In this document: one piece after another, positions 1-64,000 of the stretch
Numbering within the stretch: the stretch's first letter is position 1
How the letters are laid out: each line of letters opens with the position of its first letter
Source of the DNA: a bacterium
GTDB lineage: Bacteria > Electryoneota > AABM5-125-24 > Hatepunaeales > Hatepunaeaceae
NCBI GenBank assembly: GCA_025774605.1
Contig: JALGVR010000001.1
Location: 2,634-66,633 of the forward strand
Length of the DNA stretch: 64,000 nucleotides
Direction of reading: 5' to 3'
Program-made: the position numbers and the translations under genes
Notes under the pieces: model-generated
Seen by the model: the letters and a program-made list of their open reading frames with translations, nothing else
The model's database searches: none
What the model was told of the DNA's origin: nothing

Positions 1-224
1 CTGCGGGATAACCATTACCGCAATGATCTTTATCGGCAGGTGGACGCAAAATTGCTCTTTCTCGAGACAGCCGGAAATTATGCCTTTGAAATCCAGCAGA
101 CACGCCGCTTTAAGAAGAATTACTTCCTTTACGGAACCGACCTTTACGATGCTTTGAACCATGTGCATACGGCGCCGAGATCGTAGCCAACGCCTCCAAC
201 GCCATCGACCAGGAACGCCTGCGC

Positions 225-920
225 GTGCATACCTGGATGAGCACATCCCTTGTCGTGGCCGTAATGCTGCTGATTCTCACAATGCTGTTGGAAGCCTACC
301 TGGCGACGTTCATCACCCGGCAGATTATCCAGCCGTTCGGACGATTTGAGAAATATACCCAGCGGACAGCCGCCGGTGATTTCTCGCTGATAACACCCAC
401 CCGTAAATACCGTGATGAGTTCACCAACCTGGCCATTGCCATCAATCGCATGCTAAAGGAATTGAAGGAGCACGGAGAGCAGCTCATTCAATCACGCAGG
501 ATGGCGGCGATCGGAACCCTCACCGCCGGTATCGCCCACGAGCTCAACAATCCGCTGAACAACATCAGCATTACGACCGAGGCCCTTCTCGAGGAGTTCG
601 ATGAATGGGAGCGGGACGAGAAACTGAAGATGCTGAAGGATATCCACACCCGGGTTGAGCGGGCAAGCGGTACTGTCGCCAACCTGCTGGATTTCACCCA
701 CCGGGACGAAATATCATTTGAGCCGCTCACGATCAACAGCGTTCTGAGATCAACCGTCCGGCTGGTGGAGAATGAATTGGCGATTAATAACATCAAGCTG
801 GATATGGACCTGAAGGAAAATCTTCGCGGGAATGACGGGATGAGTTATAGACTAAAGAGAGAAAGCCCGGACTTGAGGAAAGCCGGGCGCCCGCTGATCA
901 GACAATATTGTCATAGATAA
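225..920 (+). CDS. Sensor histidine-kinase fragment: one TM, HAMP, then HisKA (H-box AGIAHELNNPL). It ends where the HATPase_c domain should begin. GTG start.
   Basis: H-box and dimerisation/phosphoacceptor motif are readable. No N/G1/G2 ATPase boxes before the stop at 920, which abuts convergent speB. A hairpin-like sequence sits at about 880-900. Confidence 0.5.
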   Translation: MHTWMSTSLVVAVMLLILTMLLEAYLATFITRQIIQPFGRFEKYTQRTAAGDFSLITPTRKYRDEFTNLAIAINRMLKELKEHGEQLIQSRRMAAIGTLTAGIAHELNNPLNNISITTEALLEEFDEWERDEKLKMLKDIHTRVERASGTVANLLDFTHRDEISFEPLTINSVLRSTVRLVENELAINNIKLDMDLKENLRGNDGMSYRLKRESPDLRKAGRPLIRQYCHR

Positions 921-926
921 ACCTGA

Positions 927-1772
927 TCACATCATACACAACATAAGATCCCTGACCGCCGTTGCTGCGACTATCGCCGATTCACCGCTCGGATCGTACT
1001 GCGGCGCAAGCTCCACCACGTCGAATCCAACCAGCTTGTGCCAGATCAGCCCATGCACCAGGTGAATGAACTCCCGGTAGGTCAAACCGTTGGGCTCAGG
1101 ATTGCCGACACCCGACATCAGGGAAGGATCGAATACGTCCAGATCGAGCGTCATGTAGAGCGGCGCATTCCGGGGGATCGACTTCAACAGCCTGTCAACA
1201 TCGAGCACACCGCCCTCGTGATCCAGAGGCAGTTCTATACCCGTTTTAATAAATTCGTCGCGCGTTCCCGATCTCACGCCAAGACGGTACAGCCGGTCGG
1301 GTGATATGAAGTCGGTCACGCGGCGCATGGTTGTCGCATGACTGATGCTCTCCCCGAGATATTCATCCCTGTAGTCGGCATGGGCATCCAGTTGCAGAAC
1401 GACCAGATCGGGATAATACTCGACCATCTTCATCACGGCGCCGATGGATATTGTGTGTTCACCCCCCAACAATATCGGTCGCATCTCCCGGTCGTGGATC
1501 TCGGCAACCACTTCAGCAACGCCCTCTATCATACGTTCGACCGAGCCGGGCGCGACGTCAAGATCGCCCAGATCGATATAATCCATATTGGTCAGGTCCC
1601 TGTCCAGGTATGGGCCGAAGGTCTCCAGGCTGTGCGATCCCTCTCGGATGGCCATCGGACCGAATCTTGATCCCGGTCGGTAGGACGCGGTTCCATCGAA
1701 CGGGACACCCACCAGGGCGGCTTCGCCGCGTTCCTGTGCCGGTCGGGCGCCCAAAAACAGACCTGTATTCAT
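927..1772 (-). CDS. speB: Agmatinase (ureohydrolase/arginase family).
   Basis: 281 aa. Mn-binding ureohydrolase motifs (GGDHS-like 'GGEHTISIG', DAHADY, SLDLDVFDP). Operon context with speE, pdaD and speH. Confidence 0.8.
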   Translation of the reverse strand: MNTGLFLGARPAQERGEAALVGVPFDGTASYRPGSRFGPMAIREGSHSLETFGPYLDRDLTNMDYIDLGDLDVAPGSVERMIEGVAEVVAEIHDREMRPILLGGEHTISIGAVMKMVEYYPDLVVLQLDAHADYRDEYLGESISHATTMRRVTDFISPDRLYRLGVRSGTRDEFIKTGIELPLDHEGGVLDVDRLLKSIPRNAPLYMTLDLDVFDPSLMSGVGNPEPNGLTYREFIHLVHGLIWHKLVGFDVVELAPQYDPSGESAIVAATAVRDLMLCMM

Positions 1773-2645
1773 TCATTTCCCCGTTCTGTAAACCACGCGG
1801 CGCAAGTACTCGGGCAGTAAAAACGATCCGCGATGAACATCAGGATTATAATACCTGAGAGTACCTGAAAGTGTGTCGTATCTCACTTTATCCGGTTCAT
1901 GGAAATTTTTTCTCGATTTTGATGCGATGCCCAGTCCCCAGACGCCTGATGGATAGCTTGGCACTTGAGTCAGGTATAGACCGGCATCGTGGAATATGTC
2001 TCGCAAGGTGTCCATTATCATCCCGATCCGCCGGCTGCCGTAGAATGGAGAATCGATCTGGCAGGTCATCAATCCATCGGCGGTCAGGGCGTCGTATACA
2101 TCGCTGTAGAAGGGAGAGCCGAACAGGTCTATCGCTGGACCGACCGGATCAGTGGAGTCGACTATAACCAGGTCGAATTCATTTCGGACGGTTTTAATAT
2201 ACTTGAGGGCGTCGTCAATAACCAACTCAACCCTCGGATTATCGTACGTCTCAGCCGCCCAGGGGAAAAATTCCCGGCAGACGTCTACCACTTCGCGGTC
2301 GATTTCAACCTGAACCGCCCGCTCGACGGTGCCGTGTTTGATGACTTCGCGTAACACACCGCCATCTCCACCGCCGACCACCAGGACTTGCCTCGGTTGA
2401 GGATGAAGCAGAAGCGGCACGTGCGTCAGCATCTCGTGATAGGAAAACTCATCACGCTCGGTCAGCATGATCAGGTTGTCCAATGTCATGACACGACCGT
2501 AGTCCGCGGTGTCGAAGAGCTGGATCGTCTGATATCGGCTACGCCGGCATGCCAGCAGCTCGCCGACCTTCAACATAATGCCCGCGGTGGGAACATGCTT
2601 CTCGTAGAACCAGAACTCGCCGGGGGATACGTCGTCCGTCGTCAT
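1773..2645 (-). CDS. speE: Spermidine synthase (aminopropyltransferase).
   Basis: 290 aa. VLVVGGGDGGVLREV SAM/dcSAM-binding motif and DSTDP motif typical of SpeE. Confidence 0.85.
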   Translation of the reverse strand: MTTDDVSPGEFWFYEKHVPTAGIMLKVGELLACRRSRYQTIQLFDTADYGRVMTLDNLIMLTERDEFSYHEMLTHVPLLLHPQPRQVLVVGGGDGGVLREVIKHGTVERAVQVEIDREVVDVCREFFPWAAETYDNPRVELVIDDALKYIKTVRNEFDLVIVDSTDPVGPAIDLFGSPFYSDVYDALTADGLMTCQIDSPFYGSRRIGMIMDTLRDIFHDAGLYLTQVPSYPSGVWGLGIASKSRKNFHEPDKVRYDTLSGTLRYYNPDVHRGSFLLPEYLRRVVYRTGK

Positions 2646-2662
2646 TCAGCGCCTCATAATCA

Positions 2663-3187
2663 TCACCATAACAGCACGGCCGCCAAGGCTGCGCCGGCAA
2701 CCTGCACCCTGTGCTGCACGGATACACTCTTAAGCTCAGCCATCACCTGACCGCGGTCGGCCAACGCCTGACGAGCCATGTCGCGCACCTTCTCTTCGAG
2801 AATGTCGGCGGGATCATCCGAGCCGCCCTCCATGATCACTCCCGGAGCCGTCCAATCCGCGGGAATTCCCACCGCCACGGCAGCGGAAAGCAGTTCGCTT
2901 TTCCTTGTTGAAACTTTTGAACCAATAGCCGCATAGACAACCGCGCCACCGGGCAGTTCAGCCCTGACGCCGGGCTTTACACCGGGTGGAAGTATGCTGG
3001 TTACCTTCACCAGGTTCAGATCGCCGACGCCGGCGGATCGCAGCGCACGGTCGAATGCATTGAGCGGATGGGTGGCATCCCCGACACCGCTGACAAGCAG
3101 AAAGGACCTGGGAACGCACACCCGGCAAAGAGGATTGACAGAGGTTTCTGCGCGGTTCAGGTTGTCACTTACGAGATCGGTGGTCAT
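2663..3187 (-). CDS. pdaD: Pyruvoyl-dependent arginine decarboxylase.
   Basis: 174 aa. PdaD/AaxB family features (LVKVTSILPPG, small pyruvoyl enzyme). It sits between speH and speE. Confidence 0.7.
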   Translation of the reverse strand: MTTDLVSDNLNRAETSVNPLCRVCVPRSFLLVSGVGDATHPLNAFDRALRSAGVGDLNLVKVTSILPPGVKPGVRAELPGGAVVYAAIGSKVSTRKSELLSAAVAVGIPADWTAPGVIMEGGSDDPADILEEKVRDMARQALADRGQVMAELKSVSVQHRVQVAGAALAAVLLW

Positions 3188-3655
3188 TTACTCTTCCACG
3201 ATCGAGGGTTTGTGCCTGATCCGTCCGCTCAACGGCTTCAGGCGACCGCGGAAGAATTCCCGCACTTCGAAGCGCACGGCACCCAATTCACGGCGCAGAA
3301 GATCGAACCCCTTGTATGGATCGACAACATCGCCGCAGGTGAACAGGTCAAGCGCTGCGTAGCCGTATTCCGGCCAGGTATGAATGGCGAGGTGGGATTC
3401 CGCAATCACCACCACACCGCTGATACCGTGAGGACTGAAGCCGTGGAATACCTCACCTACAACCGTCGCGCCGGTTGCGCTGGCCGCTTCGAGCATCGCG
3501 CCGCGTATGTGCGCTTTATCGTTCAGCAACTCCGGCGAACAACTATAATATTCCACCATCAACTGATGTCCGAGCGCGTTACTGTCGGAGTGGTTCTGTT
3601 CAAGGCCCCGATCCGCGGCCGGCGTATTGTGAAAGATATATTTATTCTCAACCAT
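3188..3655 (-). CDS. speH: S-adenosylmethionine decarboxylase proenzyme (pyruvoyl, SpeH/SpeD type). The start was chosen at the third in-frame Met, MVENKYIF; the ORF extends to 3718.
   Basis: The core aligns to Bacillus SpeH (GHQLMVEYYSC..ISGVVVIAESHLAIHTWPEYGYAALDLFTCGD). The start choice is uncertain. Confidence 0.7.
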   Translation of the reverse strand: MVENKYIFHNTPAADRGLEQNHSDSNALGHQLMVEYYSCSPELLNDKAHIRGAMLEAASATGATVVGEVFHGFSPHGISGVVVIAESHLAIHTWPEYGYAALDLFTCGDVVDPYKGFDLLRRELGAVRFEVREFFRGRLKPLSGRIRHKPSIVEE

Positions 3656-3690
3656 ATGACTACCCTGACGAAGATTGTACATAATCCCGG

Positions 3691-4233
3691 TTAGAAGTAT
3701 GGGGGAGAGGTAATCCATAAAACCGCGGCATGGCCGCGGCCCGGGTTGCTGATTTTGTGCTCTCGATCAGCAGTGAAATAAAAGCTCTGTTCTGCTTTGA
3801 TGCGATAGATCTCACTGCCGTATTGCAGTTGAATCCTGCCGCGAAGTACGTAGCCGTAGTTGTCTCCATTAAACGAGGAACGAAGCGAGGTTGCTTCACC
3901 AGGCGCCAGCTTCAATATCGCAGGCTCCATCTCGCGATTGGTCGCTCCCGGAACCAGGAGCAGCAATTTCCCCGTTCCACCCTCGTCGAGCTCGACCTGA
4001 TTATCGGACGTGAACACTACCTGTTCGCGCGGACCCTCGCTGAAAAAATCCGCCAGGGAGACGTTGAGGGCATCGAGGATCTGCTTCAGACTGTCAATGG
4101 AAATGGAGGTCAAGCCGCGTTCGATCTGCGAGATAAACCCGTCAGTCAGACCGGAGCGGAGCGCGAGCTCGCCCTGTGTCAGTTCGGCCGACTTGCGTAG
4201 ATCCCTGATTTTCCTGCCTATCTCATCGATCAT
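3691..4233 (-). CDS. XRE-family HTH transcriptional regulator with a C-terminal cupin domain. It is the likely regulator of the adjacent polyamine operon.
   Basis: The N-terminus has a HTH_3 pattern (IGRKIRDLRKSAELTQGELALRSGLTDGFISQIERG). A cupin-like C-terminus follows. It is divergent from the AT-rich promoter region at 4240-4640. Confidence 0.75.
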   Translation of the reverse strand: MIDEIGRKIRDLRKSAELTQGELALRSGLTDGFISQIERGLTSISIDSLKQILDALNVSLADFFSEGPREQVVFTSDNQVELDEGGTGKLLLLVPGATNREMEPAILKLAPGEATSLRSSFNGDNYGYVLRGRIQLQYGSEIYRIKAEQSFYFTADREHKISNPGRGHAAVLWITSPPYF

Positions 4234-4642
4234 TTGAAAGAATCATAAGATTAGTTCTTAATATAGGACTAATCCAATATAGCAAACGGGTGTTTTACTG
4301 TCAAGTACTTTCTTCCTTTTCCTGTGATACAAGTCCCAATAAGACTCATCTCGAAGCTTAGCCGTGTAATATCAACATCTTATAATAAATTTCAGATTAA
4401 CAATTAATTAAGAATTAATTTTATTAAAGTCACATCCTGTTTCACGGATTTGTCCCCTTATTTAAAATTTCCATGGTATATTTCGGTATGGATCCCGGTT
4501 CAGCTCTTGCCAGATGATGTATCAATGGTTATATTACCCTCAGGTGGAGACTGGGATTCCCGCTTATGATCGATAACTTGGACTGTAAATCGTATTCCAT
4601 CTCTCACCATTTCAAACCATCACATCAAACTCAGGAGGAGAC

Positions 4643-5716
4643 ATGTCCAGCGCTATTGACATGATAGTCGAGCTGTTGGGCGATAGTTCCGATAACCTGC
4701 TAAATTACAAGTGCACGGCTGTCAAAAAGGAGGACCTCTACCTGCCGGGCCCCGACTATGTTCAGCGGGTTTTTGCAGAGAGTGACCGTCCACCGGCTGT
4801 GTTGCGCAACCTCCAGACCATATATGACCATGGTCGGCTGGCGGGCACGGGTTATCTCTCGATTCTGCCCGTGGATCAGGGGATCGAGCATTCGGGCGGG
4901 GCTTCGTTCGCGCCGAACCCGAGCTATTTCGACCCGGACAAGATCTGCGAACTCGCGCATGAGGGCGGCTGCAACGGTGTGGCTTCGACACTGGGTGTAC
5001 TGGGTGCAGTGTCCCGCAAGTGGGCTCACAGACTGCCCTTCATCGTGAAGCTCAACCACAACGAACTGCTCTCATACCCGAACACCTATGACCAGATAAT
5101 GTTCGCCGACGTCGAGCAAGCCTTCGATCTCGGCGCGGTGGCGGTCGGTGCGACGATATACTTTGGATCGGAGGAATCAAACCGGCAGATCCAGGAGGTT
5201 TCGGAGGCGTTCGCCTACGCCCATGAACTTGGCATGGTCTGCATCCTCTGGTGCTACCTGCGCAATCCCGCCTTCAAGGTTGACGGGGTGGACTACCACT
5301 CATCGGCAGACCTGACCGGTCAGGCGAATCATCTCGGCGCCACCATCCAGGCGGACATCGTCAAGCAGAAGCTGCCCGACTCCAGGCGGGGCTACGAGGC
5401 GTTGAACGACAAGAGCAGTTTCGGCAAGTACAGCGCCAGGATGTACACCGACCTGATGACCGACCACCCGATCGATCTGGTGCGTTACCAGGTGGTGAAT
5501 GGTTACATGGGGCGGGTCGGATTGATCAACTCCGGCGGCGCTTCTGGTGCGAACGACCTGGCGGATGCCTGCATGACGGCGGTACTGAACAAGCGCGGCG
5601 GAGGTATGGGGCTCATCTCCGGGCGCAAGGCGTTCCAGCGCCCGATGGCGGACGGCGTCAAGCTGCTCAACACGATCCAGGACGTCTATGATTGTGAGGA
5701 AGTAACAGTGGCTTAA
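4643..5716 (+). CDS. fbaB: Class I fructose-bisphosphate aldolase (FbaB/DhnA type).
   Basis: 357 aa. Near-collinear with E. coli FbaB ([27 protein letters not shown]..; VKLNHNE; LINSGGA). Confidence 0.9.
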
Positions 5717-5738
5717 AGTCATTCGGCGTGCTCTTCAA

Positions 5739-5768
5739 CCCCCTGCCTGCACCGGCGGGGGGTTTTGA
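5739..5768 (+). terminator. Rho-independent terminator downstream of fbaB.
   Basis: ccccctgcc-tgcacc-ggcgggggg followed by TTTT. Confidence 0.6.
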
Positions 5769-5984
5769 TTCGGAAACTAATCCGCCGGATCACCTTAGCC
5801 TTGCATTTTGATAGATGAATCCGCTATCCTTGCATGTCAGTATGTCAGATGATAACATTTTCGCTGTTCCCGATGGTTTAGCATGAGTTTAAGTCTCAAA
5901 TCGATTTTAAATTGCAGGGTGGACCGGGATGGGGGGATCCGGGACGGCACGGGCTGTTCAGATTTAATAGCGGGGGTGTTTTGT

Positions 5985-6118
5985 TGTCATCCTGAACGCG
6001 TTATAATGTCACCCTGAACGCAGTGAAGGGTCTCAAGCCTGATAAACGAGATTCTTCACTTCGTTCAGAATGACGCATTGCCCTGTTCGGAATGACGCAT
6101 TGCCCTGTTCGGAACGAC
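5985..6118. repeat. Palindromic dispersed repeat (family A). An inverted pair gtcaccctgaacgcagtgaagggtctc / gagattcttcacttcgttcagaatgac is followed by a 22-bp tandem (aatgacgcattgccctgttcgg x2.4).
   Basis: Seen directly. The same 'gtcattctgaacgaagtgaagaatctc' unit recurs at 40093-40226, and degenerate copies recur at 12455-12890. Confidence 0.7.
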
Positions 6119-6157
6119 ATGGAGAAATGCAATTATAAGTTGCCCCGTAACAGGTAG

Positions 6158-7060
6158 ATGAGTCCGGAAGAGAAAATATCTTTGATGACTGAGCGGCTGC
6201 CGGCGGTAAAGGAGCTTGCTGCGGTCTGCAGGCTCTGCCCGCGTGAATGCCTGACCAGGCGCGGCGAGGGGGAACTCGGCGAATGCCGCATCGGATCCGC
6301 GCCTGTCTATTCCAGCGCCGGCCTGCATCACGGCGAGGAACCCCCCATTTCAGGTCAGCGCGGTTCGGGAACCATCTTTCTGACCGGCTGCAACCTCCAC
6401 TGCAGGTTCTGCCAGAACTACCCGATCAGTCAAATGCGCCACGGCAATGAGATTACCGTCGATATCCTCGCCGCGCTGATGCTGGACCTGCAGAACCAGG
6501 GCGCACACAACATAAACTTCGTAACACCCACGCATCAGGCGGCAGCCATATACGAAGCGCTGATAACAGCCTTCAGGAAAGGACTGAATATCCCGCTCGT
6601 CTATAACAGCGGCGGATATGATTCCCTGGAAATGCTGAAGCTCTGGGACGGAATCATCGATATCTACATGCCGGATGCCAAGTATGGCGGGGACGAGCCT
6701 GCCCTGAAGATCTCGAAAGTAAAAGAATATACAAGATTCAACAGAATCGCGCTTAAAGAGATGCAACGGCAGGTCGGTGTGCTTAAATTAGACGATCACG
6801 GCGTCGCAAGGAGAGGTCTCCTGGTCCGGCACCTCGTTCTGCCCGGATCACTCGCCGAATCGAGGGAGGTGCTGCGCTTCATCGCCGAACAGATTTCAAA
6901 GGAAACCTATGTCAGCCTGATGAGCCAGTATTTCCCCGCTTACAAGGCGCTTGATCATGAAGCGCTCAAGCGGCGGGTTTCACGATCTGAATATCTTGAA
7001 GCCAAAACCGCGCTGGAGGAATTCGGTTTGACGAACGGATGGATTCAACCGATATGGTAG
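6158..7060 (+). CDS. Radical SAM protein, PflX-like (pyruvate formate-lyase activating enzyme-like).
   Basis: CNLHCRFCQN radical-SAM CxxxCxxC. An N-terminal extra Cys cluster (CRLCPRECLTRRGEGELGEC) is typical of the PflX/YjjW-like family. Confidence 0.7.
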   Translation: MSPEEKISLMTERLPAVKELAAVCRLCPRECLTRRGEGELGECRIGSAPVYSSAGLHHGEEPPISGQRGSGTIFLTGCNLHCRFCQNYPISQMRHGNEITVDILAALMLDLQNQGAHNINFVTPTHQAAAIYEALITAFRKGLNIPLVYNSGGYDSLEMLKLWDGIIDIYMPDAKYGGDEPALKISKVKEYTRFNRIALKEMQRQVGVLKLDDHGVARRGLLVRHLVLPGSLAESREVLRFIAEQISKETYVSLMSQYFPAYKALDHEALKRRVSRSEYLEAKTALEEFGLTNGWIQPIW

Positions 7061-7141
7061 GCGACCGATCCATGGAAGCCTGACGGGCTGCGGGGACGAA
7101 CAGAAGTGATTTATTGGATGGCGTACTTCATAGTTGGTCTT

Positions 7142-7245
7142 GGCGGGCGGACGTTCCTGTCCGCCCGGGTGGTTGCGGGTGGTAGTTTTTACGGGCAGGA
7201 ATTTCCGCCCTCCAGGTTGCGCCCGGAATATTAATTGCACTCCTT
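7142..7245. repeat. Repeat family C: two GC-rich hairpins (ggcgggcggacgttcctgtccgcccgg; cgggcaggaatttccgccctccagg) followed by ATTAATTGCACTCCTT.
   Basis: A second copy lies at 50236-50300 (perfect palindrome cctggagggcggacaggaatgtccgccctccagg plus an identical 16-mer). Confidence 0.55.
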
Positions 7246-7250
7246 AACAA

Positions 7251-7739
7251 GTGGAACTGAAGATCATTACAATCGAGACCCCCATCGGCAGAATGGGATT
7301 ATTTGCCCGGTCCGGCAAGCTGGAACGGGTTGTATTTCCCAATGACTGCCCGGATATAGGCCAGGACGATGTTAAACGTTCCGGCTTGCGCAGCGATCCC
7401 GCTTTCAGGGACGCGGTGGACCATATCGAACGCTATTTCAGGGGGGAGCATGTCAGTTGGGCAGGCAGGCCGGTTCCGGTGGGCGGCGCTTTTTATTCCA
7501 GGGTATGGGCTGCCGCGGCGACCATTCCGTTCGGCAACACGGTTTCGTACGGTGAACTTGCCGGAATGGCGGGCAATGGACGCGCTGCCCGTGCTGCCGG
7601 GATGGCCATGAAACATAATCCTCTGCCGATCCTGATACCCTGCCACAGGGTTATCGGCTCGGACGGCGGGCTTCATGGATTCGGCGGCGGACTCGACCTG
7701 AAGCGCTGGTTGCTCCGTCACGAAGGTGTGGAGATTTAA
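7251..7739 (+). CDS. ogt: Methylated-DNA-protein-cysteine methyltransferase (GTG start).
   Basis: PCHRV active-site motif. 162 aa. HTH-like DNA-binding C-terminal half. Confidence 0.85.
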   Translation: MELKIITIETPIGRMGLFARSGKLERVVFPNDCPDIGQDDVKRSGLRSDPAFRDAVDHIERYFRGEHVSWAGRPVPVGGAFYSRVWAAAATIPFGNTVSYGELAGMAGNGRAARAAGMAMKHNPLPILIPCHRVIGSDGGLHGFGGGLDLKRWLLRHEGVEI

Positions 7740-7765
7740 GAATGAACAACTCAACATGGTAAAAG

Positions 7766-8614
7766 ATGTTCACCGGAAACATGATGTCACCTAAACGAGC
7801 CTCGATATGGGTGTTGTTCTGGGTGCTGTCAGCCATCGGCTTTTCATGGCTGCTTTTCTATTACTACGACCGCCAGCACCAGCTCGAGTTCCTGACCTGC
7901 TACGTGATCGAATGGTCGCTCTCGCTTGACAACCTGTTCGTCTTCCTGATGATATTCGAAGCGTTCGGTGTCGATGCCCACAAGCAGCTGCGGGTGCTGC
8001 ACTGGGGAATCATCGGCGCCATGGTCTTGAGGATGATCTTCATCATGTTGGGCGTGACCCTGGTAAAGATGTTTGAACCGATACTTTACCTGTTCGGCGC
8101 TTTCCTGATCTTCAGCGCGTACAAGATGGCTTTCAGGAACAAGGGCGAAAAGGAGGTCGGTGACAATATAATGGTCAGGCTGGTGAGGAAACGATTCCCG
8201 GTGACCAAAAACTTTGTGGGCGACGCATTCTTCGTGCGTCGACAGGGATTGACGCTTGCCACGCCGATGCTGCTGGTACTGGTGGCCATCGAGAGCTCGG
8301 ACGTGATATTCGCCGTCGATTCCATCCCCGCCGCCTTCGCTATAACCCGAAAGCCGTTCATCATTTACAGCGCGAACATCTTTGCCATCCTCGGGCTTAG
8401 GTCGCTCTATTTCCTTCTCGCCCACGCCGACAGGATGTTTCGCTATCTGAAGTACGGTGTGTCCATTGTGCTCGCCTTCGTCGGCTTCAAGATGCTCGCC
8501 GGACATTACGTTCATGTAGACCAGTATCTCTCGCTGGGAGTGGTTGTATTCTGTCTCGCCGGCTCCATTATAGCATCCTCGCTGTTTGGACGCGAGTGCG
8601 ACGGGCCTTCCTGA
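7766..8614 (+). CDS. TerC-family integral membrane protein.
   Basis: Multiple TM helices. Conserved TerC motifs (EWSLSLDNLFVF..., AVDSIPAAFAIT). Confidence 0.75.
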   Translation: MFTGNMMSPKRASIWVLFWVLSAIGFSWLLFYYYDRQHQLEFLTCYVIEWSLSLDNLFVFLMIFEAFGVDAHKQLRVLHWGIIGAMVLRMIFIMLGVTLVKMFEPILYLFGAFLIFSAYKMAFRNKGEKEVGDNIMVRLVRKRFPVTKNFVGDAFFVRRQGLTLATPMLLVLVAIESSDVIFAVDSIPAAFAITRKPFIIYSANIFAILGLRSLYFLLAHADRMFRYLKYGVSIVLAFVGFKMLAGHYVHVDQYLSLGVVVFCLAGSIIASSLFGRECDGPS

Positions 8615-8750
8615 TTTCACGCCCCTGTTTAGCAAGAATAATCTCATTTAATTCTTGACTTGATCTGATGAGATGTTTAACTTTCAATTAATTCCGGGCG
8701 GCTTCGTGAACTGCATCCAATCCGTTGTTTTACCCTTTTTGGGAGGATCT

Positions 8751-11700
8751 ATGAAATCTTACCTTTCGTTAACTTTTTACCTGGTGTTGGTCGCCTTCCT
8801 GGTTTTCCAGCCGCCACAGGCGGGATCGACACCTGAAGGAAGCGCAATCAGTTACGATCTGATCAAACATAAGGTTATGAGCGGCATTTCCCTGCAACCA
8901 GCCGAGCAGGAATTTTGGCGGAAAGTACAGAGCGAGGGAAAACCGGCAAAGCCTGCTCAACGGGGACCCCGCCGCGATGACCGGGGCGGTCCCGACGACT
9001 TTGGTTACCGTTGGGTTGATTCCGATGAAAATGGCGGTCCGGAATATGAGTGGATCGACATCAGTGATTTCGACGACGTCGTCAACATCAATGGCGTCGG
9101 CGATGACACCAACCACGGTCCCTATGAGCTGGGTTTTGATTTTCCTTACTATGACAACGAGTTCGATCGGATCCGGTACTGCTCGAACGGGTGGGCTTCC
9201 TTCACCAACTCCACTTCAATTTACAACTTTCAGAACTTTGATTTACCCTCGAGGAATCTTCCCGAGAATCTGCTCGCCGTATGTTTGACCGACTGGAATC
9301 CCAATAACGGCGGCGGCACATACATGTTCTGGACGGACGAGGACATGGCGGTGCTGACCTGGGAGAACATCCCCCACATCGACCAGGGGCATGCCCGCTG
9401 GACCTTCCAGATCATACTGACGCCCAACGGGATGATCAAGTATCAGTACGCCCAGATCAATCAGCTCCAGAGAAACACCCTGATCGGATTTCAGAATGAC
9501 GACCAGAACGACGGACTTACCATATATCAGGGCAACGGGGGCAATCTCGACGAGGAGTACGCCATCCGGATCAGCGCCGCGATGGGCTGGCTGACCGGAA
9601 CGGTTACCGATCTGGAAACCGACGAGCCGATCGAGGGCGCGGCGATCACCCTTTCCGACGGTAACCAGGCGGAAACAGACGAAGACGGCGTCTATTGGTT
9701 TGACGAAATCCAGGCTGATCCCTATACCGCCACAGCCAGCATGTACGGCTATAACCCGGTAACCAGCGATGAATTCGAGATTGCCGATCAGGAGACCACC
9801 CTGGTCGATTTCAGCCTGCCGCATCCGGAGATCAGGCTTGACGTGGATGAGTATATAGTTGAGCTCGATCCCCAGCAGACTCAGGAGAACGAGTTTAATA
9901 TCATCAACGAGGGGAATGGTGAACTGACATTCGACTCGTATTTCACCGTCCCGCGTGAAGAGAGACGCGATCCTGCCGGAGACATCCATTTCGATTTGCC
10001 TGTCAGCCAGATAACCGAAGAGATGAACTTCCGGGGTTTGACAAGCGACGGTAACAACCTCTATCTCAGCGGTTCCAACAACCTGGATGATCCCAACTAC
10101 ATCTATGTTTTCGACCGGGAGGGCGAGTATATCCGGCGGTTCGAGCAGCCGGTCGAAGACCCGTCTTCGATCGGAATGCGCGGTCTTGCCTGTGACGGCA
10201 ACTACCTCTACGGTTCCGACGGTCCGACCATAACCCAGTTCACAACCGACGGTGAAGTGGTGGCTCAGATACAGAGCCCCTACGATCCCTCTCGCTACAT
10301 CAACTATGATCCGGAGACCGGTCATTTGTGGATAGGTGAACGTATCGGCGATATAACCGAGATCGACCGCGAGGGCAATGTTCTGACGGAGCTCGACATC
10401 GACATGCGCATCTACGGCATGGCTTGGCATCCGGCGGATCTGGACGGATACAACATATACGTTATCAACAGGCTGGAGGATAACGAGGAGTGCCAGCATT
10501 CGATCTTCAAGGTCAACCCCGAAAACGGAGATGTCCGGCATGTGATGGATCTGCACACGGGCGAGGGTGATCAATCGCTCGACCTGGAGATCACCAATGC
10601 CTATAATCCACTGATCTGGCTGGGCATCGGTCTGGTTGAGAACGATCGCGCCGATCGTGCGGTCGGCTTTGAGATCGAGCTCAATACGACCTGGGTGGAG
10701 ATCGACCCGATGGCGGGCACGGTCGATCCCGATTCCGAACAGCCGGTCTCAGCGACCTTCCGCTCCGGAAACTGGATGCCCGGCACCTATGACCTGGTCC
10801 TCATCATCGAACACAACGCGGCGGGTGATGACCTGGAGCTGCCGCTGACCATGTCGGTTACGGACGCGGGGCTTGAACCGGAGCACTTTGAATTCGCGGT
10901 AACCGGCATCGAGCACAGGTTCACGATCAACGCGGTGCAGCTGCGGGGTCAGCGCGCCTCCTATGGCGACGAGATCGGCATCTTCACTCCCGATGGTCTA
11001 TGCGTCGGCGCCTCGCGCTGGTTCGACCAGGTCACCACTGTCACCGCCTACGGTGATGATCCGGAAACAGGCGAGACTGACGGCTTCGAAGATGGGGAAG
11101 AGCCGGCCTTCAAGGTTTATGACGTCAGCGCCGGTTTGGAGTTCGACGCCGAGTTTACAAGATCATCCGGTGACGAAACCTTCCAGCCGGACGGTTTCAC
11201 GAGGGGAACGCTGTCGGTCGCCGGTCATGCCGTGGAGCAGGTGTTCGACCTGCCGATCGGCTGGAGCCTGATCTCCTCGTACCTGATTCTCGACCGCCAC
11301 GACATCGATTTTATATTCGCCGACCTGGTTGAACGGGACGTTCTGATCATGCTGAAGGATGGCGAGGGTCATTTCTACCGTCCGGATTACGGCTTCGACA
11401 ACATCGAGGAGTGGCGGGAAACTCAAGGCTACCAGATCAAACTCCGGCAGAATGACAGCTTCAGCCTGAGCGGTGAGAGGCAGGAGGCGGACGCGCCGAT
11501 CGACCTCGTCCAGGGCTGGAACCTCATCACCTACTTCCCTGACTGGGAGATGCCGGCGCCGACGGCATTCGCCGGATTGGGTGACAACCTGATTATCGCC
11601 AAGGATGGACACGGTAATTTCTACATACCTGCATGGGATTTTTCCAACATGGGCAACCTTTCAGAGGATAACGGTTACTATATCAAGGTTGATGAAGGCG

Positions 11701-12371
11701 TGGAATTCCACTATCCTCAGGAGGAAGAGGCCGCCGCCTTATCAATGCCCGCTCGGCGGCTTAATCGTCTTAATCCGGTTGCGCCGACGGACAACAATAT
11801 GTCATTGCTCGTTCTTTCAGCCGGCGAATACGGCGGGTGCGACCTTGCCGTGGTGGACGCTTCAGGTCGGATCTGCGGCGCGGCGTGTCTGAACGAAAAC
11901 AGCCCGACCGGTCTGGCTGTCTGGGGCGACGACCCGACCACGTCTGAGCTCGAGGGGCCCGTTGAAGGAGACCGCCTGCATCTGGTTATCCATAGGGATA
12001 ACGGGAAGCCGGAAAACGTCTTCTTCAATCCGGTTTCCGGTGAGCTCGTTTACCGGATTGACGGCTTCACGGCGATTGAAGCCTCCGCGCCGCGATCGGC
12101 CGTTCCCGGTGATTTTTACCTCGACGGCGCATATCCCAATCCGTTCAACGATCAGACCGTGGTGAAGTTCGGTCTGGCGGAGTCGGGCGATGTGAAACTG
12201 ACGATGTATGACCTTGCCGGAAGACTGGTTGATGTGCTGATTTCGGGTCGGATGTCGGCCGGTCATCATGCGGTCACATGGCATCCGCGGGGGCTGACTT
12301 CGGGCATGTATCTCCTGAAACTCGAAGCATCCAACCACACAGGAATCGTCAAGGTCCTGCTGCTCAGATAA
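8751..12371 (+). CDS. Large (about 1200 aa) acidic secreted protein. It has a signal peptide, a carboxypeptidase-regulatory-like beta-sandwich, NHL/beta-propeller-like repeats and a C-terminal T9SS (Por) sorting domain.
   Basis: The start was moved to MKSYLSLTFYLVLVAFLV (SD gggagga upstream). It contains GTVTDLETDEPIEGAAITLSDG..DGVYWF (CarbopepD_reg-like). The C-terminal 80 aa (YPNPFNDQTVVKFGL...MYLLKLEASNHTGIVKVLLLR) match the T9SS CTD pattern. Confidence 0.65.
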   Translation: MKSYLSLTFYLVLVAFLVFQPPQAGSTPEGSAISYDLIKHKVMSGISLQPAEQEFWRKVQSEGKPAKPAQRGPRRDDRGGPDDFGYRWVDSDENGGPEYEWIDISDFDDVVNINGVGDDTNHGPYELGFDFPYYDNEFDRIRYCSNGWASFTNSTSIYNFQNFDLPSRNLPENLLAVCLTDWNPNNGGGTYMFWTDEDMAVLTWENIPHIDQGHARWTFQIILTPNGMIKYQYAQINQLQRNTLIGFQNDDQNDGLTIYQGNGGNLDEEYAIRISAAMGWLTGTVTDLETDEPIEGAAITLSDGNQAETDEDGVYWFDEIQADPYTATASMYGYNPVTSDEFEIADQETTLVDFSLPHPEIRLDVDEYIVELDPQQTQENEFNIINEGNGELTFDSYFTVPREERRDPAGDIHFDLPVSQITEEMNFRGLTSDGNNLYLSGSNNLDDPNYIYVFDREGEYIRRFEQPVEDPSSIGMRGLACDGNYLYGSDGPTITQFTTDGEVVAQIQSPYDPSRYINYDPETGHLWIGERIGDITEIDREGNVLTELDIDMRIYGMAWHPADLDGYNIYVINRLEDNEECQHSIFKVNPENGDVRHVMDLHTGEGDQSLDLEITNAYNPLIWLGIGLVENDRADRAVGFEIELNTTWVEIDPMAGTVDPDSEQPVSATFRSGNWMPGTYDLVLIIEHNAAGDDLELPLTMSVTDAGLEPEHFEFAVTGIEHRFTINAVQLRGQRASYGDEIGIFTPDGLCVGASRWFDQVTTVTAYGDDPETGETDGFEDGEEPAFKVYDVSAGLEFDAEFTRSSGDETFQPDGFTRGTLSVAGHAVEQVFDLPIGWSLISSYLILDRHDIDFIFADLVERDVLIMLKDGEGHFYRPDYGFDNIEEWRETQGYQIKLRQNDSFSLSGERQEADAPIDLVQGWNLITYFPDWEMPAPTAFAGLGDNLIIAKDGHGNFYIPAWDFSNMGNLSEDNGYYIKVDEGVEFHYPQEEEAAALSMPARRLNRLNPVAPTDNNMSLLVLSAGEYGGCDLAVVDASGRICGAACLNENSPTGLAVWGDDPTTSELEGPVEGDRLHLVIHRDNGKPENVFFNPVSGELVYRIDGFTAIEASAPRSAVPGDFYLDGAYPNPFNDQTVVKFGLAESGDVKLTMYDLAGRLVDVLISGRMSAGHHAVTWHPRGLTSGMYLLKLEASNHTGIVKVLLLR

Positions 12372-12397
12372 AGTGACGTGAACCCCCGGTACGAAAA

Positions 12398-12425
12398 GCC
12401 CCGGTTTTCAGCCGGGGCTTTTTTC
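12398..12425 (+). terminator. Rho-independent terminator after the T9SS-protein gene.
   Basis: gccccgg-ttttcag-ccggggc followed by TTTTTT. Confidence 0.7.
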
Positions 12426-12454
12426 TCAAGGCGCTTCATTTTAATATCATATCT

Positions 12455-12890
12455 CACATTGTCATTCCTGTGAAGGCAGTCTGTCCGAGAATGAGAAAAA
12501 CGCACCAAACCTCATCATTCCATCGAAAGATGGAATCCAGTAACACACGTAATATCAGCAACATCACTGGATTCCAACCCCCGCGTCCGCGAGGGCATGC
12601 TTCCGTTGGAATGATGAATCCCGAGACAATTTGCTATTCTCAGACAGGCCGGCAGGCAGGAATCCACTGTTTGCAGGTATATACTTCTTTCCGGATAACT
12701 GCTTCCGCAGGTGCGACACGTTACATGAGGACGCCGACTGAAGTCGGCGCTCCCCGTTCAACTGCTTCCGCATGTATGACGTTTGACCGACCTCTTCAAC
12801 AGGAACGTCCGCTCCCCGGGCTCGACCATAGGGAGCCCCGCTTAACAACTGATAATGACAACGTGAATAGTCAGAATGACAGCCTGGATG
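12455..12890. repeat. Non-coding, repeat-rich spacer of about 450 bp with several short inverted repeats. It includes degenerate family-A units (gtcattcctgtgaaggcag..., gtcagaatgac) and one family-B half-site (ggacgccgactgaagtcggcgctcccc at 12729-12755).
   Basis: Seen directly. No credible ORF. AT-rich promoter-like sequence follows (12900-13200). Confidence 0.5.
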
Positions 12891-13205
12891 AATCTGCGTT
12901 TCAATAATACTTACCGAAATGTTAATCGCGTAATAAAATGTTTTATTAATCAAACAATATGATTTTTAAGAATTTTCTAACAGTATAAAGAATTTAATTG
13001 AATTAATCTTGACATCCTTGAAAGTGTATTATATATTGCTTTGTGCTTTAAGGAACTTGTAGTGCATATTTTTCTTATGCGCCGATTGTCCGTCGGAAAC
13101 TCCGTCCTTGTTGATTGTTTTCAATATCGGAATAAAGCGGCAATCTGCGCGTTTTTATACTTGATACTATTGAAATTAGCGAAACATAAATCGGGATAGG
13201 GTAGA

Positions 13206-15320
13206 TTGGATCAATATCTTTTAATCACACTGATAGCTGGTGTACTGGCGTTGCTCTTCGCCCTTTTCAAGGCCGGACTGGTCAAACGTCAGGATGTTGG
13301 CGATGCCAGGATGGCGGAGATAGCGAAGAATATCCATGAGGGGGCGATGGCCTTTCTGGGTAAAGAATACTCGGTTCTCGTCATCTTCGTGATAGCAGTA
13401 GCGATCCTGCTGGCGATCGCCAACGCGGGCAACCCGGAATCACACGCGCTCGTCGCCCTGTCGTTCGTTCTCGGCGCGATCTGCAGCGGCCTGGCGGGTT
13501 TTTTCGGGATGACCGTCGCCACCAAAGCCAACGTCCGTACGACTCAGGCGGCGCGCACCGGATTATCCAAGGCGTTGTCCGTCGCGTTCTCCGGTGGAAC
13601 CGTAATGGGGATGTCGGTGGTCGGGCTGGCGGTATGCGGTCTGGTGATACTGTTTCTCGTTTATACCAGGCTGATGGGTTTTGACGCACATACGCACATC
13701 GGGCTTAAGAAGCTCCTGGCCACCATATCCGGTTTTTCTCTGGGCGCTTCATCAATCGCCCTGTTCGCCCGTGTCGGCGGCGGTATTTACACGAAAGCCG
13801 CTGACGTCGGCGCCGACCTGGTCGGGAAGGTGGAAGCCGGCATTCCGGAAGACGACCCGCGCAATCCCGCGGTTATCGCTGACAACGTCGGGGATAATGT
13901 CGGCGACGTCGCCGGTATGGGAGCCGATCTGTTCGAGTCATACGTCGGAGCGATCGTCGGTTCGATGGTCATCGGCGGCTCGAGCTGGTATGTGTTGTCT
14001 GCAGGTGCGGAGAAGGCGTTGATGCCGGTGATGCTGCCGCTTGTGCTGGCAGCGGCGGGGATCATCGTCTCCATAATCGGCACCTTCTTCGTTCGGTCGG
14101 GAGAGAAATCGAATCCACAGACCGCGCTGAACATCGGCACGTTCGGCGCCGGGATTTTGATGGTGATCGCTTCCTGGTTCATCATACATGCCTTTATCGA
14201 GAGGCCGGTGCGGGTCACCGATTTCTTCGGTGTTATGCACACCTATACGGCGACCGGCGTCTTTCTCGCCACGATCTACGGATTGCTCGCCGGAATTGCC
14301 ATCGGGCTGATCACCGAATATTTCACATCCGAAAGCCGCGGTCCTGCGCATGCTGTCGCCCGCGAGAGCCTGACCGGCGCGGCAACCAACATCATCGCGG
14401 GGTTGGCGACCGGCATGCGGTCCACAGCCCTTCCGCTGATAGTGCTCGGCGCCGCAATCATCCTGGCCTATCATTCAGCCGGTCTCTACGGGATCGCCAT
14501 CGCTGCAGTCGGAATGTTGTCTACAACCGGAATTCAGCTCGCCGTCGATGCCTATGGCCCGATTGCCGACAATGCCGGTGGGATAGCGGAGATGGCCGAG
14601 CTCGGCCCTGATATCCGCAGGCGAACGGATAAACTCGACGCGGTCGGAAACACAACTGCCGCGATCGGCAAGGGCTTCGCCATCGGGTCGGCCGCACTGA
14701 CCGCGCTGGCGCTGTTCTCGGCGTTCATGACTGTAGTGCAGATCAAGCATCCTGACGTCAGGATAGACGTTATGAATCCGAACGTGATGGCCGGTGTACT
14801 GGTCGGCGCCATGCTCCCGTTCCTGTTCAGTTCATTCGCCATGCGCGCTGTCGGGCGCGCGGCCGGGAAGATGATCGAAGAGGTGCGCCGCCAGTTCAAG
14901 GAAATACCCGGTTTGCTGGAGGGCAAGGAAGGCGTCAAGGCGGATCACAGCCGCTGTGTCACCATCGCCACCGCCGGCGCCATCAAGCAGATGGTTGCAC
15001 CGGGGTTGTTGGCTGTCCTGACACCGGTGGTGGTCGGCTTTGCATTCACCGACAAGTCGGTATTGGGTGGACTGCTTGTCGGCGTTACATCGTCCGGCGT
15101 GCTGATGGCGATCTTCATGTCAAACACCGGCGGCGTGTGGGACAACGCCAAAAAGCATATCGAAGGCGGAGCGTATGGCGGCAAGGGTTCCGATGCCCAT
15201 AAAGCCGCCGTGGTAGGCGACACGGTTGGCGATCCGTTCAAGGATACCGCAGGCCCATCGCTGAATATTCTCATCAAGTTAATGAGTGTCGTTTCGTTGG
15301 TTATTGCGCCCCTGTTGTGA
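13206..15320 (+). CDS. hppA: Membrane-bound proton/sodium-translocating pyrophosphatase (TTG start).
   Basis: 704 aa with about 16 [11 protein letters not shown] and [10 protein letters not shown] signature motifs of H+-PPase. Confidence 0.9.
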
Positions 15321-15423
15321 GGAGGAATTACTGCAGGACGGGATGATGAGAATGGGATTCCATCACCCTCTGCACATTTCCGGGTGGCGATTTGTTAAAG
15401 TCATTTCAAAAGCGAGGTGTTAA

Positions 15424-16656
15424 ATGGGTAAATTGATAAGACCCCACGGCTCCGACAATCTGATCACGCTCCTGTTGCAGGGTGAGGAACTGGCGGCAGA
15501 ACGGCGGAGAGCGGAAACGCTCCCCCAGGCGCGCATTACCTCCCGCGAGGTCGGTGATTTGATCATGATGGGCATCGGCGGATTCACGCCGCTGAAGGGA
15601 TTCATGGGTCACGACGATTGGAAGGGTGTCTGCGCGGAGATGAAGATGACCGACGGCACCTTCTGGCCGATACCGATCACCGTATCGGTCGACAAGGAAT
15701 TCGCTGATTCGATCAGGGAAGGCGACGAGATAACCCTCGTCAACGACGAAGACGGGGATCTCATGGCGACCATGAAAGTCGGCGATAAATATACGATCGA
15801 CAAATCATTCGAATGTAAACACGTTTTCACCACTGACGATCTTGAGCATCCCGGCGTCAAGATGGTGATGAGCCAGAAGGAGGTCAACCTCGGGGGTGAG
15901 GTCAAGGTTCTGTCGGAGAGCTATTTTCCAAAGGAGTTCGCCGGTATCTACCAGCGTCCGGCGGAAAGCCGCAGGATCTTCGAGGAGAAGGGCTGGCGGA
16001 CGATAGCCGCACTGCAGCTCCGCAACCCCATGCACCGTTCGCACGAATATCTGGCGAAGATCGCCATTGAAGTCTCGGACGGTCTGTACATTCACCAGTT
16101 GGTCGGCAAGCTGAAGCCGGGAGACATTCCGGCCGACGTTCGCGTGAAATGTATCAACACCCTGGTGGAGAATTATTTCAACAAGGAGCGGGTGGTCATG
16201 GGCGGCTATCCGCTCGACATGCGTTATGCCGGTCCGCGCGAAGCCTTGCTGCACGGCGTCTTCCGCCAGAACTTCGGCTGCACGCACATGATCATCGGAC
16301 GCGATCATGCCGGTGTCGGCGAATATTACGGCCCGTTCGACGCTCAGACCGCATACTACGACCTGTGGGAAGGCGCCCTGGAATGCAAGATGCTGCCGAT
16401 CGACTGGACGTTCTGGGACTACGGTCAGGGCGGCATGGCGTCGATGAAGACCTCACCGGATAAGAACAAGGACAAGCGGCTGTTCCTTTCGGGCACCAAG
16501 CTGCGCAAACTGCTCAGCGAAGGCAAGCTGGACGAGATTCCACCGGAGTTCAGTCGTCCGGAAGTCCTTACCATTCTCAAGGAGTACTACGCCGGGTTGA
16601 CCGAGAAGGTCGAGATCAAGATGCACGGCTACGCCACCGGTGAAGGAAAGAAATAG
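15424..16656 (+). CDS. sat: Sulfate adenylyltransferase (ATP sulfurylase), dissimilatory type.
   Basis: 410 aa. [12 protein letters not shown] and GRDHAGVG motifs. It lies 100 bp after hppA and just upstream of aprBA. Confidence 0.9.
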
Positions 16657-16710
16657 AATCATATAAACATGAAGCCAAAATAACTAATACCAATTAATTC
16701 TGGAGGGAGA

Positions 16711-17151
16711 ATGCCAAGCTATGTAAATCCAGAAAAGTGCGATGGGTGCAAGGCGCTGGACAAGACCGCTTGCCAGTATATCTGCCCCAACGACTTGATG
16801 GTCCTGGACAAGGCGACCGAGAAGGCTTACAACCAGGATGTCGCCATGTGCTGGGAATGCTATAACTGCGTGAAGATATGCCCCGTGGATGCGATCGAAA
16901 TGCGCGGTTATGCTGACTTTGTGCCACTCGGTGCAACTGTCACACCGATGCGCGGTTCAGATGCCATTATGTGGACCGTGAAGTTTCGCAACGGGATGTT
17001 GAAACGGTTCAAGTTCCCGATCCGTACAACTCCTGAAGGTTCCGCGGTTCCTGACGGCGGTTGGGATACCGGGACGGATGATTTGGGCGATGCCACCCTG
17101 TTCACCGAACCGGGATCAATCGGGCTGCCTGAAGTTCCAACCCTGAAGTAG
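16711..17151 (+). CDS. aprB: Adenylylsulfate reductase beta subunit.
   Basis: The MPSYVNPEKCDGCKA N-terminus is characteristic of AprB. Two [4Fe-4S] Cys clusters. Confidence 0.9.
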   Translation: MPSYVNPEKCDGCKALDKTACQYICPNDLMVLDKATEKAYNQDVAMCWECYNCVKICPVDAIEMRGYADFVPLGATVTPMRGSDAIMWTVKFRNGMLKRFKFPIRTTPEGSAVPDGGWDTGTDDLGDATLFTEPGSIGLPEVPTLK

Positions 17152-17164
17152 AGGAGTCGTCACA

Positions 17165-19051
17165 ATGGCAAATTTTGAAACTGTTACAGTAAACACCGAT
17201 CTGCTGATTGTCGGCGGCGGCATGGCTGCCTGCGGCGCAGCGGTGGAAGCGGCGTACTGGGCCAAGAAGAACGGCCTGAACGCCGTTATCGTCGACAAGG
17301 CTGCCCTGGATCGTTCCGGCGCGGTGGCGATGGGGCTTTCGGCGATCAACCAGTACGTCGGTCTCAAAGATGGTGATAACACCCTGACCGACTATGTCAA
17401 TTACGTGCGCAACGACCTGATGGGTATCACACGTGAAGACCTGGTCGCCAGCATTGCCCGCCACGTCGACGGGACAGTTCACCTGTTCGAGAAATGGGGT
17501 CTCCCGATCTGGAAGGATGAGGACGGCAAGTACGTGCATGAAGGCCGCTGGCAGCTCATGATCAACGGCGAATCCTACAAGGTTGTCGTCGCCGAAGCAG
17601 CCAAGAATGCAATCGGGATCGACAACCTCTACGAGCGCGTGTTCATCGTCGGTCCGCTGATGGATGGCGACCGCGTTGCCGGCGCAGTCGGTTTCTCGGT
17701 TCGCGAGGAGAAGTTCTACGTGTTCAAGGCAAAGGCTGTCCTGGTTGCCATGGGCGGCGCCGTGCACGTCTTCAAGCCGCGTTCGGCCGGTGAAGGTCTC
17801 GGTCGCGCCTGGTATCCACCCTGGAACTCCGGCTCATCCGCCTACTTTACGCTGAAAGCCGGCGCCGAGATGACCTGCCAGGAGGTCCGGTTCATCCCGG
17901 TGCGCTTCAAGGACGCCTACGGCCCTGTCGGCGCCTGGTTCCTGCTGTTCAAATCCCGCGCCACCAATGGCTTCGGAGAAAACTACATGCAGACCAACGC
18001 CAGTGAGCTCGAGAAATGGGTTCCGTACGGCAAGGTTAAGCCTGTACCCGCCAACCTGCGCAACTGGCTCATGATGCTCGATGTGATGGACGGCAAGGGC
18101 CCCATCTACATGCGTACCGAGGAAGCCATCGCCAACATCGCCGAGCAGTACAAGGACGATCCGAAGGCTTACAAGAAGAAGATGAAGGAGCTCGAGTCCG
18201 AAGCCTGGGAAGATTTCCTTGACATGACCATCTCACAGGCTTTCCTCTGGGCGGCGACAAACGTTGCTCCCGAGGAGAGGTCTTCCGAGATCGCCGCCGC
18301 CGAGCCGTACTTCATCGGCTCACACTCCGGCGCTTCGGGAGCATGGGTCTCCGGACCTGAAGACCTTCAAACCGACGAGACCAGAGGTGAGTACTTCTGG
18401 GGATACGCTCACATGTCCACCGTCAAGGGCCTGTTCTGTGCCGGTGACGCATCAGGCGCATCATCTCACAAGTTCTCGTCAGGTTCTCACGCTGAGGGGC
18501 GCATCGCGGCAAAGGCGGCCGTCAAGTTCATCATTGACAACAACACAATGCCGAATGTCAGCGACGAGACGATCGAAGGGTTGAAGAAGGAGATACTTGC
18601 CCCGCTCGACCGCTTCGCCCAATTCAGCAAGAACACCACCGATCCGGACGTCAACCCGGATTACATCCGTCCCAAGATGTTCATGTTCAGACTGCAGAAG
18701 ATCATGGACGAGTACGCCGGTGGTGTGACTTCCCAGTTTATGACCTCCAAGGTCATGCTGGATAAGGGGCTTGAGCTGTTGGCTTTCCTCAAGGAAGACT
18801 CGGAAAAGCTGGCCGCCGAGAACCTTCATGAACTGATGCGCTGCTGGGAGAACATCCATCGCATGTGGCAGGCTGAAGCCCACGTCCGCACCATCCTCTT
18901 CCGCGAGGAGACCCGTTGGCCCGGTTACTACTTCCGTGCCGACTGTCCCGAGATGAAGGATGACTGGAAGGTCTTCGCCAACTGCCGGTGGGATCCCGCC
19001 AGCGGCGAATGGGAGATGAAGAAAAGACCGGTTTACCAGATATTTGACTAA
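17165..19051 (+). CDS. aprA: Adenylylsulfate reductase alpha subunit (FAD flavoprotein).
   Basis: 628 aa. DLLIVGGGMAACGAA FAD motif. VDKAALDRSGAVAMGLSAINQY is typical of AprA. Confidence 0.9.
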   Translation: MANFETVTVNTDLLIVGGGMAACGAAVEAAYWAKKNGLNAVIVDKAALDRSGAVAMGLSAINQYVGLKDGDNTLTDYVNYVRNDLMGITREDLVASIARHVDGTVHLFEKWGLPIWKDEDGKYVHEGRWQLMINGESYKVVVAEAAKNAIGIDNLYERVFIVGPLMDGDRVAGAVGFSVREEKFYVFKAKAVLVAMGGAVHVFKPRSAGEGLGRAWYPPWNSGSSAYFTLKAGAEMTCQEVRFIPVRFKDAYGPVGAWFLLFKSRATNGFGENYMQTNASELEKWVPYGKVKPVPANLRNWLMMLDVMDGKGPIYMRTEEAIANIAEQYKDDPKAYKKKMKELESEAWEDFLDMTISQAFLWAATNVAPEERSSEIAAAEPYFIGSHSGASGAWVSGPEDLQTDETRGEYFWGYAHMSTVKGLFCAGDASGASSHKFSSGSHAEGRIAAKAAVKFIIDNNTMPNVSDETIEGLKKEILAPLDRFAQFSKNTTDPDVNPDYIRPKMFMFRLQKIMDEYAGGVTSQFMTSKVMLDKGLELLAFLKEDSEKLAAENLHELMRCWENIHRMWQAEAHVRTILFREETRWPGYYFRADCPEMKDDWKVFANCRWDPASGEWEMKKRPVYQIFD

Positions 19052-19063
19052 TCGGTCGCCCGA

Positions 19064-19102
19064 ATTCGGAGGCTCCCCGAAGGGAGCCTCCGAATGTGAT
19101 TT
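19064..19102 (+). terminator. Strong hairpin downstream of aprA (13-bp perfect stem, GNRA-like loop cgaa). Probably a terminator or transcript-stabilising element.
   Basis: attcggaggctccc-cgaa-gggagcctccgaat. It has only a weak downstream T-tract. Confidence 0.5.
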
Positions 19103-19152
19103 TCAACGTTGAACGTCAAGCCGAATGAAGAAAGGATTTCTGTAATATCAGA

Positions 19153-19422
19153 ATGTTGAAGATAATCGAACCACCAGTATGTCTTCACTGTGGCGGGTTG
19201 ATGGACAAAATGGAGATGCCCGCCGAGGCGGGTTATCCGAGTTCATTCGTCTGGGTTTGTTTCAACGATGATTGCCCCTACTATGTTCGAGGATGGCAAT
19301 GGATGAAGGAGAAATATGAGGTTAAGTCATCATACCGGTATAAGATAAATCCTGTCACGGGCTTAGCCAGTCCTCTGCCTGTGTGGTCTGAAACCGCCAT
19401 GAAAGACCGCATCGTTAGCTGA
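19153..19422 (+). CDS. Small (89 aa) Cys4 zinc-ribbon-like protein of unknown function.
   Basis: CLHC...x22...CFNDDC arrangement. It sits between aprA and the qmo genes. Confidence 0.4.
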   Translation: MLKIIEPPVCLHCGGLMDKMEMPAEAGYPSSFVWVCFNDDCPYYVRGWQWMKEKYEVKSSYRYKINPVTGLASPLPVWSETAMKDRIVS

Positions 19423-19441
19423 AAGGAACATAAATCCGCAG

Positions 19442-20272
19442 ATGAAAGAGTTTGAAGATCTTAAGAAGAAAATACTGACTGAATATCCCCGTTTGAGCCC
19501 CAGGGATCGGTTCCGATTCGAGTGCGGTCCGGACCTCGAGTGCTTTAATGTTTGTTGTTCCGATGTGAATATCTTCCTGACGCCCTATGATGTGCTGATG
19601 ATGCGCAAAGCCCTGGATATGGACTCCACCCGCTTCCTCGCCGAATATACGATTGTTCCCTTCGACAAGAATCAGAAACTGCCCGTACCGCTGCTGAAGA
19701 TGCGCGATACCGAGCGGAAGGAATGCCGATTCGTGGATACCAGGAAGGGCTGCAAAATCTACGAGCACCGTCCCTGGCCCTGCCGCATATATCCGCTGGG
19801 CGCCGCGTCGCCCGGTGAGACCGAAGTTAACGCCGAGCCGTTTTATTTCCTGATCCAGGAGGGACACTGCAAGGGTCACGAACGCGCCAGGGAATGGACG
19901 GTGGATGAATGGCTCGAGGACCAGGGGATCAGCGAATATGCCGAGTTCGGTGAGCTGTTCAAGAAGGTCACGCTGCACCCGGCGTTCACGCGGGGAAGGG
20001 AGCTGGCGCCGCAACAGATCGATATGTACTGGACGGCGCTTTACGATCTCGATAAGTTCAGACGCTTCATCTTTGAAAGCAGTTTTCTCAAACGTTTCGA
20101 AATCACGGAGCCGAAACTCGACGAGCTGAAGGTCGACGATGTCTCGCTGCTTCGTTTCGGTTTCGATTGGATCAGGTTTGCCATGTTTGGAGAGAAACGG
20201 GTAAAAGTCAGACCGGACGCCGAGAAGTGGATAAAGGGCGAGGGGGTCAAACCGGGGGTTGCCAATGCCTGA
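19442..20272 (+). CDS. YkgJ/UPF0153-family Fe-S/Zn-binding protein (CxxCxxCC-type 'putative zinc- or iron-chelating domain').
   Basis: ECGPDLECFNVCC cluster. The downstream C..IY.HRPWPCRIYP signature is typical of YkgJ-like proteins. Its end overlaps the qmoC start by 14 bp. Confidence 0.55.
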   Translation: MKEFEDLKKKILTEYPRLSPRDRFRFECGPDLECFNVCCSDVNIFLTPYDVLMMRKALDMDSTRFLAEYTIVPFDKNQKLPVPLLKMRDTERKECRFVDTRKGCKIYEHRPWPCRIYPLGAASPGETEVNAEPFYFLIQEGHCKGHERAREWTVDEWLEDQGISEYAEFGELFKKVTLHPAFTRGRELAPQQIDMYWTALYDLDKFRRFIFESSFLKRFEITEPKLDELKVDDVSLLRFGFDWIRFAMFGEKRVKVRPDAEKWIKGEGVKPGVANA

Positions 20273-21434
20273 GGCGCTGATTGCCCGGCCGGACCGGGAT
20301 TTCATTCGCAGGGTCAAGGCCGCCGGCGGCGAATCGGTACAGAAGTGCTACCAGTGCGCGACCTGCTCGGTCGTCTGCGATCTGTCGCCGGTCGATTGTC
20401 CCTTCCCACGCAAGGAGATGATCTGGACGCAGTGGGGGATGGGCGATAAACTGATGACTGATCCGGACGTCTGGCTCTGTCACCAGTGCAACGACTGTTC
20501 GGTCAATTGTCCGAGGAATGCCAAGCCCAGCGAGGTGTTGGCGGCCATCCGCACGGTGGCTTTCGGTCACTTCGCCTTCCCCGGTTTCATGGGGAGGCTG
20601 CTCGCCAATCCATGGGGGTTGATCCCACTTTTGCTGCTGCCGATTATCCTCATCGGAGCGGTGATATGGCAGGAGACAGGCGGTAACCTGGCGCCGCTGT
20701 TTCATGCGTCGGTCGTGGATTTCAACCTCTTCATACCGCACGGCGTTTCCGATATGATGTTCATCATCGGTAACATTATCATCTTCACTTTTGCGGCTGT
20801 CGGACTGTTCCGATTCTGGCGGGGGATGCATAACTCCTGGGGCGTTCAGCCGAAGAGGGGTTTCATATCCGCGCTGATCTCGATCGTCCTTGAAATACTG
20901 CGGCACAACCGGTTCGGGAAGTGTACCGCCGGTCGTTATAGACAGACGGCTCATCTGCTGGTGCTCTTCGGTTTTATCGGGGCGGCGATCGCCACGGCCG
21001 GAGCGTTGGTCGAGATGATAGTCTTGCACGAGTTTCTCGGGCTCGAGGGGCACTATCCGCCCTTTCCGCTCTATCACCCGATCAAGATATTCGGCAACCT
21101 GGGCGGCTTTGCCATCCTCGTCGGACTGGCGATAATGATTGTCCAGCGGCTGACGAACCGGGAGAAGGTGGGTGTGGTCGGGTATTCAAACTGGCTGTTC
21201 ATCTGGATGGTCGGCCTGGTTACGCTCTCGGGCCTGCTGTGCCAGTTCATGCGGATCGCCGTGGTCCCTGAAGCGGCTTATCCCCTTTATTTTCTGCATC
21301 TCGTCACGGTCTTTTTCCTGCTCTGGTACGCGCCCTACAGCCAGTTCGGGCACATGTTCTACCGGACGCTGGCGATGATCTTTGCGCGGAGCGTGGGCAG
21401 GGAGGCGAGAGAACTAAAAAATAATAATTATTAA
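20259..21434 (+). CDS. qmoC: QmoC-like membrane subunit: an N-terminal HdrC-like di-[4Fe-4S] domain fused to an HdrE/NarI-like cytochrome b membrane domain.
   Basis: CYQCATCSVVCD and CHQCNDCSVNCP motifs are followed by about 6 TM helices. It is unusually placed upstream of qmoA. Confidence 0.7.
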   Translation: MPMPEALIARPDRDFIRRVKAAGGESVQKCYQCATCSVVCDLSPVDCPFPRKEMIWTQWGMGDKLMTDPDVWLCHQCNDCSVNCPRNAKPSEVLAAIRTVAFGHFAFPGFMGRLLANPWGLIPLLLLPIILIGAVIWQETGGNLAPLFHASVVDFNLFIPHGVSDMMFIIGNIIIFTFAAVGLFRFWRGMHNSWGVQPKRGFISALISIVLEILRHNRFGKCTAGRYRQTAHLLVLFGFIGAAIATAGALVEMIVLHEFLGLEGHYPPFPLYHPIKIFGNLGGFAILVGLAIMIVQRLTNREKVGVVGYSNWLFIWMVGLVTLSGLLCQFMRIAVVPEAAYPLYFLHLVTVFFLLWYAPYSQFGHMFYRTLAMIFARSVGREARELKNNNY

Positions 21435-21485
21435 ATTGGGAATTTAAATAATTTTGGAAACGATACATTCCATATTGGAGATGCT

Positions 21486-22730
21486 TTGAACACCGACCTT
21501 TTAGTGATCGGCGGAGGGATCGCCGGCATTACGGCTGCCGTCGAAGCGGCGGAAACCGGCAGGGAGGTCGTACTGGTGGAGAAGCAGCACCAACTCGGCG
21601 GACGCGTGCTGCAGATGCACAAGTACTTCCCCAAGCTGTGCCCACCGGTGTGCGGTCTCGAGATCAACTTCCGCCGCATCAGGCAGAATCCGAAGATCAA
21701 GGTTTTAACCGGCGCCAAACCGACCAGTATCGAAGGCGTTCCCGGCGATCTGACCGCGATCATCCACGTCGAACCGAGCTATGTAAAGGCTGATTTCACG
21801 AGCGGCAAAGGTGTTGAAAATGACTGTCCGGTGGAAATCGCCGATCGGTTCAATTTCGGCATGAACAGGACCAAGGCGTTCAGACTGCCGCACGAACTCG
21901 CCTACCCCTATCGGTATGTCATCGATGAGGAATCGGCTCACGACCCGGCGATGAAGCAATTTATCGAATCGTCCGGCATCGAGGGCGTTGACCTCGACAT
22001 GCAGCCCGAAGACGTCGAGGTCAAAGCCAAGGCGGTTATCTGGGCGACCGGCTGGGAACCCTACGACGCGAACAAGCTTGATCACCTCGCCTACGGCAGA
22101 CTGCCGAACGTCGTCACGAACATGGAGATGGAACGGATCGCCGCGGTCAACGGCCCCACGAAGGGCAAAATCCTCCGACCGTCCGATCAGCAGCCGATCA
22201 CCAGAGCCGCCTTCGTTCAGTGCGCCGGCTCACGTGACGAGAACCATCTGCCGTACTGCTCGGCGGTATGCTGCATGGCTTCACTGAAACAGAGCCGTTA
22301 CATCAGGGAGCAGTACCCGGACGCGGAGATCCACATTTTCTTTATCGACGCCCGCACTCCCGGTCGGTGGGAGGATTTTTACCAGGAAGTTCAGGACGAT
22401 GAGAAGACCGTCATCCACCGCGGCAAGGTGGCTCGCATCGAGGAAGCCGGGAACGGCATGGTGACGCTGACCGCCGAGAATACCTTGACGGGCAAGTTGG
22501 AACAGGTGAGCGTCGACATGGCGATCCTTGCCACAGGCATGGTTCCGACGGTCGCCGTGGACGCGCCACCGATCAAAATCAACGTGGATGAATTCGGTTT
22601 CATACAGAATAACGGGACTTCCGTTGTTGTCGGCGCCGGCGTAGCCACCGGCCCCAAGGACGTCGCCTCGACCAATGAGGAAGCGACCGGCGCGGTCGTG
22701 AGGGCGCTGCAGATGATGACGGGGAAATAG
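21486..22730 (+). CDS. qmoA: QmoA (HdrA-like flavoprotein).
   Basis: 414 aa. LVIGGGIAGITAA FAD motif. HdrA-family CAGSRD...YCS.VCC motif. Confidence 0.85.
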   Translation: MNTDLLVIGGGIAGITAAVEAAETGREVVLVEKQHQLGGRVLQMHKYFPKLCPPVCGLEINFRRIRQNPKIKVLTGAKPTSIEGVPGDLTAIIHVEPSYVKADFTSGKGVENDCPVEIADRFNFGMNRTKAFRLPHELAYPYRYVIDEESAHDPAMKQFIESSGIEGVDLDMQPEDVEVKAKAVIWATGWEPYDANKLDHLAYGRLPNVVTNMEMERIAAVNGPTKGKILRPSDQQPITRAAFVQCAGSRDENHLPYCSAVCCMASLKQSRYIREQYPDAEIHIFFIDARTPGRWEDFYQEVQDDEKTVIHRGKVARIEEAGNGMVTLTAENTLTGKLEQVSVDMAILATGMVPTVAVDAPPIKINVDEFGFIQNNGTSVVVGAGVATGPKDVASTNEEATGAVVRALQMMTGK

Positions 22731-22733
22731 AAC

Positions 22734-25001
22734 ATGGAAGCTAAAACAGGCGTATATATCTGTTCCGGCTGCGGCATCAAGGATTCTTGTAACGTTGAAG
22801 CCATCGCCAAGATGGTGGAAGACGAGCTCGATGTGGAGCTCTGCAAGGTTGATCCGCTGGTCTGCGGCGATGAATGTGTGGCGGGTATCAAAGCCGACAT
22901 CGAAGCCGCGGGGTTGGATCATGTGGTGATCGCCGGCTGTTCCGGCCGTTATTTTTCCGATCGATTCAAGTTCGGCGACAATGTGCTGATCGACCGGGTG
23001 GCTCTGCGTGAGTTCGTCGCCTGGACGAGCGATCCGCAGGCCGATATCGACGACATCGAAGAGGTTATACAGGAGCAGGCTGAAGACTACCTGCGCATGA
23101 GCGCAGCGCGGATGAAATACAGCGAAGCCCCCGTGCCGATGGATGTGGAGGAGACATCCAGGGATATCATGGTGGTCGGTGCGGGCGTGGCGGGGCTTAA
23201 CGCCGCGCTGGCCGCCGCTGATGCCGGTTACAAGGTTACACTTGTCGAAAAGGAAGCCGAGCTCGGCGGCTGGTCGAGGAAATTCAAGACGGTCATTCCC
23301 CAGGCCGCGCCCTATCGCGAACCTCAGGCTCCGCCTCACACCGAGCTCGTTAAAGCTGTGAACGATCACGAACTGATAAAGGTCCTTACTTCATCGACAG
23401 TGACCAGGACCAGCGGTCAGCCCGGTCAGTTCGACGTGACCATCCAGAACGGTTCGGGCGAAGAGAAACTTCGCATCGGCGCCATCGTCCAGGCGACCGG
23501 CTGGCTGCCTTACGATCCGACCAGGCTCGCGGACAAGTACGGTTACGGCAGGCTCCCCAACGTCATCACCAACGTCATGATGGAGGAGATGGCGGCGGCG
23601 GGCAGGATCGCCAGGCCGTCCGACGGCGCGGCGCCTAAGGCCGTGGCGATCATTCACTGCGCCGGATCGCGTGACAGGGAATTCCTGCCCTACTGTTCGG
23701 CGGTCTGCTGCCGGGTGGCCATGAAGCAGGCTCTGTATATCCGCGAGCAGATGCCGGATACCGATGTTTACCTGCTGTACAAGGACATCCGCAGCCCGGG
23801 CGTCTTTGAGCAGTTCTATGCCAGGGTTCAGGATGAGGAGGGCATCTACCTGACAAAGGGTGAGGTCGTCGAGGTTGTCGAAGACGGTAACGGCGGCGTT
23901 TCGGTGACCCTGGATGACACGCTGCTGGGTGAGAATATAACCGTTCAGGCGGATATGCTGGTGCTGGCGACCGGCATGGTTCCGACGACGCTTGTCGAAA
24001 CCGACGAGACGGACGGGGCGGAGACCGAAGAGAAACCCGCCGAAGAGTCCCCGGGTGACGGGGATGAGAAATCGAGGGCCGCCGGCGCTGAAACAGGCGC
24101 CAATATCCTGGCGCTGACCTACCGCCAGGGAACGGACCTGCCCACACTGAAATACGGATTTCCGGATTCTCATTTCATCTGTTTTCCCTACGAAACCAGA
24201 CGCACCGGCATCTATGCCGCCGGCGCCGTGCGCGCGCCGATGGATATGGGTATGGCGAGGAATGACGGACTGGGCGCGGCGCTGAAGGCGATCCAGGCGG
24301 TGGAAGCATTTCCGCTGGGGCGTGCGCTTCACCCGCGGTCCGGTGATATCAGCTTTCCGGAATTCTTCCTTCAACGCTGCACGCAATGCAAACGCTGTAC
24401 CGAGGAGTGTCCGTTCGGCAGCCTGGACGAGGACGACAAGGGCACACCGGAGCCGAACCTGCTGCGCTGCCGCCGCTGCGGCATCTGTATGGGCGCCTGC
24501 CCGGAGCGGATCATCTCGTTCAAGGACTACTCGCCGAATATGATCTCGCAGATGATCAAGGTCATTTCGATGCCCGAAGAGGACGACGAAAGACCGCGTT
24601 ACCTGGTGTTCATGTGCGAAAACGACGCGCTGCCGGCGTTTGACATCGCGGCCTGGCACAGGCACAAGATCTCTCCGTGGGTGCGCATCATTCCGGTGCG
24701 CTGCATCGGTTCGGTAAATACGGTGTTCATTGCCGACGCGCTGAACGGAGGCTTCGACGGCATCCTGCTGTTGGGTTGCAAGCGCGGTGACGATTATCAG
24801 TGTCACTTCGTGCGCGGCAGCGAACTCGCCAACACCAGGATGGAAAACGTCCAGGAGAAACTGCTGCAACTGTCGCTCGAAGAGGAGCGCGTCCAGATTC
24901 ATGAGGTCGAGCTGTCGGATTGGGATCGGATCCCGGAGATCATCAATGACTTCGTCGAGGAGATCAACGACATCGGGCCGAATCCGTTCAAGGATTTTTA
25001 G
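22734..25001 (+). CDS. qmoB: QmoB (HdrA-like flavoprotein with ferredoxin and a MvhD-like C-terminal domain).
   Basis: 755 aa. Two HdrA-like FAD halves, a di-cluster ferredoxin (CTQCKRCTEECP; CRRCGICMGACP), and a C-terminal MvhD-like domain. Confidence 0.85.
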   Translation: MEAKTGVYICSGCGIKDSCNVEAIAKMVEDELDVELCKVDPLVCGDECVAGIKADIEAAGLDHVVIAGCSGRYFSDRFKFGDNVLIDRVALREFVAWTSDPQADIDDIEEVIQEQAEDYLRMSAARMKYSEAPVPMDVEETSRDIMVVGAGVAGLNAALAAADAGYKVTLVEKEAELGGWSRKFKTVIPQAAPYREPQAPPHTELVKAVNDHELIKVLTSSTVTRTSGQPGQFDVTIQNGSGEEKLRIGAIVQATGWLPYDPTRLADKYGYGRLPNVITNVMMEEMAAAGRIARPSDGAAPKAVAIIHCAGSRDREFLPYCSAVCCRVAMKQALYIREQMPDTDVYLLYKDIRSPGVFEQFYARVQDEEGIYLTKGEVVEVVEDGNGGVSVTLDDTLLGENITVQADMLVLATGMVPTTLVETDETDGAETEEKPAEESPGDGDEKSRAAGAETGANILALTYRQGTDLPTLKYGFPDSHFICFPYETRRTGIYAAGAVRAPMDMGMARNDGLGAALKAIQAVEAFPLGRALHPRSGDISFPEFFLQRCTQCKRCTEECPFGSLDEDDKGTPEPNLLRCRRCGICMGACPERIISFKDYSPNMISQMIKVISMPEEDDERPRYLVFMCENDALPAFDIAAWHRHKISPWVRIIPVRCIGSVNTVFIADALNGGFDGILLLGCKRGDDYQCHFVRGSELANTRMENVQEKLLQLSLEEERVQIHEVELSDWDRIPEIINDFVEEINDIGPNPFKDF

Positions 25002-25046
25002 TCAATAAACAGCAATTACATACATTAACGATTTTGAGGAGAAATT

Positions 25047-26273
25047 ATGGCGGACAAAACCAAAGCCTCGGGAAAACTCGACGAGCTGAAAAAGGGTCCG
25101 TATCCGAGCTTCGTGAAGGAGATCGAGGCCGCCGCGGAAACCAACAAGATGGCGCATGACCTGATCGGTCAGCTTGAGCTTTCCTACGATGAAAAACTTT
25201 GCCACTGGAAACACGGCGGCATTGTAGGTGTGATGGGGTACGGCGGAGGCGTTATCGGTCGTTACAGCGATGTTCCGGAGAAATTTCCCAACGTGTCACA
25301 TTTTCACACCTTGCGCGTCAATCAGCCCGCTGCCTGGTTTTACAAGACGGATGCGTTGCGGAAGATATGCGACATGTGGGAGAAGCGTGGGTCTTCAGTA
25401 TTGAACGTTCACGGCTCAACCGGCGATATCGTTCTGCTGGGCACCACGACACCGCAATTGGAGCCCGTCTTCAATGAACTCACATCGCTGGGATTCGATC
25501 TGGGGGGATCGGGATCGGTACTCAGAACCCCGTCCTGCTGCGTGGGACCGGCGCGCTGCGAATGGGCGATGTACGACACCCTGAAATACGCTTACGAAAT
25601 GACAATGCGCTATCAGGATGAGCTGCACAGGCCGTACTTCCCCTACAAGTTCAAGTTCAAGTTTGCCGGCTGCCCCAATGACTGCGTGGCCTCGGTGGCG
25701 CGCGCCGACATGTCGTTCATCGGCACGTGGAAGGACGACATTCAGATCGACCAGGACAAGGTTCGCTGGTATGCTGAAGAGCGGAAGGTCGATATCGAAG
25801 ACGTGGTTGTGGAGCGCTGCCCGACCAAATGCATGGCTTGGGACGGCAAGGAGCTCTTCATCGACAACCGCAACTGCGCCAGGTGCATGCACTGCATCAA
25901 CGTCCTGCACCTCGCTCTCAAGCCCGGCAAGGACCGCGGCTGCACCATCATGCTCGGCGCGAAAGCCCCGATCCTTGAAGGCGCTCAGTTGTCGAGTGTC
26001 CTGGTGCCGTTCATGCGGATGGCGCCGCCTTATGGAGAGGACGAAGCCACCGCCGAAGACCTTCCGGAACTGATCGACAACATCTGGGAGCTGTGGGGCG
26101 AAGAGGGCAAGAACCGGGAACGTGTCGGCGAATTTATCCAGAGGATAGGCATGGGCAACTTCCTGGACGCCATCGGTCTCGAACCGCAGGCCGAGATGGT
26201 TGCGCATCCCCGCACAAACCCGTACGTCTTCTACGACCTGGGTAAGGATGAAGAAGAGGAAGAGGATGAGTAA
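25047..26273 (+). CDS. dsrA: Dissimilatory sulfite reductase alpha subunit.
   Basis: Collinear with Desulfovibrio DsrA ([27 protein letters not shown]; [19 protein letters not shown]; [11 protein letters not shown]). Confidence 0.9.
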
Positions 26274-26352
26274 TACTGCTTCTCAGCTTGAGAAGTACAT
26301 CCTCGATCGCTCATTTAGGCAATTAATGATATAAAGATACAGGAGATCAACA

Positions 26353-27435
26353 ATGACAGCAGAACCAGCTGAAAGGTTGACTGATATAGGTCCACCGCAT
26401 TATGAGAGATTCCTGCCGCCGGTGGTGAAGGCAAACTATGGCAAGTGGGTGAGCCATGAAATCCTTCAACCGGGCGTACTGGTTCATACTGCGGAGTCCG
26501 GTGACAAGATCTATTCGATCAGGGCGGCAACCGCGCGCTTGATATCGGTGCCCAAGATACGTCAATTCTGTGATATTGCGGATAAATACTGCGACGGGCA
26601 CATTCGCTGGACGAGCCGCAACAACGTGGAATTTCTGACCACCAAGAAGGAGAATGTAGAACCCATCAAGCAGGCGGTTGAAGCGCTGGGTCATCCGGTG
26701 GGCGGCACCGGCAACAGTATAACCAACATCGTTCATACCCAGGGATGGGTTCATTGTCACTCGGCCGCCACCGATGCCTCCGGCATAGTCAAGGCGGTAA
26801 TGGATGAACTGATGGACGAATTCACCAACATGCGCCTGCCCGGCAAACTCCGCATCGCGCTGGCTTGCTGCCTTAACATGTGCGGCGCGGTTCACTGCTC
26901 GGACATCGCCATCCTTGGCATCCACCGCCGTCCGCCGACCATCGATCACGATCGGCTGCGCAAGATGTGCGAGATCCCGAACACCGTGGCAGCATGTCCG
27001 ACGGCGGCGGTCCGTCCGGTGACCATTGACGGCAACCCGTCGGTCGAGGTTATCGAAGAGCAGTGCATGTTCTGCGCCAACTGCTTCACGGTCTGTCCCT
27101 CCATGCCGCTCAACGATCCCGAATATGACGGCGTCTCAATCTGGGTCGGCGGCAAGGTGTCCAACGCGAGGCATGAGCCGACGTTCTCGAAGCTGGCGGT
27201 GCCATACATTCCCAACAATCCGCCGCGCTGGCCCGAAGTGGTCAGCGCCGTAAAGAACCTCGTCACCATCTGGACTGACAACGCCAGACCGTATGAACGG
27301 ATGGGCGAATGGATCGAACGGATCGGATGGCCGCGCTTCTTCGAGATGGCTGGAATTGACTTCCAGAAGGAACATATTGATGACTTCAAGCATGCAGTAA
27401 CAACCTACAAGACGTCTGCACACTTGAGGTTCTAA
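26353..27435 (+). CDS. dsrB: Dissimilatory sulfite reductase beta subunit.
   Basis: 360 aa. Siroheme/[4Fe-4S] Cys motifs ([20 protein letters not shown]). Follows dsrA. Confidence 0.9.
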
Positions 27436-27454
27436 ACTGCGAAGGGAGAAGATT

Positions 27455-27721
27455 ATGGCTGATATGGTACCAGTCGAAGAGATTGCCGATGCTATGTTCA
27501 AGATGATTAAGGACGCTGCCGGCAAGAAGCAGTACAAATCAATGGATCTGCAGAAGGCGATGAAGGAGCTCTATCCGGGTCGAGTGGATAAACAGCTCTG
27601 CAAGGCGGCGATCAAGCAGCTTATCAATTCAGGACGCTGCATTTACACCTATTTCGGAGGCAGCTACATCGAGCTTCCTCACGTCGAAGGTGCGGCGAAT
27701 CCTGAACAGACGGAAACGTAG
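27455..27721 (+). CDS. dsrD: DsrD (small winged-helix protein, a marker of reductive-type Dsr).
   Basis: 88 aa. The position after dsrB and the C-terminal pattern (INSGRCIYTYFGGSYIEL) resemble Desulfovibrio DsrD. Confidence 0.7.
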   Translation: MADMVPVEEIADAMFKMIKDAAGKKQYKSMDLQKAMKELYPGRVDKQLCKAAIKQLINSGRCIYTYFGGSYIELPHVEGAANPEQTET

Positions 27722-29107
27722 TTGAACCCACCCCGGCTGCTCATAGCCGGATGCGGTGGAGACAGCGGAAAGACCTTGGTGACGCTGGGTCTGATCCGGA
27801 CCTGGCGTCACAAGGACATTAAAATAGTCCCTTTCAAGAAGGGACCCGATTATATCGATCCTGCCTGGCTTACCCTGGCATCCGGTGTTGAAACCCATAA
27901 TCTCGACACCTGGATGATGGGGCGGGAAGGAGTATTGCGCTCTTTTACACGATATTCGCGCCCGGATGCGTTGAACCTGATCGAGGGCAACCGCGGGCTG
28001 CACGACGGCGGGGACGCCCGGGGAACGCACTCCTCGGCGGTCATCGCCAGACTGCTGAAGACGCCGGTTGTCCTGGTTCTGCCCGTGAACAAGGTTACCC
28101 GAACGGCGGCGGCGTTTGTCCTGGGGGTTAAGCTTCTCGACGAAAATGTCCGTATCGCCGGTGTTGTTCTGAATCTTGTCGGCGGCGAACGGCATGAAGC
28201 CGTGGTCAGGAGGGCTGTTGAGGATGAGACCGGTGTGCCGGTGCTGGGGGCGGTGCCGCGCCGCAGGCGTGAGATCCTGCCCGACCGGCACCTGGGGCTG
28301 GTGACGCCGTCCGAACACGCGCAGGCCGACCAGGCGATCGAGGTCGCCTGCAGTATGGTTCGCGATACAATCGACACCGATCGGTTGCTGCGGATAGCCC
28401 ACGATACGGATGATTTGACCGGCACGGTCTCGGCTGAACCGGTGCACGAGATACACGACCGCAACATCAGGATCGGTTATTTCGCCGGTTCGGCGTTTAC
28501 CTTTTACTATCCCGAGAACCTGGAGGACTTGAAAGCCTCCGGGAGCTCGCTGGTGAAAATCAATCCGCTTGAAGCCCCGGCAATGCCTGAAATCGACGCT
28601 CTTTATATCGGCGGCGGGTTTCCTGAAACGCACGCCGCTTCGTTGAGCGGAAATCAACGGTTTATGCAAAGCGTGGCTGAGGCGGCGGCACGGGGACTGC
28701 CGGTCTGGGCCGAATGCGGTGGCTTGATGTTTCTGGCGCGGCGGCTTGAGTGGCGGGGGAGGAGCTACCCGATGGCCGGTGTTCTGCCGGTTGATGTCAA
28801 GGTTCAAGAACGTCCCCAGGGGCACGGCTACCAGGAGATCGAGGTCGACGCCGACAATCCGTTCCTCAGGATCGGAACACGTATACGCGGTCATGAGTTT
28901 CACTATTCGCGGGTGATTTCTCATGCTGAACCGCCGACCGTGTTCCGGGTGCGGCGGGGAACCGGGATCGGCGGCAATCGCGATGGTATCAGGATAAATA
29001 ACACACTCGCTTCGTATCTGCATGTGCATTCGTCTGCTGCACCGGAATGGTGTGATGGAATGATAAAAGCGGCAATGAATTACAACGTATCACATTTTCA
29101 GAAATAG
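27722..29107 (+). CDS. dsrN: Siroheme amidase DsrN (cobyrinic acid a,c-diamide synthase homolog). TTG start.
   Basis: CbiA-family P-loop (GCGGDSGKT). A C-terminal glutamine amidotransferase domain with the catalytic Cys (WAECGGLMFL). Confidence 0.8.
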   Translation: MNPPRLLIAGCGGDSGKTLVTLGLIRTWRHKDIKIVPFKKGPDYIDPAWLTLASGVETHNLDTWMMGREGVLRSFTRYSRPDALNLIEGNRGLHDGGDARGTHSSAVIARLLKTPVVLVLPVNKVTRTAAAFVLGVKLLDENVRIAGVVLNLVGGERHEAVVRRAVEDETGVPVLGAVPRRRREILPDRHLGLVTPSEHAQADQAIEVACSMVRDTIDTDRLLRIAHDTDDLTGTVSAEPVHEIHDRNIRIGYFAGSAFTFYYPENLEDLKASGSSLVKINPLEAPAMPEIDALYIGGGFPETHAASLSGNQRFMQSVAEAAARGLPVWAECGGLMFLARRLEWRGRSYPMAGVLPVDVKVQERPQGHGYQEIEVDADNPFLRIGTRIRGHEFHYSRVISHAEPPTVFRVRRGTGIGGNRDGIRINNTLASYLHVHSSAAPEWCDGMIKAAMNYNVSHFQK

Positions 29108-29164
29108 GTTCCGGAATTCCGGCGTTACAATTTGAACTGAAATGCACCCTGGAAGGAAACAGTA

Positions 29165-30862
29165 ATGGCTTTAGTAAAGAAGAAGAAGAAACTCACCATA
29201 AAAAGTGTCGGCGCTTCCGGCGCTTCCGGAGTGGAACACAGCCCGCGCCGGCCCTATCAGATCGAGAAACTTGCACCGTGTATGGGCGGCTGCCCGCAGG
29301 GGACGGATATCCGCGGTTTCCTGATGAAGATCGCCCAGGCGGAGAAATACGGACAACCGCAGGAGGAAGCCTTCAGGGAGGCCTGGGAAATACTCACTGC
29401 AACCAACCCGCTTCCGGCGATCTGCGGTCGCGTCTGTCCCCACCCGTGCGAGGACGGCTGCAACCGCAAGGAGAAGGACGGCGCGCTGGCGATAAACAAC
29501 GTCGAACGTTTCCTGGGCGACTGGGGGATCAAGCAGGAACTGAAGTTGAAAAAATCGACCGACGAATCCTATCCCGAGAAGGTCGCCATCATCGGCGCCG
29601 GACCGGCCGGTCTTTCGGCCGCCTATCATCTGGCGAAGCGCGGCTACGGGGTCACGATCTTCGAGTCGTTCCCCAAGGTCGGCGGAATGCTGCGTTACGG
29701 CATTCCCCGGTACCGGCTGCCGCGCGGGATCATAGACGCGGAAGCGCAGAAGATATTCGATATGGGCGTGGAGATTAAAACCAACGTCACCGTCGGCAAA
29801 GATATACCCTACGAGAAGTTGCAGCAGGACTTTGACGCCGTATTCGTCGGTATCGGCGCCCATGGCGGCAAGAAGCTCCACGCACCCGGTGAAGATGCGC
29901 CGAACGTTTACAGCGGAGTCGAATACCTTCGCCTGGTGAACAGCGGGAAGCCACCGGAGGTTGGAGATAAGGTGGTCGTCGTCGGCGGCGGTGATACGGC
30001 GATCGACGCCGCACGGGTCGCCCTGAGGCTCGGCGCCAAGGTCACCCTGCTCTATCGCCGCACGCGCAACGAGATGCCGGCCATCGAGGAGGAGATCGTT
30101 GGCGCCGAAGAGGAGAACATCGAGTTTCACTTCCTTGCCGCCCCGATTGAGATTATCCAGAAGGATGGTTTGGCTGTCGAAATGCGCTGCCAGAACATGG
30201 AGCTCGGCGAACCGGATGAATCCGGCAGACGCCGCCCGGTGCCGATCGAGGGAGATGAATTCACCATTCCTGTCACCGCGGTCATCTCGGCGATCTCCCA
30301 GGAGCCTGACTGGGGCGGATTGGATCACCTGCACGAGGGCAGGGACTGGGTCAAGGTGGACGAATACGGTCAGACCAAATACGAAGGGACATACGCCGGC
30401 GGCGATGTCCTGGATCTGGGACTGGTGACGATTGCAATCTATCAGGGTCGCCGAGCCGCCGACACGATTCATAATCGGTTCCGCGGGATTGAACTGAAGC
30501 CGGAGGAGATGAAGAAGGTTATCAGCGCCGACAAGCTTCTGCTCGACTGGTACGAGAACGCCCAACGTCATGAGGCGACGAAGATCCCCCCCGATGAGCG
30601 GTTCAAGGATCCGTGGTCGGAGATAACAGAAACGCTGCCTGACAGCGACATTATCGCTGAAGCCAGACGCTGTATGAGCTGCGGTATATGCTTCGACTGC
30701 GGCAATTGCTGGAGCTACTGCGGCGAGAACGTGGTTGTCAAACCGCTCGTACCCGGCGATCCGTACAAGTTCAAACTCGAACTGTGCAACGGTTGCGATA
30801 AATGCGCTGAAAACTGCCCTTGCGGATACCTCGAGATGAAAGATCCAGCAAGTCTACCATAA
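29165..30862 (+). CDS. dsrL: DsrL-like NAD(P)H:acceptor oxidoreductase (GltD-like Fe-S flavoprotein with a C-terminal ferredoxin domain).
   Basis: GltD-type N-terminus (CMGGCPQG...CGRVCPHPCE). FAD and NAD Rossmann motifs (IIGAGPAGL; VVVVGGGDTA). C-terminal Cys clusters (CMSCGICFDCGNC; CNGCDKCAENCPC). Located between dsrN and dsrC. Confidence 0.7.
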   Translation: MALVKKKKKLTIKSVGASGASGVEHSPRRPYQIEKLAPCMGGCPQGTDIRGFLMKIAQAEKYGQPQEEAFREAWEILTATNPLPAICGRVCPHPCEDGCNRKEKDGALAINNVERFLGDWGIKQELKLKKSTDESYPEKVAIIGAGPAGLSAAYHLAKRGYGVTIFESFPKVGGMLRYGIPRYRLPRGIIDAEAQKIFDMGVEIKTNVTVGKDIPYEKLQQDFDAVFVGIGAHGGKKLHAPGEDAPNVYSGVEYLRLVNSGKPPEVGDKVVVVGGGDTAIDAARVALRLGAKVTLLYRRTRNEMPAIEEEIVGAEEENIEFHFLAAPIEIIQKDGLAVEMRCQNMELGEPDESGRRRPVPIEGDEFTIPVTAVISAISQEPDWGGLDHLHEGRDWVKVDEYGQTKYEGTYAGGDVLDLGLVTIAIYQGRRAADTIHNRFRGIELKPEEMKKVISADKLLLDWYENAQRHEATKIPPDERFKDPWSEITETLPDSDIIAEARRCMSCGICFDCGNCWSYCGENVVVKPLVPGDPYKFKLELCNGCDKCAENCPCGYLEMKDPASLP

Positions 30863-30890
30863 ACATATCTAACTCTTAGGAGGAGTTCAA

Positions 30891-31205
30891 ATGATCTTCG
30901 AATGGGAAGATATCAAAATCGAAGTTGATGAAGACGGTTTTATGCAGGAACCGGATCAGTGGAACGAACGCGTTGCGCTGGCTCTGGCGAGCACCGAGGG
31001 TGTTTCCGAGCTGACCGATGAGCATTGGAAGCTCGTCAACTACCTTCGTGAGTATTACCAGAAATTCGGCATTGCGCCGATGATTCGCAAGCTTTGCAAG
31101 GAAACCGGGTTTCCACTGAAAAAGGTCTACGAACTGTTTCCGTCAGGACCGGCAAAGGGCGCCTGCAAGGTCGCAGGTCTCGCCAAACCGACCGGTTGTG
31201 TCTGA
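30891..31205 (+). CDS. dsrC: DsrC (TusE/DsrC family) with the two conserved C-terminal cysteines.
   Basis: 104 aa. The C-terminus ...KGACKVAGLAKPTGCV has CysA at the penultimate position and CysB 11 residues upstream. Confidence 0.9.
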   Translation: MIFEWEDIKIEVDEDGFMQEPDQWNERVALALASTEGVSELTDEHWKLVNYLREYYQKFGIAPMIRKLCKETGFPLKKVYELFPSGPAKGACKVAGLAKPTGCV

Positions 31206-31218
31206 TCGGTTTATAAAT

Positions 31219-31260
31219 ATGCGGGATTTTCGAGGTGCTTAAGCCTTGAAAATCCCGCAT
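31219..31260 (+). terminator. 13-bp perfect-stem hairpin immediately after dsrC. Possibly a terminator or mRNA-stabilising stem-loop.
   Basis: atgcgggattttc-[16 nt loop]-gaaaatcccgcat. No T-tract follows. Confidence 0.4.
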
Positions 31261-31303
31261 GATATATGCGTCATCTCTATTCCATTTGGTTGTAATACCG
31301 AGT

Positions 31304-31831
31304 ATGCGGTTCGATGACATCCTGAAGAGGAGAGAGAAGGCCGTCAAAACCAGATGGCTGAATCTCACCCTGGATACATATCCCGCCGATTCGTCCGGAT
31401 TCCTGAAAAATCAGAAGAATCAGTTCCTTAATCCTGTTGGAAACACTATTTCCCGGGAGATCGGTGTATTATACCGGTCGTTTCTGACCGAGACTGATCC
31501 TGAAACCATCGCCAATTCCCTTGACAGCATCATCAGGATCAGGTCCGTGCAGGAGTTCTCACCCTCTCAGGCGACCGGTTTCATCCTTCTCCTTAAACGC
31601 GCGGTCAGGGAGGAGCTTGCCGATGAGATACGATCCGCAGACTGTTTCGATGAACTGCAGCGTTTCGAGTTGAAGGTTGACGAGATGGCGCTGGCGGGGT
31701 TTGACGCATACGCGAGGTGCCGGGAGAGGCTGTTCGAGGTGAAGCTGAATGAGCTTAGACGCCAGACGAGCATCTCCCTGGCGCGATACAATCGTACCGG
31801 TCAACAGTCGGAGCAGTTAAATGATTCCTGA
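31304..31831 (+). CDS. dsrT: Candidate DsrT (RsbRD_N-like small protein upstream of dsrMKJOP).
   Basis: The N-terminal pattern W.NL.LDTYPADSSGFL...F.NPVGNT matches my recollection of the DsrT/RsbRD_N family. Position immediately before dsrM. The start was moved to MRFDD. Confidence 0.45.
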   Translation: MRFDDILKRREKAVKTRWLNLTLDTYPADSSGFLKNQKNQFLNPVGNTISREIGVLYRSFLTETDPETIANSLDSIIRIRSVQEFSPSQATGFILLLKRAVREELADEIRSADCFDELQRFELKVDEMALAGFDAYARCRERLFEVKLNELRRQTSISLARYNRTGQQSEQLNDS

Positions 31832-31876
31832 ATCAGCGGGCATCCATAACATTGAAAGGCGGGGAGGTGTCGTCAC

Positions 31877-32869
31877 ATGAACGCCCTGTTTTCCCTGGTT
31901 GCAGTCGTCGTCCTGATGTTGCTGGCGCTGTTCGGAACATATGGCGCCGGTCTGCAGTACCTTTTCGGTGTTATTATTCCCTACATTGCCATCGTTACCT
32001 TCCTGGTCGGATTTGTCCTGCGCGTTGTCAGGTGGGCGCGGTCACCGGTTCCTTTTCGGATTCCGACCACGTGCGGGCAGCAGAAGTCCCTGCCTTGGAT
32101 AAAACACCATGAGCTCGAAAATCCGAGTAACGGCTTCAGTGCATTTCTGCGCATGGCGCTGGAGATACTGTTTTTCCGCTCCCTGTTCCGCAACACGAAA
32201 GCCGATCTCAAGAGCGGGCCCAAGCTGGTTTACGGCTCCAACAAGTGGCTCTGGCTGGGTGGTCTGGTCTTTCATTGGTCTTTGCTGGTTGTATTCATCA
32301 GGCATTTCAGATTTTTTACCGAGCCGGTCCCGTTCGGCATCAACCTGCTCGAAGAACTGGATTCATTCTTCCAGGTGGGACTGCCGATAATCTACATCAC
32401 CGATATTCTGCTGCTGGGTGCGCTGACCTACCTGGTGGGACGCAGGCTGCTTGACGCCAGGCTCCGATACATCTCGCTCAACGCGGATTACTTTCCCCTG
32501 TTCCTGATCCTGGGCATCGGTTGCACCGGCGCCTGGATGCGGTACTTCGCCAAGGTCGACATCGTCGGAGTCAAACAGCTCAGCCTGGGGCTGTTCAACC
32601 TTCATCCGGTGGTTCCGGAGGGGATAGGCGCCTTCTTCTACATCCACCTGTTTCTGGTGAGCGTTCTGATCGCCTATTTCCCGTTCAGCAAGCTGATGCA
32701 CATGGGAGGGATATTCCTCAGCCCGACCCGCAACCTGGCTAACAACAACCGCGTGAAACGACATGTCAATCCCTGGAATCCCGTGGTAAAGATACACACC
32801 TACGAGGAATACGAGGATGAGTTCAGGGAGGTCATGAAGGAAGCGGGCATGCCGTTGGAAAAGGAGTAA
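31877..32869 (+). CDS. dsrM: DsrM (NarI/HdrE-like membrane cytochrome b).
   Basis: 330 aa, 5-6 TM helices with conserved His. Precedes dsrK. Confidence 0.85.
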   Translation: MNALFSLVAVVVLMLLALFGTYGAGLQYLFGVIIPYIAIVTFLVGFVLRVVRWARSPVPFRIPTTCGQQKSLPWIKHHELENPSNGFSAFLRMALEILFFRSLFRNTKADLKSGPKLVYGSNKWLWLGGLVFHWSLLVVFIRHFRFFTEPVPFGINLLEELDSFFQVGLPIIYITDILLLGALTYLVGRRLLDARLRYISLNADYFPLFLILGIGCTGAWMRYFAKVDIVGVKQLSLGLFNLHPVVPEGIGAFFYIHLFLVSVLIAYFPFSKLMHMGGIFLSPTRNLANNNRVKRHVNPWNPVVKIHTYEEYEDEFREVMKEAGMPLEKE

Positions 32870-32871
32870 CG

Positions 32872-34488
32872 ATGTCTGAAACACCAACACCGGAAGAACT
32901 GGTCAAAGTGGACTACAAACCGCCTCGCAAGGCTTGGATGGACAGCAAGCCGGAGATGCGCCGGGGTGTTATCAACTGGTCGGCAGTGCCCAAGAACGTG
33001 GAATATCTGGATCTTCCCTTTCCCCGCAAATGGCAGCCGACCGATGATGACTGGAAGCTTCCGGAGAACTGGAAGGAGATTATCCTCGAAGGGATGAGGG
33101 ATCGACTCAAGCGGTTCCGCACCTTCCAGATCTTCATGGATATCTGTGTCCGATGCGGCGCCTGTGCCGATAAATGCCACTTCTTCATCGGCTCCGGCGA
33201 TCCGAAGAACATGCCGGTCCTCCGGGCTGAACTGCTGAGGGCCGTGTACAGGAGGGAGTTCAATCTTGCCGGTAAGCTGATGGGCAGGATGGCGGGGGCG
33301 CGGGAATTGACGGTTCCGGTGCTCAAGGAATGGTTTTACTACTTCTTCCAGTGCACCGAATGCCGCCGCTGTTCGGTCTTCTGTCCCTACGGCATCGACA
33401 CCGCCGAGATCACCATGATGGCGAGGGAGCTAATGAACCTCATCGGTGTCAGCATCGACTGGATAGTAACCCCCGCCGCCAACTGCTTCCGCACCGGAAA
33501 TCACCTCGGTATCCAGCCGCACGGCTTCCAGGACAGCGTCAATTTTGCGATAGACGACCTCGAGGACATCACCGGCATCAGGGTTGACGCGCCGGTCAAC
33601 CGGAAGGGCGCGGAGATTCTGTTCGTCGTGCCCTCGGCGGACTACTTCGCCGACCCCCACTACTACGGCTTTCTCGGTTATATGGCGCTGTTTCATGAGA
33701 TCGGTCTTGACTACACGTTCAGCTCGTTCGCCTCGGAGGGCGGCAACTTCGGCCTGTTTCACTCCAACGAGATGATGAAACGGTTGAACTCCAAGATCTA
33801 CATGGAAGCCAAACGACTGGGCGTCAGGTGGATACTCGGCGGCGAGTGCGGTCACATGTGGCGCGTGCTGAACCAGTACATGGACACGATGAACGGCCCC
33901 GCCGACTTCCTCGAGGTGCCGAAATCGCCGCTGACCGGCACGGTGTTCGAGAATGCGAAATCCACCAGGATGGTGCATATCTGCGAGTTCACCGCCGACC
34001 TGATCAAACACGACAAGTTGAAGCTGGACAAGAGCCGCAATGATCGCTGGCGGGTGACATTCCACGATTCGTGCAACCCGGCGCGGGCGATGGGCATACT
34101 GGAGGAGCCGCGTTACATCATCAATAACGTCTGCAACAACTTCTTTGAGATGCCTGAGGGCACGACGCGCGAGCAGACCTTCTGCTGTGGCGCCGGTGCC
34201 GGGCTGGGCACCGAGGAGAACATGGAGATGAGGATGCGCGGCGGTCTGCCGCGAGCCAACGCGGTCAAATACGTACACGACAAGTACGACGTAAACCTGC
34301 TGACCTGCATGTGCGCCATCGACAAGGCGGTGCTGCCGGCGCTGATGGATTACTGGGTGCCCGGTGTACAGATCGGCAGTGTTCACGAACTGGTCGGGAA
34401 TGCACTGATTATGAAAGGGGAAAAGAAGAGATCGAATGACCTGCGCGGCGAACCGATACCGGGAAAGGAGGCGGCTGAAGATGTTTGA
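32872..34488 (+). CDS. dsrK: DsrK (HdrD-like catalytic Fe-S subunit with CCG domain).
   Basis: CVRCGACADKC and CTECRRCSVFCP ferredoxin motifs. CCG-type Cys (CCGAGAG; C..CNPARAMG). Confidence 0.9.
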   Translation: MSETPTPEELVKVDYKPPRKAWMDSKPEMRRGVINWSAVPKNVEYLDLPFPRKWQPTDDDWKLPENWKEIILEGMRDRLKRFRTFQIFMDICVRCGACADKCHFFIGSGDPKNMPVLRAELLRAVYRREFNLAGKLMGRMAGARELTVPVLKEWFYYFFQCTECRRCSVFCPYGIDTAEITMMARELMNLIGVSIDWIVTPAANCFRTGNHLGIQPHGFQDSVNFAIDDLEDITGIRVDAPVNRKGAEILFVVPSADYFADPHYYGFLGYMALFHEIGLDYTFSSFASEGGNFGLFHSNEMMKRLNSKIYMEAKRLGVRWILGGECGHMWRVLNQYMDTMNGPADFLEVPKSPLTGTVFENAKSTRMVHICEFTADLIKHDKLKLDKSRNDRWRVTFHDSCNPARAMGILEEPRYIINNVCNNFFEMPEGTTREQTFCCGAGAGLGTEENMEMRMRGGLPRANAVKYVHDKYDVNLLTCMCAIDKAVLPALMDYWVPGVQIGSVHELVGNALIMKGEKKRSNDLRGEPIPGKEAAEDV

Positions 34489-34876
34489 CGGCTGGAAGAT
34501 CATCGTCGGGCTGATCATATTCATCACTCTGGCGACTGTTCCTTTCTGGTATGATGCGGCTGCGGGGAAGGGGACGGATGCGCCGGACATCCGGATTGAG
34601 ACGAAGGACGTTCCGGGCAGGGATCAGTGTGTGATGCCGGCGGAATACATGAGGTCTGATCACATGGAGCTGCTGAACGAGTGGCGCGACCAGGTGGTCA
34701 GGGGCAACCAGAGGGTTCATGTAACAGCTGATGGCCGAAAATACAGCCGCAGCCTTACCAATACCTGCCTGGATTGCCATTCCAACAAGGATACGTTCTG
34801 TGACAGGTGTCACGATTACATGTCAGTCAAGCCGTATTGCTGGGAATGCCATCTCGAACCGGAGGTGATGAAATAA
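34481..34876 (+). CDS. dsrJ: DsrJ (periplasmic triheme cytochrome c). The start was moved to MFDGWKII, which has an SD aggagg.
   Basis: Three CxxCH motifs (CLDCH, CDRCH, CWECH). An N-terminal TM/signal anchor. Confidence 0.8.
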   Translation: MFDGWKIIVGLIIFITLATVPFWYDAAAGKGTDAPDIRIETKDVPGRDQCVMPAEYMRSDHMELLNEWRDQVVRGNQRVHVTADGRKYSRSLTNTCLDCHSNKDTFCDRCHDYMSVKPYCWECHLEPEVMK

Positions 34877-35643
34877 TGGGTCTCGACAGAAGAAATTTCA
34901 TAAAGATCGCCGGCTTGTCAACCCTGGGACTGGCAGGGAAACCCGCCGTTGATGCCATTGCCCGCATCAGGCTGCCGGAGGAGGCCCCCCTGACGGCGAA
35001 ACGTTGGGCGATGGTCATCGATTTGAGGAAGTGCAGGGAAAATCCGGACTGCAACGAAGCCTGTATTCATGCCTGTCACAAGGTTCACAACGTCCCGGAT
35101 TTCAAGAACCCGAAGGATGAGATCAAGTGGATATGGGAGGAGCGGTTCGAGCACGCCTTCCATGACCAGTCACAGGAGTATGCTGACGAGAGCCACAGGG
35201 AGTTGCCGGCGCTGGTACTCTGCAATCACTGCGACGATCCGCCCTGCGTCAGGGTATGCCCGACCGAGGCGACCTGGAAGCGTGATGAGGACGGCGTTGT
35301 GATGATGGACTGGCACCGCTGCATCGGCTGTCGTTACTGTCTGGCGGCTTGTCCTTACGGCGCGCGCAGCTTCAACTGGCGCGATCCCAGACCCTTCATC
35401 GAGGAGATTGAACCCGATTTCCCCACCCGCATGAGGGGTGTGGTTGAGAAATGCACGTTCTGCGAAGAGCGTCTGGCGAGGGGTGAAATGCCCGCCTGCG
35501 TGGAAGCCTGCGACGCCGGGGCCTTGACGTTCGGCGACCTCGAAGATCCCGAATCCAGGGTCAGGGAACTGCTTCGGACACACTTCACCATCCGTCGCAA
35601 GCCCGGCCTGGGTACGCAACCGTCTGTTTACTACATAATATGA
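34876..35643 (+). CDS. dsrO: DsrO (periplasmic Fe-S ferredoxin-like subunit with Tat signal).
   Basis: Twin-arginine motif (RRNFIKIAGL). Four Cys clusters of HybA/DmsB-type. Its ATG overlaps the dsrJ stop. Confidence 0.85.
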   Translation: MGLDRRNFIKIAGLSTLGLAGKPAVDAIARIRLPEEAPLTAKRWAMVIDLRKCRENPDCNEACIHACHKVHNVPDFKNPKDEIKWIWEERFEHAFHDQSQEYADESHRELPALVLCNHCDDPPCVRVCPTEATWKRDEDGVVMMDWHRCIGCRYCLAACPYGARSFNWRDPRPFIEEIEPDFPTRMRGVVEKCTFCEERLARGEMPACVEACDAGALTFGDLEDPESRVRELLRTHFTIRRKPGLGTQPSVYYII

Positions 35644-35650
35644 GGGAGGC

Positions 35651-36805
35651 ATGTTAGAGAAAGCGTTAAGCGGCAGCAGGGGATACTGGATATGGCTCGC
35701 CGTCCTGGTCGGCATTATCTTCATCGGCTTCCTCTTCTGGCTCAAGCAGTTCCACCAGGGGTTGATGATCACCGGGCTGAGCCGCGATGTCAGTTGGGGG
35801 TTCTACATCGCCCAGTTTACCTTTCTGGTCGGCGTGGCCGCTTCGGCCGTGATGGTTGTGCTTCCTTACTATCTTCACAATTACAGGGCATTCGGCAAGG
35901 TAGTCATACTGGGTGAGTTTCTGGCCATCCCGTCCGTGATCATGTGCATGACGTTCATCTTCGTTGACATGGGGCAGCCGTTCAGGATCCTCAATGTATT
36001 CATTCACCCGACGCCGCACTCGATGATGTTCTGGGATACGGTTGCTCTGGGTGGTTATCTGCTGCTTAACCTGTTGATAGGCTGGACGACGCTGGGCGCC
36101 GAACGCAAGTCGATCCCGCCGCCCAAATGGATAAAGCCATTCATCATTATTTCCATCCCCTGGGCGGTCAGCATCCACACGGTGACGGCTTTTCTGTACG
36201 CGGGGCTCGCCGCGCGTCCCTTCTGGATGACCGCTGTCCTGGCGCCGCGCTTCCTGGCATCGGCGTTCTCGTCCGGCCCCGCGCTGCTGATCCTCCTCAT
36301 TCTTCTGCTCAGAAAGCTGACGGATTTCGACGCCGGCAGGGAACCGGTGCAGAAGCTGGCGGTGATAGCCGCGTACGCCATGAGCGTAAACGTGTTCCTG
36401 ATCCTGATGGAGGTGTTTACCGCACTTTACAGCGGCATACCGGAGCATTCGATACATCTTAAGTATATGTTCGTCGGAATCGAGGGAAATATGGCATTGG
36501 TGCCGTGGATGTGGTTGTCGTCGATCCTGGCGGTTTTCACTCTTCTCCTGATCATTCCCCCGAAAACCAGGCGCAACGAAGCCGTACTTGCCGTTGCCTG
36601 CGTCACGCTGTTTCTCTCTATCTGGATCGACAAGGGCATGGGAATGATCGTCGCCGGATATGTCCCCAACCCGTTGGGCGAGGTTACCCAATATTTCCCG
36701 ACCGTGCCCGAGCTGCTCATCTCGCTGATGGTCTATGCTGTCGGGGCGCTTATCATTACGGTTCTGTACAAGGTTGCGTTGTCTGTCAGGGCGAGCGTTG
36801 CGTAG
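35651..36805 (+). CDS. dsrP: DsrP (NrfD/PsrC-family integral membrane quinone-interacting subunit).
   Basis: 384 aa, about 10 TM. NrfD-like. Completes the dsrMKJOP module. Confidence 0.85.
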   Translation: MLEKALSGSRGYWIWLAVLVGIIFIGFLFWLKQFHQGLMITGLSRDVSWGFYIAQFTFLVGVAASAVMVVLPYYLHNYRAFGKVVILGEFLAIPSVIMCMTFIFVDMGQPFRILNVFIHPTPHSMMFWDTVALGGYLLLNLLIGWTTLGAERKSIPPPKWIKPFIIISIPWAVSIHTVTAFLYAGLAARPFWMTAVLAPRFLASAFSSGPALLILLILLLRKLTDFDAGREPVQKLAVIAAYAMSVNVFLILMEVFTALYSGIPEHSIHLKYMFVGIEGNMALVPWMWLSSILAVFTLLLIIPPKTRRNEAVLAVACVTLFLSIWIDKGMGMIVAGYVPNPLGEVTQYFPTVPELLISLMVYAVGALIITVLYKVALSVRASVA

Positions 36806-36950
36806 ATCGAACCACATGATGAAGAACCGGGTTTGGGCGGCTGCAGGAATGAGGCGGTGTAGCGCGGAAGGCGGATATGGCGCGTTATCCGGCGTTATCC
36901 GGAATCTCATTAAGCCCCATATTGAAACTTGGAAAGGCGGAGTGTTATAA

Positions 36951-38633
36951 GTGGAGGTGGTTGTCATAGGCGGATCCGCCGCCGGACTTAAGGCGGCCTG
37001 CCGTATCAGCAGACTGCAGCCGGACGCAGGGGTCAGAGTCCTCGTCAAGGACAGGCGCTTCGCGTATTCCAACTGTGGACTGCCCTATTACCTGTCCGGC
37101 GACATCGAGAGCTTTGACGCGCTCATCACCGCTCCCAACGGCACGATCAAGGATGAGAGATACTTTCGTGATGTGAAGAATGTCGAAGTTTTCACCGGGC
37201 GTGAGGTTGTCAAGATTGACCGCGACGCCAGGTTGATCCGCTGCCATGATTCCGAAAGGAATCGGGAGGAGACGTATCCATTCGACAGGCTGGTGCTCTC
37301 AACGGGATCAAGCCCGATTATACCGGCGATCCCGGGTGTGAATGCGCCTGGTGTGCTCACCTTCACCAAGGCCGATGACGCGATCGCGCTGAGAACTGAT
37401 CTTGAAGCCAATCGCATAAGCAGGATCACCATAATCGGGGCGGGATTCATCGGGCTTGAACTCTGCGAGGCGTTCAGGGCGATGTGGGGGGTTGACGTTG
37501 ACCTCGTTGAGCTGCAGAATCAGGTTCTCTCCGGCCTGGTCGATACGGAACTCTCCGAAATCATTGAGGACGAAATACGCAGCCATGGCGTTAATATCCG
37601 GCTTGGGTGCGGTTGTCATGAGATTGTCAGGGAAGGTGAGAGGTTCTGTATCTTCGATCATGCCGGCGAGATGTTCGAATCGGACCGGATAATCATTGCC
37701 GCCGGTGTTCGTCCGAATGTCGAGCTGGCGAGGGAGGCCGGCCTGGAGATCGGGGTGACGGGGGGAATTAAGGTCAACAGTCACCTGCGGACATCGGATC
37801 CTGATATTTATGCGGCGGGTGATTGCGTCGAACTGCCCGACGCGGTGGATGGACGGGCCGGGTCATGGACGCTCGGATCGCTGGCGTCGCGCATGGGACG
37901 CGTGGTCGGCGACAACATCTGCAACGGCGACTCCCGTTTCGGCCCGGTGGTCGGTACGACCGTGCTTAAGATATTCGACATCACCATCGGTTCGGCGGGG
38001 CTTACCAGAGCGGACTGTAAGGATCGGGGTTACGAGATAAATGAGTGCTGGGGAACCTTTCACGATCGCCTGCATTATTTTCCTGAAGCCGGACCCACCA
38101 GAGCCAAGATAATATATGATCCGACCGATGGCAGGATTCTCGGCTTCCAGGCGGTCTCGCACGGCAATATCGTGCACACCCTGAATATTGCGTCGCAGAT
38201 CATGCGCAACAGCGGGACGCTGGATGACCTGAACGATATAGAGCATGCATATTCTCCGCCGTTTGCACAGCAGTTCGAGACCCTTCACTACCTTGCATTT
38301 ATTGCGGAGAACAGCCGCGTCGCCGGTGTGAAGCTTGTATCGCCGGCCGAGTTCACCAGCCTGCCCGATGAGACGCTGATTCTCGACGTACGGACAAAGG
38401 CTGAGATCGAAGGACGGCCACTCAATGGTGGAACGCGGCGTGTAATCGAGATACCGGTCGAAGAGCTGAGGGCGCGTTTGAACGAAATACCCAGTGCCGG
38501 CAAGGTTGTAACTGTCTGTCAAATGGGGGGACGCGGCTGGGACGCGGCGCTGATGCTGAGACGCGCCGGATTCACGGACGTCGGGATTCTCGCCGGAGGG
38601 GCTCTATTTTTGCCAACCGGTACTGCAGCTTGA
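36951..38633 (+). CDS. CoA-disulfide reductase / NADH oxidase-family flavoprotein fused to a C-terminal rhodanese domain (NADH-dependent persulfide/polysulfide reductase-like). GTG start.
   Basis: Single redox Cys in the SNCGLPYY motif (Cdr/Nox family). FAD/NAD Rossmann folds. A C-terminal rhodanese with active Cys in VCQMGGRG. Confidence 0.7.
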   Translation: MEVVVIGGSAAGLKAACRISRLQPDAGVRVLVKDRRFAYSNCGLPYYLSGDIESFDALITAPNGTIKDERYFRDVKNVEVFTGREVVKIDRDARLIRCHDSERNREETYPFDRLVLSTGSSPIIPAIPGVNAPGVLTFTKADDAIALRTDLEANRISRITIIGAGFIGLELCEAFRAMWGVDVDLVELQNQVLSGLVDTELSEIIEDEIRSHGVNIRLGCGCHEIVREGERFCIFDHAGEMFESDRIIIAAGVRPNVELAREAGLEIGVTGGIKVNSHLRTSDPDIYAAGDCVELPDAVDGRAGSWTLGSLASRMGRVVGDNICNGDSRFGPVVGTTVLKIFDITIGSAGLTRADCKDRGYEINECWGTFHDRLHYFPEAGPTRAKIIYDPTDGRILGFQAVSHGNIVHTLNIASQIMRNSGTLDDLNDIEHAYSPPFAQQFETLHYLAFIAENSRVAGVKLVSPAEFTSLPDETLILDVRTKAEIEGRPLNGGTRRVIEIPVEELRARLNEIPSAGKVVTVCQMGGRGWDAALMLRRAGFTDVGILAGGALFLPTGTAA

Positions 38634-38664
38634 GATGAATATAAAATGAATATGGAACAGCGCT

Positions 38665-39843
38665 ATGCCCCTGACCTGCTGTGGCATTAACCATCGTACA
38701 GGCTCCCTCGCAGACAGGGAGCCTTTTCAGCTTCAACGCGGCGAACTGGCTCAGGCGACGCTTGACTTCAAACGGATCTCCGGCGTGGAGGAGCTGGTCG
38801 TCCTGGCGACATGCAACCGCGTCGAGTTCTACTGCCGCGGCGCCGAAAAGCCCGACCCGAGGAATTCAATCATCGAGTTCTTTCGGCGGCGCGGCGTCGG
38901 GCAGCCGGAGCGGCTGCGACAGCATTGGTTCTTCCGTCAGGGAACGAGTGTAGCGCGGCATCTGTTCAAGGTGGCGTCAGGGCTCGACTCGCCGCTGCTT
39001 GGCGAGTATCAGGTTCTCGGTCAGGTCAGGGACGCTTACAGCCTTGGTTGTTCAGTCAGCGGTCCGGGCAAGTTTCTGCACAAGCTCTTTCACCATGCCT
39101 TCCAGATCGCCAAGCGGGTTCATTCAGAAACCGGGATAGGCGCAGGAGTTCAGGGTTTGGCGGGCGCTTCCCTGGAGCTGGTCAGGAAGCGGTTCGATGG
39201 TGAGCTTGCCGGCAGGCGGGCTCTGATCGTCGGCGTCAACAGCTCCACGGAGATGCTGTTGTCGCGGCTCGTGCGAGAGGGAGTTGATGTCACCGTCGCC
39301 AACAGGACCGTGTACAGCGCCGAGAAGATTGTCCGACCGTTCAACTCGACGGCAATCGCTCTTGATGATATGGATGAAGCGCTCAATACGGTTGACATGC
39401 TGTTCAGCGCCACATCCACCCCCGATTTCATGGTCGAGCCGGAGAGACTTTTACAGCGGGATCCCGGGCGTATGCTGGTCGCGGTGGACCTGGCGATTCC
39501 ACGCGACATAGACCCGCGTGTCGGGGATAACGAGCGTGTATTTCTGCTTGACCTCGACGACCTGAAGCATTACCTTGATTCCGTGCGGGAGGAGCGTGCG
39601 ACTGATCTGCCCTACGCGTTGGAACTGATCGAGGAGCAGGTCAAGGCTTACGAATTCTGGCGACGCAACACCGTTAAGGGTGGAAACAGCGCGCTGAGAC
39701 AGATACTGGAGCAGGACCGCCGGGACATCCTGTCCAAGTTCAGGGAAGGCTTCCGCCGCGGTGACCTGAAGGCGCTCGACGCGCTCACCAAGAACCTCTA
39801 CCGGCAATTCCTCCGCAGGATGAACAACTCCAGCGCTGATTGA
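38665..39843 (+). CDS. hemA: Glutamyl-tRNA reductase.
   Basis: LATCNRVEFY active-site Cys region, GEYQVLGQVRDAY, and an NADPH-binding domain. Confidence 0.85.
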   Translation: MPLTCCGINHRTGSLADREPFQLQRGELAQATLDFKRISGVEELVVLATCNRVEFYCRGAEKPDPRNSIIEFFRRRGVGQPERLRQHWFFRQGTSVARHLFKVASGLDSPLLGEYQVLGQVRDAYSLGCSVSGPGKFLHKLFHHAFQIAKRVHSETGIGAGVQGLAGASLELVRKRFDGELAGRRALIVGVNSSTEMLLSRLVREGVDVTVANRTVYSAEKIVRPFNSTAIALDDMDEALNTVDMLFSATSTPDFMVEPERLLQRDPGRMLVAVDLAIPRDIDPRVGDNERVFLLDLDDLKHYLDSVREERATDLPYALELIEEQVKAYEFWRRNTVKGGNSALRQILEQDRRDILSKFREGFRRGDLKALDALTKNLYRQFLRRMNNSSAD

Positions 39844-40092
39844 GATCCGTCCGATGCCCTGTGTGTCCGGAGGTGGTTTTTCAGCGTTTTATTTATGGGG
39901 CGGCACTCGGGGTGATTATATCGAACGGGGCGCTTGACATCGCATTTCGCACTTACCAAGGGATTGCAGTTAACGGTGAACTTTGACGATCCCCCGCATT
40001 CTCCCTTACGTCAATGGGGGGGGGGTGTACAAATGCAGAGAACAATCTGCCCCCATTAATATTTCGGGGGCAACTTATGGTTCCATTTCCAC

Positions 40093-40226
40093 ATGTCATT
40101 CTGAACTAAGTCATAACATTCTGAACGAAATCATAACATTCTGAATTAATCGTGTCATTCTGAACGAAGTGAAGAATCTCATTTCCTTCCATCGGGAAGA
40201 TCCTTCGCTGCGTTCAGGGCGACAAT
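40093..40226. repeat. Family-A repeat cluster: about 19-bp tandem units (cattctgaac-Naa-Ntcataa x3), then an inverted pair gtcattctgaacgaagtgaagaatctc ... ccttcgctgcgttcagggcgac with an internal palindromic loop.
   Basis: Seen directly. Homologous to 5985-6118. Confidence 0.7.
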
Positions 40227-40274
40227 ACAGTCAACCGCCCCCATTATTAACAATATAACTTATAGAAGCGAGTC

Positions 40275-40916
40275 ATGTACCTTCCTCTCTTTTTTAATGC
40301 CGACCTGACGAACTGCCTGGTTATCGGCGGAGGTGATGTGGCTCTCCGCAAGATAGAAGTATTGCTGAAAGCCGGCTGTAATCTCCTGGTCATCTCACCG
40401 CGGACTGTCGCCGGGATATCGGAACTCATCAGGGACGGGAAGGTCGCCCATCTGCGCCGGAAATACGAATATGGCGACTGTATGGGTAATCAGTTGATAA
40501 TTTCGGCAACAAGCGACAGTGAAGTAAATACGCAGGTTTCTGAGGAGGCGCGCGCCCTGGGCATACCGGTAAACGTTGTGGACGAACCTGATCTCTGCAG
40601 CGTGATTTTCCCGGCGATCGAACGGGATGAACCGCTGACGATCGCGGTCAGCACCGGTGGCAGGGCTCCGTTCATGGCTGCTGAACTGCGTGACAGGCTG
40701 AGGGGGACGGTTAAGGGGTGGGGCAGATGGGTCGAGATCGCCGGGGAGTTCAGGGAGTCGGTCAGAAAAGCCGTTACGGAACCGGCTGAGCGCGGCGGAT
40801 TGTACCGCAGGTTCGTTGCCGCGGGGATGCCTCCCGATGAGGTAGCGCCCCCCGAAGATCCCGACCTTGACAGGTGGATGGACTGGCTGCAAAGACTTGA
40901 GGACATGAACAGATGA
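40275..40916 (+). CDS. sirC: Precorrin-2 dehydrogenase / sirohydrochlorin ferrochelatase (CysG N-terminal domain type; SirC/Met8-like).
   Basis: NAD-binding LVIGGGDVALRKIEVLLKAGC plus the CysG_N dimerisation region. 213 aa. Confidence 0.75.
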   Translation: MYLPLFFNADLTNCLVIGGGDVALRKIEVLLKAGCNLLVISPRTVAGISELIRDGKVAHLRRKYEYGDCMGNQLIISATSDSEVNTQVSEEARALGIPVNVVDEPDLCSVIFPAIERDEPLTIAVSTGGRAPFMAAELRDRLRGTVKGWGRWVEIAGEFRESVRKAVTEPAERGGLYRRFVAAGMPPDEVAPPEDPDLDRWMDWLQRLEDMNR

Positions 40917-42460
40917 GCCGTGACACCTCGGAAACTGGAACCATTTACCTGGTGGGCGCAGGCCCGGGACATCCCGGCTTGATAACCAGGCTCGGTCACC
41001 AACTGTTGCAGGATTGCGACGCGGTGGTTTACGACGACCTGGCTCCGTATGAGCTGGTCGCCGAGCTGCCGCCGAATATCGTCAGGTATTACGTGGGTAA
41101 ACGCGCCGGCAGGCATTCCCAGCCGCAGAAGGAGACCAACAGCCTGCTGATCAGCCTGGCGGAAAAGGGGCTGAACGTGGTCAGGTTGAAGGGCGGCGAT
41201 CCGTTCATCTTCGGCAGGGGCGGTGAGGAGGTAACCAGGCTCAAGGAGGCGGGGGTGCCCTTCCGGATCGTTCCCGGCGTGACGGCGGTCACAGCTGTCG
41301 CTGCGGGCGCCGGCATTCCGCTGACCGACCGGCGGGATGCAGCATGGCTGCTGATGGCGACAGGTCATGAAGCTGCTTCTGCGTCGCTGCCGGTACCGTG
41401 GGAGGAGATCGCCGCACTCAGGGGGGGGACAGTGGTGATTTACATGGGTGTCGGCGCATTGCCGGAGATTGTGAAACGGTTGATATCGGGTGGAGCGGCG
41501 CCGGATACTCATGCGGCGGTGGTCGTCAGCGGTTATACGGGCGCTCAGCGGATTGTTACTGCGGAGCTCGCCGATCTGCCGCGATCCTGCGCGGAGCAGG
41601 ATGTGCAACCGCCGGCGCTGGTGATACTTGGTGACGTGGTGAAGCGGATGGATGGGGTGGGCTGGATGCAGCCGGGTGTGCTGGCCGGCAGGAGGATACT
41701 GATTACTCGACCATACGAGGCTTCCGCCGAAATCTGCGGCATACTGCGCAAGTATGGCGCCGAGCCGCTGCCGTTGCCGACCATTGAAATCCGACCGTTT
41801 GAGGATGTTCCGGGCTGGGACGGCTTTGAACGGTCGTCGGGGCGTCACGGCTGGATTGTTTTCACCAGCCGCGCCGGCGTCCAACATTTCCTGGATGGTT
41901 TATCACGGCGCGGTCATGATCTGCGCTCCCTGCATGATCTTGAGATTGCCGCGGTCGGACCGGGAACCGCTGGTGCTTTGTGGGAGAGGGGACTGAAAGC
42001 CGGTTTGGTCCCGACTGTCGCCACGGTGGAGCGGTTGGCCGAGGAGTTAACCGCGGAAAAGAACCTGCGTGGAGCGGTTGTCGTAAGGGTTCGCGGCGAT
42101 CTAAGCGATGATACGATCGAGAAAGCCGTCGCTTCGAAGGGGGCAGGGATTGTCCGGTTGACGGTCTATCGCACCATGACCCCCGAATGGGAGCCGCACT
42201 GGGTGGAGAACGTCAAGGAATATCCCCCGGATTACATCACTTTCACGAGTGGCTCGACGGTTGACGGGTTCGTCAAAATCCTCGGTCGGGGAGAGGCGTT
42301 GTCGGTGGCTGCGCGGTCGAAGGTCGTATCAATCGGTCCCGTGACGACAAAGGTGATCGAGGATTATGGTATGGAAGTCGCGGCGGAAGCCGCATTGCAC
42401 ACTCAGGAAGGGGTGGTGAAGGCGATTCTTCTTCTGGGGAGGCCGGTCACTCCTGTCTGA
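40913..42460 (+). CDS. cobA/hemD: Bifunctional uroporphyrinogen-III C-methyltransferase / uroporphyrinogen-III synthase (CobA-HemD fusion).
   Basis: The N-terminal SUMT shows VYLVGAGPGHPGLITR and GGDPFIFGRGGEE. The C-terminal roughly 250 aa are HemD-like. 4-bp overlap with sirC. Confidence 0.85.
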   Translation: MSRDTSETGTIYLVGAGPGHPGLITRLGHQLLQDCDAVVYDDLAPYELVAELPPNIVRYYVGKRAGRHSQPQKETNSLLISLAEKGLNVVRLKGGDPFIFGRGGEEVTRLKEAGVPFRIVPGVTAVTAVAAGAGIPLTDRRDAAWLLMATGHEAASASLPVPWEEIAALRGGTVVIYMGVGALPEIVKRLISGGAAPDTHAAVVVSGYTGAQRIVTAELADLPRSCAEQDVQPPALVILGDVVKRMDGVGWMQPGVLAGRRILITRPYEASAEICGILRKYGAEPLPLPTIEIRPFEDVPGWDGFERSSGRHGWIVFTSRAGVQHFLDGLSRRGHDLRSLHDLEIAAVGPGTAGALWERGLKAGLVPTVATVERLAEELTAEKNLRGAVVVRVRGDLSDDTIEKAVASKGAGIVRLTVYRTMTPEWEPHWVENVKEYPPDYITFTSGSTVDGFVKILGRGEALSVAARSKVVSIGPVTTKVIEDYGMEVAAEAALHTQEGVVKAILLLGRPVTPV

Positions 42461-42503
42461 CCAATGCACAGACATCAGATCCCGTTGGGCATGGGGGGAA
42501 AGT

Positions 42504-42701
42504 TCAAGCTTCACTAAGAAATTCCTTCTTGAACTTTTCCCATGATACCGTTTGCCTTTCCCGAAACTCCTTGCGCGCCTTTTCAACGTCGCGCTTAAGT
42601 GTGGGATCTGAGAGTATCTCGAGTGTGTCCAACAAGTCCTGGTATTCGTCCAAGGGAACACCCACGACCGGCTTGTCGCATTTGATGGTTAATGTGGGCA
42701 T
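42504..42701 (-). CDS. Phd/YefM-like type II antitoxin (copy 1; orphan, with only a remnant of its toxin downstream).
   Basis: 65 aa, MPTLTIKCDKPVVGV...LEILSDPTLKRDVEKA. A paralog of 43512-43709. The degenerate relE-like start (VKLEL...) lies at 42440-42500 with no intact ORF. Confidence 0.55.
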   Translation of the reverse strand: MPTLTIKCDKPVVGVPLDEYQDLLDTLEILSDPTLKRDVEKARKEFRERQTVSWEKFKKEFLSEA

Positions 42702-42715
42702 TGAGCCTCCAGGTC

Positions 42716-42937
42716 TTAATGTTCTAACAACCGCAATAAATCATCCCTTGTCAGTCCCGCCTGGTGCAAAATCCCAAGTAAGGTGCCCGGCGAGAGATCT
42801 TTATGTAAAGGAATGACGACTCGGAATCCGCCTTTACGCAAGCTCACATGACTGCCCTTCTGACGCACTTTCTTGAAACCGTCATTGGTCAAAGCGCGTA
42901 TCAGATCATCGCCGGAAAGAACCGGCAGCTTAGGCAT
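42716..42937 (-). CDS. hicA: HicA-family toxin (mRNA interferase, YcfA-like).
   Basis: MPKLPVLSGDDLIRALTNDGFKKVRQKGSHVSLRK...GTLLGILHQAGL is the typical HicA pattern. Overlaps the hicB end. Confidence 0.65.
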   Translation of the reverse strand: MPKLPVLSGDDLIRALTNDGFKKVRQKGSHVSLRKGGFRVVIPLHKDLSPGTLLGILHQAGLTRDDLLRLLEH

Positions 42938-43154
42938 GAGCGGGAACTCTAATGGGATAGAGAGCCACAACGGACTCCGTCACCGGCAGGTCCTCGTCGC
43001 CGAAGCTCTCAAGATAGAGCTCCACCGCCTCTTGGAGGTTGGCTTGCGCCTCCTCGATGGTTTTCCCCTGGCTCACCACCCCCAGCTCAAGACATCGCGC
43101 CACGAACCAACGTTTCTCCTTAGTGATGATTGATGTAAGTTCATTGCTCTTCAT
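42930..43154 (-). CDS. hicB: HicB-family antitoxin (UPF0150).
   Basis: 74 aa. EEAQANLQEAVELYLE motif of HicB N-domain-only antitoxins. Gene order hicB-hicA with an 8-bp overlap. Confidence 0.6.
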   Translation of the reverse strand: MKSNELTSIITKEKRWFVARCLELGVVSQGKTIEEAQANLQEAVELYLESFGDEDLPVTESVVALYPIRVPAHA

Positions 43155-43191
43155 TTTGATCCCTTGTCGGATTTAATGGTTATTGTGGGCA
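43150..43191 (-). other. 13-codon remnant/leader ORF (MPTITIKSDKGSK*) identical to the N-terminus of the phd-like antitoxins. Its stop overlaps the hicB ATG (ATGA).
   Basis: Seen directly. It shares the promoter/RBS block with antitoxin copy 2 (about 75 bp near-identical, A vs C copies). Confidence 0.5.
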
Positions 43192-43241
43192 TTGAGCCTC
43201 CAAATTTGGTGGGACGGGTATTACTGGCTTTCGTTTATGGC

Positions 43242-43268
43242 GCTGTTAAAGATCTCATTTGACAGCAC
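43242..43268. promoter_or_regulatory. Palindromic putative operator (gctgtTaaagAtctcAtttgacagcac) upstream of the leader/hicBA transcription unit.
   Basis: A near-identical perfect palindrome GCTGTCAAAGG-TCTC-CTTTGACAGC lies at 43761-43787 upstream of antitoxin copy 2. This placement is typical of antitoxin autorepression sites. Confidence 0.5.
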
Positions 43269-43270
43269 TA

Positions 43271-43522
43271 TTAATATATATCCTTACGATCACCTATTTC
43301 CAAGACCAGCACTTCCGGTTTTTTACGGTAAATGCGGTACAGAATGCGCCAATCACCCACCCGCCAGGATCGAACGCCGAGGTAAACACCATCCAGAGCT
43401 TTCCCTTGATAAGGATCTGCAGCGATTTCAAGAAGAGCGGCGCGAAGCCTCTGGGCGAGTGCAGGATTGTTCTTCATCTTCTTTAGCTGGCGCGCCACCT
43501 TGGAGGAAATTTTAAGCTTCAC
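43271..43522 (-). CDS. RelE/ParE-family toxin.
   Basis: 83 aa. ...GDWRILYRIYRKKPEVLVLEIGDRKDIY C-terminus typical of the RelE/ParE superfamily. Overlaps the upstream antitoxin by 11 bp. Confidence 0.7.
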   Translation of the reverse strand: MKLKISSKVARQLKKMKNNPALAQRLRAALLEIAADPYQGKALDGVYLGVRSWRVGDWRILYRIYRKKPEVLVLEIGDRKDIY

Positions 43523-43709
43523 TCATCTCCCTGCGCCAGAATTCCTCAAAGTCGATGCTTTTCCCATCCTCGTGCTCTTTGATAGCCGCGCGGATGTCGC
43601 TCATGAGCCGGCGGTTGGAGAGAACCTCGATGGTCTCCCTGAGAGCGTCATACTCATCTGAGGGGATAACCACAACCGGCTTGTCGGATTTGATGGTTAT
43701 TGTGGGCAT
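43512..43709 (-). CDS. Phd/YefM-like antitoxin (copy 2, paired with the RelE/ParE toxin). The start was moved to MPTITIKSDK.
   Basis: 65 aa, paralogous to 42504-42701. Confidence 0.65.
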   Translation of the reverse strand: MPTITIKSDKPVVVIPSDEYDALRETIEVLSNRRLMSDIRAAIKEHEDGKSIDFEEFWRREMSEA

Positions 43710-43760
43710 TGAGCCTCCAAATTCAAGTGGGACGGGCATTCCTGGCTGTCGCCTTATTGT

Positions 43761-43787
43761 GCTGTCAAAGGTCTCCTTTGACAGCAC
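43761..43787. promoter_or_regulatory. Perfect palindromic putative operator GCTGTCAAAGG-TCTC-CTTTGACAGC upstream of the phd-relE pair.
   Basis: Seen directly. A second copy is at 43242-43268. Confidence 0.5.
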
Positions 43788-43809
43788 TTTTAGAAGGCGT
43801 TTGACGCCA

Positions 43810-44802
43810 TTACATATGGTAACCTGTGAGTTCCTTCAGGTACAGAGCCCTCTCGTATGCCGCCGGTTCGGCAACCGATTTCTGACTCATCGAACCTTTG
43901 ACCTGGCTGATTGAGACATAATCGTGCTTCTTAAACCAGGTTGTAATATAGTCCAGCACCGTCTCCAGGTAATCGATACCGTTCTTTATCAGTGCGCTGC
44001 ACATCATGGTAGCGTCAGCCCCCGCCATCAAAAGTTTGATTGCGTCGGCAGCGGTGTGAACGCCACCGGTGGCTGCCATCGATAAGTTCACCCGGCCGTA
44101 TAGAATCGAGATCCAGCGCTGCGCCAGATGACTTGTACCGGTGTGGCTGAGGGAGATGCCTGATTTAACCCTCAGGTTTTCGATGTCGATGTCCGGCTGG
44201 TAGAAGCGGTTGAACATCACCAGACCGTTGGCGCCCGCCTCCAGGAAACGGCTTGCCATGGCGGGAATCGAGGTGAAGAACGGGTGAATCTTAACCGCCA
44301 CGGGTATTTTAACCTCAGGCTTCACTGCCTTCAGAACGTCGATGTAGTCGTCCTCCAACCGCGCGCCCTCGACATCGGGGTCGGTGGCGATGTAGTAGAG
44401 ATTGAGCTCGACTGCATCAGCACCAGCCTCTTCGATCTTGCCTGCATATTTGATCCAGCCTCCGGTCGATACGCCGTTGAGACTGCCGATCACGGGAATA
44501 TCAACCGCACCCTTAACCCTCTGTAGATGCTCGAGATATTCCTCACCGTCCAAACGGTAGCTTTCCGGTTCGGGGAAGTAACTGAGCGCTTCAGCGAAGC
44601 TGTCGGTGCCCTGGGTTGTGTGATAGTGGTGCTCCAGCGCCTCGTTGGTGATCTGCTCCTTAAAACAGTGAATGAAGAACAACAGCCGCTGCGCCCGCAT
44701 CCTCCATACGCTTGATGTTGTCCAGCGAGGTCATCAGCGGCGAAGCTGAAGGTACCAGGGGATTTTTTGCGGCAAGCCAAGATATTCTGTTGAAAGATCC
44801 AT
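43810..44802 (-). pseudogene. Dihydroorotate dehydrogenase-like (PyrD-family, TIM-barrel) gene. It is interrupted by two frameshifts at homopolymer runs (A6 at about 44765, T4 at about 44690) near the 5' end.
   Basis: The body (43810-44700) is an intact DHOD-like ORF. The expected N-terminus [54 protein letters not shown] is recovered only by switching frames twice. Confidence 0.5.
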
Positions 44803-44940
44803 TTGAATCCTGTGTAAGTTTTGAAAGTATAGGATTGCGAAGTCATTACAGATTATTTCATAGAACTCGGGTGTGTCCATGCTACCCGAAGGTGAGACAC
44901 GGGCAGCAGAGCTACCCGTGCCACACTGTCGGATATATCT

Positions 44941-45016
44941 GGACGACTGAAGTCGTCCCTCCCCTTATAATGGGGAACAACTATGCAATGGGGAGCGCCG
45001 ACTTCAGTCGGCGTCC
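44941..45016. repeat. Family-B MITE-like element: 24-27-bp inverted repeats ggacgactgaagtcgtccctcccc ... ggggagcgccgacttcagtcggcgtcc, each itself palindromic, separated by about 25 bp.
   Basis: A second full copy lies at 57610-57682 in inverted order. A half-copy lies at 12729-12755. Confidence 0.65.
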
Positions 45017-45043
45017 TTGGGGCGTCGCATAAACTCTGTTTCC

Positions 45044-48000
45044 CTACTCCTTTTCAGCGGCGGTTTCGTTGCTGAAGTCGAGCTTCGAAAGCTGTTCGTA
45101 GTATCTCCAGCGCGCCAGCGTATCCTTCTGGAAATAGTCGGATAGTTCCTTTGCCCGTTCGGGTTTGAACCTGGTCAGCATTTTGAAGCGCGTCTCGCTG
45201 TAAGCGAAATCCTTGACCGGAATTGATGGCGGCTTGGAGTCCAGCTTCAGCGGATTCTTGCCTTCCTTTGCCAGGTCGGGATTGTAGCGGTACAGCGGCC
45301 AGACGCCACTGTTGACAGCCAAAACCTGGTGCTCCATCCCTTTCCCCATGTCGATGCCGTGGGCGATGCAGTGGCTGTATGCGATGATCAGCGAGGGACC
45401 GTCGTAGTTCTCCGCTTCGATTAACGCCCGGACGCACTGCCCGTCATTGGCGCCCATTGCGACCTGCGCGACATAGACATGCCCGTAGTTGATGGCCATC
45501 ATGCCCAGGTCCTTGCGCGGGATGGGCTTGCCTGATGCGGCAAATTTTGCCACTGCGCTGAGTGGTGTTGCCTTCGAACATTGACCGCCGGTGTTGGAGT
45601 AGACGCCGGTGTCGAGCACCAGGAGATTCACGTTCCTGCCCATCGCCAGAACGTGGTCGAGACCGCCGTAGCCGATATCGTAAGCCCAGCCGTCACCACC
45701 CATCCCCCAGACGCTCTTCCTGACAAGTGCATCACAGACCTCGAGCAGATGTTTCGCCTCCCAGCTATCGATCTTCTGAAGTTTCTTCTTCAGAATCGCC
45801 ACACGATTGCGCTGTTCGTTGATCTCCGCTTCATCAACCTGCCTGCACTCGCGCAGAGCATCTGCAAGCTCACCGCCGATCTCGTCGCGCAGCCTGTCCA
45901 TCAGCTCAAATGAAAACTCGCGGTGTTTGTCGATGGTCAGGCGCAGACCGAGAGCAAACTCCGCCGTATCCTCGAAGAGCGAATTGTTCCAGGTCGGGCC
46001 AAGTCCGTCCTTATTGACCGCCCAGGGGGTTGTCGGCAGGTTGCCGCCGTATATCGATGAGCAGCCGGTGGCGTTGCCGATTATGGCGCGGTCACCGAAG
46101 AGCTGACTGACCAGCTTGACGTAGGGAGTTTCGCCGCAGCCGGCGCAGGCGCCGGAGAATTCAAACAACGGCTCGAGAAACTGCGAACCCTTAACCGAAT
46201 TGATCCTGACCTTGGTGCGGTCGACAACCGGCAGGCTGAGGTAAAACTTGAAATTCTCACGCTCCGTCTCCCTGAGCGGCGGCTGAGGCGCCATGTTCAA
46301 AGCCTTGCGCTTCGGTTCCTTCTTGTCCTTGACCGGACAGACTTCAACGCAGATGGTGCAGCCGGTGCAGTCTTCCGGCGCGACCTGTACGGTGTATTTC
46401 ATTCCCTTGAAGTCCTTCGCCTTGTAATCGGCCGACTTGAATGTCGGGGGGGCGTCTCTGAGCAATTCCGGATCATAGACCTTGTGCCTGATCGCCGCAT
46501 GGGGACAGGCGATGATGCACTTGCCGCACTGCGTGCAGAGATCCGCTTCCCAGACCGGGATTTCAAGGGCAATGTTGCGCTTCTCCCACTGCGTCGAAGC
46601 TGTCTGAAAGATCCCGTCCACCGGAAAGGCGCTGACCGGCAGGGTGTCACCATTGTTGGATATGATCGTGCCCAGGACATCCCGCACGTATTGCGGGGCT
46701 TCATCGGATACCGGTGGCGGCTGCTCGAAATCGGACGTTACGTGATCCGGCACGGGAACTTCATGCATGTGCGCCACAGCCTGGTCGACGGCGTTGAAGT
46801 TCATCTGCACGATCTTATCGCCCTTGGCGCCGTAAGTCTTCTTGATCGATTCCTTAATGTGTTCGATTGCTTCATCACGGGGAAGAATTCCAGAGATGGC
46901 GAAGAAACAGGTCTGCATGATCGTGTTGACACGTTCACCCATGCCGGTCTCGCGTGCAACCTTGTAAGCGTCGATCACGTAGAATTTCATCTTTTTGTCG
47001 ATAATCGTCCGCTGGAACGAGCGCGGCAGCGTATCCCAGACCTTGTCCGGCGGCGCGTAGCTGTTCAGCAGGAAGGTTGCTCCGTCCACCGCCGTTGACA
47101 GCATGTCGTATTTCTCGAGAAACACGGTCTGGTGACAGGCGATGAAGTTGGCTTTGTGCACCAGATAAGTTGAACGAATCGGAGCCGGTCCGAAACGGAG
47201 ATGCGATACGGTGATCGCGCCGGACTTCTTCGAATCATAGACAAAGTAGCCTTGGGCGAAGTTATCAGTTCCTTCGCCGATTATCTTGATCGAGTTTTTA
47301 TTTGCCCCGACAGTACCATCAGCGCCCAGACCATAGAACAGGCATCGTTTAACGTCGTCACCCTCGACGGAGAAGTCGTGGTCATAATCGAGGCTGAGGT
47401 GTGTAACGTCGTCCTCGATGCCGACGGTAAAGCGACGTTTCGGGTTGTCCTTCTTAAGTTCGTCGAAGACCGCCTTGACCATTGCCGGAGTGAACTCCTT
47501 GGATGAGAGCCCGTACCGCCCGCCGATGATCTTGGGGAAGGTCTTCCAGGGGGGCGTGTCAGACATCGATTCGGATATTGCGGTGACCACGTCCTTATAG
47601 AGCGGTTCACCGTCGGCGCCCGGCTCCTTGGTGCGGTCGAGAACCGCGATGGACTGCGTTGTCACGGGCAGCGCACCGATGAAGTGTTTCACTGAAAACG
47701 GTCTGAACAGCCTGACCTTGATGACGCCGACCTTCTCGCCTGTGCCGACAAGGTAGTCTACGGTTTCATGGGCGGCTTCGACGCCGGAACCCATCAGCAC
47801 GATGATCCTCTCGGCTTCAGGGTGCCCCACGTAATCGAACAGGTTATAGCGGCGACCGACGACCTTATGGAAGCGGTCCATGACCTTCTGGACGATGTCC
47901 GGAGCCGCTTCATAGAAAGGATTGATACGCTCGCGCGCCTGGAAGAACACATCCGGGTTCTGGGAAGATCCCCGCAATTCCGGCTTTTCGGGTCTCATGC

Positions 48001-48619
48001 CGCGCTGGTGATGTTCATGCACTTTCTTCTCGTCGATCATCGCGCGCATGTCATCTTCGGTCAATGCTTCGATCTTCTGCACCTCGTGCGAGCTGCGGAA
48101 ACCGTCGAAGAAATGAATGAACGGGACGCGGGTTTCGAGTGTCGCCGCGGTTCCGACAAGCGCCAGATCCATTATTTCCTGGATCGATCCGGAGGAGAGC
48201 AATCCCCAGCCGGTGGAACGCACTGCCATGATGTCGCTGTGATCGCCGAAGATCGAGAGCGCATGGGTGGCGATCGTACGAGCCGAGACATGGAAGCAGG
48301 TCGGGGTCAGCTCGCCGGCTATTTTGAACATGCTCGGGATCATCAGCAGCAGACCCTGCGAGGCGGTGAAGGTGGTGGTCAGGGCGCCCGATTGCAGCGC
48401 GCCGTGAACGGCTGCCGAGGCGCCGCCTTCGCTCTGCATTTCGATAACCTGTGGTATGGTGCCCCAGATGTTGCGTTTTCCTTCCGCCGACCATTGGTCA
48501 GCCCATTCGCCCATGTTCGACGACGGGGTGATGGGGTATATGGCGATCACCTCGTTCAGGTGATGCGCTACGTATGCGGCGGCTTCGTTGCCGTCGATGG
48601 TTACCTTGTGTCTATTCAC
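45044..48619 (-). CDS. por: Pyruvate:ferredoxin (flavodoxin) oxidoreductase, single-polypeptide type.
   Basis: 1191 aa. Collinear PFOR domains, including the ferredoxin domain (CTQCGKCIIACP; CTGCTICVEVCP) and the TPP-binding GDGW motif. Confidence 0.9.
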   Translation of the reverse strand: MNRHKVTIDGNEAAAYVAHHLNEVIAIYPITPSSNMGEWADQWSAEGKRNIWGTIPQVIEMQSEGGASAAVHGALQSGALTTTFTASQGLLLMIPSMFKIAGELTPTCFHVSARTIATHALSIFGDHSDIMAVRSTGWGLLSSGSIQEIMDLALVGTAATLETRVPFIHFFDGFRSSHEVQKIEALTEDDMRAMIDEKKVHEHHQRGMRPEKPELRGSSQNPDVFFQARERINPFYEAAPDIVQKVMDRFHKVVGRRYNLFDYVGHPEAERIIVLMGSGVEAAHETVDYLVGTGEKVGVIKVRLFRPFSVKHFIGALPVTTQSIAVLDRTKEPGADGEPLYKDVVTAISESMSDTPPWKTFPKIIGGRYGLSSKEFTPAMVKAVFDELKKDNPKRRFTVGIEDDVTHLSLDYDHDFSVEGDDVKRCLFYGLGADGTVGANKNSIKIIGEGTDNFAQGYFVYDSKKSGAITVSHLRFGPAPIRSTYLVHKANFIACHQTVFLEKYDMLSTAVDGATFLLNSYAPPDKVWDTLPRSFQRTIIDKKMKFYVIDAYKVARETGMGERVNTIMQTCFFAISGILPRDEAIEHIKESIKKTYGAKGDKIVQMNFNAVDQAVAHMHEVPVPDHVTSDFEQPPPVSDEAPQYVRDVLGTIISNNGDTLPVSAFPVDGIFQTASTQWEKRNIALEIPVWEADLCTQCGKCIIACPHAAIRHKVYDPELLRDAPPTFKSADYKAKDFKGMKYTVQVAPEDCTGCTICVEVCPVKDKKEPKRKALNMAPQPPLRETERENFKFYLSLPVVDRTKVRINSVKGSQFLEPLFEFSGACAGCGETPYVKLVSQLFGDRAIIGNATGCSSIYGGNLPTTPWAVNKDGLGPTWNNSLFEDTAEFALGLRLTIDKHREFSFELMDRLRDEIGGELADALRECRQVDEAEINEQRNRVAILKKKLQKIDSWEAKHLLEVCDALVRKSVWGMGGDGWAYDIGYGGLDHVLAMGRNVNLLVLDTGVYSNTGGQCSKATPLSAVAKFAASGKPIPRKDLGMMAINYGHVYVAQVAMGANDGQCVRALIEAENYDGPSLIIAYSHCIAHGIDMGKGMEHQVLAVNSGVWPLYRYNPDLAKEGKNPLKLDSKPPSIPVKDFAYSETRFKMLTRFKPERAKELSDYFQKDTLARWRYYEQLSKLDFSNETAAEKE

Positions 48620-48850
48620 TGTATCTCCTTAATTAAGGGATGGTTAATCGTTCAGGTTGTATGCAATGTAAGATAGTTGTTCTCATTTATTGGCGCCCCT
48701 GGCGCGGGCACGGAGACCCGCGCCGCTGTGTCGGTTAAAACCTGCATTGTCAATCACACCTTGACCAAGTATGCCTTTTGAATGATAGACTGACATTGTA
48801 ATTGATCAATCTCTTTCAGTGGGGCGGGACTCCGCGCCTGCCCGGATCTG

Positions 48851-49471
48851 CTATCTGATTTCCGTTCGACCATCCAGCGACTGTTGCAGCGTGCTGTCAT
48901 CGACCAATTCAAGATCGCTCCCCATCGGTATGCCGCGCGCGATGCGGGTGACCCGGACCTTGAACGGCTGGCAGGCACGGGCGATGTACAGCGCGGTGGT
49001 CTCACCCTCTGAAGTTGGATTTGTGGCGATGACGACCTCGCGGACTTCAGCGCCCTTAAGACGTTCTAACAGCGGTCCTATCCTGATCTCATCGGGACCC
49101 ATGCCGTCAAGCGGGGAGATCGCGCCTCCCAGCACATGATAGACGCCCCGCCAACCGCCGGTGCGCTCGATGGCGATGACGTCACCAGGCTCTTCAACCA
49201 CGCAGATTTTGCTGTGATCGCGGTTGGTGTCGGCGCATATCGGGCAGGGGTCTTCTTCGGACAGTGTCCAGCAGGTGCGGCAAAATGAGACGCGGTCCTT
49301 GACCGCGATGAGCGCCTCGGCAAGCGAAAGGGCGAAATCGCGTGGTGATTTAAGAACGTGAAGCGCCATTCTCATGGCGGATTTACGTCCGACACCGGGA
49401 AATCCGGAGAGTCTCTCAGCCAGGGACAAAACTGCCGGCGGCAGTCCGGAAGGGGCAGGTTTATCGTTCAT
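48851..49471 (-). CDS. recR: Recombination protein RecR.
   Basis: Zn-finger CRTCWTLSEEDPCPIC, Toprim domain, and GFPGVGRKSAMRMA HhH motif. Confidence 0.85.
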   Translation of the reverse strand: MNDKPAPSGLPPAVLSLAERLSGFPGVGRKSAMRMALHVLKSPRDFALSLAEALIAVKDRVSFCRTCWTLSEEDPCPICADTNRDHSKICVVEEPGDVIAIERTGGWRGVYHVLGGAISPLDGMGPDEIRIGPLLERLKGAEVREVVIATNPTSEGETTALYIARACQPFKVRVTRIARGIPMGSDLELVDDSTLQQSLDGRTEIR

Positions 49472-49681
49472 CAGGTCTATCGTTGGTAAGTATGAACATT
49501 AACATACAGCAATGTAAAAAAATTATCAAGCTCGATCAAGAATATCGCCTGTTATATGGCTTGAATGATCAGTAAAGGTATTACATCTTTACCGTATCGA
49601 TCCGGTGTGGACCGGTATACTTCGTTTGAAGATGATAAGTTCCGGGATTGTAAGCATGACGGAGCCCCAATACACTTCGCG

Positions 49682-49713
49682 AAAAAAAACCCGCCCAGTC
49701 ATGCTGGGCGGGT
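49682..49713 (-). terminator. Rho-independent terminator of the csp gene (minus strand).
   Basis: Minus strand: cccgcccag-catgac-tgggcggg followed by T8. Confidence 0.7.
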
Positions 49714-49765
49714 TGCGGGTGGGTCGTAAGACCACCAAACGGATTAGCGGTAAGGTCTGTTAACC

Positions 49766-49981
49766 TTATGATACACGCTTGACCGCACGGGCAGCTTTCC
49801 CTTTCGGACCTTCTTCGACCTCGAATTCGACTTCATCACCCTCGTTGAGGGTTCTGAATCCTTCGCTCAGAATCGCGCTCTGATGGACAAAGACGTCCGG
49901 ACCGCCTTCGATTCCGATAAAACCAAAGCCCTTCTGGTCGTTAAACCATTTGACCTTGCCTTTTATCCGTTGTTCTTCCAT
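49766..49981 (-). CDS. cspA: Cold-shock protein (CspA family).
   Basis: [19 protein letters not shown]1 and [11 protein letters not shown]2 motifs. 71 aa. Confidence 0.85.
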
Positions 49982-50235
49982 TACTACAATCCTTCCTAAC
50001 TTGGGGATAATTGGTTACCCGTTTCCCCAACCCTGCCGTAAAGCAAAAAAATTCCGCTCAATATAAGAACTGACCGGACCCATACTGTTTTGACTCCCCA
50101 CATCGGGAATCAATTTAATTTAACCCTAAATATATGTATAGTCAAGCAAAAAGGAGTCTATCATGCAAAAAAGATCTCAAAAAGCTGAGAATCCCGAAAG
50201 AAACGGTCTGTTGGGAGGAATATTTTCTGTTTGAG

Positions 50236-50300
50236 CCTGGAGGGCGGACAGGAATGTCCGCCCTCCAGGCTGTGATCCGAGAGCATTAATTGCACTCCTT
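50236..50300. repeat. Family-C repeat: a perfect 15-bp-stem palindrome cctggagggcggaca-ggaa-tgtccgccctccagg followed by ATTAATTGCACTCCTT. It lies immediately downstream of the PAS-HisKA gene.
   Basis: Homologous to 7142-7245. Confidence 0.55.
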
Positions 50301-50342
50301 GAAGGTGATGAAGTCCATGTTCGCGCTGGCGGGGCGCGGGAA

Positions 50343-51428
50343 CTATTTCACTTCGTCATCGCCCGTCGACCTGCTGATATCGGCTATATCGCTTTCGTCG
50401 GTGTAGGATTTGGTCTCAAAGCGGACAATGCGCAGCATCTGTCTTAAGAGTGTATCCATTCTGTTTACCAGCATCGGGATATTCGACACGAGCTCCTTCA
50501 CCCTTTTATTATCGACTTCTTCGTGATCGATAATGTCCGCAATCGACATCAACGCCTGCAGCGGCTGGTTGGCTTCATGGGCGATTCCACCGGCTATCTT
50601 GCGCACCGCGTCAAGCCTGGCTGTCTTCAGTCTCTCCTTCTCGATCTCCCTCTGTTGCGATATATCCCGAAAGCTGGAAATGATAACGATTCTGCCTGAC
50701 AGGTGTGCCAGCGCCATGCTGATCTGGACGGGAATTTCTGCCTTGTCCTTCCTGATATATGTCTCCTCGAAGATGATACTGCCATCGGCGTAGAGTTTCG
50801 TGATTCCCTCGCTCTCCAGATAGTGCTTGGATGGCGGCGTCAGATCCGCAAGGGTCTTCCCGATCAGCTCATCTCGTTTGTATCCCGTCTGCGTTTCCGC
50901 AGCCCGGTTGACCTCGATGATCTCTTCGGTCTTGATGTCAGCCACAATTATCGCGTCATTTGACTGGTCGAACAACAGGCGGTACCGCGATTCAAGCTCC
51001 GCCAGTGATTGATCCCGGTTGACCTGTTGAGTTACATCAGATACTATTAACAGCAGTGCGCCGTTCTCGTCGGCTTCATTGTCGGCGATCCGCCCAAGTT
51101 TCAACAGAACGGGAAACCGGGTGCCGTCATCGCGCCGCATATCCGCTTCAAACCGGATGATTTCAGCTTTGGAAAGCTTCCTGTGTGAGTCGATCAGCCT
51201 CGTCCGGAACACCCTCTGGTCATGGGACAGGTCAAAGATGGTCTTGCCCTTGAGCTCGGCCGATGATTTTTCGAAGATGCGCTCGAAGGCTTTATTCACG
51301 ACCCTGACAGTGTACCCGCTTCCGTCCAGGATGCAGATACCATCCTCGATGGCGTTGAACAGGGTGTTCAGGGTTGCCGACAGAACCGGTTGATCGTTAC
51401 TGATTGCTCCATCCATGGCATTTATCAT
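50343..51428 (-). CDS. PAS/PAS-HisKA sensor protein that ends after the dimerisation/phosphoacceptor domain (no HATPase_c).
   Basis: Two PAS-like blocks, then an H-box (AGGIAHEANQPL). The ORF stops about 60 aa after the H-box. No N/G-box. Confidence 0.55.
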   Translation of the reverse strand: MINAMDGAISNDQPVLSATLNTLFNAIEDGICILDGSGYTVRVVNKAFERIFEKSSAELKGKTIFDLSHDQRVFRTRLIDSHRKLSKAEIIRFEADMRRDDGTRFPVLLKLGRIADNEADENGALLLIVSDVTQQVNRDQSLAELESRYRLLFDQSNDAIIVADIKTEEIIEVNRAAETQTGYKRDELIGKTLADLTPPSKHYLESEGITKLYADGSIIFEETYIRKDKAEIPVQISMALAHLSGRIVIISSFRDISQQREIEKERLKTARLDAVRKIAGGIAHEANQPLQALMSIADIIDHEEVDNKRVKELVSNIPMLVNRMDTLLRQMLRIVRFETKSYTDESDIADISRSTGDDEVK

Positions 51429-51617
51429 TTTCCGCCCGCTTGTGAGTTATCCGGATATCCAGGCGTTCAAACCTGCATTTTAACACGAATAGTGGAATTA
51501 TGCAACCGACCTTGACAGTTGAGCCGGATTATCGGCTCTCCCGTGAGGTTTTTACCGTGTCAATACCATCATTACACGATAAACTGCACCGGGTTACAGC
51601 GGCGCATTCAGCGGCGG

Positions 51618-53549
51618 TCAAATAAGTGTCTTAAGCCTGCGCCGTGTCCGGTCTATCAGCGGACTGTCAGGATACTCAACCAGCAGTCGTTCGTAAAATT
51701 CGGCTGCCATCTGTTGATTTCCGGTATTCTCTTCGCAAATCTGACCGGCGTGGAACAGGGCGAGGTCTGCGCGCAGTGCCGCTCCGCCGAGGTCAATGAT
51801 CCGGTTCAGAAGACCCAGGGCGGATTCAAAGCGACGCCGGTTCAATTCAATCCGGTACATTCTCCACAGGGCTTCCTCCATCAGGCGCGGTGAACCGGAT
51901 ATCGCCAGGCTGTCGAGGATGTGAATTGCGGTTTCACTGTCGCTCATGAAGTCCGCCAGGTCGGCCTTTCCCAGCGCGCGGACGGCATCGGGGCTGTCCT
52001 TCAGATCGGTCAACAGGGCGGCGAGGGCGATGGCGTCGTTGGCGTACTCGCTTGACGGATCGGAGATCAGCAGGGCGTTTATCTGGTTGCGCATCTCCTC
52101 CAGGTCTCCCTGCTGGAAGGCGATTCGAATCAGTTCCGAGCGCGCCGCGGACGCGGCTCTGGAGCTGCGGCGCTTTGGCTTGATAATCGCCTCGAGTTCC
52201 CGCCGGGCGCGGTCAAGGTCGCCTTCCTTGGCCCAGCTTAGTGCAGCAATGACCGCTATTTCATCACGACTGTCGCGCGGGATTCGGGCTTTCACCGCGA
52301 TCTTCAGCGCGGATTTGAGGAGTTCTCGAACCTTCCCGGGTGAACCGCCGTTATCAAACTCGAGCAGACCAAGGCTCCTGTAAGCTTCGAACAGGGCGTC
52401 TGGAGGGCTCTCGGGCTTCAACACCGAACTGAAGGCCGATCGGGCGCTGTCGATTTCACCCTCCGCCTTTGCAGCTTGTCCCTTTCCCAGCAATGCGTGG
52501 GCTGTGGACCCGGCGGAAAGCTGCGCGGCGACAAGCTCGTTGTATGCTTCCCAGGCAAGTGCATATTCATTTTCGGTCATCAATTGATCGGCGAACTGCA
52601 GCAGTTCCCTGCCGGGTTCCCGGCCCATCCTGTCAAGAAGCTTGTACTGAGCGAGAGCCTGACCGTACCGTTTCGCCTTGAAGTGAAGCGAAGCCAGGAG
52701 CCGCCGCAACACGATGGAGAAATCCGGGTCGGTATCTTCGATTCGTTCGGAAATGAGCTTGACGGCGATGCTGTCGGCGCCGCTTTCAGCGGGCATGTCC
52801 CCTATCGCTCCGGTGATGTAGTTCAGTCGGCTGGAGCGCTCCTCGAGGTAGAGGATATATTCCCTGATCGCCTCTTCCCAGTTCATGTGGGCTTCGTGCC
52901 AGCGAGCCATTTCACGGGCGAACAGATGTGGATTGCCGCTTTCCGACCGTCCCCGTTTGATGACTGCGAAGGCTTCGTCGTCATGCCGTTGACCGAAAAG
53001 CACCGATGCGATCTCGCTGTAAATCCTGTCCTGACCTTTGAAATCGGTCAGTGCGGACTCAATCTCATTCTCCGCGTCATCAGGTCTGCCCGCCATGTAA
53101 AGCACTTCAATGCGATCGGCGGTCAGGGAGATCAGGTCGCGCAGATTTCCGCCGCTGCCGGTTGATGCGGCCAATGAGCCGAGGAATTCGAGCGCTTCGT
53201 CGTAACGTTCCAGTCCGATGAGCGTGCGCTGAATGCCGCGGCGTGCCGAGTAATCGTCCGGTCGAAGCGCGATGACAGCACGCCACAGATCGAGTGCCCG
53301 TTCCAGTTTGCCGGCGGTCTCGGCGCTGCGTGCCAGCCGTGAGATGCGGTATATCTCCTTCTGCCTGCCCTGGTCTTGTTCCTGTATATTTAACGGTTTT
53401 GGTATCGGAACCGGCTGCTGACCGAAGCAGATCAAAGCTGGTGTGAACAGGGCGAGGAAAAACAGACCAGTGGAAAGGGCAATGGCTGATCCTCCGGCAG
53501 ATGAAGAACCATGAAGTCCATGATTCTCGGTTTTGTTTTTTATTATCAA
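51618..53549 (-). CDS. Tetratricopeptide-repeat protein with an N-terminal signal/TM segment.
   Basis: Repeated A/L/Y-rich 34-aa helical repeats throughout. An N-terminal hydrophobic segment. No catalytic motif recognised. Confidence 0.55.
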   Translation of the reverse strand: MIIKNKTENHGLHGSSSAGGSAIALSTGLFFLALFTPALICFGQQPVPIPKPLNIQEQDQGRQKEIYRISRLARSAETAGKLERALDLWRAVIALRPDDYSARRGIQRTLIGLERYDEALEFLGSLAASTGSGGNLRDLISLTADRIEVLYMAGRPDDAENEIESALTDFKGQDRIYSEIASVLFGQRHDDEAFAVIKRGRSESGNPHLFAREMARWHEAHMNWEEAIREYILYLEERSSRLNYITGAIGDMPAESGADSIAVKLISERIEDTDPDFSIVLRRLLASLHFKAKRYGQALAQYKLLDRMGREPGRELLQFADQLMTENEYALAWEAYNELVAAQLSAGSTAHALLGKGQAAKAEGEIDSARSAFSSVLKPESPPDALFEAYRSLGLLEFDNGGSPGKVRELLKSALKIAVKARIPRDSRDEIAVIAALSWAKEGDLDRARRELEAIIKPKRRSSRAASAARSELIRIAFQQGDLEEMRNQINALLISDPSSEYANDAIALAALLTDLKDSPDAVRALGKADLADFMSDSETAIHILDSLAISGSPRLMEEALWRMYRIELNRRRFESALGLLNRIIDLGGAALRADLALFHAGQICEENTGNQQMAAEFYERLLVEYPDSPLIDRTRRRLKTLI

Positions 53550-53579
53550 AAGATTTTTAATTCCCTGCTTAACGTCGTG

Positions 53580-54461
53580 TCAATTTTTACCAATCTTATA
53601 CACCTCTGCGGCTTCTTCGGCACGGTACGAGCTGCGAACGAGCGGTCCGGCGGTGACGTGGTCGAAGCCGATCACGCGGGCGAAATCCTCCAACTCCCTG
53701 AATTCGGATTTATCCAGGAAACGTACGACCGGCAGGTTGTCCTTCGTCGCCTGCAGGTATTGACCGATGGTGAGGCTGCGGCAGCCTGCGTCGCGGAGCC
53801 GGTAGATGACCGCCCGCAGTTCCGCGAAGGATTCACCCAATCCCACGATCAGCCCGGACTTGGTCACCAGGCCGCGGTCGGCGAAAGACCTGATCAGATC
53901 CAGCGATCGCTTGAAATCCGCCCCCGGGCGCACTTCGGGATAGAGGCTCGGAACGGTTTCAACATTGTGGTTCAGGATGTCCGGCGGATGCTCCATGATG
54001 GCGTCCACCGCGTCGGGCTTGCCGCGGAAGTCGGGCACCAGTATCTCGATGCCCGCTTCAGGCAGCATTTCATGCAGCTCGCCGACCACCGCCGCGAAAT
54101 GCGACGCTCCGCCGTCCGGCAGGTCGTCACGGGTGACGGATGTGATCACGACCCAGTTCAGCTTCATCTCACGGGCGGCTTCAGCCAGCCGGCGCGGCTC
54201 ATCGGGATCGAGCGGCAACGGTCTGCCGTGTCCGACGGCGCAGAAACGGCAGTTGCGGGTGCAGATGTTACCCATGATCATGAACGTCGCCGTGCCGCGT
54301 CCCCAGCATTCGCCGAGGTTCGGACAGCGGGCGCTGTGGCAGACCGTATGCAGCCTCTGCCTGACCAGCAAGCCCTTGACGTGAGTGTATTTTTCACCCC
54401 CGCCCAGTTTGATCTTCAACCACGATGGAAGCCGGGGACGGGGTTGGTTGGATGGTTGCAT
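53580..54461 (-). CDS. lipA: Lipoyl synthase.
   Basis: CPNLGECW auxiliary cluster and CTRNCRFC radical-SAM cluster. 293 aa. Confidence 0.85.
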   Translation of the reverse strand: MQPSNQPRPRLPSWLKIKLGGGEKYTHVKGLLVRQRLHTVCHSARCPNLGECWGRGTATFMIMGNICTRNCRFCAVGHGRPLPLDPDEPRRLAEAAREMKLNWVVITSVTRDDLPDGGASHFAAVVGELHEMLPEAGIEILVPDFRGKPDAVDAIMEHPPDILNHNVETVPSLYPEVRPGADFKRSLDLIRSFADRGLVTKSGLIVGLGESFAELRAVIYRLRDAGCRSLTIGQYLQATKDNLPVVRFLDKSEFRELEDFARVIGFDHVTAGPLVRSSYRAEEAAEVYKIGKN

Positions 54462-54519
54462 TTATACCTTGATAAATCCGCTTTTCTATTTGGTAATTGT
54501 GGCAATTTACAATCACGCC

Positions 54520-55986
54520 CTACCCGAACACCGATTTCCCCGTCACCGCGTTGGCTGCTTCGGTGAAGGCTTCAGACAGGGATGGATGCGGCTGTGATGT
54601 GCCGGCGAGAACCCCCGCGGTCATGTCCAGCTTGCGTCCGATCACGATCTGACCGATCAGCTCCGGCGCGCCGGTTCCGACGACGTGTGCCCCCAGAATC
54701 CTCTCGGTGTCGCGGTTGACGATCAGCTTGACCAGTCCGTCCTTCATACCCCGCGCCACGGCGCGATCGTTGGCGCTGAAATAACTCTTGCCGATCTTGA
54801 AATCATACCCGCTTTCGGCTGCGGTCTCCTCCGATATCCCGACCGTGGCTACTTCGGGATGACAGTAAATGCAGGAGGGCATGTTTTCGTAACTTATACC
54901 TGAGGATTCCTGCCCCGCCATGGTCTCGGCCGCGCAGGCGCCCTCCAGTAAAGCCGCCTGTGCCAATAACGGAGGTCCGGCGCAGTCCCCGACGGCGTAA
55001 ATTCCCGGGATGCTTGTCCGCATGTGATCGTCGACCGCGATGAACCCCTCGTCCAACTCCATGCCCAGCGATTCAAGTCCAAGATGTTTTACGCTTGCCA
55101 CCCGCCCGATGTTGACGATGCAGATATCGGCGTAAAGATCGGCAGGTCCTTCGCCGGTGTCGATGAAGTAATGCCATACATCCCGGCTGCGGTCTATTCC
55201 GGTCAGCCTGCTCGACGTCTGGATGCGAATCCCCCTCTGCTTGAATATCCGGCTGATCGTCCGGATGATGTCCTCATCCATCGCCTCAAGTATACCGCTC
55301 CGGCTTTCGACGATGGTAACCTGGCTGTCCATGGCCTGGAAGACGTAAGCGAACTCGAGGCTGATGGCGTTGCCACCGATGATCAGCACCCGGCGGGGTA
55401 TCCGGTCGAGATCGATCACTTCCCGGGGGCTGATGATCTTTCCCCTCTCGAATTCCACGCCCGGATAAGGTTTGGGTTCCGCCCCCGTGGCGATTACGAC
55501 GTTTTCCGCCTCGACCGTCAGATCCTCTCCGTCCGCGGTGGCTATCTTTACATGGTTGGCGTCCTTCAGTGAGGCTGATCCCTTGATCACCGCCGCCTTC
55601 CACTTGGCGAGGGTTATCTCCCCGCCCTTGGAGATCAGATTGGAAACGGTTCTGGCGCGCTTGACGACCGCCGGCCAGTCGGGCTTCGGTTCCGCCTGCT
55701 TCAAGCCGAACGCCGATGCCTGACGGGAGATGTCGATGACATGCGCCGATTCGATCAGCGACATCGTCGGCAGACGACTCCGGCGCAATGATATGCCGGC
55801 AAGGTCCTTGCGGGCGATCAGAACGGTTTTCATCCCCAGTTGAGCCGACCTGACCGCCGCCGCGAAACCGCCGGGACCACCGCCGATCACGGCCACCTCG
55901 CAGGAATCCGTATGTTTGAGTTTTATGATCTCGATCTCCCGTTCAGTCTTTTTATAATTATAGTGCATCCGCACCTGTTCAGGCAA
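54520..55986 (-). CDS. Dihydrolipoyl dehydrogenase-like flavoprotein (pyridine nucleotide-disulfide oxidoreductase class I). Both redox-active cysteines are substituted.
   Basis: FAD motif VIGGGPGG. The C-terminal HPSLSE His-Glu dyad is conserved. Where GTCLNVGCIPSK is expected, the sequence reads GISLRRSRLPTM (Cys to Ser and Cys to Arg, by substitution not frameshift). Confidence 0.65.
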   Translation of the reverse strand: MPEQVRMHYNYKKTEREIEIIKLKHTDSCEVAVIGGGPGGFAAAVRSAQLGMKTVLIARKDLAGISLRRSRLPTMSLIESAHVIDISRQASAFGLKQAEPKPDWPAVVKRARTVSNLISKGGEITLAKWKAAVIKGSASLKDANHVKIATADGEDLTVEAENVVIATGAEPKPYPGVEFERGKIISPREVIDLDRIPRRVLIIGGNAISLEFAYVFQAMDSQVTIVESRSGILEAMDEDIIRTISRIFKQRGIRIQTSSRLTGIDRSRDVWHYFIDTGEGPADLYADICIVNIGRVASVKHLGLESLGMELDEGFIAVDDHMRTSIPGIYAVGDCAGPPLLAQAALLEGACAAETMAGQESSGISYENMPSCIYCHPEVATVGISEETAAESGYDFKIGKSYFSANDRAVARGMKDGLVKLIVNRDTERILGAHVVGTGAPELIGQIVIGRKLDMTAGVLAGTSQPHPSLSEAFTEAANAVTGKSVFG

Positions 55987-56108
55987 ATAAATCCTCGCCG
56001 CAGTTGGAGCGGGGTTGAAAATAGTGTTCGTGAAACCGGTAAATTTTGCCCCAACGGGGTTGAAACTGTTGACATGCGCCGGGTAAACCCTTATTTTTAA
56101 GGAAATGT

Positions 56109-57530
56109 TTGTACGGAGTTGGTTTGTCTGAGAATCTGTTGAACGGCATGCGCCTCCTGGTTGTTGACGATGAAGAGATCATACGCGATTTCTTTTTCGA
56201 GGCATTGACGCGGCGTAACGTGGACGTCACGACCTGCAGCGACGGCGTCGAGGCGCGCGATCTGCTTGAGAGACATCAGTTCGACCTGGTCATCACCGAC
56301 TATAAGATGCCCAACATGAATGGTATGGAGTTGCTGGAATACATACTCGGTTCTCATCCAACCATTCCGGTTATCATGTTCACCGCCTACGGGACAATTG
56401 AAGGTGCGGTCGAAGCGATGCGCGCCGGTGCGTTCGACTACCTGAAAAAGCCGCTGGACAGGGATCTGAACGTACTGGTTGAAATAGTGCTCAAACGGGC
56501 GTTTCAACATCGGCGGTTGTTGGTTGAGATCGCGCGGCTGCAGAACGAGCTCATCGACAATAACACCTTCGACAACCTGGTCGGACCGGGTCCTGAGATG
56601 CAGCGGATACGCAAGCTGCTCTCTACGGTAGCGCCCACACAGGCGACGGTCCTCATTCAGGGTGAAAGCGGAACCGGCAAGGAGCTGGTCGCCAGAGCCA
56701 TCCACTATAACAGCCCGCGCGCCAAAGGTCCCTTCATCAAGGTGAACTGTGCGGCGCTGCCGGAAGGGCTGATCGAAAGCGAGCTGTTCGGTCACGAAAA
56801 GGGCGCGTTCACCGGGGCGATCAAGACCACGCGCGGTAAATTTGAGGCGGCAAACGGCGGAACCCTGCTGCTCGATGAGATTGGCGAGATGCCCAAGGGA
56901 TTACAAGCCAAACTGCTGCGCATACTCCAGGAACGGGAGTTCCAGCGCGTCGGCTCGAACGAAAACGTGAAGATCGACATCAGGATACTTGCCACCACCA
57001 ACATCGATCTCGATCTGGCGATCAGGGAGAAGCGATTCCGCAAAGATCTCTTCTATCGTCTCAACGTCATCCCGATCAAGCTTCCGTCGTTGTCGCAGCG
57101 CAGGGGTGACATTCCAGCGCTTGCATACCATTTCCTGCGCAAGTATTGCCGCATGCACAAGCGAAACATCAAGCGCATCTCCAACCAGGCGCTGAGCTAC
57201 CTTTCCAACTCAACCTGGTCGGGAAACGTCCGCGAGCTCGAGAACGCAATCGAGCGTGCGGTTATCCTGTGCCGCGGAGGTCAGCTTGAGCCCGCGGACT
57301 TCTTCGTCTATGAAGACAGACCGGAATCAGTCGTAGCCTCACCTTTCAGCGACATCGAGTCCGCCCCGGAGGGTTCGATGACTATTGCCGAACTCGAAAA
57401 ACAGCACATCCTCAGAACACTCAAAGCCAAAGATGGTCATCGTGCCCACACCGCTGAGGCACTCGGCATCTCCATCCGTACGCTCAGAAACAAGCTCAAC
57501 GAATATCGTCAGGTGGGAGAGAATATCTGA
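56109..57530 (+). CDS. Sigma-54-dependent response regulator (REC - AAA+ sigma54-activator - Fis-type HTH). Probably the flagellar class regulator (FleR/FlgR/FlrC-like). TTG start, or ATG at 56148.
   Basis: LVVDDE...D receiver. GESGTGKE Walker A. GAFTGA sigma54-contact motif. C-terminal HTH. It lies directly upstream of a consensus sigma54 promoter and flgB. Confidence 0.8.
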   Translation: MYGVGLSENLLNGMRLLVVDDEEIIRDFFFEALTRRNVDVTTCSDGVEARDLLERHQFDLVITDYKMPNMNGMELLEYILGSHPTIPVIMFTAYGTIEGAVEAMRAGAFDYLKKPLDRDLNVLVEIVLKRAFQHRRLLVEIARLQNELIDNNTFDNLVGPGPEMQRIRKLLSTVAPTQATVLIQGESGTGKELVARAIHYNSPRAKGPFIKVNCAALPEGLIESELFGHEKGAFTGAIKTTRGKFEAANGGTLLLDEIGEMPKGLQAKLLRILQEREFQRVGSNENVKIDIRILATTNIDLDLAIREKRFRKDLFYRLNVIPIKLPSLSQRRGDIPALAYHFLRKYCRMHKRNIKRISNQALSYLSNSTWSGNVRELENAIERAVILCRGGQLEPADFFVYEDRPESVVASPFSDIESAPEGSMTIAELEKQHILRTLKAKDGHRAHTAEALGISIRTLRNKLNEYRQVGENI

Positions 57531-57609
57531 CCTGAAGGCATATTTTGCCGATTGGATCTTTATTGCTTGACTTGTTACTCAACGCGGTCCATTTCCATAT
57601 CGACTGCCC

Positions 57610-57682
57610 GGGGAGCGACGACTTCAGTCGTAGTAATATAAAATCGAAAGCCATTTGTGGACGACTGAAGTCGTCCCTCCCC
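57610..57682. repeat. Family-B MITE-like element (ggggagcgacgacttcagtcgtag ... ggacgactgaagtcgtccctcccc).
   Basis: Identical 24-mer to 44941-44964. Confidence 0.65.
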
Positions 57683-57792
57683 GCAAAAAATGAGCTCGAT
57701 GTCAATCGTAAACAGCACCCTTGATAAAGACTGTTCTTCGGGCGGCGTGGAGGCCGTGTCAAACCGGGGATATCCGGTGGTCATTGTTACTC

Positions 57793-57808
57793 TGGCACAG
57801 GTATTGCT
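57793..57808 (+). promoter_or_regulatory. Sigma-54 (-24/-12) promoter TGGCAC-aggta-TTGC, about 33 bp upstream of flgB.
   Basis: Exact match to the TGGCAC-N5-TTGC consensus. The cognate bEBP gene is immediately upstream. Confidence 0.7.
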
Positions 57809-57840
57809 CAGATCTTCATGTCATCTCATTGGGGAAATTT

Positions 57841-58248
57841 ATGCTTAAAGACAGGCTTTTCGGTGCGACGGAACTGCCGCTGCTGCGATTGGGGCTGGAC
57901 GCCTACGCGCTCCGCCAGCGGGCGATCTCTGACAATGTAGCCAATGCAGAGACCTTCGGCTACCAGCGTAAACAGGTGAAGTTCGAGGAGAAGCTGGAGA
58001 AGTTATTAAACGCCCGGGATCTTCGACGTACACACGAACAACACCTGTTTAATCTGGTCAATGATATGAGAGAACTGGTGCCGGAGCTGGAGATCGATCC
58101 CACCCTCTCGGACGTCAACGACCTGAGCAATGTGGATATAGACCGGGAGATGTCCGATATGGCGAAGAACCATCTCCAGTTCACTTATGCCGGACACATG
58201 GCGAGGATGTTTTACGAGTTGCTGAACACCAGTATAAAGGGCGTCTGA
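57841..58248 (+). CDS. flgB: Flagellar basal-body rod protein FlgB.
   Basis: 135 aa. N-terminal rod motif (LRQRAISDNVANAET.GY). It starts the flgB-flgC-fliE array. Confidence 0.85.
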   Translation: MLKDRLFGATELPLLRLGLDAYALRQRAISDNVANAETFGYQRKQVKFEEKLEKLLNARDLRRTHEQHLFNLVNDMRELVPELEIDPTLSDVNDLSNVDIDREMSDMAKNHLQFTYAGHMARMFYELLNTSIKGV

Positions 58249-58249
58249 C

Positions 58250-58750
58250 ATGTACGATAACCGGATCAGGGGACTGTTTGACGCTCTGAAGATCAGCGCC
58301 AGCGGACTGGCGGCACAGCGTCGCAGGCTTAACGCCGTCGCCGAGAACCTCGCCAACATACACACGACAAACACTCCCGAAGGTGGGCCCTACCGACGCA
58401 AGATCACCCGTTTGACGGAGATAAACAGGCGGACCGCCTTCTCGAACAGCCTGGCGCGGGAGCGGCTGATGCTCGCCACGCCGCGCATCGGTCATCTGGA
58501 GCCTCAAGCGGAAGTCAAGGGCTGGCGCTTCTCCGGGGTGGAAGCCGCTCAAGTCCGGGACAATTCCGATCCGATAACGGTCTATGACCCCACCCATCCG
58601 GACGCCGACGAGTTCGGGTATGTCAGGATGCCGAATATCAACGTGGTCACGGAAATGGTCGACATGATCGCCGCACAGCGCGCCTATGAGGCGAACGTGA
58701 CCGCGATCAAGACCACCAAGGATATGGCGCTTAAAGCGCTGGAGATCTGA
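58250..58750 (+). CDS. flgC: Flagellar basal-body rod protein FlgC.
   Basis: SASGLAAQRRRLNAVAENLANIHTT...GPYRRK and the C-terminal rod-family motif (MVDMIAAQRAYEAN). Confidence 0.85.
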   Translation: MYDNRIRGLFDALKISASGLAAQRRRLNAVAENLANIHTTNTPEGGPYRRKITRLTEINRRTAFSNSLARERLMLATPRIGHLEPQAEVKGWRFSGVEAAQVRDNSDPITVYDPTHPDADEFGYVRMPNINVVTEMVDMIAAQRAYEANVTAIKTTKDMALKALEI

Positions 58751-58751
58751 C

Positions 58752-58946
58752 ATGAGTGAAGCTGTTGAAGGTGTCAATCATATCTCGCAGGGCGTGAGCA
58801 ATCCCCGGCGCCTCCTGCTCGAAAAACAACTCGACCTGGCGATCCAGAACGCCCAGAAACGTTACCTGAAGGTGGAGGGGCTTAAGTTTGAGAAGAAACA
58901 CCCCAGCCCGCCTCACCTCGGTGGCAGGGTGGATATTTTAGCCTGA
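58752..58946 (+). CDS. Small hypothetical ORF (64 aa) wedged between flgC and fliE.
   Basis: Its ATG is 2 nt after the flgC stop, with a GGAG SD. No recognisable family. Coding status is uncertain. Confidence 0.3.
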   Translation: MSEAVEGVNHISQGVSNPRRLLLEKQLDLAIQNAQKRYLKVEGLKFEKKHPSPPHLGGRVDILA

Positions 58947-59009
58947 ATTTACCGCAGGAGCGCTGTACTTTTTCCAAAATAATATGGCAACACAACCAAT
59001 TGATTTACT

Positions 59010-59333
59010 ATGAATAACGGAATAGACAAACTCCCTGACGGGCTTAAACTCCCTGATGGGCTCAGACCGTCAACGGAGCCGTTTCGCACCCCGCCGGGGC
59101 GTCCGGTCGAGCGGCCATCGTTCAAGAAGGTAATAGGAGAACTGGTCAAGGATGTGGACAGCCTCCACAAGAGCGCGGAAAAAGCCACCGAAATGCTGGT
59201 TACCGGAGAACTGGAGGACGTTCACCAGGTGGTGGTGGCTATGGAAGAGGCGCAGATCAGTTTTCGCCTGATGATGGAGATGCGCAACAAGATGGTCGAG
59301 GCGTATAAGGAACTAATGAAGATGCAGGTTTAA
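59010..59333 (+). CDS. fliE: Flagellar hook-basal body complex protein FliE.
   Basis: 107 aa. The C-terminal FliE motif (...VVVAMEEAQISFRLMMEMRNKMVEAYKELM). Confidence 0.8.
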   Translation: MNNGIDKLPDGLKLPDGLRPSTEPFRTPPGRPVERPSFKKVIGELVKDVDSLHKSAEKATEMLVTGELEDVHQVVVAMEEAQISFRLMMEMRNKMVEAYKELMKMQV

Positions 59334-59335
59334 TC

Positions 59336-60883
59336 ATGCTGGGGCTCCTTCGCCAGATCACGGGATATCTCGGTGACCTGTTCAACCGCTTTACGCCTGA
59401 GCGCCGCATGGCCATGGTGATGCTTTTCCTGGCTGTCATGGGCGTCAGCGCTGCCCTGTTGTACTGGGCTTTCAAACCGCAGTACAAGGTTCTTTATTCT
59501 GATCTGTCGCTGGACGACTCCGCCGAGATCGTCAAGGTTCTCGACGAGGAGAATATCCCCTACCGCGTCGAGCTGGAAGGCAGGCGGATACTGGTTACGG
59601 CCGGCAAGGTTTACGATGCCCGTTTGAAGCTTGCCGCGGAGCAACTCCCCGCTAAAAAGGGAACCGGTTGGGAGATCTTCGATAAACCCAGCCTCGGCGT
59701 TACGGATTTCGTACAGAAGCTTAACTTCAGACGCGGGCTGGAAGGGGAGCTCGCCAGAACGATTCTGCAGCTCGAACCGGTTGAAGCCGTGAGGGTTCAC
59801 CTTGCCATACCGGAGGAGAGCCTGTTCCGCGAAACGCAGAAGGAGGCGATGGCTTCCGTGACCCTGCGCCTTAAAAGGAACAAGGAGTTGGCGCCGGCTC
59901 AGGTGGAGGGCATCACCTACATGGTCGCCTCTTCAGTGGAGGGACTGAAGACCAGCAACGTGACGGTGATCGACAACAACGGCTACGTGTTGTCGGAGCA
60001 AAAGGAATCCAACCGGTTGATGCGGCTGACCGCAAATCAACTTCAACTGCAGAACCAGCTTGAGGAGAAGCTGAGGAAAAAGGGTCAGGACCTGCTTGAT
60101 AAACAGTTCGGACCGGGCAGATCCGCCGTCCAGGTATCAACCGCGCTCGATTTCCAGACGGAGGAGAAGACGCGCGAACTCTATGACGCGGACAATCCCG
60201 CTGTCAGGTCGGAGGAGATCACCTCCTCAACCTCCGTGGGCAGTGATACGTCCTCCAACAGTTCCGAAACCAACGTGACGAACTATGAATTGAACATGAC
60301 CCGGGAACATATCGTCAGACCGGTTGGTGAAATAAAACGGATGACGGTGGCCGTTATGGTCGACGGGAAATATGTGGAAGCGACCAATCCCGAGTCGGGT
60401 GAGACATCACGCCAGTTTGAACCGCTTTCCGCGGACAAACTCGATGAGATCGGCTCCACCATAAAGATGGCGCTCGGCTTTGATGAGCAGCGGGGCGATG
60501 AGATTACTGTTGTCTCCGTGCCGTTCCAGGAGGTGGAGATGATAGGGGAGGAGATGGTTGCCCCCGATCGCTGGGAGCTCTTCTATCGCTATGGTCAGAA
60601 GATTATAACCCTGATCGCGATACTGTTTCTCCTGTTGCTGGTGCGCAACTTTCTCCGTAAGGCGGAGGAAACGGCGGGGGTGGGGTTCGGCGGGGTGCGC
60701 GCACAGCTTGAACCAGGCATGGAAGGTGAGCTGAGGGAAGCCTTGCCCTCGCACATTGATATTGAAAGGGAACTGACGCCTGAGGCGAAAGAGGATCTGA
60801 TGCTTCAGGAACAGGTTGCCAAATATTCCGCCGAAAACCCGGAAATGGCCGCCAACCTGATCAGGTCATGGTTGATTGATTGA
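59336..60883 (+). CDS. fliF: Flagellar MS-ring protein FliF.
   Basis: 515 aa. An N-terminal TM, YscJ/FliF ring-building motifs, and a second TM near the C-terminus. Confidence 0.85.
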   Translation: MLGLLRQITGYLGDLFNRFTPERRMAMVMLFLAVMGVSAALLYWAFKPQYKVLYSDLSLDDSAEIVKVLDEENIPYRVELEGRRILVTAGKVYDARLKLAAEQLPAKKGTGWEIFDKPSLGVTDFVQKLNFRRGLEGELARTILQLEPVEAVRVHLAIPEESLFRETQKEAMASVTLRLKRNKELAPAQVEGITYMVASSVEGLKTSNVTVIDNNGYVLSEQKESNRLMRLTANQLQLQNQLEEKLRKKGQDLLDKQFGPGRSAVQVSTALDFQTEEKTRELYDADNPAVRSEEITSSTSVGSDTSSNSSETNVTNYELNMTREHIVRPVGEIKRMTVAVMVDGKYVEATNPESGETSRQFEPLSADKLDEIGSTIKMALGFDEQRGDEITVVSVPFQEVEMIGEEMVAPDRWELFYRYGQKIITLIAILFLLLLVRNFLRKAEETAGVGFGGVRAQLEPGMEGELREALPSHIDIERELTPEAKEDLMLQEQVAKYSAENPEMAANLIRSWLID

Positions 60884-60997
60884 ACAGGAGTCCGTTCGGG
60901 AACCTCGTGAAGACCGGGTAATGATCCTCACGGACATCTGATCAGCCGTTGTCGAGGTTGAGGGGACCTCGAAAGGTGAGGAATACAGGACGCCCAA

Positions 60998-62011
60998 ATG
61001 CCCAGACTTACCGTTAAAGAACGTTTAAGCAACCTGCGCAAAGCCGCGATATTCATGATATCGATAGGGCCCGAGGCCGCGGCGCAGATATATAAGCACC
61101 TGTCGGAACAGGATATCGAGAAATTGTCCGGTGAGATCGCCAGGCTCGAGAACGTCGCTGCCAGCGAACTGAGCAATGTAAACGACGAATTTCACAACAT
61201 GATACTGGCGCAACAGTACATTTCAGCCGGTGGACTGAACTATGCTCAGGACATCCTCGTGACGGCGCTCGGCGAAAAGAAGGCCATGGAAATCATCAAA
61301 CGGGTGCAGATGACGCTTGAGGTCAAGGGTTTCAGTGTGCTGGAGGATGTGGACGTCACTCAGCTGCTCGCCTTTCTTCAGAAGGAGCATCCGCAGACCA
61401 TAGCTCTGGTGCTCTCCCAGCTCACGCCTATTCAGGCGGCAAATGTGCTGGCTGAACTGTCGCCGAATATTCAAATTGATGTCATGCACCGAATTGCCCG
61501 CATGGAACGGGTGACGCCGGAGACATTGAATGCGGTCGAGAAGGTGCTGGAAAGCCACATAGACTTCACCCAGGCGACGTCCAAGTTCGGAGGGGTGAAG
61601 CCCGCCGCTGAAATTCTCAACATGGTCGGTCAGCGTTTCGAGAAGAACATACTCTCCGGTATATCCAAGGAGGACGCTGAACTCGCCGGTGAAATCAAGA
61701 ACCTGATGTTTGTCTTCGAGGACATGATCAAGCTGGATGACAGGTCAATCCAGAAGGTGTTGAAGGAGGTCGACAATAAAGAGCTGGCGATGGCGCTGAA
61801 AGCATGCAGCAACGAGCTGAAGGATAAAATCCTGAGGAATATGTCAAAGCGGGCCTCGGAGATGATCCAGGAGGAGATCGAATACATGGGACCGGTTCGC
61901 CTGCGTGAAGTCGAAACTGTTCAACAGCATGTGGTGGATATAATCCGCCGGCTCGAGGAGGAGGGTGAAATCTACGTTTCAGCCGGTTCCGAAGAGGATA
62001 CGCTGGTATGA
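60998..62011 (+). CDS. fliG: Flagellar motor switch protein FliG.
   Basis: 337 aa. FliG N-terminal, middle and C-terminal domains, including charged-ridge helices. Confidence 0.85.
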   Translation: MPRLTVKERLSNLRKAAIFMISIGPEAAAQIYKHLSEQDIEKLSGEIARLENVAASELSNVNDEFHNMILAQQYISAGGLNYAQDILVTALGEKKAMEIIKRVQMTLEVKGFSVLEDVDVTQLLAFLQKEHPQTIALVLSQLTPIQAANVLAELSPNIQIDVMHRIARMERVTPETLNAVEKVLESHIDFTQATSKFGGVKPAAEILNMVGQRFEKNILSGISKEDAELAGEIKNLMFVFEDMIKLDDRSIQKVLKEVDNKELAMALKACSNELKDKILRNMSKRASEMIQEEIEYMGPVRLREVETVQQHVVDIIRRLEEEGEIYVSAGSEEDTLV

Positions 62012-62745
62012 TGAAACCCTCTGTCAGGTCGGCGCGTATTATGCGGGGCGGGTACGTGGCGGATCTCAGGGAAGCGGCAGCGGTGCATGTCGTGGCGGAT
62101 CAACGCGTTAAAGCGATGGAAGCGGAGATCAGAAGCCTGAAGACGACGCTGGAAGAATTCCAGCGGGCGGCGGATCTTAAAACTGCTGAAATTGTCGAGT
62201 CAGAGGTTAAGGTGCGCGCCAAAGCCGCTTATGAAAAGGGATTTGAGGAGGGCAGGAGGCAGGGATTCGACGAGGGGCTGTCCACGGTGAAGGAAGCGGT
62301 GGAAACCGTCCGGAAATTGATCGTTGATATAGAATCGGGGTTGGATGTCGTCTGGAAAAACTGCCGCGATGAAGCGATCAGGCTCACGCTGGCGATCGCG
62401 CGCAAGATAGTCGGGAATGTGTCGGAGCAGAATGATGTGCTGGCCAGGGAGCTGGCGTCGCGCTGCATGGCGCTGGCGAGGGACCAGACGAAAGTCAAGA
62501 TACTCGTCAATCCCCGGGATGTGGAAGTGGTGAGCGCGGCAAAGGCTGAGCTGATGTCGACGGCTGAAGGGGTTAAATCGATAGAGATCGCCGAGCGTGC
62601 ATCGGTCGAACGGGGCGGAGTGATCATTGAGACCGAAGGCGGACAGGTTGACGGACGTCTCAGCGAACAGCTTGACGTGGTGGAAGCCTCACTTAATCCC
62701 GGCTGGAGTCGACCCGATGAGAACGGAAACGGAAATGGAGATTAA
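62008..62745 (+). CDS. fliH: Flagellar assembly protein FliH.
   Basis: Its position between fliG and fliI. The coiled-coil N-terminal half and the FliH/YscL-like C-terminus ([11 protein letters not shown]...[21 protein letters not shown]). Confidence 0.7.
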
Positions 62746-64000
62746 GATGCCGACCGCGATCGGCCGGAATAATCTGCGGGAATGAAGTGCCGCTGAAACC
62801 GCCAGACGTGTCCGGTTGGTTCGCCGATTGTTTCAGGCGGTTGGACAAACTTCAAACCATCCAACTGCGCGGCAAAGTCCATCAGGTTATCGGGCTGGTT
62901 ATCGAATCGATCGGACCGCAGGTGTCGATGGGCGACAGGTGTGTCATCACAAGCCGCCGCAACGGGGATATCCAGGCTGAAGTGGTCGGTTTCCGCGGCA
63001 ACCGCGTCCTGCTCATGCCGCTGGGTGAAATGGAGGGCGTCGGACCCGGAAGTGTTGTAACGGCATCGGACGAACCGTTCACCGTTGGTGTCGGTCAGGG
63101 CTTGCTGGGACGGGTGATAAACGGATTGGGGCAGCCGATCGACGGCAAGGGCGATCTCGAGGGAATCGAGACGCGCCGTCCGATCATCAACAGTCCACCC
63201 GATCCCCTCAGACGAAGTCGCATAAGCCGTTACATGGCGACCGGAATCCGTTCCATCGATTCACTCCTGACATGCGGCAAGGGTCAGAGGTTCGGGATAT
63301 TTTCCGGCAGCGGCATCGGCAAGAGCATCTTGATGGGAATGGTCGCCCGCCATACCGCCGCGGATGTGAACGTCATCGCCCTGATCGGCGAGCGCGGCAG
63401 GGAGGTTCGGGAGTTTCTCGAGAAGGACCTGGGTGAAGCGGGACTCAGGCGTTCGGTGGTCGTCACGGTGACATCCGAACAACCGGCTCTGATCAGGATA
63501 AAGGGCGCATTGGCGGCGACGACGATAGCCGAATACTTCCGCGACCAGGGGTTGGACGTCATGCTGATGATGGATTCTGTGACCAGGTTTGCGATGGCGC
63601 TGCGCGAGGTGGGGCTGGCTGTCGGTGAACCGCCCACCAGCCGCGGTTATACGCCCTCCCTTTTCGCCACACTGCCCAGGCTCCTTGAACGCGCCGGAAC
63701 TTCCGTGCGCGGCAGCATTACCGGGTTGTACACCGTGCTGGTCGAGGGGGACGACATGGCCGAACCGGTGGCGGACGCCGTGCGCTCGATCCTCGATGGG
63801 CATATCGTCCTCTCACGCAAACTGGCGGCTCAGGGTCAATATCCGGCGGTGGATGTTCTGGACAGCGTCAGCCGGGTCATGGTTGACGTGGTGAGCGAGG
63901 ATCATCGCCGGGCGGCGCAAATATTCAAGAGACTTCTGGCAACCTACACCGAAGCTGAAGATCTGATCAATATCGGCGCCTACGAAGAGGGATCCAATCC
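62736..64000 (+). CDS. fliI: Flagellum-specific ATPase FliI (3' end beyond the window). The start overlaps the fliH end.
   Basis: Walker A GSGIGKS, Walker [10 protein letters not shown], and T3SS-ATPase-family collinearity. The ORF is open to the window end. Confidence 0.85.

Follow-up and report, generated by a model that had tools for sequence, protein, structure and literature searches.

Three consecutive open reading frames on the + strand, at 20265-25001 of the 64,000-nucleotide stretch of bacterial DNA analysed here (the window), were identified as qmoC, then qmoA, then qmoB. We regard this locus as encoding a complete and ordinary QmoABC complex of sulfate respiration, whose qmoC-qmoA-qmoB (C-A-B) order is the normal layout for the lineage (probability about 0.85). 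Qmo complexes are membrane-bound and contain b hemes, FAD and Fe-S centres; they exchange electrons with menaquinol and have AprBA as an interaction partner. Linkage to aprBA and sat was found, sat-aprBA ending 1.2 kb upstream of the qmo genes on the same strand. All these genes belong to a one-strand 24-kb cluster, PPase-sat-aprBA-hairpin-s89-ykg-qmoCAB-dsrAB-(D)-N-L-C-T-MK(J)OP, made up of the following features.

13206..15320, + strand: hppA, membrane H+-pyrophosphatase (PF03030, E 4e-271; TTG start uncertain)
15424..16656, + strand: sat, ATP sulfurylase (PF01747 and PF14306)
16711..17151, + strand: aprB, APS reductase beta subunit (PF12139 APS-reductase_C and Fer4)
17165..19051, + strand: aprA, APS reductase alpha subunit (PF00890)
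19064..19095, + strand: GC-rich hairpin, perfect over 14 bp, 12 nt past the aprA stop
19153..19422, + strand: s89, 89-aa zinc-ribbon-like protein with a conserved motif
19442..20272, + strand: ykg, 276-aa YkgJ-family cysteine-cluster protein (PF03692 CxxCxxCC match)
20265..21434, + strand: qmoC, membrane subunit (NF038018; alternative TTG start at 20259)
21486..22730, + strand: qmoA, HdrA-like flavoprotein, 414 aa (HdrA models, FAD-binding Pfam matches)
22734..25001, + strand: qmoB, HdrA-like flavoprotein, 755 aa (PF07992, Fer4, PF02662 FlpD)
25047..36805, + strand: co-linear downstream block of dsr genes (NCBIfam/Pfam matches), comprising
25047-26273, + strand: dsrA (TIGR02064)
26353-27435, + strand: dsrB (TIGR02066)
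27455-27721, + strand: small ORF at the DsrD position
27722-29107, + strand: dsrN-like (cobB/DsrN-like match)
29165-30862, + strand: dsrL-like (GltD-like match)
30891-31205, + strand: dsrC (PF04358 DsrC)
31259-31831, + strand: dsrT-like (RsbRD_N match)
31877-32869, + strand: dsrM (Nitrate_red_gam match)
32872-34488, + strand: dsrK (CCG and Fer4 matches)
34436-34876, + strand: dsrJ candidate
34807-35643, + strand: dsrO (Fer4_11 match)
35651-36805, + strand: dsrP (NrfD match)

The first gene of this co-linear sulfate-activation cluster is hppA, as it is in relatives L082, L083 and L084. The qmoB start follows the qmoA stop after only 3 nt. From these sequences we infer co-transcription, the composition of the complex and the direction of electron flow at this locus.

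A sequence-only reading had taken the first gene, from 20259 or 20265 to 21434, to be QmoC-like, with a di-cluster ferredoxin followed by a cytochrome b, and both points were upheld. The protein matches the NCBIfam qmoC equivalog NF038018 over its full length (profile 1-360 of 360) with 391 bits, above the cutoff of 300 (E 6e-117). Its PDB matches to HdrC chains cover residues 9-106, and six hydrophobic membrane helices are predicted. In the alignment of homologues, the cysteines of two CxxCxxCxxxCP motifs (Cys 28/31/34/38 and 72/75/78/82) and four histidines (His 214/230/345/363) are invariant. Judged by its sequence, QmoC is an HdrC-like 2x[4Fe-4S] domain followed by a putative HdrE/NarI-like di-heme b membrane domain. 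That qmoC precedes two HdrA-like subunits, as also claimed, is borne out by QmoA and QmoB. QmoA is expected to be an HdrA-like FAD protein of ~45 kDa that lacks an MvhD domain. The protein encoded here fits this description, with an alignment to HdrA models that spans residues 2-412, N-terminal FAD-binding Pfam matches and no MvhD. It is 51% identical to the product of the qmoA that adjoins aprBA in an Archaeoglobus MAG (L076), and its gene starts at a TTG with GGAG 5 nt upstream. QmoB carries the domains expected of it, a Fer4 di-cluster at 541-595 and a C-terminal FlpD/MvhD domain at 624-748, and HdrA and MvhD chains are among its PDB matches. Neither QmoC nor QmoB had a Qmo chain among its sequence matches in the PDB.

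The order qmoA-qmoB-qmoC (A-B-C) is typical of described loci, with no functional requirement behind it, and the window departs from it. The sequence-only reading had called C-A-B non-canonical on the ground that described loci have qmoC last. This is correct for the model aprBA-qmoABC clusters of Desulfovibrio spp., Chlorobaculum, Archaeoglobus and Thermodesulfovibrio (PMC3333476, PMC5165239), and against these the order is indeed unusual. Within its own lineage, however, it is standard, so that in public genomes C-A-B proved common to this extent. Of the closest relatives whose contigs reach far enough, Calditrichota-like MAGs together with unbinned metagenome contigs, 7/7 share the arrangement ykg-qmoC-qmoA: L081, L083, L084 and L085, whose QmoC is 53-68% identical, and the metagenome loci L096, L097 and L098 have ykg-qmoC-qmoA(-qmoB-dsrAB). 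Together with the window they form one clade in a QmoC neighbour-joining tree, which carries no support values, so that no ancestral order can be claimed from it. Outside these relatives, C-A-B was found in MAGs of Ignavibacteria, LCP-89 and Elusimicrobiota; three more distant genomes with this order (L001, L015, L065) have no ykg upstream. On the basis of these gene neighbourhoods, C-A-B appears to be the normal layout in the Calditrichota-like branch of the FCB group, including the source organism, an uncultured MAG that carries the label 'Bacteroidetes bacterium'.

We also surveyed 80 species-representative loci, the best 80 of at least 575 by similarity to the query, whose frequencies describe FCB- and Nitrospirota-like QmoC rather than all sulfate reducers. 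Among these best 80, A-B-C was found in 33/80, and the order therefore varies within the Qmo family; qmoC stood alone in ~22/80, ykg-qmoC occurred without qmoAB in 8/80, and C-A-B and divergent arrangements accounted for 3/80 and 2/80, respectively. Since qmoA and qmoB were adjacent in 55/58 loci, qmoC is the mobile gene. Gene order would leave the parts of the complex unchanged and reflect operon history. In the FCB-type QmoC clade, qmoC is usually tied to a sat-aprBA-s89-ykg block, either following ykg or facing sat, and qmoA-qmoB travel as an inseparable pair, placed after qmoC (as here), before sat or elsewhere.

With the Desulfovibrio-type QmoABC the window shares the three subunits, their domain make-up and sizes (414 aa for QmoA, 755 aa for QmoB and 389 aa for QmoC), and the sat-aprBA linkage. 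It differs in the C-A-B order and in having s89 and ykg between aprA and the qmo genes, and its QmoC, only 39-43% identical to Nitrospirota/Archaeoglobus QmoC, belongs to a separate FCB-type clade. In the QmoAB-HdrCB type of Gram-positive sulfate reducers and some sulfur oxidisers, soluble HdrB/HdrC occur without a membrane QmoC. HdrA-like QmoA and QmoB proteins with linkage to aprBA are common to both, whereas the window has a full QmoC with its membrane domain. A published layout close to this one is that of Ca. Thermonerobacter thiotrophicus (OPB56, Bacteroidetes/Ignavibacteria/Chlorobi group), with sat-aprBA-hyp-hyp-qmoC and then dsrAB-D-N-L-C (Thiel et al., 2019; PMC6338057); qmoC directly after two hypothetical genes downstream of aprA is thus already on record. 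Both loci have aprA, two hypotheticals, qmoC, dsrAB, an ORF at the DsrD position, dsrN, dsrL and dsrC on one strand, and equivalent loci are L051, L063, L067 and L079. In Ca. Thermonerobacter, however, qmoAB lie elsewhere in the genome, while here they stand between qmoC and dsrA, and here dsrT-MK(J)OP is contiguous too. For the LCP-89 MAG B3_LCP, the same genome as L015, AprA-AprB-Sat-QmoB-QmoA-QmoC is tabulated in Supplementary Table 1 of Neukirchen et al. (2023; PMC10504309) but not discussed. This MAG also has C-A-B linked to sat-aprBA, although its qmoCAB precede sat, whereas those of the window follow aprA-s89-ykg. Being usual for its lineage and closely related to a layout already published, the C-A-B order is by itself of minor interest; the conserved s89 and Ykg pair after aprA is more interesting.

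The sequence-only reading had further proposed a 14-bp overlap between qmoC and the YkgJ-like gene. The overlap itself stands, but its length is probably 8 nt. The ykg stop is the TGA at 20270-20272, and 14 nt apply only to a start at TTG 20259, while the in-frame ATG at 20265 gives 8 nt (ATGCCTGA). We consider ATG 20265 the likelier start because it is preceded by GGGGGT at 20254-20259, because the resulting N-terminus lines up with those of homologues (MPEA.. versus MAEA..) and because gene callers picked this ATG on four independent contigs with an identical Ykg gene and the same junction, as well as in relatives L081 and L083. Both of these have an 8-nt overlap like that of the window, in L084 it measures 1 nt, and tblastn matches of the two genes overlap by ~4-5 nt in L094, L096 and L097. 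More distant lineages have spacers of 10-39 nt, apart from outliers of 62-242 nt. Only the nearest relatives share the overlap, and its 8 nt would allow translational coupling. As evidence for a specific Ykg-QmoC partnership it is weak, since the constant neighbours of ykg are aprA and s89 rather than qmoC.

Behind aprA, the hairpin was the top terminator-like match of the scan (fold z = -4.5). Hairpins of 11-16 bp with different sequences occupy the same position in L082-L085 (z -3.7 to -6.2), so that the position is conserved in five genomes. It is probably a partial terminator or 3' stabiliser that separates a highly expressed sat-aprBA from s89-ykg-qmoCAB; the latter genes probably form a sub-unit that would be read through or restarted after this strong hairpin.

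The genes s89 and ykg are the two conserved hypothetical genes between aprA and qmoC. No Pfam/NCBIfam model matched s89 above threshold (Ogr_Delta only at E 0.057), and 36 sequences share its motif CxHC...CFNDxCxY..GWxxM..SYR..P..PxPVWS. Ykg has eight invariant cysteines and probably binds a metal or an Fe-S cluster. Loci of the Ignavibacteria type and others of similar arrangement carry equivalents of s89 and ykg that are 39-59% and 45-53% identical, respectively. Menaquinol-to-APS electron transfer could not be demonstrated with QmoABC and AprAB alone, and a third partner was postulated, for which no genes co-localise in model organisms (Ramos et al., 2012; PMC3333476). Tentatively, s89 and the 8-cysteine Ykg could be so far unrecognised components dedicated to APS reduction within one large lineage of AprBA, serving as an Fe-S/Zn adaptor or assembly factor that links AprBA to Qmo, and in these organisms could be the partner missing in vitro. 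This lineage spans the FCB group, several MAGs labelled Deltaproteobacteria/Polyangia/Planctomycetes and some Nitrospirota. DVU0851, the hypothetical gene that ends the D. vulgaris apr-qmo operon, is likewise an uncharacterised gene alongside qmo and is co-transcribed with it; homologues outside Desulfovibrio are reported to be absent (PMC3125180), and it is therefore unrelated to the widely distributed s89/Ykg pair.

A rival explanation gives the gene order itself a function: qmoC would belong with aprBA-s89-ykg, s89 and Ykg serving an Apr-Qmo supercomplex as additional subunits, as an adaptor for electron transfer or as maturation factors, and the C-first order and overlap would reflect a stoichiometric Ykg-QmoC partnership. 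The third partner postulated for QmoABC-AprAB and the eight cysteines are in its favour, as is the cohesion of the block: of the Ykg-centred loci that extend far enough, 43/44 have s89-ykg after aprA, and in 62/64 metagenome loci with enough sequence s89 immediately precedes Ykg. Furthermore, ykg-qmoC adjacency is kept where qmoAB are elsewhere (L018, L019, L026, L030, L037, L051, L063, L067, L079), mostly with spacers of -8 to 39 nt. The pair also tracks one AprA lineage, the median identity to the AprA of the window being 76% with the pair and 54% without it (74-84% in most loci where s89-ykg was seen adjoining aprA). On the contrary, among 49 informative Ykg-centred loci, qmoA follows ykg and qmoC comes last in 20, and in 22 neither gene lies directly after ykg; the constant partner of Ykg is therefore aprA, not qmoC. 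L008, L025 and L029 have a close AprA but no s89/ykg in the available sequence downstream of aprA, Archaeoglobus-type loci lack a copy within 10 kb, the only Ykg left in Nitrospirota is a distant one after hppA, and we found no structural or functional precedent. We consider this explanation unlikely, and favour the ordinary complex in a lineage-typical order.

In such a complex, as established for Qmo, the membrane subunit QmoC would oxidise menaquinol through two b hemes and electrons would pass via its two [4Fe-4S] clusters to the soluble flavoproteins QmoA/QmoB; these would deliver them to AprBA, and a second, low-potential donor might take part by confurcation. For the small ORF at the DsrD position, the Pfam DsrD model gave no match and no PDB chain did either, those of DsrD included; the reductive direction is therefore not secured by this marker. 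Instead of serving sulfate respiration, the cluster might run oxidatively or in disproportionation, from sulfite through APS to sulfate, and Qmo would then reduce menaquinone. Besides the unrecognised ORF, the DsrL-like gene would fit this, sat-aprBA-qmoABC and dsrMKJOP are found in sulfate reducers and sulfur oxidisers alike, and Thiel et al. left the direction open for a related lineage, though predicting a sulfate reducer (PMC6338057). Against it, each being indicative only, are the lack of DsrEFH-like genes in the part of the cluster scanned from dsrC to dsrP, the dsrT-like gene, the placement of the small winged-helix-like ORF after dsrB, like that of DsrD, and the linkage of the membrane pyrophosphatase to sat. 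Altogether we hold an oxidative direction to be rather improbable.

There is next to no chance that C-A-B is an assembly artefact or that any of its genes is defective: each of the three ORFs is full length and keeps its cofactor motifs intact, and misassembly was rejected because the ykg-qmoC junction recurs in independent samples and the qmoC-qmoA junction in L081, L083, L084, L085, L096, L097 and L098.

The plus strand of the window carries an uninterrupted run of genes from an H+-pyrophosphatase to dsrP between 13.2 and 36.8 kb, and the three qmo genes lie within it in the order qmoC-qmoA-qmoB.

Genes from hppA to qmoB in the window
13206-15320, plus strand: H+-pyrophosphatase (hppA)
15424-16656, plus strand: sat
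16711-17151, plus strand: aprB
17165-19051, plus strand: aprA
19153-19422, plus strand: s89, an 89-aa ORF
19442-20272, plus strand: Ykg, 276 aa, PF03692 CxxCxxCC (YkgJ family)
20265-21434 (alternative start 20259), plus strand: qmoC
21486-22730, plus strand: qmoA
22734-25001, plus strand: qmoB

Downstream of qmoB the same strand encodes, in order, dsrA, dsrB, an 88-aa ORF at the DsrD position, a DsrN-like amidase and a GltD/DsrL-like protein, followed by dsrC, a DsrT-like gene, dsrM, dsrK, a DsrJ candidate, dsrO and dsrP. Beyond the dsr genes, at 38.7-42.5 kb, come the genes for siroheme synthesis. The spacers measure 51 nt between qmoC and qmoA, 3 nt between qmoA and qmoB and 45 nt between qmoB and dsrA.

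The three protein identifications of the sequence-only reading, and the C-A-B order itself, proved correct. QmoC covers the complete profile of the NCBIfam equivalog NF038018 “QmoC” (positions 1-360 of 360; E 6e-117, 391 bits; curated cutoff 300 bits). Alignment with 13 homologues revealed two invariant CxxCxxCxxxCP motifs (Cys 28/31/34/38 and 72/75/78/82) and four invariant histidines (His 214, 230, 345 and 363). A hydropathy scan predicted six membrane helices, all beyond residue 115, and HdrC chains in the PDB match residues 9-106. Motifs, histidines, helices and the HdrC match thus agree on a di-cluster ferredoxin followed by a cytochrome b, the domain order that had been proposed. QmoA (414 aa) is an HdrA-like flavoprotein without an MvhD domain, while QmoB (755 aa) is HdrA-like with a di-cluster ferredoxin and a C-terminal FlpD/MvhD domain; by family definition these two are QmoA and QmoB. 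No Qmo chain was found among the PDB sequence matches of QmoC and QmoB.

It had also been claimed that qmoC overlaps the YkgJ-like gene by 14 bp, which was taken to imply translational coupling. The overlap exists, but its length depends on the start codon. The ykg stop codon is the TGA at 20270-20272, so that qmoC would overlap ykg by 14 nt if started at the TTG at 20259 and by 8 nt if started at the in-frame ATG at 20265. A GGGGGT lies at a suitable distance upstream of this ATG, which also aligns with the N-termini of homologues. Four independent contigs share this junction and an identical Ykg gene, and on all four the gene callers selected this ATG, as they did the equivalent ATG in two close relatives of the window (L081 and L083). 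Contigs with an identical Ykg gene occur, for instance, in the JGI samples 3300010330 and 3300022552. On these grounds we set qmoC at 20265-21434.

We then asked how common the C-A-B order is. A QmoC-centred survey, with one genome per GTDB species, retained the best 80 of at least 575 relatives, and the loci were annotated by tblastn with the proteins of the window.

Arrangement of qmo genes in the 80 loci of the QmoC-centred survey
A-B-C, qmoB directly upstream of qmoC: 33/80; Nitrospirota, Deltaproteobacteria-labelled MAGs, Nitrospinota and one Archaeoglobus MAG
Lone qmoC, no qmoAB within 10 kb: about 22/80; mostly facing away from sat-aprBA-s89-ykg
ykg-qmoC without adjoining qmoAB: 8/80; dsrA next in four
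C-A-B: 3/80; L001 (Ignavibacteria), L015 (LCP-89) and L065 (Elusimicrobiota)
qmoBA and qmoC divergent: 2/80
Broken off by contig ends: the remainder

The lone-qmoC loci belong mainly to Zixibacteria-, Ignavibacteria- and “bacterium”-labelled MAGs. In the Zixibacteria-type loci the 10 kb downstream of the solitary qmoC contain no qmoAB, so we regard these arrangements as genuinely split. Many loci, mostly with Zixibacteria, Ignavibacteriales or “bacterium” labels (L003-L005, L007-L010, L016, L021, L028, L031, L032, L035), have a solitary qmoC that diverges from sat-aprBA-s89-ykg, and the flanking 10 kb contain no qmoAB in either direction.

A second survey, by exact protein look-up, retrieved the loci whose QmoC is nearest to that of the window. 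The arrangement (hppA)-sat-aprBA-small ORF-ykg-qmoC-qmoA-qmoB-dsrAB recurs in L081 (68% QmoC identity), L083 (65%), L084 (53%, Calditrichota) and L085 (56%, Calditrichaeota) wherever the contig is long enough, and also in the metagenome loci L096, L097 and L098. In a rough neighbor-joining tree of QmoC, calculated without support values, the window, L081, L083, L084 and L085 form one clade, and all non-canonical arrangements fall inside one “FCB-type” clade apart from the A-B-C sequences of Nitrospirota and Archaeoglobus. In 55 of the 58 loci with both genes qmoB directly follows qmoA; it is therefore qmoAB that stays together and qmoC that moves. The C-A-B order is real and differs from the A-B-C order of the model loci, as had been noticed, but within this lineage it is the usual order, and it varies little from an already published arrangement.

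Two publications bear on this point. The sat-aprBA-two hypothetical genes-qmoC-dsrAB backbone of Ca. Thermonerobacter (Thiel et al., 2019; PMC6338057) is the same as that of the window, except that in Ca. Thermonerobacter qmoAB lies elsewhere in the genome, whereas the window keeps it between qmoC and dsrA. A supplementary synteny table lists an LCP-89 MAG as AprA-AprB-Sat-QmoB-QmoA-QmoC (Neukirchen et al., 2023; PMC10504309), which, read on the other strand, is qmoCAB-sat-aprBA, as we observed in L015. Our literature search found no text discussing the C-A-B order as such; the order was largely anticipated in print. Nothing suggests an altered Qmo complex; the complex appears ordinary, and the order by itself is of little importance. 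It does matter for annotation pipelines and synteny rules that assume aprBA-qmoABC, which will mis-score sulfate-cycling genomes of the FCB group.

We also examined the implied tie between qmoC and the YkgJ-like gene. Metagenome contigs were scanned for Ykg loci, which gave 80 in all, the window's own and 79 others. Where the contig left room, an s89-like ORF lay directly upstream of Ykg in 62 of 64 loci and aprA lay upstream in 43 of 44, while the gene 3' of Ykg varied, being qmoA in 20 loci and qmoC in 7, with 22 loci having neither. Among the QmoC-centred loci, the median AprA identity to that of the window is 76% with Ykg just after aprA versus 54% without. Neighbor counts and AprA identity together argue that the constant partners of Ykg are aprA and s89, not qmoC. 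The closest relatives have ykg/qmoC spacings of -8, -8 and -1 nt; most other loci have 10-39 nt, and four have 62-242 nt. The overlap is probably operon compaction within one branch.

The s89-Ykg pair follows aprA in the window (19153-20272) and in loci L003-L037, L091, L092 and L094-L172. It ranges over the FCB group, Deltaproteobacteria-, Polyangia- and Planctomycetes-labelled MAGs and some Nitrospirota, and in the Polyangia- and Planctomycetes-labelled MAGs it also stands ahead of a canonical qmoABC. MAGs of the Thermodesulfovibrio order have a distant copy of Ykg 3' of hppA. Ykg has eight invariant cysteines and a confident AF2 model (pLDDT 87.8), with no relative in the PDB by sequence or structure; s89 has a conserved zinc-ribbon-like signature. 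We found no paper joining YkgJ, PF03692, UPF0153 or CxxCxxCC with sulfur metabolism (apr, qmo), and the sole published mention we found of the pair is as “two conserved hypothetical genes” (Thiel et al., 2019). DVU0851 of D. vulgaris was considered as an s89/Ykg equivalent and rejected, since it is reported to be Desulfovibrio-specific. Two conserved genes tied to APS reductase across phyla are reasonable candidates for electron delivery to this enzyme. That they encode dedicated Apr-Qmo accessory proteins we consider less likely than not. Ramos et al. (2012; PMC3333476) noted that sat-aprBA-qmoABC has no co-localized partner genes and proposed that a third partner is missing. To assign s89 and Ykg to this role in the present lineages would be speculative, though testable.

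Going by established knowledge of the complex (PMC3333476), electrons would pass from menaquinol through the hemes and Fe-S clusters of QmoC to the flavins of QmoAB and on to AprBA, and a confurcating co-donor possibly joins this delivery. Whether the cluster serves sulfate reduction or instead oxidation or disproportionation is likewise a matter of inference. It contains DsrT-like, DsrMK(J)OP and DsrL-like genes, and the DsrD model does not recognize the ORF at the DsrD position.

A perfect 14-bp GC-rich stem forms a hairpin at 19064-19095, starting 12 nt past the aprA stop. Strong hairpins of unrelated sequence (z -3.7 to -6.2) occupy the same position in four relatives (L082, ~6335-6375; L083, ~6805-6845; L084, ~6707-6743; L085, ~6514-6551). 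Across the five genomes, with stems of 11-16 bp, position is kept and sequence is not, and a U-rich tract follows in some of them only. The hairpin may act as a partial terminator or attenuator, or as an mRNA 3' stabilizer, dividing sat-aprBA from s89-ykg-qmoCAB.

The whole region 13206-42460 (~29 kb, single strand; hppA, sat, aprBA, qmoCAB, dsrAB(D)NLC-T-MK(J)OP) is an unusually compact sulfate-reduction “island”. With sulfate activation, APS reduction, sulfite reduction and siroheme synthesis on a single strand, it makes a handy reference locus for this uncultured lineage. The DsrD-position ORF of 88 aa (27455-27721) also follows dsrB in relatives (53-65% identity); it went unmatched by the Pfam DsrD model and by PDB chains, including DsrD, and showed just a weak winged-helix match (TBPIP, E 0.003). 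Between dsrK and dsrO, overlapping both, a 146-aa ORF (34436-34876, start provisional) is a candidate DsrJ by position, with no significant Pfam match and only faint cytochrome c-like matches. The dsr genes are followed, up to 42460, by a CoA-disulfide-reductase/rhodanese fusion, hemA, a siroheme synthase-like gene and a uroporphyrinogen methyltransferase/synthase fusion. The first of these (36951-38633, directly 3' of dsrP) encodes a 560-aa CoA-disulfide-reductase-like pyridine-nucleotide-disulfide oxidoreductase with a C-terminal rhodanese domain, which may take part in sulfur transfer. The window as a whole gave no matches in Rfam and tRNA scans, and a promoter scan gave 14 against a shuffle expectation of 9.5 ± 2.6, not clearly in excess, so that no promoter was called. 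Upstream of hppA (7766-12371) lie genes for a TerC-family membrane protein and a 1232-aa protein with a type IX secretion sorting domain. One or the other is likewise found upstream of hppA in L082, L083 and L084, and such neighbors are consistent with an FCB-group origin.

Follow-up and report, generated by a model that had tools for sequence, protein, structure and literature searches.

The window analysed here, a stretch of 64 kb, carries on its plus strand one co-directional sulfate-reduction island with the gene order sat-aprBA-qmoCAB-dsrAB-(D-like)-N-L-C-T-MKJOP, downstream of which lie siroheme genes. The island begins with sat (15424-16656), aprB (16711-17151) and aprA (17165-19051), and continues, after a gene for a CxxCxxCC protein (19442-20272; PF03692), with qmoC (20259-21434), qmoA (21486-22730) and qmoB (22734-25001), the sat, apr and qmo genes all being assigned by NCBIfam. 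Next come the sulfite reductase genes dsrA (25047-26273; TIGR02064, 559 bits), with A. fulgidus and Desulfovibrio DsrA as best solved relatives of its product, and dsrB (26353-27435; TIGR02066, 513 bits). These are followed by a gene for a small, DsrD-like protein of 88 aa with a predicted winged helix (27455-27721), by dsrN for a CobB-like siroheme amidase (27722-29107; NF002204, and TIGR00379 at 428 bits), by dsrL (29165..30862), by dsrC (30891-31205; PF04358 and TIGR03342) and by a dsrT-like gene with an RsbRD_N domain (31259-31831; PF14361), the position of which is conserved in related loci. The encoded DsrC keeps both functional C-terminal cysteines, C92 and C103, the latter within the terminal PTGCV. 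The order dsrABDNLC given in the earlier note thus agrees with both the ORF positions and the family matches.

The genes dsrM (31877-32869), dsrK (32872-34488), dsrJ (34436-34876), dsrO (34807-35643) and dsrP (35651-36805) were each recognized by an NCBIfam equivalog model (NF038037, NF045796, NF038038, NF045797 and NF045798), every match exceeding the cut-off of its model; together these genes span 31877-36805. All of the flanking genes from dsrA to dsrMKJOP lie on the plus strand with intergenic gaps of at most 57 nt. Further downstream, NCBIfam identified hemA (38665-39843), the N-terminal domain of cysG (40275-40916) and a cobA/hemD fusion (40913-42460), again on the plus strand. Scans of the window with Rfam models and for tRNAs found nothing, and scans for terminators and promoters inside the cluster gave hits at chance level.

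With regards to the kind of sulfite reductase, pairwise identities were 59-72% for DsrA and 59-76% for DsrB in comparison with DsrD-linked loci, against 44% and 50%, respectively, in comparison with the rDsrAB encoded beside DsrL-2 in Desulforhopalus IMCC35007. By these sequence identities, DsrAB of the window is closer to the DsrD-linked, reductive enzymes than to oxidative rDsrAB. The absence of dsrEFH proposed earlier was confirmed within the 64-kb window by family scans, which detected no DsrE/F/H, TusA or YeeE family in any of the ORFs scanned. A second DsrEFH type, adjoining tusA and yeeE, has recently been reported in many sulfate reducers, and the window was also found to lack any trio of adjacent small genes that would fit this type II, which is hard to recognize by sequence. 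As dsrEFH candidates, three small plus-strand ORFs (42529-43515) were rejected, being of low complexity, conserved in no locus and overlapping with minus-strand ORFs. Those minus-strand ORFs were read by eye as toxin-antitoxin genes, one of them having a weak Pfam match.

The host is an uncultured bacterium of the FCB group, with Ca. Hatepunaea meridiana (Ca. Electryoneota, GTDB AABM5-125-24) as the closest named genome. The NCBI label on the DsrA of the host reads 'Bacteroidetes bacterium'.

The dsrL gene runs from an ATG at 29165 to a stop codon ending at 30862 on the plus strand and encodes 565 aa. An exact-contig look-up of the encoded protein returned no existing record. Pfam matches covered residues 37-124 (Fer4_20), 139-428 (Pyr_redox_2) and 269-335 (Pyr_redox), and NCBIfam NF009410 matched at 590 bits, with a cut-off of 516. 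From the N terminus, the predicted protein consists of an NfnB-like domain for two [4Fe-4S] clusters (residues 26-124, 29240..29536), delimited by Fer4_20 and by alignment to NfnB (4ylf_B); an FAD domain with an embedded NAD(P) domain (residues 139-438, 29579..30478), with GAGPAGL and GGGDTA motifs and invariant columns, in which Y297, R298 and R299 form a YRR motif (30053..30061); a linker of the short form, without the extension of DsrL-1A (residues 441-500, 30485..30664); and a C-terminal ferredoxin domain (30665..30835) with Cys motifs at residues 503-519 and 541-553. The linker is about 60 aa by the boundaries used here, compared with about 100 aa in Löffler 2020 (PMC7596348). Mapping after that study gave S26, R29, C39 and C99 as the putative ligands of the distal cluster, and C43, C91, C95 and E114 as those of the proximal cluster. 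S26 sits three residues before R29, in the spacing S-x2-R-x9-C-x3-C. Residues S26, R29, C39, C43, C91, C95, C99, E114 and Y297-R299 were invariant across relatives at 59-78% identity, and the C-terminal cysteines C503/506/509/512/515/519 and C541/544/547/551/553 were invariant in 14 relatives. The earlier note had directed attention to an N-terminal ferredoxin extension; an NfnB-type two-cluster domain is there, but the hallmark of DsrL is instead the ferredoxin domain at the C terminus.

Membership in the DsrL family was judged by the criteria of Löffler 2020. The gene is complete and shares its contig and strand with dsrAB (25047-27435), and its product has the required architecture, with Fer4_20, Pyr_redox_2 and the C-terminal Cys motifs. 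[quoted passage not shown] As read from its sequence, ORF 29165-30862 is a complete DsrL, predicted to act as an NADPH:acceptor iron-sulfur flavoprotein.

All of the published marks of DsrL-2 were found as well. Besides Ser26, these include the YRR motif (Y297-R299) of the NAD(P)-binding domain, reported to mark a preference for NADP(H), and an Arg (R29) where NfnB has Cys42, at the fourth Cys position of the distal cluster; among DsrL-2 proteins, this Arg is reported only from organisms whose DsrAB is reductive (Löffler 2020, PMC7596348). YRR was rejected as a sole diagnostic of DsrL, as most Nfn-like and other non-DsrL members of the family carry it too. The insertions of DsrL-1A are absent, with residues 262-345 spanning 84 aa and residues 440-502 spanning 63 aa, as in the other dsr-linked homologues. 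The protein is placed outside DsrL-1 by published signature characters, not by the tree. As judged from motifs and segment lengths, no clear DsrL-1 was present among the best 150 representatives of 1.84 billion clusters, and a tblastn search of plasmids found no DsrL-1, with only GltD-, YgfK- and PreT-like genes matching. Within the window, the surroundings of the gene are also those by which Diao 2023 operationally defines DsrL-2C, namely proximity to reductive dsrAB and dsrD without oxidative dsrAB.

Homologues were collected by scanning genome contigs with DsrL-2-specific peptide patterns. Among 80 loci of named genomes, 55 complete homologues (58 when counting shorter ORFs) had a dsr context, and these spanned Ignavibacteria, Zixibacteria, Acidobacteriota, Gemmatimonadota, Myxococcota, Planctomycetota and Spirochaetota. 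The combination of [S/T]-x2-R with YRR occurred in 57 of the 58. S-x2-C was found in L058, the DsrL-2 of Desulforhopalus IMCC35007, whose gene adjoins those of an oxidative-type DsrAB, and in L049, a DsrL-2 copy of Nitrospirae CG2_30_53_67. In Löffler 2020, S-x2-C is given as the form that DsrL-2 takes in organisms with oxidative DsrA.

Relationships were assessed with simple NJ distance trees and 200 bootstraps, not by maximum likelihood, using as outgroups T. maritima NfnB, P. furiosus NfnI-L, the Nfn-like module 9bov and E. coli GltD. Since bootstraps of exact clades on a 157-taxon tree were uninformative (0 to 30), they were replaced by tests of selected splits, for which 80 taxa were used whose context was known. 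The window protein and 55 dsr-linked homologues together excluded all four outgroups in 197 of 200 NJ replicates, and the outcome that the earlier note had named as refuting its DsrL assignment, a grouping with NfnB/GltD/SudA, was therefore not obtained with the NfnB and GltD sequences in the tree. The protein grouped in NJ with published DsrL-2 references. Those named in Löffler's Newick tree are L012 (Ignavibacteria RIFOXYC2_FULL_35_21), L027 (Acidobacteria 37-71-11), L058 and L049; L012 and L027, both part of our homologue set, lie within the DsrL-2 branch of that tree. In the core region, the window protein was 83% identical to the Ca. Hatepunaea homologue, 63% to that of Ignavibacteria RIFOXYC2_FULL_35_21 and 57% to that of Acidobacteria 37-71-11, with 46% to NfnB, 44% to the P. 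furiosus NfnI large subunit and 37% to GltD. The split between the dsr-linked clade and the POR-linked 'SWR' paralogues had a support of only 119/200 (NJ). The window DsrL belongs to a clade whose members nearly always have dsrAB as gene neighbours.

The earlier note had described DsrL and DsrD as residing in the same operon. Both DsrL and a gene in the DsrD slot are indeed there, but the identity of the latter as DsrD did not pass the Pfam, NCBIfam and profile-profile tests. The 88-aa protein gave no match to Pfam DsrD (PF08679) even at E<=10 and no match in NCBIfam, and only 2 of 27 relatives matched the Pfam model, at E 0.0047 and with scores under the gathering threshold. Searches of PDB returned no DsrD with phmmer, missed 1UCR, and any DsrD, with the family profile, and gave nothing but generic winged helices with Foldseek. 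The hhalign probability for the family was 0.3% against 1UCR alone and 0.5% against a profile of 18 canonical DsrD. In all public records seen the protein is labelled hypothetical, and it has two Cys, compared with none in canonical DsrD. These observations would suit a winged-helix protein unrelated to DsrD, such as a DNA-binding regulator, in which case DsrD and DsrL would not truly be co-resident. We regard that as rather unlikely, given that the gene starts 19 nt after dsrB and that a gene of this kind has the size and slot of DsrD in 49 of the 58 dsr-context loci. Moreover, the protein is fused in frame to DsrB in one related locus (L020), much as DsrB and DsrD are fused in Bilophila wadsworthia. 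It is also rich in Lys, with K28, K34 and K50 invariant, and its Y-x3-G-G-S hairpin motif lines up in register with the YWSSGSTT of canonical DsrD, whereas its two Cys are not invariant in the family. Published usage also speaks against an unrelated protein, with acidobacterial members of the family having been aligned with D. vulgaris DsrD by Hausmann 2018, and Diao 2023 scoring dsrD as present in phylum AABM5-125-24. For the 88-aa protein, the tentative name DsrD is supported by position, by predicted fold, by the fusion to DsrB in a relative and by this usage.

Canonical DsrD is an allosteric activator of DsrAB; only the DsrD of A. fulgidus and that of D. vulgaris have been shown to bind and activate the enzyme (Ferreira 2022). 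To judge from its position and predicted winged-helix fold, the small protein encoded after dsrB would most likely act in the same way, by allosteric activation of DsrAB. As a more speculative proposal, in which we have little confidence, its family could be a distinct lineage of DsrAB effectors that co-evolved with DsrL-2, not a simple orthologue of Desulfovibrio DsrD. If true, such an effector might adapt DsrAB to a reduction driven by NADPH, or might alternatively let the enzyme work reversibly in facultative aerobes of the FCB group, the Acidobacteriota and related lineages.

For dsrL itself, we conclude that the ORF very probably encodes a DsrL-2 iron-sulfur flavoprotein of the reductive dissimilatory sulfate-reduction pathway. 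The earlier suggestion that a DsrL-2-like protein links NAD(P)H with reductive DsrAB/DsrC is supported by the YRR motif, S26, R29, the missing DsrL-1A insertions and the NJ grouping. The mechanism proposed here is modelled on biochemical work with two proteins, Desulfurella amilsii DsrL-2 and the DsrL of A. vinosum (Löffler 2020, PMC7596348). NADPH would bind at the Rossmann site with the YRR motif and reduce FAD, whereupon electrons would pass via [4Fe-4S] clusters to DsrAB, the route being either the N-terminal clusters or a mobile C-terminal ferredoxin domain. DsrAB together with DsrC would then reduce sulfite to DsrC trisulfide, which DsrMKJOP in turn would reduce.

Neither gene content nor sequence settles in which direction the pathway runs in vivo. 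The same gene set might run in reverse or both ways, in sulfur oxidation or disproportionation, with DsrL-2 as an NADP+-reducing electron acceptor for DsrAB. It would be in line with such operation that DsrL-2 also occurs together with oxidative DsrAB, with three papers warning against predicting direction (Löffler 2020; Hausmann 2018; Diao 2023), and that in our NJ analyses the DsrL-2 with oxidative partners nested among those of reductive context, the latter being monophyletic in 0 of 200 replicates. The reported presence of SoeABC and O2 reductases in a related Ca. Hatepunaea MAG, and the second DsrEFH type known from many sulfate reducers, can be counted on the same side. We nonetheless find it unlikely, since the DsrAB belongs to the kind that is linked to DsrD, the cluster includes dsrT as well as a DsrD-like gene, and position 29 is the Arg reported only together with reductive DsrAB. 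Moreover, the window lacks dsrEFH of type I, tusA, yeeE and any small-gene trio for type II, and NADPH specificity has been argued to suit reduction (Löffler 2020). Finally, that the gene would not be a DsrL at all, but a flavoprotein of the NfnB/GltD/SudA type or one linked to 2-oxoacid oxidoreductases and merely located near dsr genes, is highly improbable: although the best model, NF009410, is generic and scores the POR-linked Ca. Hatepunaea paralogue almost equally (570 vs 590 bits), the top solved relatives are Nfn-like modules that commonly share YRR, and a PFOR gene lies 14 kb away (45044-48619, minus strand), NfnB and GltD have no ferredoxin domain at the C terminus, the gene is flanked by dsrN and dsrC with no NfnA, GltB or por subunit gene beside it, the dsr position is kept across many phyla, S-x2-R stands where POR-linked paralogues have W-R, and the outgroups were excluded as described above.

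The combination of DsrL-2 with a DsrD-like protein is already known and ordinary, having been described from 2018 onwards. Hausmann 2018 reported it for Acidobacteria, with DsrL and DsrD both encoded downstream of reductive dsrAB, the co-occurrence was explained by the split into DsrL-1 and DsrL-2 and the NADPH-specific nature of the latter in Löffler 2020, and Diao 2023 catalogues the DsrL/DsrD configuration across about ten phyla, including AABM5-125-24. The finding matters little beyond correct annotation. In public annotation, this DsrL appears as 'NAD(P)-binding protein' or 'FAD-dependent oxidoreductase', NF009410 cannot tell DsrL from the POR-linked paralogue and the DsrD-like gene is called hypothetical; marker-gene surveys based on Pfam or NCBIfam would consequently overlook the DsrL as well as the DsrD marker in these lineages.

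Compared with known systems, the window DsrL shares its two-cluster domain, FAD/NADPH core and YRR with NfnB of T. maritima (4YLF/4YRY chain B), the large subunit of P. furiosus NfnI (5JCA) and E. coli GltD. Those proteins, however, have neither the linker nor the C-terminal ferredoxin domain and are partners of NfnA or GltB, and NfnB has Cys39 and Cys42 as distal ligands in place of Ser and Arg. Proteins of the NfnB/GltD/SudA type have about 470 aa, lack a ferredoxin domain at the C terminus and are encoded beside NfnA/GltB/SudB, a profile that does not fit the 565-aa DsrL. The POR-linked paralogues, exemplified by that of Ca. Hatepunaea (L072, in the order porC-x-paralogue-porA-porB), agree with it in length, domain order, PorD-like C-terminal ferredoxin domain, YRR and NCBIfam model. 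L072 differs by its 43% identity, by an N-terminal 'SWRxxxP' motif instead of S-x2-R and by its por neighbours, and such paralogues are explicitly excluded from DsrL by the criteria of Löffler 2020 (PMC7596348). The DsrL-1A of Allochromatium vinosum and the DsrL-1B of Chlorobaculum tepidum, both sulfur oxidisers, have the same overall architecture and the role of an NAD(P)H-linked partner of DsrAB. As described in Löffler 2020, DsrL-1 proteins lack YRR, have Cys as fourth distal ligand and are encoded with rDsrAB and dsrEFH, none of which applies here, and DsrL-1A has an insertion of about 32 aa in the NAD(P) domain and a linker longer by about 30 aa, both of which are missing here. D. vulgaris DsrD (1UCR, PF08679) resembles the 88-aa protein in being small and Lys-rich, in the winged-helix fold predicted for the latter, in its place after dsrB and in being fused to DsrB in some genomes, and differs in that the canonical family model and profile do not match the 88-aa protein. 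The gene order D-N-L-C found here differs from the D-L-N-C or D-L-C of many loci in Acidobacteriota and Myxococcota. The DsrL-2 proteins of organisms with reductive DsrAB (Löffler 2020), named subcluster DsrL-2C in Diao 2023, have the domain order, YRR, Ser and Arg at the distal positions, short NAD(P) domain, short linker and location downstream of reductive-type dsrAB and dsrD that were found here. By these traits, the window DsrL showed no material difference from this group, to which the only characterised DsrL-2, that of D. amilsii, belongs.

The dsrL gene (29165–30862, plus strand) is a single ORF for 565 residues within a long island of genes that all have the same direction. On the plus strand this island holds a membrane pyrophosphatase (13206–15320), sat (15424–16656), aprB (16711–17151), aprA (17165–19051), qmoC (20259–21434), qmoA (21486–22730), qmoB (22734–25001), dsrA (25047–26273), dsrB (26353–27435), an ORF for an 88-residue DsrD-like protein (27455–27721), dsrN (27722–29107), dsrL, dsrC (30891–31205), a dsrT-like gene (31259–31831), dsrMKJOP (31877–36805), hemA (38665–39843), the N-terminal domain of cysG (40275–40916) and cobA/hemD (40913–42460). 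Intergenic gaps from dsrA to dsrP were at most 57 nt, except for the 79 nt between dsrA and dsrB, and terminator-like sites inside the cluster were found at no more than chance level. The DsrC protein ends in C92-x10-C103-V and thus has both functional cysteines.

Some further genes of the region were also noted. The qmo genes have the order qmoC-qmoA-qmoB (20259–25001, plus strand) rather than the usual qmoABC, with qmoC also ahead of qmoA in a Calditrichaeota MAG, and between aprA and the qmo genes lies a gene for a 276-residue YkgJ-type CxxCxxCC protein (PF03692; 19442–20272, plus strand), kept at the same position in about 20 related loci. The gene directly 3' of dsrP (36951–38633, plus strand) encodes a CoA-disulfide-reductase/NADH-oxidase-like flavoprotein that carries a rhodanese domain at its C-terminus. 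Of the 80 related loci, 18 (from FCB-group, Zixibacteria, Acidobacteriota and Myxococcota) likewise have a homologue after dsrP, and the protein may be a sulfur-related accessory that is conserved in these dsr clusters. Downstream of the island, not adjoining dsrL, are minus-strand genes for a dihydroorotate-dehydrogenase-like protein (43810–44700) and a single-chain pyruvate:ferredoxin oxidoreductase (45044–48619; TIGR02176, 1825 bits).

The DsrL protein has an N-terminal NfnB/DPD-type iron-sulfur domain (Pfam Fer4_20, residues 37–124), a pyridine-nucleotide-disulfide oxidoreductase core (Pyr_redox_2, residues 139–428) and, some 60 residues further on, a cysteine-rich terminal domain with C503-x2-C-x2-C-x2-C-x2-C-x3-C and C541-x2-C-x2-C-x3-C-P-C. 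Löffler et al. 2020 (PMC7596348) gave the order in DsrL as an N-terminal two-cluster domain, an FAD domain with embedded NAD(P) domain, a linker and a C-terminal two-cluster ferredoxin domain, and as read from its sequence the protein shows that order. According to the same study, Ser or Thr replaces NfnB Cys39 in every DsrL, Arg in place of NfnB Cys42 marks DsrL-2 of organisms with reductive DsrAB, the YRR motif of DsrL-2 is tied to NADP(H) specificity, and DsrL-1A carries an insertion of about 32 residues in the NAD(P) domain and a linker longer by about 30 residues. Here the N-terminus reads S26-P-R-R29-x9-C39-x3-C43, the remaining ligand positions upon alignment with T. maritima NfnB (4ylf_B) are C91, C95, C99 and E114, and Y297-R298-R299 is present, with neither the DsrL-1A insertion nor the linker extension. 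No variation was seen at any of these residues (S26, R29, C39, C43, C91, C95, C99, E114 and Y297-R299) when the protein was aligned with 13 relatives of 59–78% identity.

Scanning one genome per species for homologues gave 80 loci (40–79% identity), which were re-annotated using BLAST against the proteins of the window. Complete homologues in dsr context numbered 55, or 58 with shorter ORFs counted, from phyla including Ignavibacteria, Zixibacteria, Kryptoniota, Acidobacteriota, Gemmatimonadota, Myxococcota, Planctomycetota and Spirochaetota, most commonly in the order dsrAB, a small D-like gene, N-L or L-N and C-T-MKJOP. The combination of [S/T]-x2-R with YRR was found in 57 of the 58, the lone exception being an ORF truncated at its N-terminus. 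Most proteins of the broader Nfn-like family, molybdoenzyme fusions included, also had YRR, which hence tells DsrL-2 from DsrL-1 but not DsrL from non-DsrL proteins. S-x2-C, the variant that Löffler et al. 2020 give for DsrL-2 where the organism has oxidative DsrA, was seen in the DsrL-2 beside oxidative-type DsrAB of Desulforhopalus IMCC35007 (L058) and in a copy from Nitrospirae CG2_30_53_67 (L049), both SAR324/Lambdaproteobacteria sequences had S-x2-L, in agreement with that study on Lambdaproteobacteria, and homologues without dsr neighbours had 'SWRxxxP'. Some cluster representatives (P0125, P0129 and P0132–P0135) kept S-x2-R and had lost YRR (e.g. SRR, YHR or LRR), and may be DsrL-2-like proteins with changed nucleotide preference.

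Phylogeny was assessed by neighbour joining (Kimura distances, 200 bootstraps) on 404 core columns of an 80-sequence alignment, in which the window protein was accompanied by 75 sequences from the loci and, as outgroups, by T. maritima NfnB, P. furiosus NfnI-L, the Nfn-like 9bov module and E. coli GltD. In this tree, obtained by a distance method only and from a set without DsrL-1 sequences, the window protein and all 55 dsr-context sequences stood apart from the four outgroups in 197 of 200 replicates, so that the assignment to DsrL made in the earlier note, rather than to NfnB or GltD, was upheld. A dsr-context split that also left out the SWR-type and fusion paralogues was recovered in 119 of 200, a group of the window protein with the FCB-type set, leaving out the Acidobacteria 37-71-11 type, in 130 of 200, and reductive-context monophyly leaving out oxidative-partner DsrL-2 and Lambdaproteobacteria in none of the 200; the latter two nested among the reductive-context sequences, in agreement with the tree of Löffler et al. 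2020. Nearest to the window DsrL were Ca. Hatepunaea (83% core identity), then a Calditrichaeota MAG, and then Ignavibacteria and Zixibacteria. 'Zixibacteria SURF9' occupies the same neighbourhood in the published tree (PMC7596348), and we infer this to be the SURF-9 MAG that GTDB assigns to AABM5-125-24.

Ca. Hatepunaea meridiana was also the closest named genome (DsrL 79%, DsrC 91% and DsrK 83% identity); its MAG, a member of Ca. Electryoneota (GTDB AABM5-125-24), has been read as that of a facultatively anaerobic sulfate reducer (PMC9324843). It further encodes a DsrL paralogue of 43% identity within porC-x-paralogue-porA-porB (L072, 9893–11605), of the class that the third criterion of Löffler et al. 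2020 shuts out of DsrL. Since the top NCBIfam model for the dsrL product, the generic NF009410 'NAD(P)-binding protein' (cut-off 516 bits), gave 590 bits for true DsrL and 570 for this paralogue, automatic annotation cannot separate the two. The window DsrA exactly matches HHE46125.1, labelled 'MAG TPA: Bacteroidetes bacterium' at NCBI, and a T9SS sorting-domain protein (8673–12371) fits an FCB-group host.

The proposal that DsrD accompanies DsrL held for position and probable function, but not for a match to canonical DsrD. The 88-residue product had no Pfam DsrD match even at E ≤ 10 and no NCBIfam match; among 27 relatives taken from the loci, two gave a sub-threshold Pfam DsrD match (E 0.0047) and 13 instead matched a generic winged-helix family. 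A profile of the DsrD-like family did not recover the D. vulgaris DsrD structure 1UCR from PDB, and hhalign gave a probability of 0.3% against 1UCR and of 0.5% against 18 canonical Desulfovibrionaceae DsrD, though in the latter case the register was as expected. Of 756 database relatives, the 120 listed were unnamed or 'hypothetical protein', with one JGI record 'transcriptional regulator', and none of these 120 had a Pfam DsrD domain on record. However, 19 nt separate the gene from dsrB, its slot holds a DsrD-like gene (34–74% identity) in 49 of the 58 dsr-context loci, and in a Deltaproteobacteria MAG (L020, 7052–8449) DsrB and the DsrD-like domain form one in-frame ORF of 465 residues, which supports a physical partnership of this family with DsrB. 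The family is Lys-rich with K28, K34 and K50 invariant, the hairpin motif Y64-x-Y-x-G-G-S aligns with the canonical YWSSGSTT, and an AlphaFold2 model (pLDDT 86) had a winged helix with three helices. Acidobacterial members have been aligned with D. vulgaris DsrD and named DsrD (Hausmann et al. 2018), and AABM5-125-24 has been scored as having dsrD (Diao et al. 2023). The protein is thus very probably a functional counterpart of DsrD that, by the thresholds of that model, falls outside PF08679, and because slot, fusion, motif, predicted fold and literature usage come without a PF08679 match we call it DsrD-like. Surveys via Pfam or NCBIfam would count dsrD as absent in these lineages.

The gene order dsrABDNLC without dsrEFH, as the earlier note had it, was borne out within the window with 'D' being DsrD-like by position, as none of the ORFs scanned over the 64 kb matched a DsrE/F/H, TusA or YeeE family. 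The sole trio of small ORFs that could be considered (42529–43515, plus strand) was rejected as dsrEFH, being of low complexity, unconserved and overlapping minus-strand toxin-antitoxin-like ORFs. These form a cluster (42504–43787), between the siroheme genes and the dihydroorotate-dehydrogenase-like gene, that by eye comprises Phd/YefM-like (42504–42701), HicA-like (42716–42970), HicB-like (42930–43154), RelE/ParE-like (43271–43522) and again Phd/YefM-like (43512–43787) ORFs, the last with the only, weak, Pfam match of the cluster.

We infer a reductive direction in vivo, since DsrA and DsrB are 59–76% identical to the DsrD-linked kind compared to 44–50% to one rDsrAB, residue 29 is the Arg variant, dsrT and the D-like gene are present, and the window lacks dsrEFH. 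The gene set may also serve disproportionation or reverse operation, as the cited literature warns for such sets. For the reductive direction, published enzymology suggests that NADPH would reduce FAD at the YRR-bearing site of DsrL, with electrons passing via its iron-sulfur clusters to DsrAB, which together with DsrC would convert sulfite to the DsrC trisulfide that DsrMKJOP would then reduce; the DsrD-like protein would activate DsrAB.

The finding of DsrL-2 together with a DsrD-like protein is correct and already known, with one loose end, namely the weak sequence link between the DsrD-like family and canonical DsrD. Acidobacteria with sat, aprBA, qmoABC, dsrAB, dsrD, dsrN, a dsrL-dsrC pair, dsrT and dsrMKJOP were described by Hausmann 2018, who pointed out the DsrL/DsrD paradox, which was settled via DsrL-2 (Löffler 2020, PMC7596348), while Ferreira 2022 supplied the function of DsrD. 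Diao 2023, finally, defined DsrL-2C and placed AABM5-125-24 among the phyla with a complete dsr set, dsrD and type 2 dsrL.

Follow-up and report, generated by a model that had tools for sequence, protein, structure and literature searches.

Gene content of the dsr locus

The window (the whole 64,000-nucleotide stretch of bacterial DNA analysed here, from contig JALGVR010000001.1) carries a dsr locus in which a flavoprotein gene lies directly after dsrP. The genes and features are:

25047-26273 (+), dsrA (NCBIfam)
26353-27435 (+), dsrB (NCBIfam)
27455-27721 (+), probable dsrD, 88 aa (from position, size and conservation in loci L001-L004 only)
27722-29107 (+), dsrN (NCBIfam)
29165-30862 (+), dsrL (NCBIfam)
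30891-31205 (+), dsrC (NCBIfam)
31259-31831 (+), dsrT-like gene (Pfam RsbRD_N)
31877-32869 (+), dsrM (NCBIfam equivalog, above cut-off)
32872-34488 (+), dsrK (NCBIfam equivalog, above cut-off)
34436-34876 (+), dsrJ (NCBIfam equivalog, above cut-off)
34807-35643 (+), dsrO (NCBIfam equivalog, above cut-off)
35651-36805 (+), dsrP (NCBIfam equivalog, above cut-off)
36806-36950 (+), 145-nt spacer between dsrP and the flavoprotein gene, with a perfect tandem GCGTTATCCG x2 at 36882-36901
36951-38633 (+), Npsr-type flavoprotein gene (CoADR-RHD fusion), 560 aa (ORF, Pfam, PDB match, AF2 model)
37074-37076 (+), codon of Cys42, the redox-active residue beside FAD (AfNpsr Cys42 and SlNpsr Cys43 in the alignment)
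37509-37511 (+), codon of Glu187 (AfNpsr Glu183 in the alignment)
38049-38060 (+), W367-G-T-F370 motif, a clade-Y signature absent from the characterised Npsr clade
38328-38615 (+), C-terminal rhodanese domain, about residues 460-555 (PF00581)
38517-38534 (+), rhodanese active-site loop C523-Q-M-G-G-R528, of C-x4-R form (aligns with A. fulgidus C519 and R524)
38665-39843 (+), hemA, starting 31 nt 3' of the flavoprotein gene (NCBIfam, above cut-off)
40275-40916 (+), sirC, CysG N-terminal type (NCBIfam, above cut-off)
40913-42460 (+), cobA/hemD fusion (NCBIfam, above cut-off)

Since all five genes upstream of the flavoprotein gene exceed their NCBIfam equivalog cut-offs, its placement directly after dsrMKJOP, as given in a first-pass annotation of this DNA, is secure. 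The 88-aa ORF after dsrB had no Pfam DsrD match. On the 3' side, hemA, sirC and cobA/hemD are sirohaem-precursor genes, which the first-pass annotation had left unmentioned. The flavoprotein ORF runs from a GTG start, preceded at 8 nt by a Shine-Dalgarno-like GGCGGAG, to a TGA stop; residue 1 of its product pairs with residue 1 of the Archaeoglobus fulgidus enzyme AfNpsr, and its composition matches that of dsrMKJOP (GC 0.577 vs. 0.568).

The spacer measures 145 nt, one fewer than the 146 bp first reported, and the accompanying remark that it has no obvious terminator is correct: we found no terminator-like hairpin in it. The window spacer also folded no better than shuffled controls (z = 0.25), and it gave no Rfam family and no match in a sigma-70 promoter scan. 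An alignment of four long spacers between dsrP and the flavoprotein gene revealed no conserved promoter, operator or RNA element, and the perfect 10-nt tandem repeat of the window is absent from the spacers of its relatives. Across 19 loci the two genes are separated by 10-346 nt (median 59), with 10-40 nt in most relatives. Because its spacer lacks a terminator, the window gene is likely co-transcribed with dsrP, and this is likely in most relatives as well, though not universal; at locus L010 a terminator-like hairpin lies between dsrP and the flavoprotein gene, which there forms its own terminator-bounded unit beside an Rrf2-family regulator.

The encoded protein is of the NADH-dependent persulfide reductase class

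Both active-site motifs picked out in the first-pass annotation are present in the ORF. SNCGLPYY (residues 40-47) holds a single cysteine, with no second Cys nearby to make a CxxxxC pair, and VCQMGGRG (residues 522-529) holds the rhodanese Cys523 (codon nt 38517-38519). The Pfam domains agree: Pyr_redox_2 (PF07992, 9.7e-62), PF00070, Pyr_redox_dim (PF02852) and Rhodanese (PF00581, residues 467-550; 28.7 bits vs. a cut-off of 22.2), with the Pyr_redox_2, Pyr_redox_dim and Rhodanese matches all above their gathering scores. The best solved relative in a PDB sequence search was AfNpsr (6PFZ; 9e-110, full length), followed by Shewanella Npsr (3NTA) and then BaCoADR-RHD and EfCoAPR, and the AlphaFold (AF2) model (pLDDT 92.4) matched 6PFZ in Foldseek with TM 0.94/0.97 at 1.7 A, rhodanese domain included. 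The proposed likeness to Npsr thus extends to the fold, and assignment of the protein to the NADH-dependent persulfide reductase class (Npsr / CoADR-RHD) is well supported.

Every catalytic residue is kept (Cys42, Cys523, Arg528, Glu187, Tyr376 and Tyr434). From their HYYP and AYAPPY motifs, and without a structural overlay, we take Tyr376 and Tyr434 to be the partner-subunit active-site tyrosines Y361' and Y419' of S. aureus CoADR. Glu187 predicts a preference for NADH; AfNpsr is NADH-only by virtue of E183, which keeps out the 2'-phosphate of NADPH (PMC7969121). By analogy, the window protein would also hold a bound CoA, and three basic residues of helix 1 (K14, R18 and R21), which it has in common with AfNpsr, are only suggestive of such binding.

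Two other names were tried and dropped because both sets of scores fall under the equivalog cut-offs: CoA-disulfide reductase proper (TIGR03385 and NF007123; 333.3 bits vs. 578.8 and 287.1 vs. 458, respectively) and H2O-forming NADH oxidase / NADH peroxidase (NF046103, 201.8 bits vs. 600, with a rhodanese domain present besides). An oxidase would make sense as oxygen defence, a Nox-type flavoprotein removing O2 and shielding the Dsr enzymes in a microaerotolerant host, given that AfNpsr shows measurable NADH oxidase activity (PMC7969121) and that Ca. Electryoneota, the lineage of the window, have been inferred to be facultative anaerobes at oxyclines (PMC9324843). We nevertheless consider this extremely improbable: the protein matches true Nox and Npx enzymes at 191-201 bits (150-200 bits for the Nox/Npx entries of the PDB) vs. 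371 bits for Npsr, and the rhodanese Cys and Arg, superfluous for an oxidase, are almost invariant in clade Y (see below). True Nox and Npx enzymes have no rhodanese domain.

The closest characterised enzyme, AfNpsr (NoxA-3), is about 36% identical to the window protein over a full-length alignment and shares Cys42, the rhodanese Cys, the NADPH-excluding Glu and the lid loop (60-66) that covers the CoA pocket. Its host is likewise a dissimilatory sulfate reducer, in which the role of the enzyme is unexplained and its gene, we presume, lies outside the dsr cluster. AfNpsr reduces persulfides and polysulfide but not disulfides, and its authors explicitly left its function in sulfate reducers open (PMC7969121). 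The Npsr of Shewanella loihica PV-4 (3NTA/3NT6; 8.5e-94, TM 0.90) has the same two-domain architecture and both cysteines, but it is about 35% identical, lacks the lid loop (a 6-residue gap), carries an insertion of roughly 15 residues and serves a sulfur/polysulfide-respiring, non-Dsr host. The Firmicute enzymes B. anthracis CoADR-RHD (3ICR) and E. faecalis CoAPR (8A56) share the fusion and the fold (TM 0.89-0.93), and the swinging pantothenate-arm mechanism is documented there; they are about 30% identical to the window protein, and their ties are with regulons for CoA redox or sulfide stress (cst), not with respiration. For EfCoAPR, the work that established the swinging arm found in vivo persulfidation of the rhodanese Cys only (PMC9405070).

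A clade separate from the characterised Npsr enzymes

In a neighbour-joining tree with bootstrap, the window protein falls in one clade (clade Y), and both characterised Npsr enzymes, from A. fulgidus and S. loihica, fall in another (clade X; bootstrap 100), a split that HMM scores reproduce for 49/49 sequences. The catalytic positions are held in common: the redox Cys (position of Cys42) occurs in 135/138 sequences of clade Y and in 78/78 of clade X, and within clade Y the Glu187 position is Glu or Asp in 138/138, Cys523 is present in 137/138 and Arg528 in 136/138. What sets clade Y apart lies elsewhere. At the W367-G-T-F370 positions it has W (91%), G (88%) and F (92%), where clade X has L/M, V and G, and the window protein carries the signature residues F138, L311, R314, W367, G368, F370 and E431, P444 being replaced by Thr444. 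AfNpsr is without this signature (WGxF, R314, E431 and others). Four residues before the redox Cys, the sub-branch of the window has Ala38, whereas AfNpsr, like 78/78 clade-X sequences, has Ser, a difference that counts against the role proposed below. The lid loop was rejected as a clade-Y marker: almost the whole family has it, and only Shewanella-like sequences do without it.

Clade-Y genes recur after dsrP in uncultured lineages

Among loci with readable context, the flavoprotein gene adjoins dsrP in 18/27 clade-Y loci vs. 1/37 elsewhere (Fisher p = 2e-8, which overstates independence, as the loci are phylogenetically related). The order dsr(N-L-C-T-)MKJOP followed by the flavoprotein gene occurs at L001-L008, L010, L012-L014, L016, L020, L025, L041, L046, L074 and L092. 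The dsrP-linked clade-Y carriers are Ca. Electryoneota, Zixibacteria and relatives, all of them uncultured. Here the clade-Y flavoprotein falls to 34-38% identity to that of the window while the Dsr proteins remain 57-80% identical, and the slot after dsrP is kept by relatives down to 34% identity. The gene was first described as an unusual accessory of a sulfate-reduction locus. That description suits the model sulfate reducers but does not fit Electryoneota and Zixibacteria, where a flavoprotein gene after dsrP is the rule. To our knowledge the well-studied sulfate reducers have no dsr-linked copy; the function is therefore not essential to the core pathway.

In Smithellaceae the same slot holds a clade-X copy, which shares 11 nt with the end of dsrP and has no haem genes 3' of it. 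Because this copy belongs to the other clade, its recruitment to the slot after dsrP was, on phylogenetic grounds, independent, and the position has evidently been acquired at least twice. One further copy (L089) is divergent to dsrAB, and others adjoin qmoAB-like or DsrMK-like genes. Against a strict link, no dsr gene lies within 7 kb of the flavoprotein gene at clade-Y loci L017, L022, L035 and L037, and the Desulfosarcina ovata copy sits in a generic context. The first-pass annotation had named occurrence of the same gene in non-dsr contexts in relatives as evidence against a Dsr link; this check came out in favour of the link, with relatives down to 34% identity keeping the slot and the generic members forming a separate clade.

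The downstream order hemA-sirC-cobA/hemD recurs at L001-L008, L013, L014, L020, L041 and L092. An alternative is that the flavoprotein is a haem/sirohaem partner working with hemA, for instance by keeping a glutamyl-tRNA reductase (GluTR) thiol or a sirohaem enzyme reduced. The two genes are indeed close (hemA lies 1-31 nt 3' in the window, L006 and L008), hemA follows the gene in Zixibacteria as well, and the clade-Y locus L061 keeps hemA alone, paired with the flavoprotein gene in the absence of any dsr gene. However, L061 adjoins an IS-like gene and is probably a rearranged fragment, and dsrP is followed by the flavoprotein gene without hemA at L010, L025, L046, L053 and L093. We know of no family member with a role in tetrapyrrole synthesis, and we regard a haem partnership as highly improbable.

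A proposed role in sulfane-sulfur reduction

The Dsr pathway is a driver of sulfide production worldwide, and the genes that make it up (dsrABCDLNT-MKJOP) are considered well catalogued. Yet here an extra gene occupies a fixed slot 3' of dsrP in three candidate phyla or more, and in Smithellaceae that slot has gone to a different paralogue. This recurrence across several uncultured phyla suggests that microbial sulfide production includes a helper step not yet described, and that keeping sulfane-sulfur by-products in check, or a side route linked to NADH, belongs to the pathway in many uncultured sulfate reducers. In the literature searched, which did not extend to subscription-only papers, we found no published description of a link between Npsr/CoADR-RHD enzymes and dsr operons.

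We reasoned that the window protein would work in the cytoplasm as an FAD-containing homodimer, an Npsr / CoADR-RHD-type reductase that uses NADH to reduce persulfides (sulfane sulfur), and that it would be an accessory of the Dsr pathway, a reading that we hold to be somewhat better than even. What it most likely does is reduce, with NADH and in the cytoplasm, the sulfane sulfur that arises at or near the DsrC/DsrMKJOP step. By homology, sulfane sulfur would be taken up as a persulfide on Cys523, at the surface of the rhodanese domain, and handed on to the thiol of coenzyme A, which the enzyme would bind tightly. The pantothenate arm of this cofactor would swing about 25 A to reach Cys42 in the other subunit; H2S would then leave, and the remaining Cys42-S-S-CoA mixed disulfide would be reduced by NADH through FAD. 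Any sulfane sulfur escaping from the DsrAB, DsrC and DsrK reactions, or building up around them, would thus become H2S at the expense of NADH. Free thiols, those of DsrC and CoA among them, may be preserved in this way, and sulfite or sulfide may be fed back into the main path. We infer both the sulfur donor in the cell and any contact that the enzyme makes with DsrC or DsrK; candidate substrates are persulfides of low molecular weight, polysulfide, a persulfide derived from DsrC or DsrK, and the sulfane atom of by-product thiosulfate. Gene order is an association and not a mechanism, and it is from the retained position after dsrP that a Dsr-pathway role, as first suggested for this gene, is surmised.

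The first-pass annotation had proposed handling of persulfide/polysulfide or of sulfur from the DsrC trisulfide. The link to Dsr stands by gene order, while the free trisulfide is disfavoured as a substrate. A soluble NADH:DsrC-trisulfide reductase would provide a cytoplasmic, non-energy-conserving bypass of DsrMKJOP. The adjacency to dsrC and dsrMKJOP would suit it, as would the NAD(P)H-linked DsrL of the same operon. DsrL, a second NAD(P)H-linked flavoprotein inside dsr operons, including that of the window, is a precedent for a pyridine-nucleotide link to the pathway (PMC10591310). It is, however, a GltD-like iron-sulfur flavoprotein of unrelated architecture, without the redox Cys or a rhodanese domain, and its presumed role is electron exchange with DsrAB, not the handling of sulfane sulfur. 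A bypass is very unlikely, as free DsrC-trisulfide reportedly resists reductants and is activated only on DsrK (2026 preprint, bioRxiv 10.64898/2026.08.25.746951), the Npsr/CoADR-RHD enzymes assayed use small persulfides and polysulfide, and a complete DsrMKJOP is always co-encoded.

Alternatively, the gene may serve general protection against sulfide and reactive sulfur, as an EfCoAPR-like CoA-persulfide reductase that keeps CoA and low-molecular-weight thiols persulfide-free at millimolar sulfide, its dsr placement ensuring co-expression only and no sulfur coming from Dsr proteins. EfCoAPR has the same fold (TM 0.89/0.93) and is sulfide-induced through CstR, most family members occur in non-dsr contexts, and the separate unit beside an Rrf2-family regulator at L010 would fit such a role. 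Co-regulation would nevertheless leave unexplained why the slot after dsrP is held across phyla despite 34-38% identity, why it was filled independently in Smithellaceae and why the clade is distinct with signature residues of its own; we judge general protection unlikely.

A stronger form of the Dsr-accessory reading is possible but doubtful: clade Y may be a dedicated Dsr component in sulfate reducers of the FCB group and some Desulfobacterota, an NADH-driven 'sulfane-sulfur proofreader' acting on a DsrC/DsrK persulfide or perthiosulfenate, or on by-product thiosulfate via its rhodanese domain. If so, the pyridine-nucleotide pool would be linked to the last step of sulfide formation, and the long-puzzling Archaeoglobus Npsr would be explained likewise. 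The locus thereby offers a concrete hypothesis for Npsr function in sulfate reducers, and the gene could serve as an additional marker when dsr loci are annotated in metagenomes. Current annotation labels go no further than 'FAD-dependent oxidoreductase' or 'NADPH-dependent 2,4-dienoyl-CoA reductase/sulfur reductase-like'.

An Npsr-type flavoprotein gene in the sulfur island

The window carries a sulfur island with a complete dissimilatory set, whose flavoprotein gene is intact and encodes both motifs that the first-pass annotation had quoted.

36951-38633, + strand: flavoprotein gene, 560 codons, intact, GTG start, TGA stop
Residues 40-47 of the flavoprotein: SNCGLPYY motif, with Cys42
Residues 522-529 of the flavoprotein: VCQMGGRG motif, with Cys523
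Spacer from dsrP to the flavoprotein gene: 145 nt
Island, 5' part: H+-pyrophosphatase, sat, aprA, CxxCxxCC protein, qmoC/A/B-like genes
Island, dsr part: dsrA, dsrB, probable dsrD (88 aa), dsrN, dsrL, dsrC, RsbRD_N (DsrT-type) gene, dsrMKJOP
Island, 3' part: flavoprotein gene, then sirohaem-precursor genes

A ribosome-binding-like GGCGGAG lies 8 nt upstream of the start codon. The annotated Cdr/Nox-type flavoprotein-rhodanese fusion was borne out by Pfam (pyridine nucleotide-disulfide oxidoreductase FAD/NAD, dimerisation and C-terminal rhodanese domains, all above gathering scores), as was its location directly after dsrMKJOP, the five upstream genes passing the NCBIfam equivalog cut-offs for DsrM, DsrK, DsrJ, DsrO and DsrP. 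The first-pass annotation overlooked what follows: hemA starts 31 nt past the flavoprotein stop codon, and is succeeded by sirC and a cobA/hemD fusion.

We also found the proposed resemblance to NADH-dependent persulfide reductases to be close. The best solved relative by sequence was the A. fulgidus enzyme (AfNpsr, 6PFZ; 9e-110), aligned end to end, followed by Shewanella loihica Npsr, the B. anthracis CoA-disulfide reductase/rhodanese fusion (CoADR-RHD) and E. faecalis CoA-persulfide reductase (EfCoAPR). An AlphaFold2 model (pLDDT 92.4, pTM 0.89) superposed on AfNpsr over 553 columns, including those of the rhodanese domain, at TM 0.94/0.97 and 1.7 A. The mechanism residues Cys42, Cys523, Arg528, Tyr376, Tyr434 and Glu187 are kept, the last being the counterpart of AfNpsr Glu183, which is held to account for NADPH exclusion (PMC7969121). 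Plain CoADR, NADH oxidases and NADH peroxidase scored far lower than these relatives, and a role as an NADH oxidase is extremely improbable. Neither CoA-disulfide reductase nor NADH oxidase is a suitable name, because the protein falls below the NCBIfam equivalog cut-off for each.

Spacer and co-transcription

The dsrP spacer, previously put at 146 bp, measures 145 nt; as annotated, it holds no terminator-like hairpin, and it neither folds beyond shuffled controls (z = 0.25) nor matches an Rfam family. Together with the 31-nt hemA gap, it fits a single transcript running from the dsr genes through the flavoprotein gene into the haem genes. Most relatives have gaps of 10-60 nt (median 59, 19 loci), so that co-transcription with dsrP is favoured in the window and in most relatives, but not at L010, a relative's locus where dsrP and the flavoprotein gene are separated by a strong terminator-like hairpin (GATGGCTCCC-loop-GGGAGCCATC plus T6, ~7900-7990). 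That spacer also holds a TATAAT-like box, and an Rrf2-family regulator lies just downstream of the gene on the other strand; the L010 gene looks separately transcribed, possibly under Rrf2 control.

Some 50 nt before the start codon, the window spacer contains a perfect tandem direct repeat (GCGTTATCCG x2, 36882-36901), a candidate regulator-binding site; the long spacers of the relatives' loci L001, L005 and L010 do not conserve it.

Gene order in relatives

The nearest genomes, MAGs assigned to Ca. Hatepunaea and Ca. Electryoneaceae or bearing the label Calditrichota, put the window in candidate phylum Electryoneota. All five species-representative genomes with a 57-71% identical flavoprotein share the order dsrN-L-C-T-MKJOP, flavoprotein gene, hemA-sirC-cobA/hemD, and the layout is kept at 53% and 47% identity (15-22 nt to dsrP, 1-3 nt to hemA). 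At 43% identity, L010 retains dsrMKJOP and the flavoprotein gene, with the Rrf2 regulator and opposite-strand qmo/apr genes in place of hemA; other 41-44% relatives have qmoAB-like genes or a DsrMK-like/Rieske-cytochrome b cluster beside them, or a dsrOP pair 6 kb away.

In a census of 80 metagenome loci (neighbour range 7 kb), nine had the layout dsrC-T-MKJOP then flavoprotein gene, seven of them with haem genes next. These nine are Zixibacteria, the layout being confirmed on a named HGW-Zixibacteria contig, and their DsrK and DsrP share 57-80% identity with the window's, their flavoprotein only 34-38%. At L092, a Zixibacteria locus (10727-16059), the haem block is longer (hemA, sirC, hemC, cobA/hemD, hemB), and the entire glutamyl-tRNA-to-sirohaem-precursor route is appended to the dsr operon.

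A partnership with hemA would accord with L061, a locus that retains the flavoprotein gene and hemA without dsr; this reading is nonetheless very improbable. An InsA/HTH transposase-like ORF (9996-10418) follows that isolated pair, which suggests that L061 is what rearrangement left of an earlier dsr-haem cluster.

For about 65 further family members in the census, none of the neighbours within 7 kb was a dsr, qmo or apr gene, and cultured Desulfosarcina ovata carries a copy in a generic context. A purely housekeeping sulfide-stress role for the window enzyme is possible, if rather unlikely.

Phylogeny and independent recruitment

A neighbour-joining tree (203 sequences, 100 bootstraps) split into two clades with support 100. 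Both characterised Npsr enzymes fall in clade X, together with the Firmicutes/Negativicutes copies; the window protein is in clade Y (98 leaves), as are the Zixibacteria branch and nearly all dsr-linked copies. Where the context was readable, the gene directly follows dsrP at 18 of 27 clade-Y loci vs 1 of 37 elsewhere (Fisher p = 2e-8, a value inflated by the relatedness of the loci), which lends inferential support to the Dsr-linked persulfide/sulfane role first suggested. In an independent HMM test, all 49 Zixibacteria-branch sequences favoured the rest-of-clade-Y profile over the clade-X profile, by 35-115 bits. Signature positions of clade Y are F138, L311, R314, W367-G-x-F370, E431 and P444; the window's sub-branch has Ala38, whereas 78/78 clade-X sequences have Ser.

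The sole dsrP-adjacent locus outside clade Y in that count is L053, from Smithella/Smithellaceae. On a 100-kb Smithellaceae contig, a clade-X copy overlaps the dsrP end by 11 nt; acetate kinase comes next, not haem genes. As clade-Y and Smithellaceae clade-X copies both follow dsrP, this slot has been filled at least twice, by different branches of the family. Another outer-clade copy, L089, is divergent to dsrAB.

The Smithellaceae-type locus L093 (1360-3914) has a second DsrM/DsrK-like pair between dsrC and dsrMKJOP (314 aa, and a 537-aa CCG-domain Fe-S protein); L053 also has an extra DsrK-like gene (27% identity).

The enzyme family itself is already known. We found no report in the searchable literature of the dsr-embedded clade, of its breadth (Electryoneota, Zixibacteria, relatives) or of the Smithellaceae recruitment. 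The AfNpsr authors regarded Npsr in a sulfate reducer as an unexplained oddity (PMC7969121), a question for which the dsr-linked clade offers a testable direction.

Proposed role

By homology, a persulfide would form on the rhodanese Cys, and the swinging pantothenate arm of bound CoA would hand the sulfur across to the partner subunit's redox Cys, a distance of about 27 A in EfCoAPR (PMC9405070). H2S would be freed, leaving a mixed disulfide to be reduced by NADH/FAD. The physiological sulfur donor is one that we infer. DsrAB yields thiosulfate and trithionate as side products, and since DsrK/DsrC chemistry creates reactive sulfane intermediates besides, we lean, at somewhat better than even confidence, towards the reading that the enzyme is an accessory to the DsrC/DsrMKJOP step, with a 'sulfane-sulfur clean-up' role. 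A soluble trisulfide bypass is very improbable: direct reduction of free DsrC-trisulfide is unlikely because, according to a 2026 preprint, the trisulfide stays inert unless it binds DsrK, which sets off its hydrolysis to a Cys-S-S-OH species (bioRxiv 10.64898/2026.08.25.746951).

Other features of the island

Electryoneota (AABM5-125-24) is a candidate phylum of inferred sulfate reducers (PMC9324843), for which a full Dsr complement, dsrD and dsrL-2 included, has been reported (PMC10591310); neither paper mentions the flavoprotein gene. In the window, the probable dsrD ORF (27455-27721, +, 88 aa) lies directly downstream of dsrB, the expected dsrD slot, and is kept in the relatives' loci L001-L004 at 58-93% identity. 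It gave no Pfam DsrD match and only a weak winged-helix one (TBPIP, E = 0.003). Its product may be a diverged DsrD of the sort overlooked by standard HMM-based dsr annotation.

Between aprA and dsrA (19442-25001, +) lie the CxxCxxCC-domain protein (276 aa), a QmoC-like Fe-S/membrane protein, qmoA and qmoB, an order of qmoC-A-B vs the usual qmoABC. The CxxCxxCC protein also occurs near apr/qmo in L010, and homologues (35-37% identity to the window's) lie ~3-5 kb downstream of outer-clade CoADR-RHD genes at L039, L049 and L085. Those CoADR-RHD genes share their outer branch with the dsrAB-adjacent L089, and the family may have here a second association that recurs.

Finally, a second pyridine nucleotide-disulfide oxidoreductase (53580-55986, -; 488 aa), which is of the classical two-domain type and matches the dimerisation domain strongly, adjoins a lipoyl synthase-like radical SAM gene and is probably a dihydrolipoyl dehydrogenase unrelated to the flavoprotein finding.

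Follow-up and report, generated by a model that had tools for sequence, protein, structure and literature searches.

Hairpin repeats with a GGGGAG head in an uncultured bacterium as probable REPs of a RAYT-associated family

We analysed a 64-kb stretch of bacterial DNA (referred to throughout as the window), which contains exactly five copies of a short palindromic repeat unit, arranged as a singleton (12729-12755) and two inverted pairs (44941-45016 and 57610-57682). All five units are intergenic. The singleton lies downstream of the canonical terminator of ORF 8673-12371, which encodes a T9SS-tail protein, and upstream of the H+-PPase gene (13206-15320). The stop codon of the gene for pyruvate:ferredoxin oxidoreductase (por, 45044-48619, minus strand) is followed after 28 nt by the first pair, and beyond this pair there is a promoter-like site followed by a dihydroorotate-dehydrogenase-like (DHODH-like) gene. 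The second pair stands 80 nt beyond the end of a gene for a sigma-54 response regulator (56109-57530), and both pairs thus lie where a preliminary description of this DNA had placed them, downstream of por and of the sigma-54 regulator.

Each unit, 24-27 nt long in the window, consists of an 8-bp perfect stem containing the core CGACTGAAGTCG and followed by an unpaired CTCCCC tag, and reads on the opposite strand as GGGGAG followed by the hairpin. The hairpin itself is composed of the core CGACT-GA-AGTCG and of three variable, compensating outer pairs (Table 1). The preliminary description had reported inverted repeats of about 25 bp that are each palindromic, and this structure is present at all three places, with spacers of 25 nt in both pairs. 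The 24-mer said to be identical at two loci 12.7 kb apart is indeed common to 44941-44964 and 57659-57682 (24/24 nt, 12,718 bp apart), and what had been called a half-site at 12729-12755 is a full solitary unit, identical at 27 of 27 nt to the reverse complement of 44990-45016. The pair at 57610-57682 had been regarded as a copy of the element at 44941-45016, but the CTCCCC/GGGGAG tags of the latter point inward (tail-to-tail) and its arms are of two stem types, whereas the tags of the former point outward (head-to-head). Because of this opposite orientation, we consider 57610-57682 to be another arrangement of the same unit rather than a copy of the first element. Repetitive extragenic palindromes of the REP type, the name used in Table 1, are short hairpin-forming repeats that occur alone or as inverted pairs and are thought to be spread by a domesticated tyrosine transposase (RAYT).

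Table 1. Repeat units and spacers in the window, with scores from the covariance model described in the text.
Feature	Position	Strand	Sequence	Remarks
Solitary REP unit, 'long' stem	12729-12755	+	GGACGCCGACTGAAGTCGGCGCTCCCC	42.1 bits, E=1.9e-07; GGA-CGCCGACT-GA-AGTCGGCG-CTCCCC, 8-bp perfect stem, 2-nt loop, 3' CTCCCC tag
REP unit, 'short' stem, left arm of tail-to-tail pair	44941-44964	+	GGACGACTGAAGTCGTCCCTCCCC	41.0 bits; GGACGACT-GA-AGTCGTCC-CTCCCC
Spacer of tail-to-tail pair	44965-44989	.	ttataatggggaacaactatgcaat	25 nt
REP unit, 'long' type, right arm of tail-to-tail heterodimer	44990-45016	-	GGGGAGCGCCGACTTCAGTCGGCGTCC	42.8 bits, E=1.4e-07
REP unit, short-type variant, left arm of head-to-head pair	57610-57633	-	CTACGACTGAAGTCGTCGCTCCCC	38.7 bits
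Spacer of head-to-head pair	57634-57658	.		25 nt; pair as a whole 73 nt
REP unit, short type, right arm of head-to-head pair	57659-57682	+		40.2 bits

A chance origin of the units is contradicted by shuffle tests and by a covariance model scan. With up to three mismatches the 24-mer was found three times in the window (0.00 expected from shuffles), and the 12-nt core, with at most one mismatch, was found five times compared to 0.42 expected, a count reached by none of 100 shuffles. Scanned with a covariance model trained on 64 distinct units from elsewhere, the window gave exactly the five units at 38.7-42.8 bits (E<=1e-6), the next match scoring 9 bits, and Rfam gave no match at the gathering threshold across the whole window. 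CRISPR and attC readings were rejected in view of the irregular spacing and the lack of arrays.

Small duplications were observed beside several units. The solitary unit of the window stands between the two copies of an imperfect ~25-nt direct repeat (12697-12721 and 12761-12784), which share the exact 12-mer ACTGCTTCCGCA, and in three fetched loci (L031 at ~5910-6000, L041 at ~5833-5880 and L131 at 80-115) the 3' half of the unit is tandemly duplicated together with adjacent sequence. In L031 the duplication is in frame within a kdsB-like ORF and gives rise to repeated GERRATNDD peptides. These cases suggest that local duplication is associated with REP hairpins.

We searched a genome collection with one genome per species, plus metagenome contigs, using the pattern CGACTGAAGTCGNNNCTCCCC, in which core and tag are fixed and the 5' flank is free. 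Further copies, on which the preliminary description had made its reading depend, are abundant: other assemblies together hold more than 200 exact units among the matches listed. The genome collection yielded 61 stretches, concentrated in few MAGs (taxonomy labels as deposited), namely 12 loci in the unclassified CAYYHI01, often as pairs 64-67 bp apart, eight in the Desulfarculaceae MAG MTPG01, seven in the Calditrichaeota MAG MWJR01 and five in JABMRV01, with smaller unit numbers in MAGs of Syntrophaceae and Verrucomicrobiota, and the metagenome contigs gave at least 120 matches. Within the metagenome sample Ga0136651 (IMG 3300010330), at least 10 contigs among the matches listed carry exactly the long and short unit types of the window, and a 2.5-kb contig of the same sample (L187) is 98.3% identical to positions 42361-44879 of the window and stops 62 bp before the first pair; the window's organism is therefore present in this sample and probably has further copies of the unit. 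The copy number seen amounts to five units per 64 kb in the window and to 5-18 exact units per related MAG, the latter being counts from a strict pattern in assemblies of a kind that under-assembles repeats. REPs classically exceed 100 copies per genome, and the MAG counts here are below that.

The units are predominantly extragenic: in the window, CAYYHI01, JABMRV01 and Ga0136651, open frames of 150 codons or more contain only three of 41 units, compared to 66-93% of random positions; in MWJR01 and MTPG01 about half of the units lie inside long open frames. Among 255 units (up to three mismatches, among the matches listed) there are 37 head-to-head pairs, eight tail-to-tail pairs, 11 tandem pairs and 152 singletons. 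Both kinds of pair found in the window recur elsewhere with their spacers, the tail-to-tail pair in L131 (23-122 against window 44931-45018, 76% identity including the spacer) and the head-to-head pair in L095 (832-903) and L003 (2730-2801), which show 78-79% identity to 57610-57682, again including the spacer. No flanking similarity between the window and L131, L095 or L003 was detected by tblastx. In MTPG01 (L010, L032-L034, L040, L051 and L061), the unit GGGGCGACTGAAGTCGCCCCTCCCC always stands after a second hairpin, GGGGAGGCTTTAGCCTCCCC, and before a conserved stretch of about 40 nt, and is therefore part of a longer composite repeat in that MAG.

The hairpin is under selection. The three outer stem positions are Watson-Crick paired in 87%, 83% and 77% of 207 units among the matches listed, with CG, GC and AT as alternatives, the 5' side of the outer stem having been left unconstrained by the search pattern. 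Across 64 distinct stems the covariation score is 0.174 compared to 0.078 for shuffles, none of 500 shuffles reaching the observed value, and 85% of cells are paired compared to 27-49% when the partner is slid.

The por-DHODH spacer offered a comparison with a syntenic locus. In L189 (recR-por-DHODH, ~70% nucleotide identity in the genes), the closest syntenic locus fetched, this spacer measures 77 nt and contains no unit; the corresponding spacer of the window measures 241 nt, 164 nt more, and holds the 76-nt pair. The two spacers are too diverged to be aligned or to map insertion boundaries, but the lack of the pair in L189 argues against an ancestral regulatory site. The same observation bears on the proposal, also made in the preliminary description, that the double palindrome binds a protein. 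A dedicated operator, through which a transcription factor would co-regulate the neighbouring genes, would account for the palindromic symmetry and for the identical 24-mer at two loci. However, the units follow the nearest upstream genes, they recur in several MAGs and in dozens of contexts that are unrelated, and their stem bases covary with pairing kept, which fits a folded single strand and not a duplex recognition sequence. Such an operator is not supported: the unit is scattered over many unrelated spacers between genes, that of L189 lacks it, and we consider this explanation highly improbable.

An IS200/IS605-type TnpA that recognises REP-like hairpins had been suggested as a candidate cognate transposase, and we scanned the fetched loci for HUH...YxxNP open frames. 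Relatives of the unit flank genes of this kind in related contigs: inverted units of the family or of a loop variant enclose the gene for an HUH/Y1 protein of 145-165 aa in six independent contigs. In L120 a unit on the plus strand (16-46) is followed by the ORF (61-504, 147 aa), by a unit on the minus strand (542-572) and by two further units, and L152 has the same layout with three tandem units upstream of the gene. In L190 a GGGGAG-hairpin (641-671, minus strand) precedes the gene (689-1129), and a hairpin-CTCCCC unit (1128-1158, plus strand) follows it; L191 and L185 have the same head-to-head bracket overlapping the gene ends. The bracket at L183, whose protein is 55% identical, is GGGGAGCGCCGAC-ATTCCT-GTCGGCG, with the same tag and stem and a different loop, and a GTAGGG-tagged hairpin adjoins it, and the bracket at L186 (44% identical protein) is GGTGGGG-CAGGC-ATTCCT-GCCTG. 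The units flanking the RAYT genes carry an AGCC...GGCT stem variant and not the CGCC...GGCG or GGAC...GTCC stems of the window, and the GGGGAG/CTCCCC tag is also present in the flanking units of L185 and L190, loci that were reached via the protein and not via the motif.

We scored two of the flanked proteins, those of L120 and L152, against curated models. Both pass the NCBIfam model NF047646, 'REP-associated tyrosine transposase' (89.3 and 85.2 bits, curated cut-off 80), and match Pfam Y1_Tnp at about E=1e-13, and the curated IS200 model remained below its cut-off (43.1 bits vs 55). The best matches in a PDB search were the IS200-like transposases 2f4f and 2ec2, with E. coli TnpA_REP (4er8) at E=2.9e-5. 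A homology search retrieved 36 relatives, nearly all on a single contig each, in which the HVH (HUH) and Y...NP motifs are kept; the surroundings of five of them (L183, L185, L186, L190 and L191) are those described above. A gene flanked by two inverted REPs is the defining feature of a RAYT (PMC2817692), and since RAYT genes are bracketed by inverted units in the related contigs, this feature is present for the unit family described here. Moreover, the RAYT homologues differ in the unit variant that they carry, and matching unit variants are expected for co-evolving REP-RAYT pairs (PMC8266576).

Two other candidates were rejected. A weak tblastn match beside a unit in L031 is the kdsB-like gene with in-frame REP-derived duplications and not a RAYT, and the 363-aa Y1_Tnp-like ORF of L021, L064 and L121 (Haloferula), which has one unit ~180 nt downstream, is not evidence for a REPtron, as it scores below the RAYT cut-off and has no inverted partner in the 240 nt available upstream. 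Within the 64-kb window, no RAYT was found with an approximate E. coli YafM query, the L021 protein, the HUH...YxxNP expression or the 36 RAYT homologues.

Directly after the RAYT gene, L120 (665-1021), L185 (958-2670) and L191 (774-974) carry the same Fer4_20/Pyr_redox_2 oxidoreductase gene, whose product begins with MxQKPIIFxSWRDxPLM, and in L191 a duplication places the first ~80 nt of this gene on either side of the REPtron. The RAYT thus seems to keep a fixed place in the chromosome, which is what vertical inheritance of a domesticated RAYT would lead one to expect. The window matches the neighbouring gene only through a 42% identical paralogue, which places the expected RAYT locus outside the window.

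The preliminary description had called the pairs MITE-like, and this holds insofar as they are miniature non-autonomous elements. A classical MITE would be the deletion derivative of an IS with a DDE transposase, bounded by terminal inverted repeats, moving as a fixed unit and generating target-site duplications, and the two inverted arms of ~25 nt, the short spacer, the total length of 73-76 nt and the multiple copies are what it would look like. Yet neither pair is flanked by direct repeats or target-site duplications, for which we inspected the flanks ...gatatatct | ttggggcgt and ...gactgccc | gcaaaaaa, and the arms are found in all orientations (solitary, tandem, head-to-head and tail-to-tail), the two pairs of the window being themselves of opposite polarity. 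In addition, every single arm forms a hairpin whose stem covaries, and the only gene found bracketed by the units encodes a Y1 (HUH) transposase and not a DDE enzyme. An origin of the pairs as classical MITEs is thus very unlikely.

A third explanation is that the units are primarily host structural or regulatory features, either hairpins at RNA 3' ends, where they would stabilise the mRNA upstream or attenuate read-through, or DNA sites for nucleoid proteins or gyrase, and are kept for that function and not through dispersal by a transposase. When folded as single-stranded DNA, the whole 73-nt head-to-head pair joins in a single long hairpin (-25.6 kcal/mol with z = -7.4 on one strand, -28.9 kcal/mol with z = -9.1 on the other), and the tail-to-tail pair folds less uniformly; over both pairs the values range from -21.6 to -28.9 kcal/mol, with z from -3.4 to -9.1. 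Besides this very stable folding, a host function is favoured by the position of both pairs shortly downstream of genes, by the promoter-like site for the next gene beyond the por pair and by por having no predicted canonical terminator, and Di Nocera et al. (2013, PMC3733652) place REPs predominantly downstream of coding regions. Against it, no terminator-like site was found to overlap the units, and in place of a T-run (or U-tract in the RNA) every hairpin is followed by CTCCCC, so the units are not canonical, rho-independent terminators; the singleton stands after a canonical terminator and would be redundant as one; the pair is missing from the syntenic spacer of L189; and RAYT genes are flanked by the same units. 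A host function as the primary reason for the units is less likely, although with some weight of its own, and it is not exclusive of a REP/RAYT origin.

We conclude that the units are very probably REPs of a RAYT-associated family and that the pairs are REPIN- or BIME-like and not classical MITEs, a reading to which we assign a probability of about 85%. It is based on the anatomy of the unit, the covariation of the stem, the intergenic spread in multiple copies, the arrangements and the recurring pairs, the absence of the pair from L189 and the flanking of RAYT genes. The mechanism that we propose, taken over from the homologous E. coli TnpA_REP and IS200/IS605 Y1 transposases, would involve a single-copy RAYT of the HUH/Y1 type whose gene lies outside the window; this enzyme would bind the folded hairpin and its tag in single-stranded DNA, for example on the lagging-strand template, would cleave beside the hairpin and rejoin the strands, and would in this way disperse units or pairs into intergenic DNA without target-site duplication. 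We infer that the mobiliser of the units in the window would be the RAYT of the same genome. Downstream of por and of the sigma-54 regulator gene, the pairs could fold into hairpins of great stability within the 3' untranslated RNA and may have a secondary effect on mRNA 3'-end stability or read-through.

The closest known systems are the REP/REPIN-RAYT systems of Gammaproteobacteria, such as the REP/BIME elements and yafM of E. coli, the REPINs of Pseudomonas and the SMAGs of Stenotrophomonas (PMC2817692; PMC3116915; PMC8266576). Like these, the units are extragenic, multi-copy, GC-rich palindromes of 20-40 nt with a conserved unpaired end motif, they occur as singletons and as inverted doublets able to fold as one long hairpin, and they lack target-site duplications; a small HUH/Y1 gene likewise lies between two inverted units (here in related contigs), and stem variants travel with different RAYT homologues. 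The perfect palindromes resemble the 'second group' of REPs of Corneloup et al. (2021, PMC8266576). The head, however, is GGGGAG, with GGAG next to the stem, and not the GT(A/G)G reported for all REPs (PMC2817692), and the host is an uncultured, probably Calditrichota-like bacterium of the FCB group, the best named homologue of a window protein being annotated as 'MAG: Calditrichaeota bacterium' (66% identity) and a T9SS sorting domain also being encoded.

With the GTAG superfamily (Di Nocera et al., 2013, PMC3733652) the units share a grammar of head-to-head, tail-to-tail and tandem dimers in which head-to-head pairs predominate, heterodimers of stem variants, partly conserved spacers of 20-100 nt and a mostly extragenic location, and, with the GTAG-1 type, an unpaired dinucleotide between tag and stem (PMC3733652). 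A unit of the gammaproteobacterial Alloalcanivorax (L015), GTAGGAGCGACTTCAGTCGCGAT, has the same hairpin core with a GTAG tag. The tag found here nevertheless lies outside GTAG and its degenerate forms GYAG, GYRG, GTRG, GTMG and GTGG, and we do not file the unit under this superfamily. The GTAGGG and GGTGGGG heads at the sister RAYT loci L183 and L186 indicate, on the other hand, that the GGGGAG and GTAG families are related. The common G-rich motif GGGGWSAS of the repeats that flank TIRYT genes (PMC3733652) is reminiscent of GGGGAGCG here, but the likeness is inexact, since position 7 is C or G and not A, and TIRYT proteins are longer than the 145-165 aa proteins described here, of which the scored ones pass the RAYT model. 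IS200/IS605 elements and their hairpin-ended derivatives (PATEs) have in common with the present family a Y1 HUH transposase, sub-terminal hairpins recognised in single-stranded DNA and the lack of target-site duplications; unlike in IS200/IS605, the scored proteins pass the RAYT model and fall below the IS200 cut-off, nearly every homologue is on one contig, several genes occupy the same chromosomal position, and the repeats vastly outnumber the gene.

Other repeats lie near the units. A repeat of ~200 nt with internal hairpins (12459-12670) adjoins the solitary REP and is 96% identical to positions 998-1191 of L171, from the metagenome in which the window's organism occurs; four CAYYHI01 loci match it at 85-89% identity. 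The L171 copy is enclosed by the two arms of a head-to-head REP pair, and the repeat probably represents another small mobile element, inserting into REPs or close to them. Further palindromic repeats are found at 50237-50270, 7142-7162 (minus strand), 7193-7213 (plus strand) and ~48820-48845; the palindrome CCTGGAGGGCGGACAGGAATGTCCGCCCTCCAGG has a 15-bp stem and three matches where none is expected by chance, and a unit of the GGGGCGGGACTCCGCGCC type in the window matches L131 170-199. Repeats with the same ATTCCT loop flank the sister RAYT genes of L183 and L186, and the genome therefore probably hosts several REP-RAYT pairs.

Three further features of the window were noted. The DHODH-like gene (43810-44802, minus strand) has an apparent frameshift near codon 12, at an A-run at ~44760 (gcaaaaaatcccc), relative to homologues of 330 aa. 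L187, an independent assembly, has an identical sequence at this site and gene calls for two fragments (214 and 89 aa); the gene is either a pseudogene or affected by a shared homopolymer error. Positions 42588-43792 comprise three tandem repeats of ~500 nt (segments 73-98% identical) with small ORFs; among the genes called on L187, which is 98% identical, are those for a ParE_toxin and a DUF7387 protein, and the repeats may represent a duplicated toxin-antitoxin-like cassette. Four tandem repeats of 20 nt similar to CATGTCATTCTGAACGAAGT (40092-40170), located ~100 nt upstream of ORF 40275-40916, may form an array of putative binding sites.

If the units are REPs as proposed, the range of REP/REPIN-RAYT systems is widened to an uncultured lineage of the FCB group, in which several REP families matching sister RAYTs would reside together in one genome. 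The units would explain puzzling intergenic palindromes and contig breaks in metagenome assemblies, such as the end of L187, and annotators are cautioned not to read them as operators or terminators. The GGGGAG head, which falls outside the GT(A/G)G rule, is a naturally occurring variant with which tag recognition and cleavage-site choice by RAYTs could be tested. Finally, the GGGGAG-tagged core is multi-copy in MAGs labelled Calditrichota-like, Desulfarculaceae, Syntrophaceae and Verrucomicrobiota, and gammaproteobacterial units have the same hairpin with a GTAG tag. The occurrence of the same core across phyla could mean that a RAYT lineage with altered tag specificity moved horizontally together with its REPs, or that the core is a deeply conserved module that gained different tags, a speculative proposal that we regard as rather doubtful. 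The prevailing picture is one of strictly vertical REPIN-RAYT inheritance, and horizontal movement of RAYTs and REPs between phyla, if true, would run against it.
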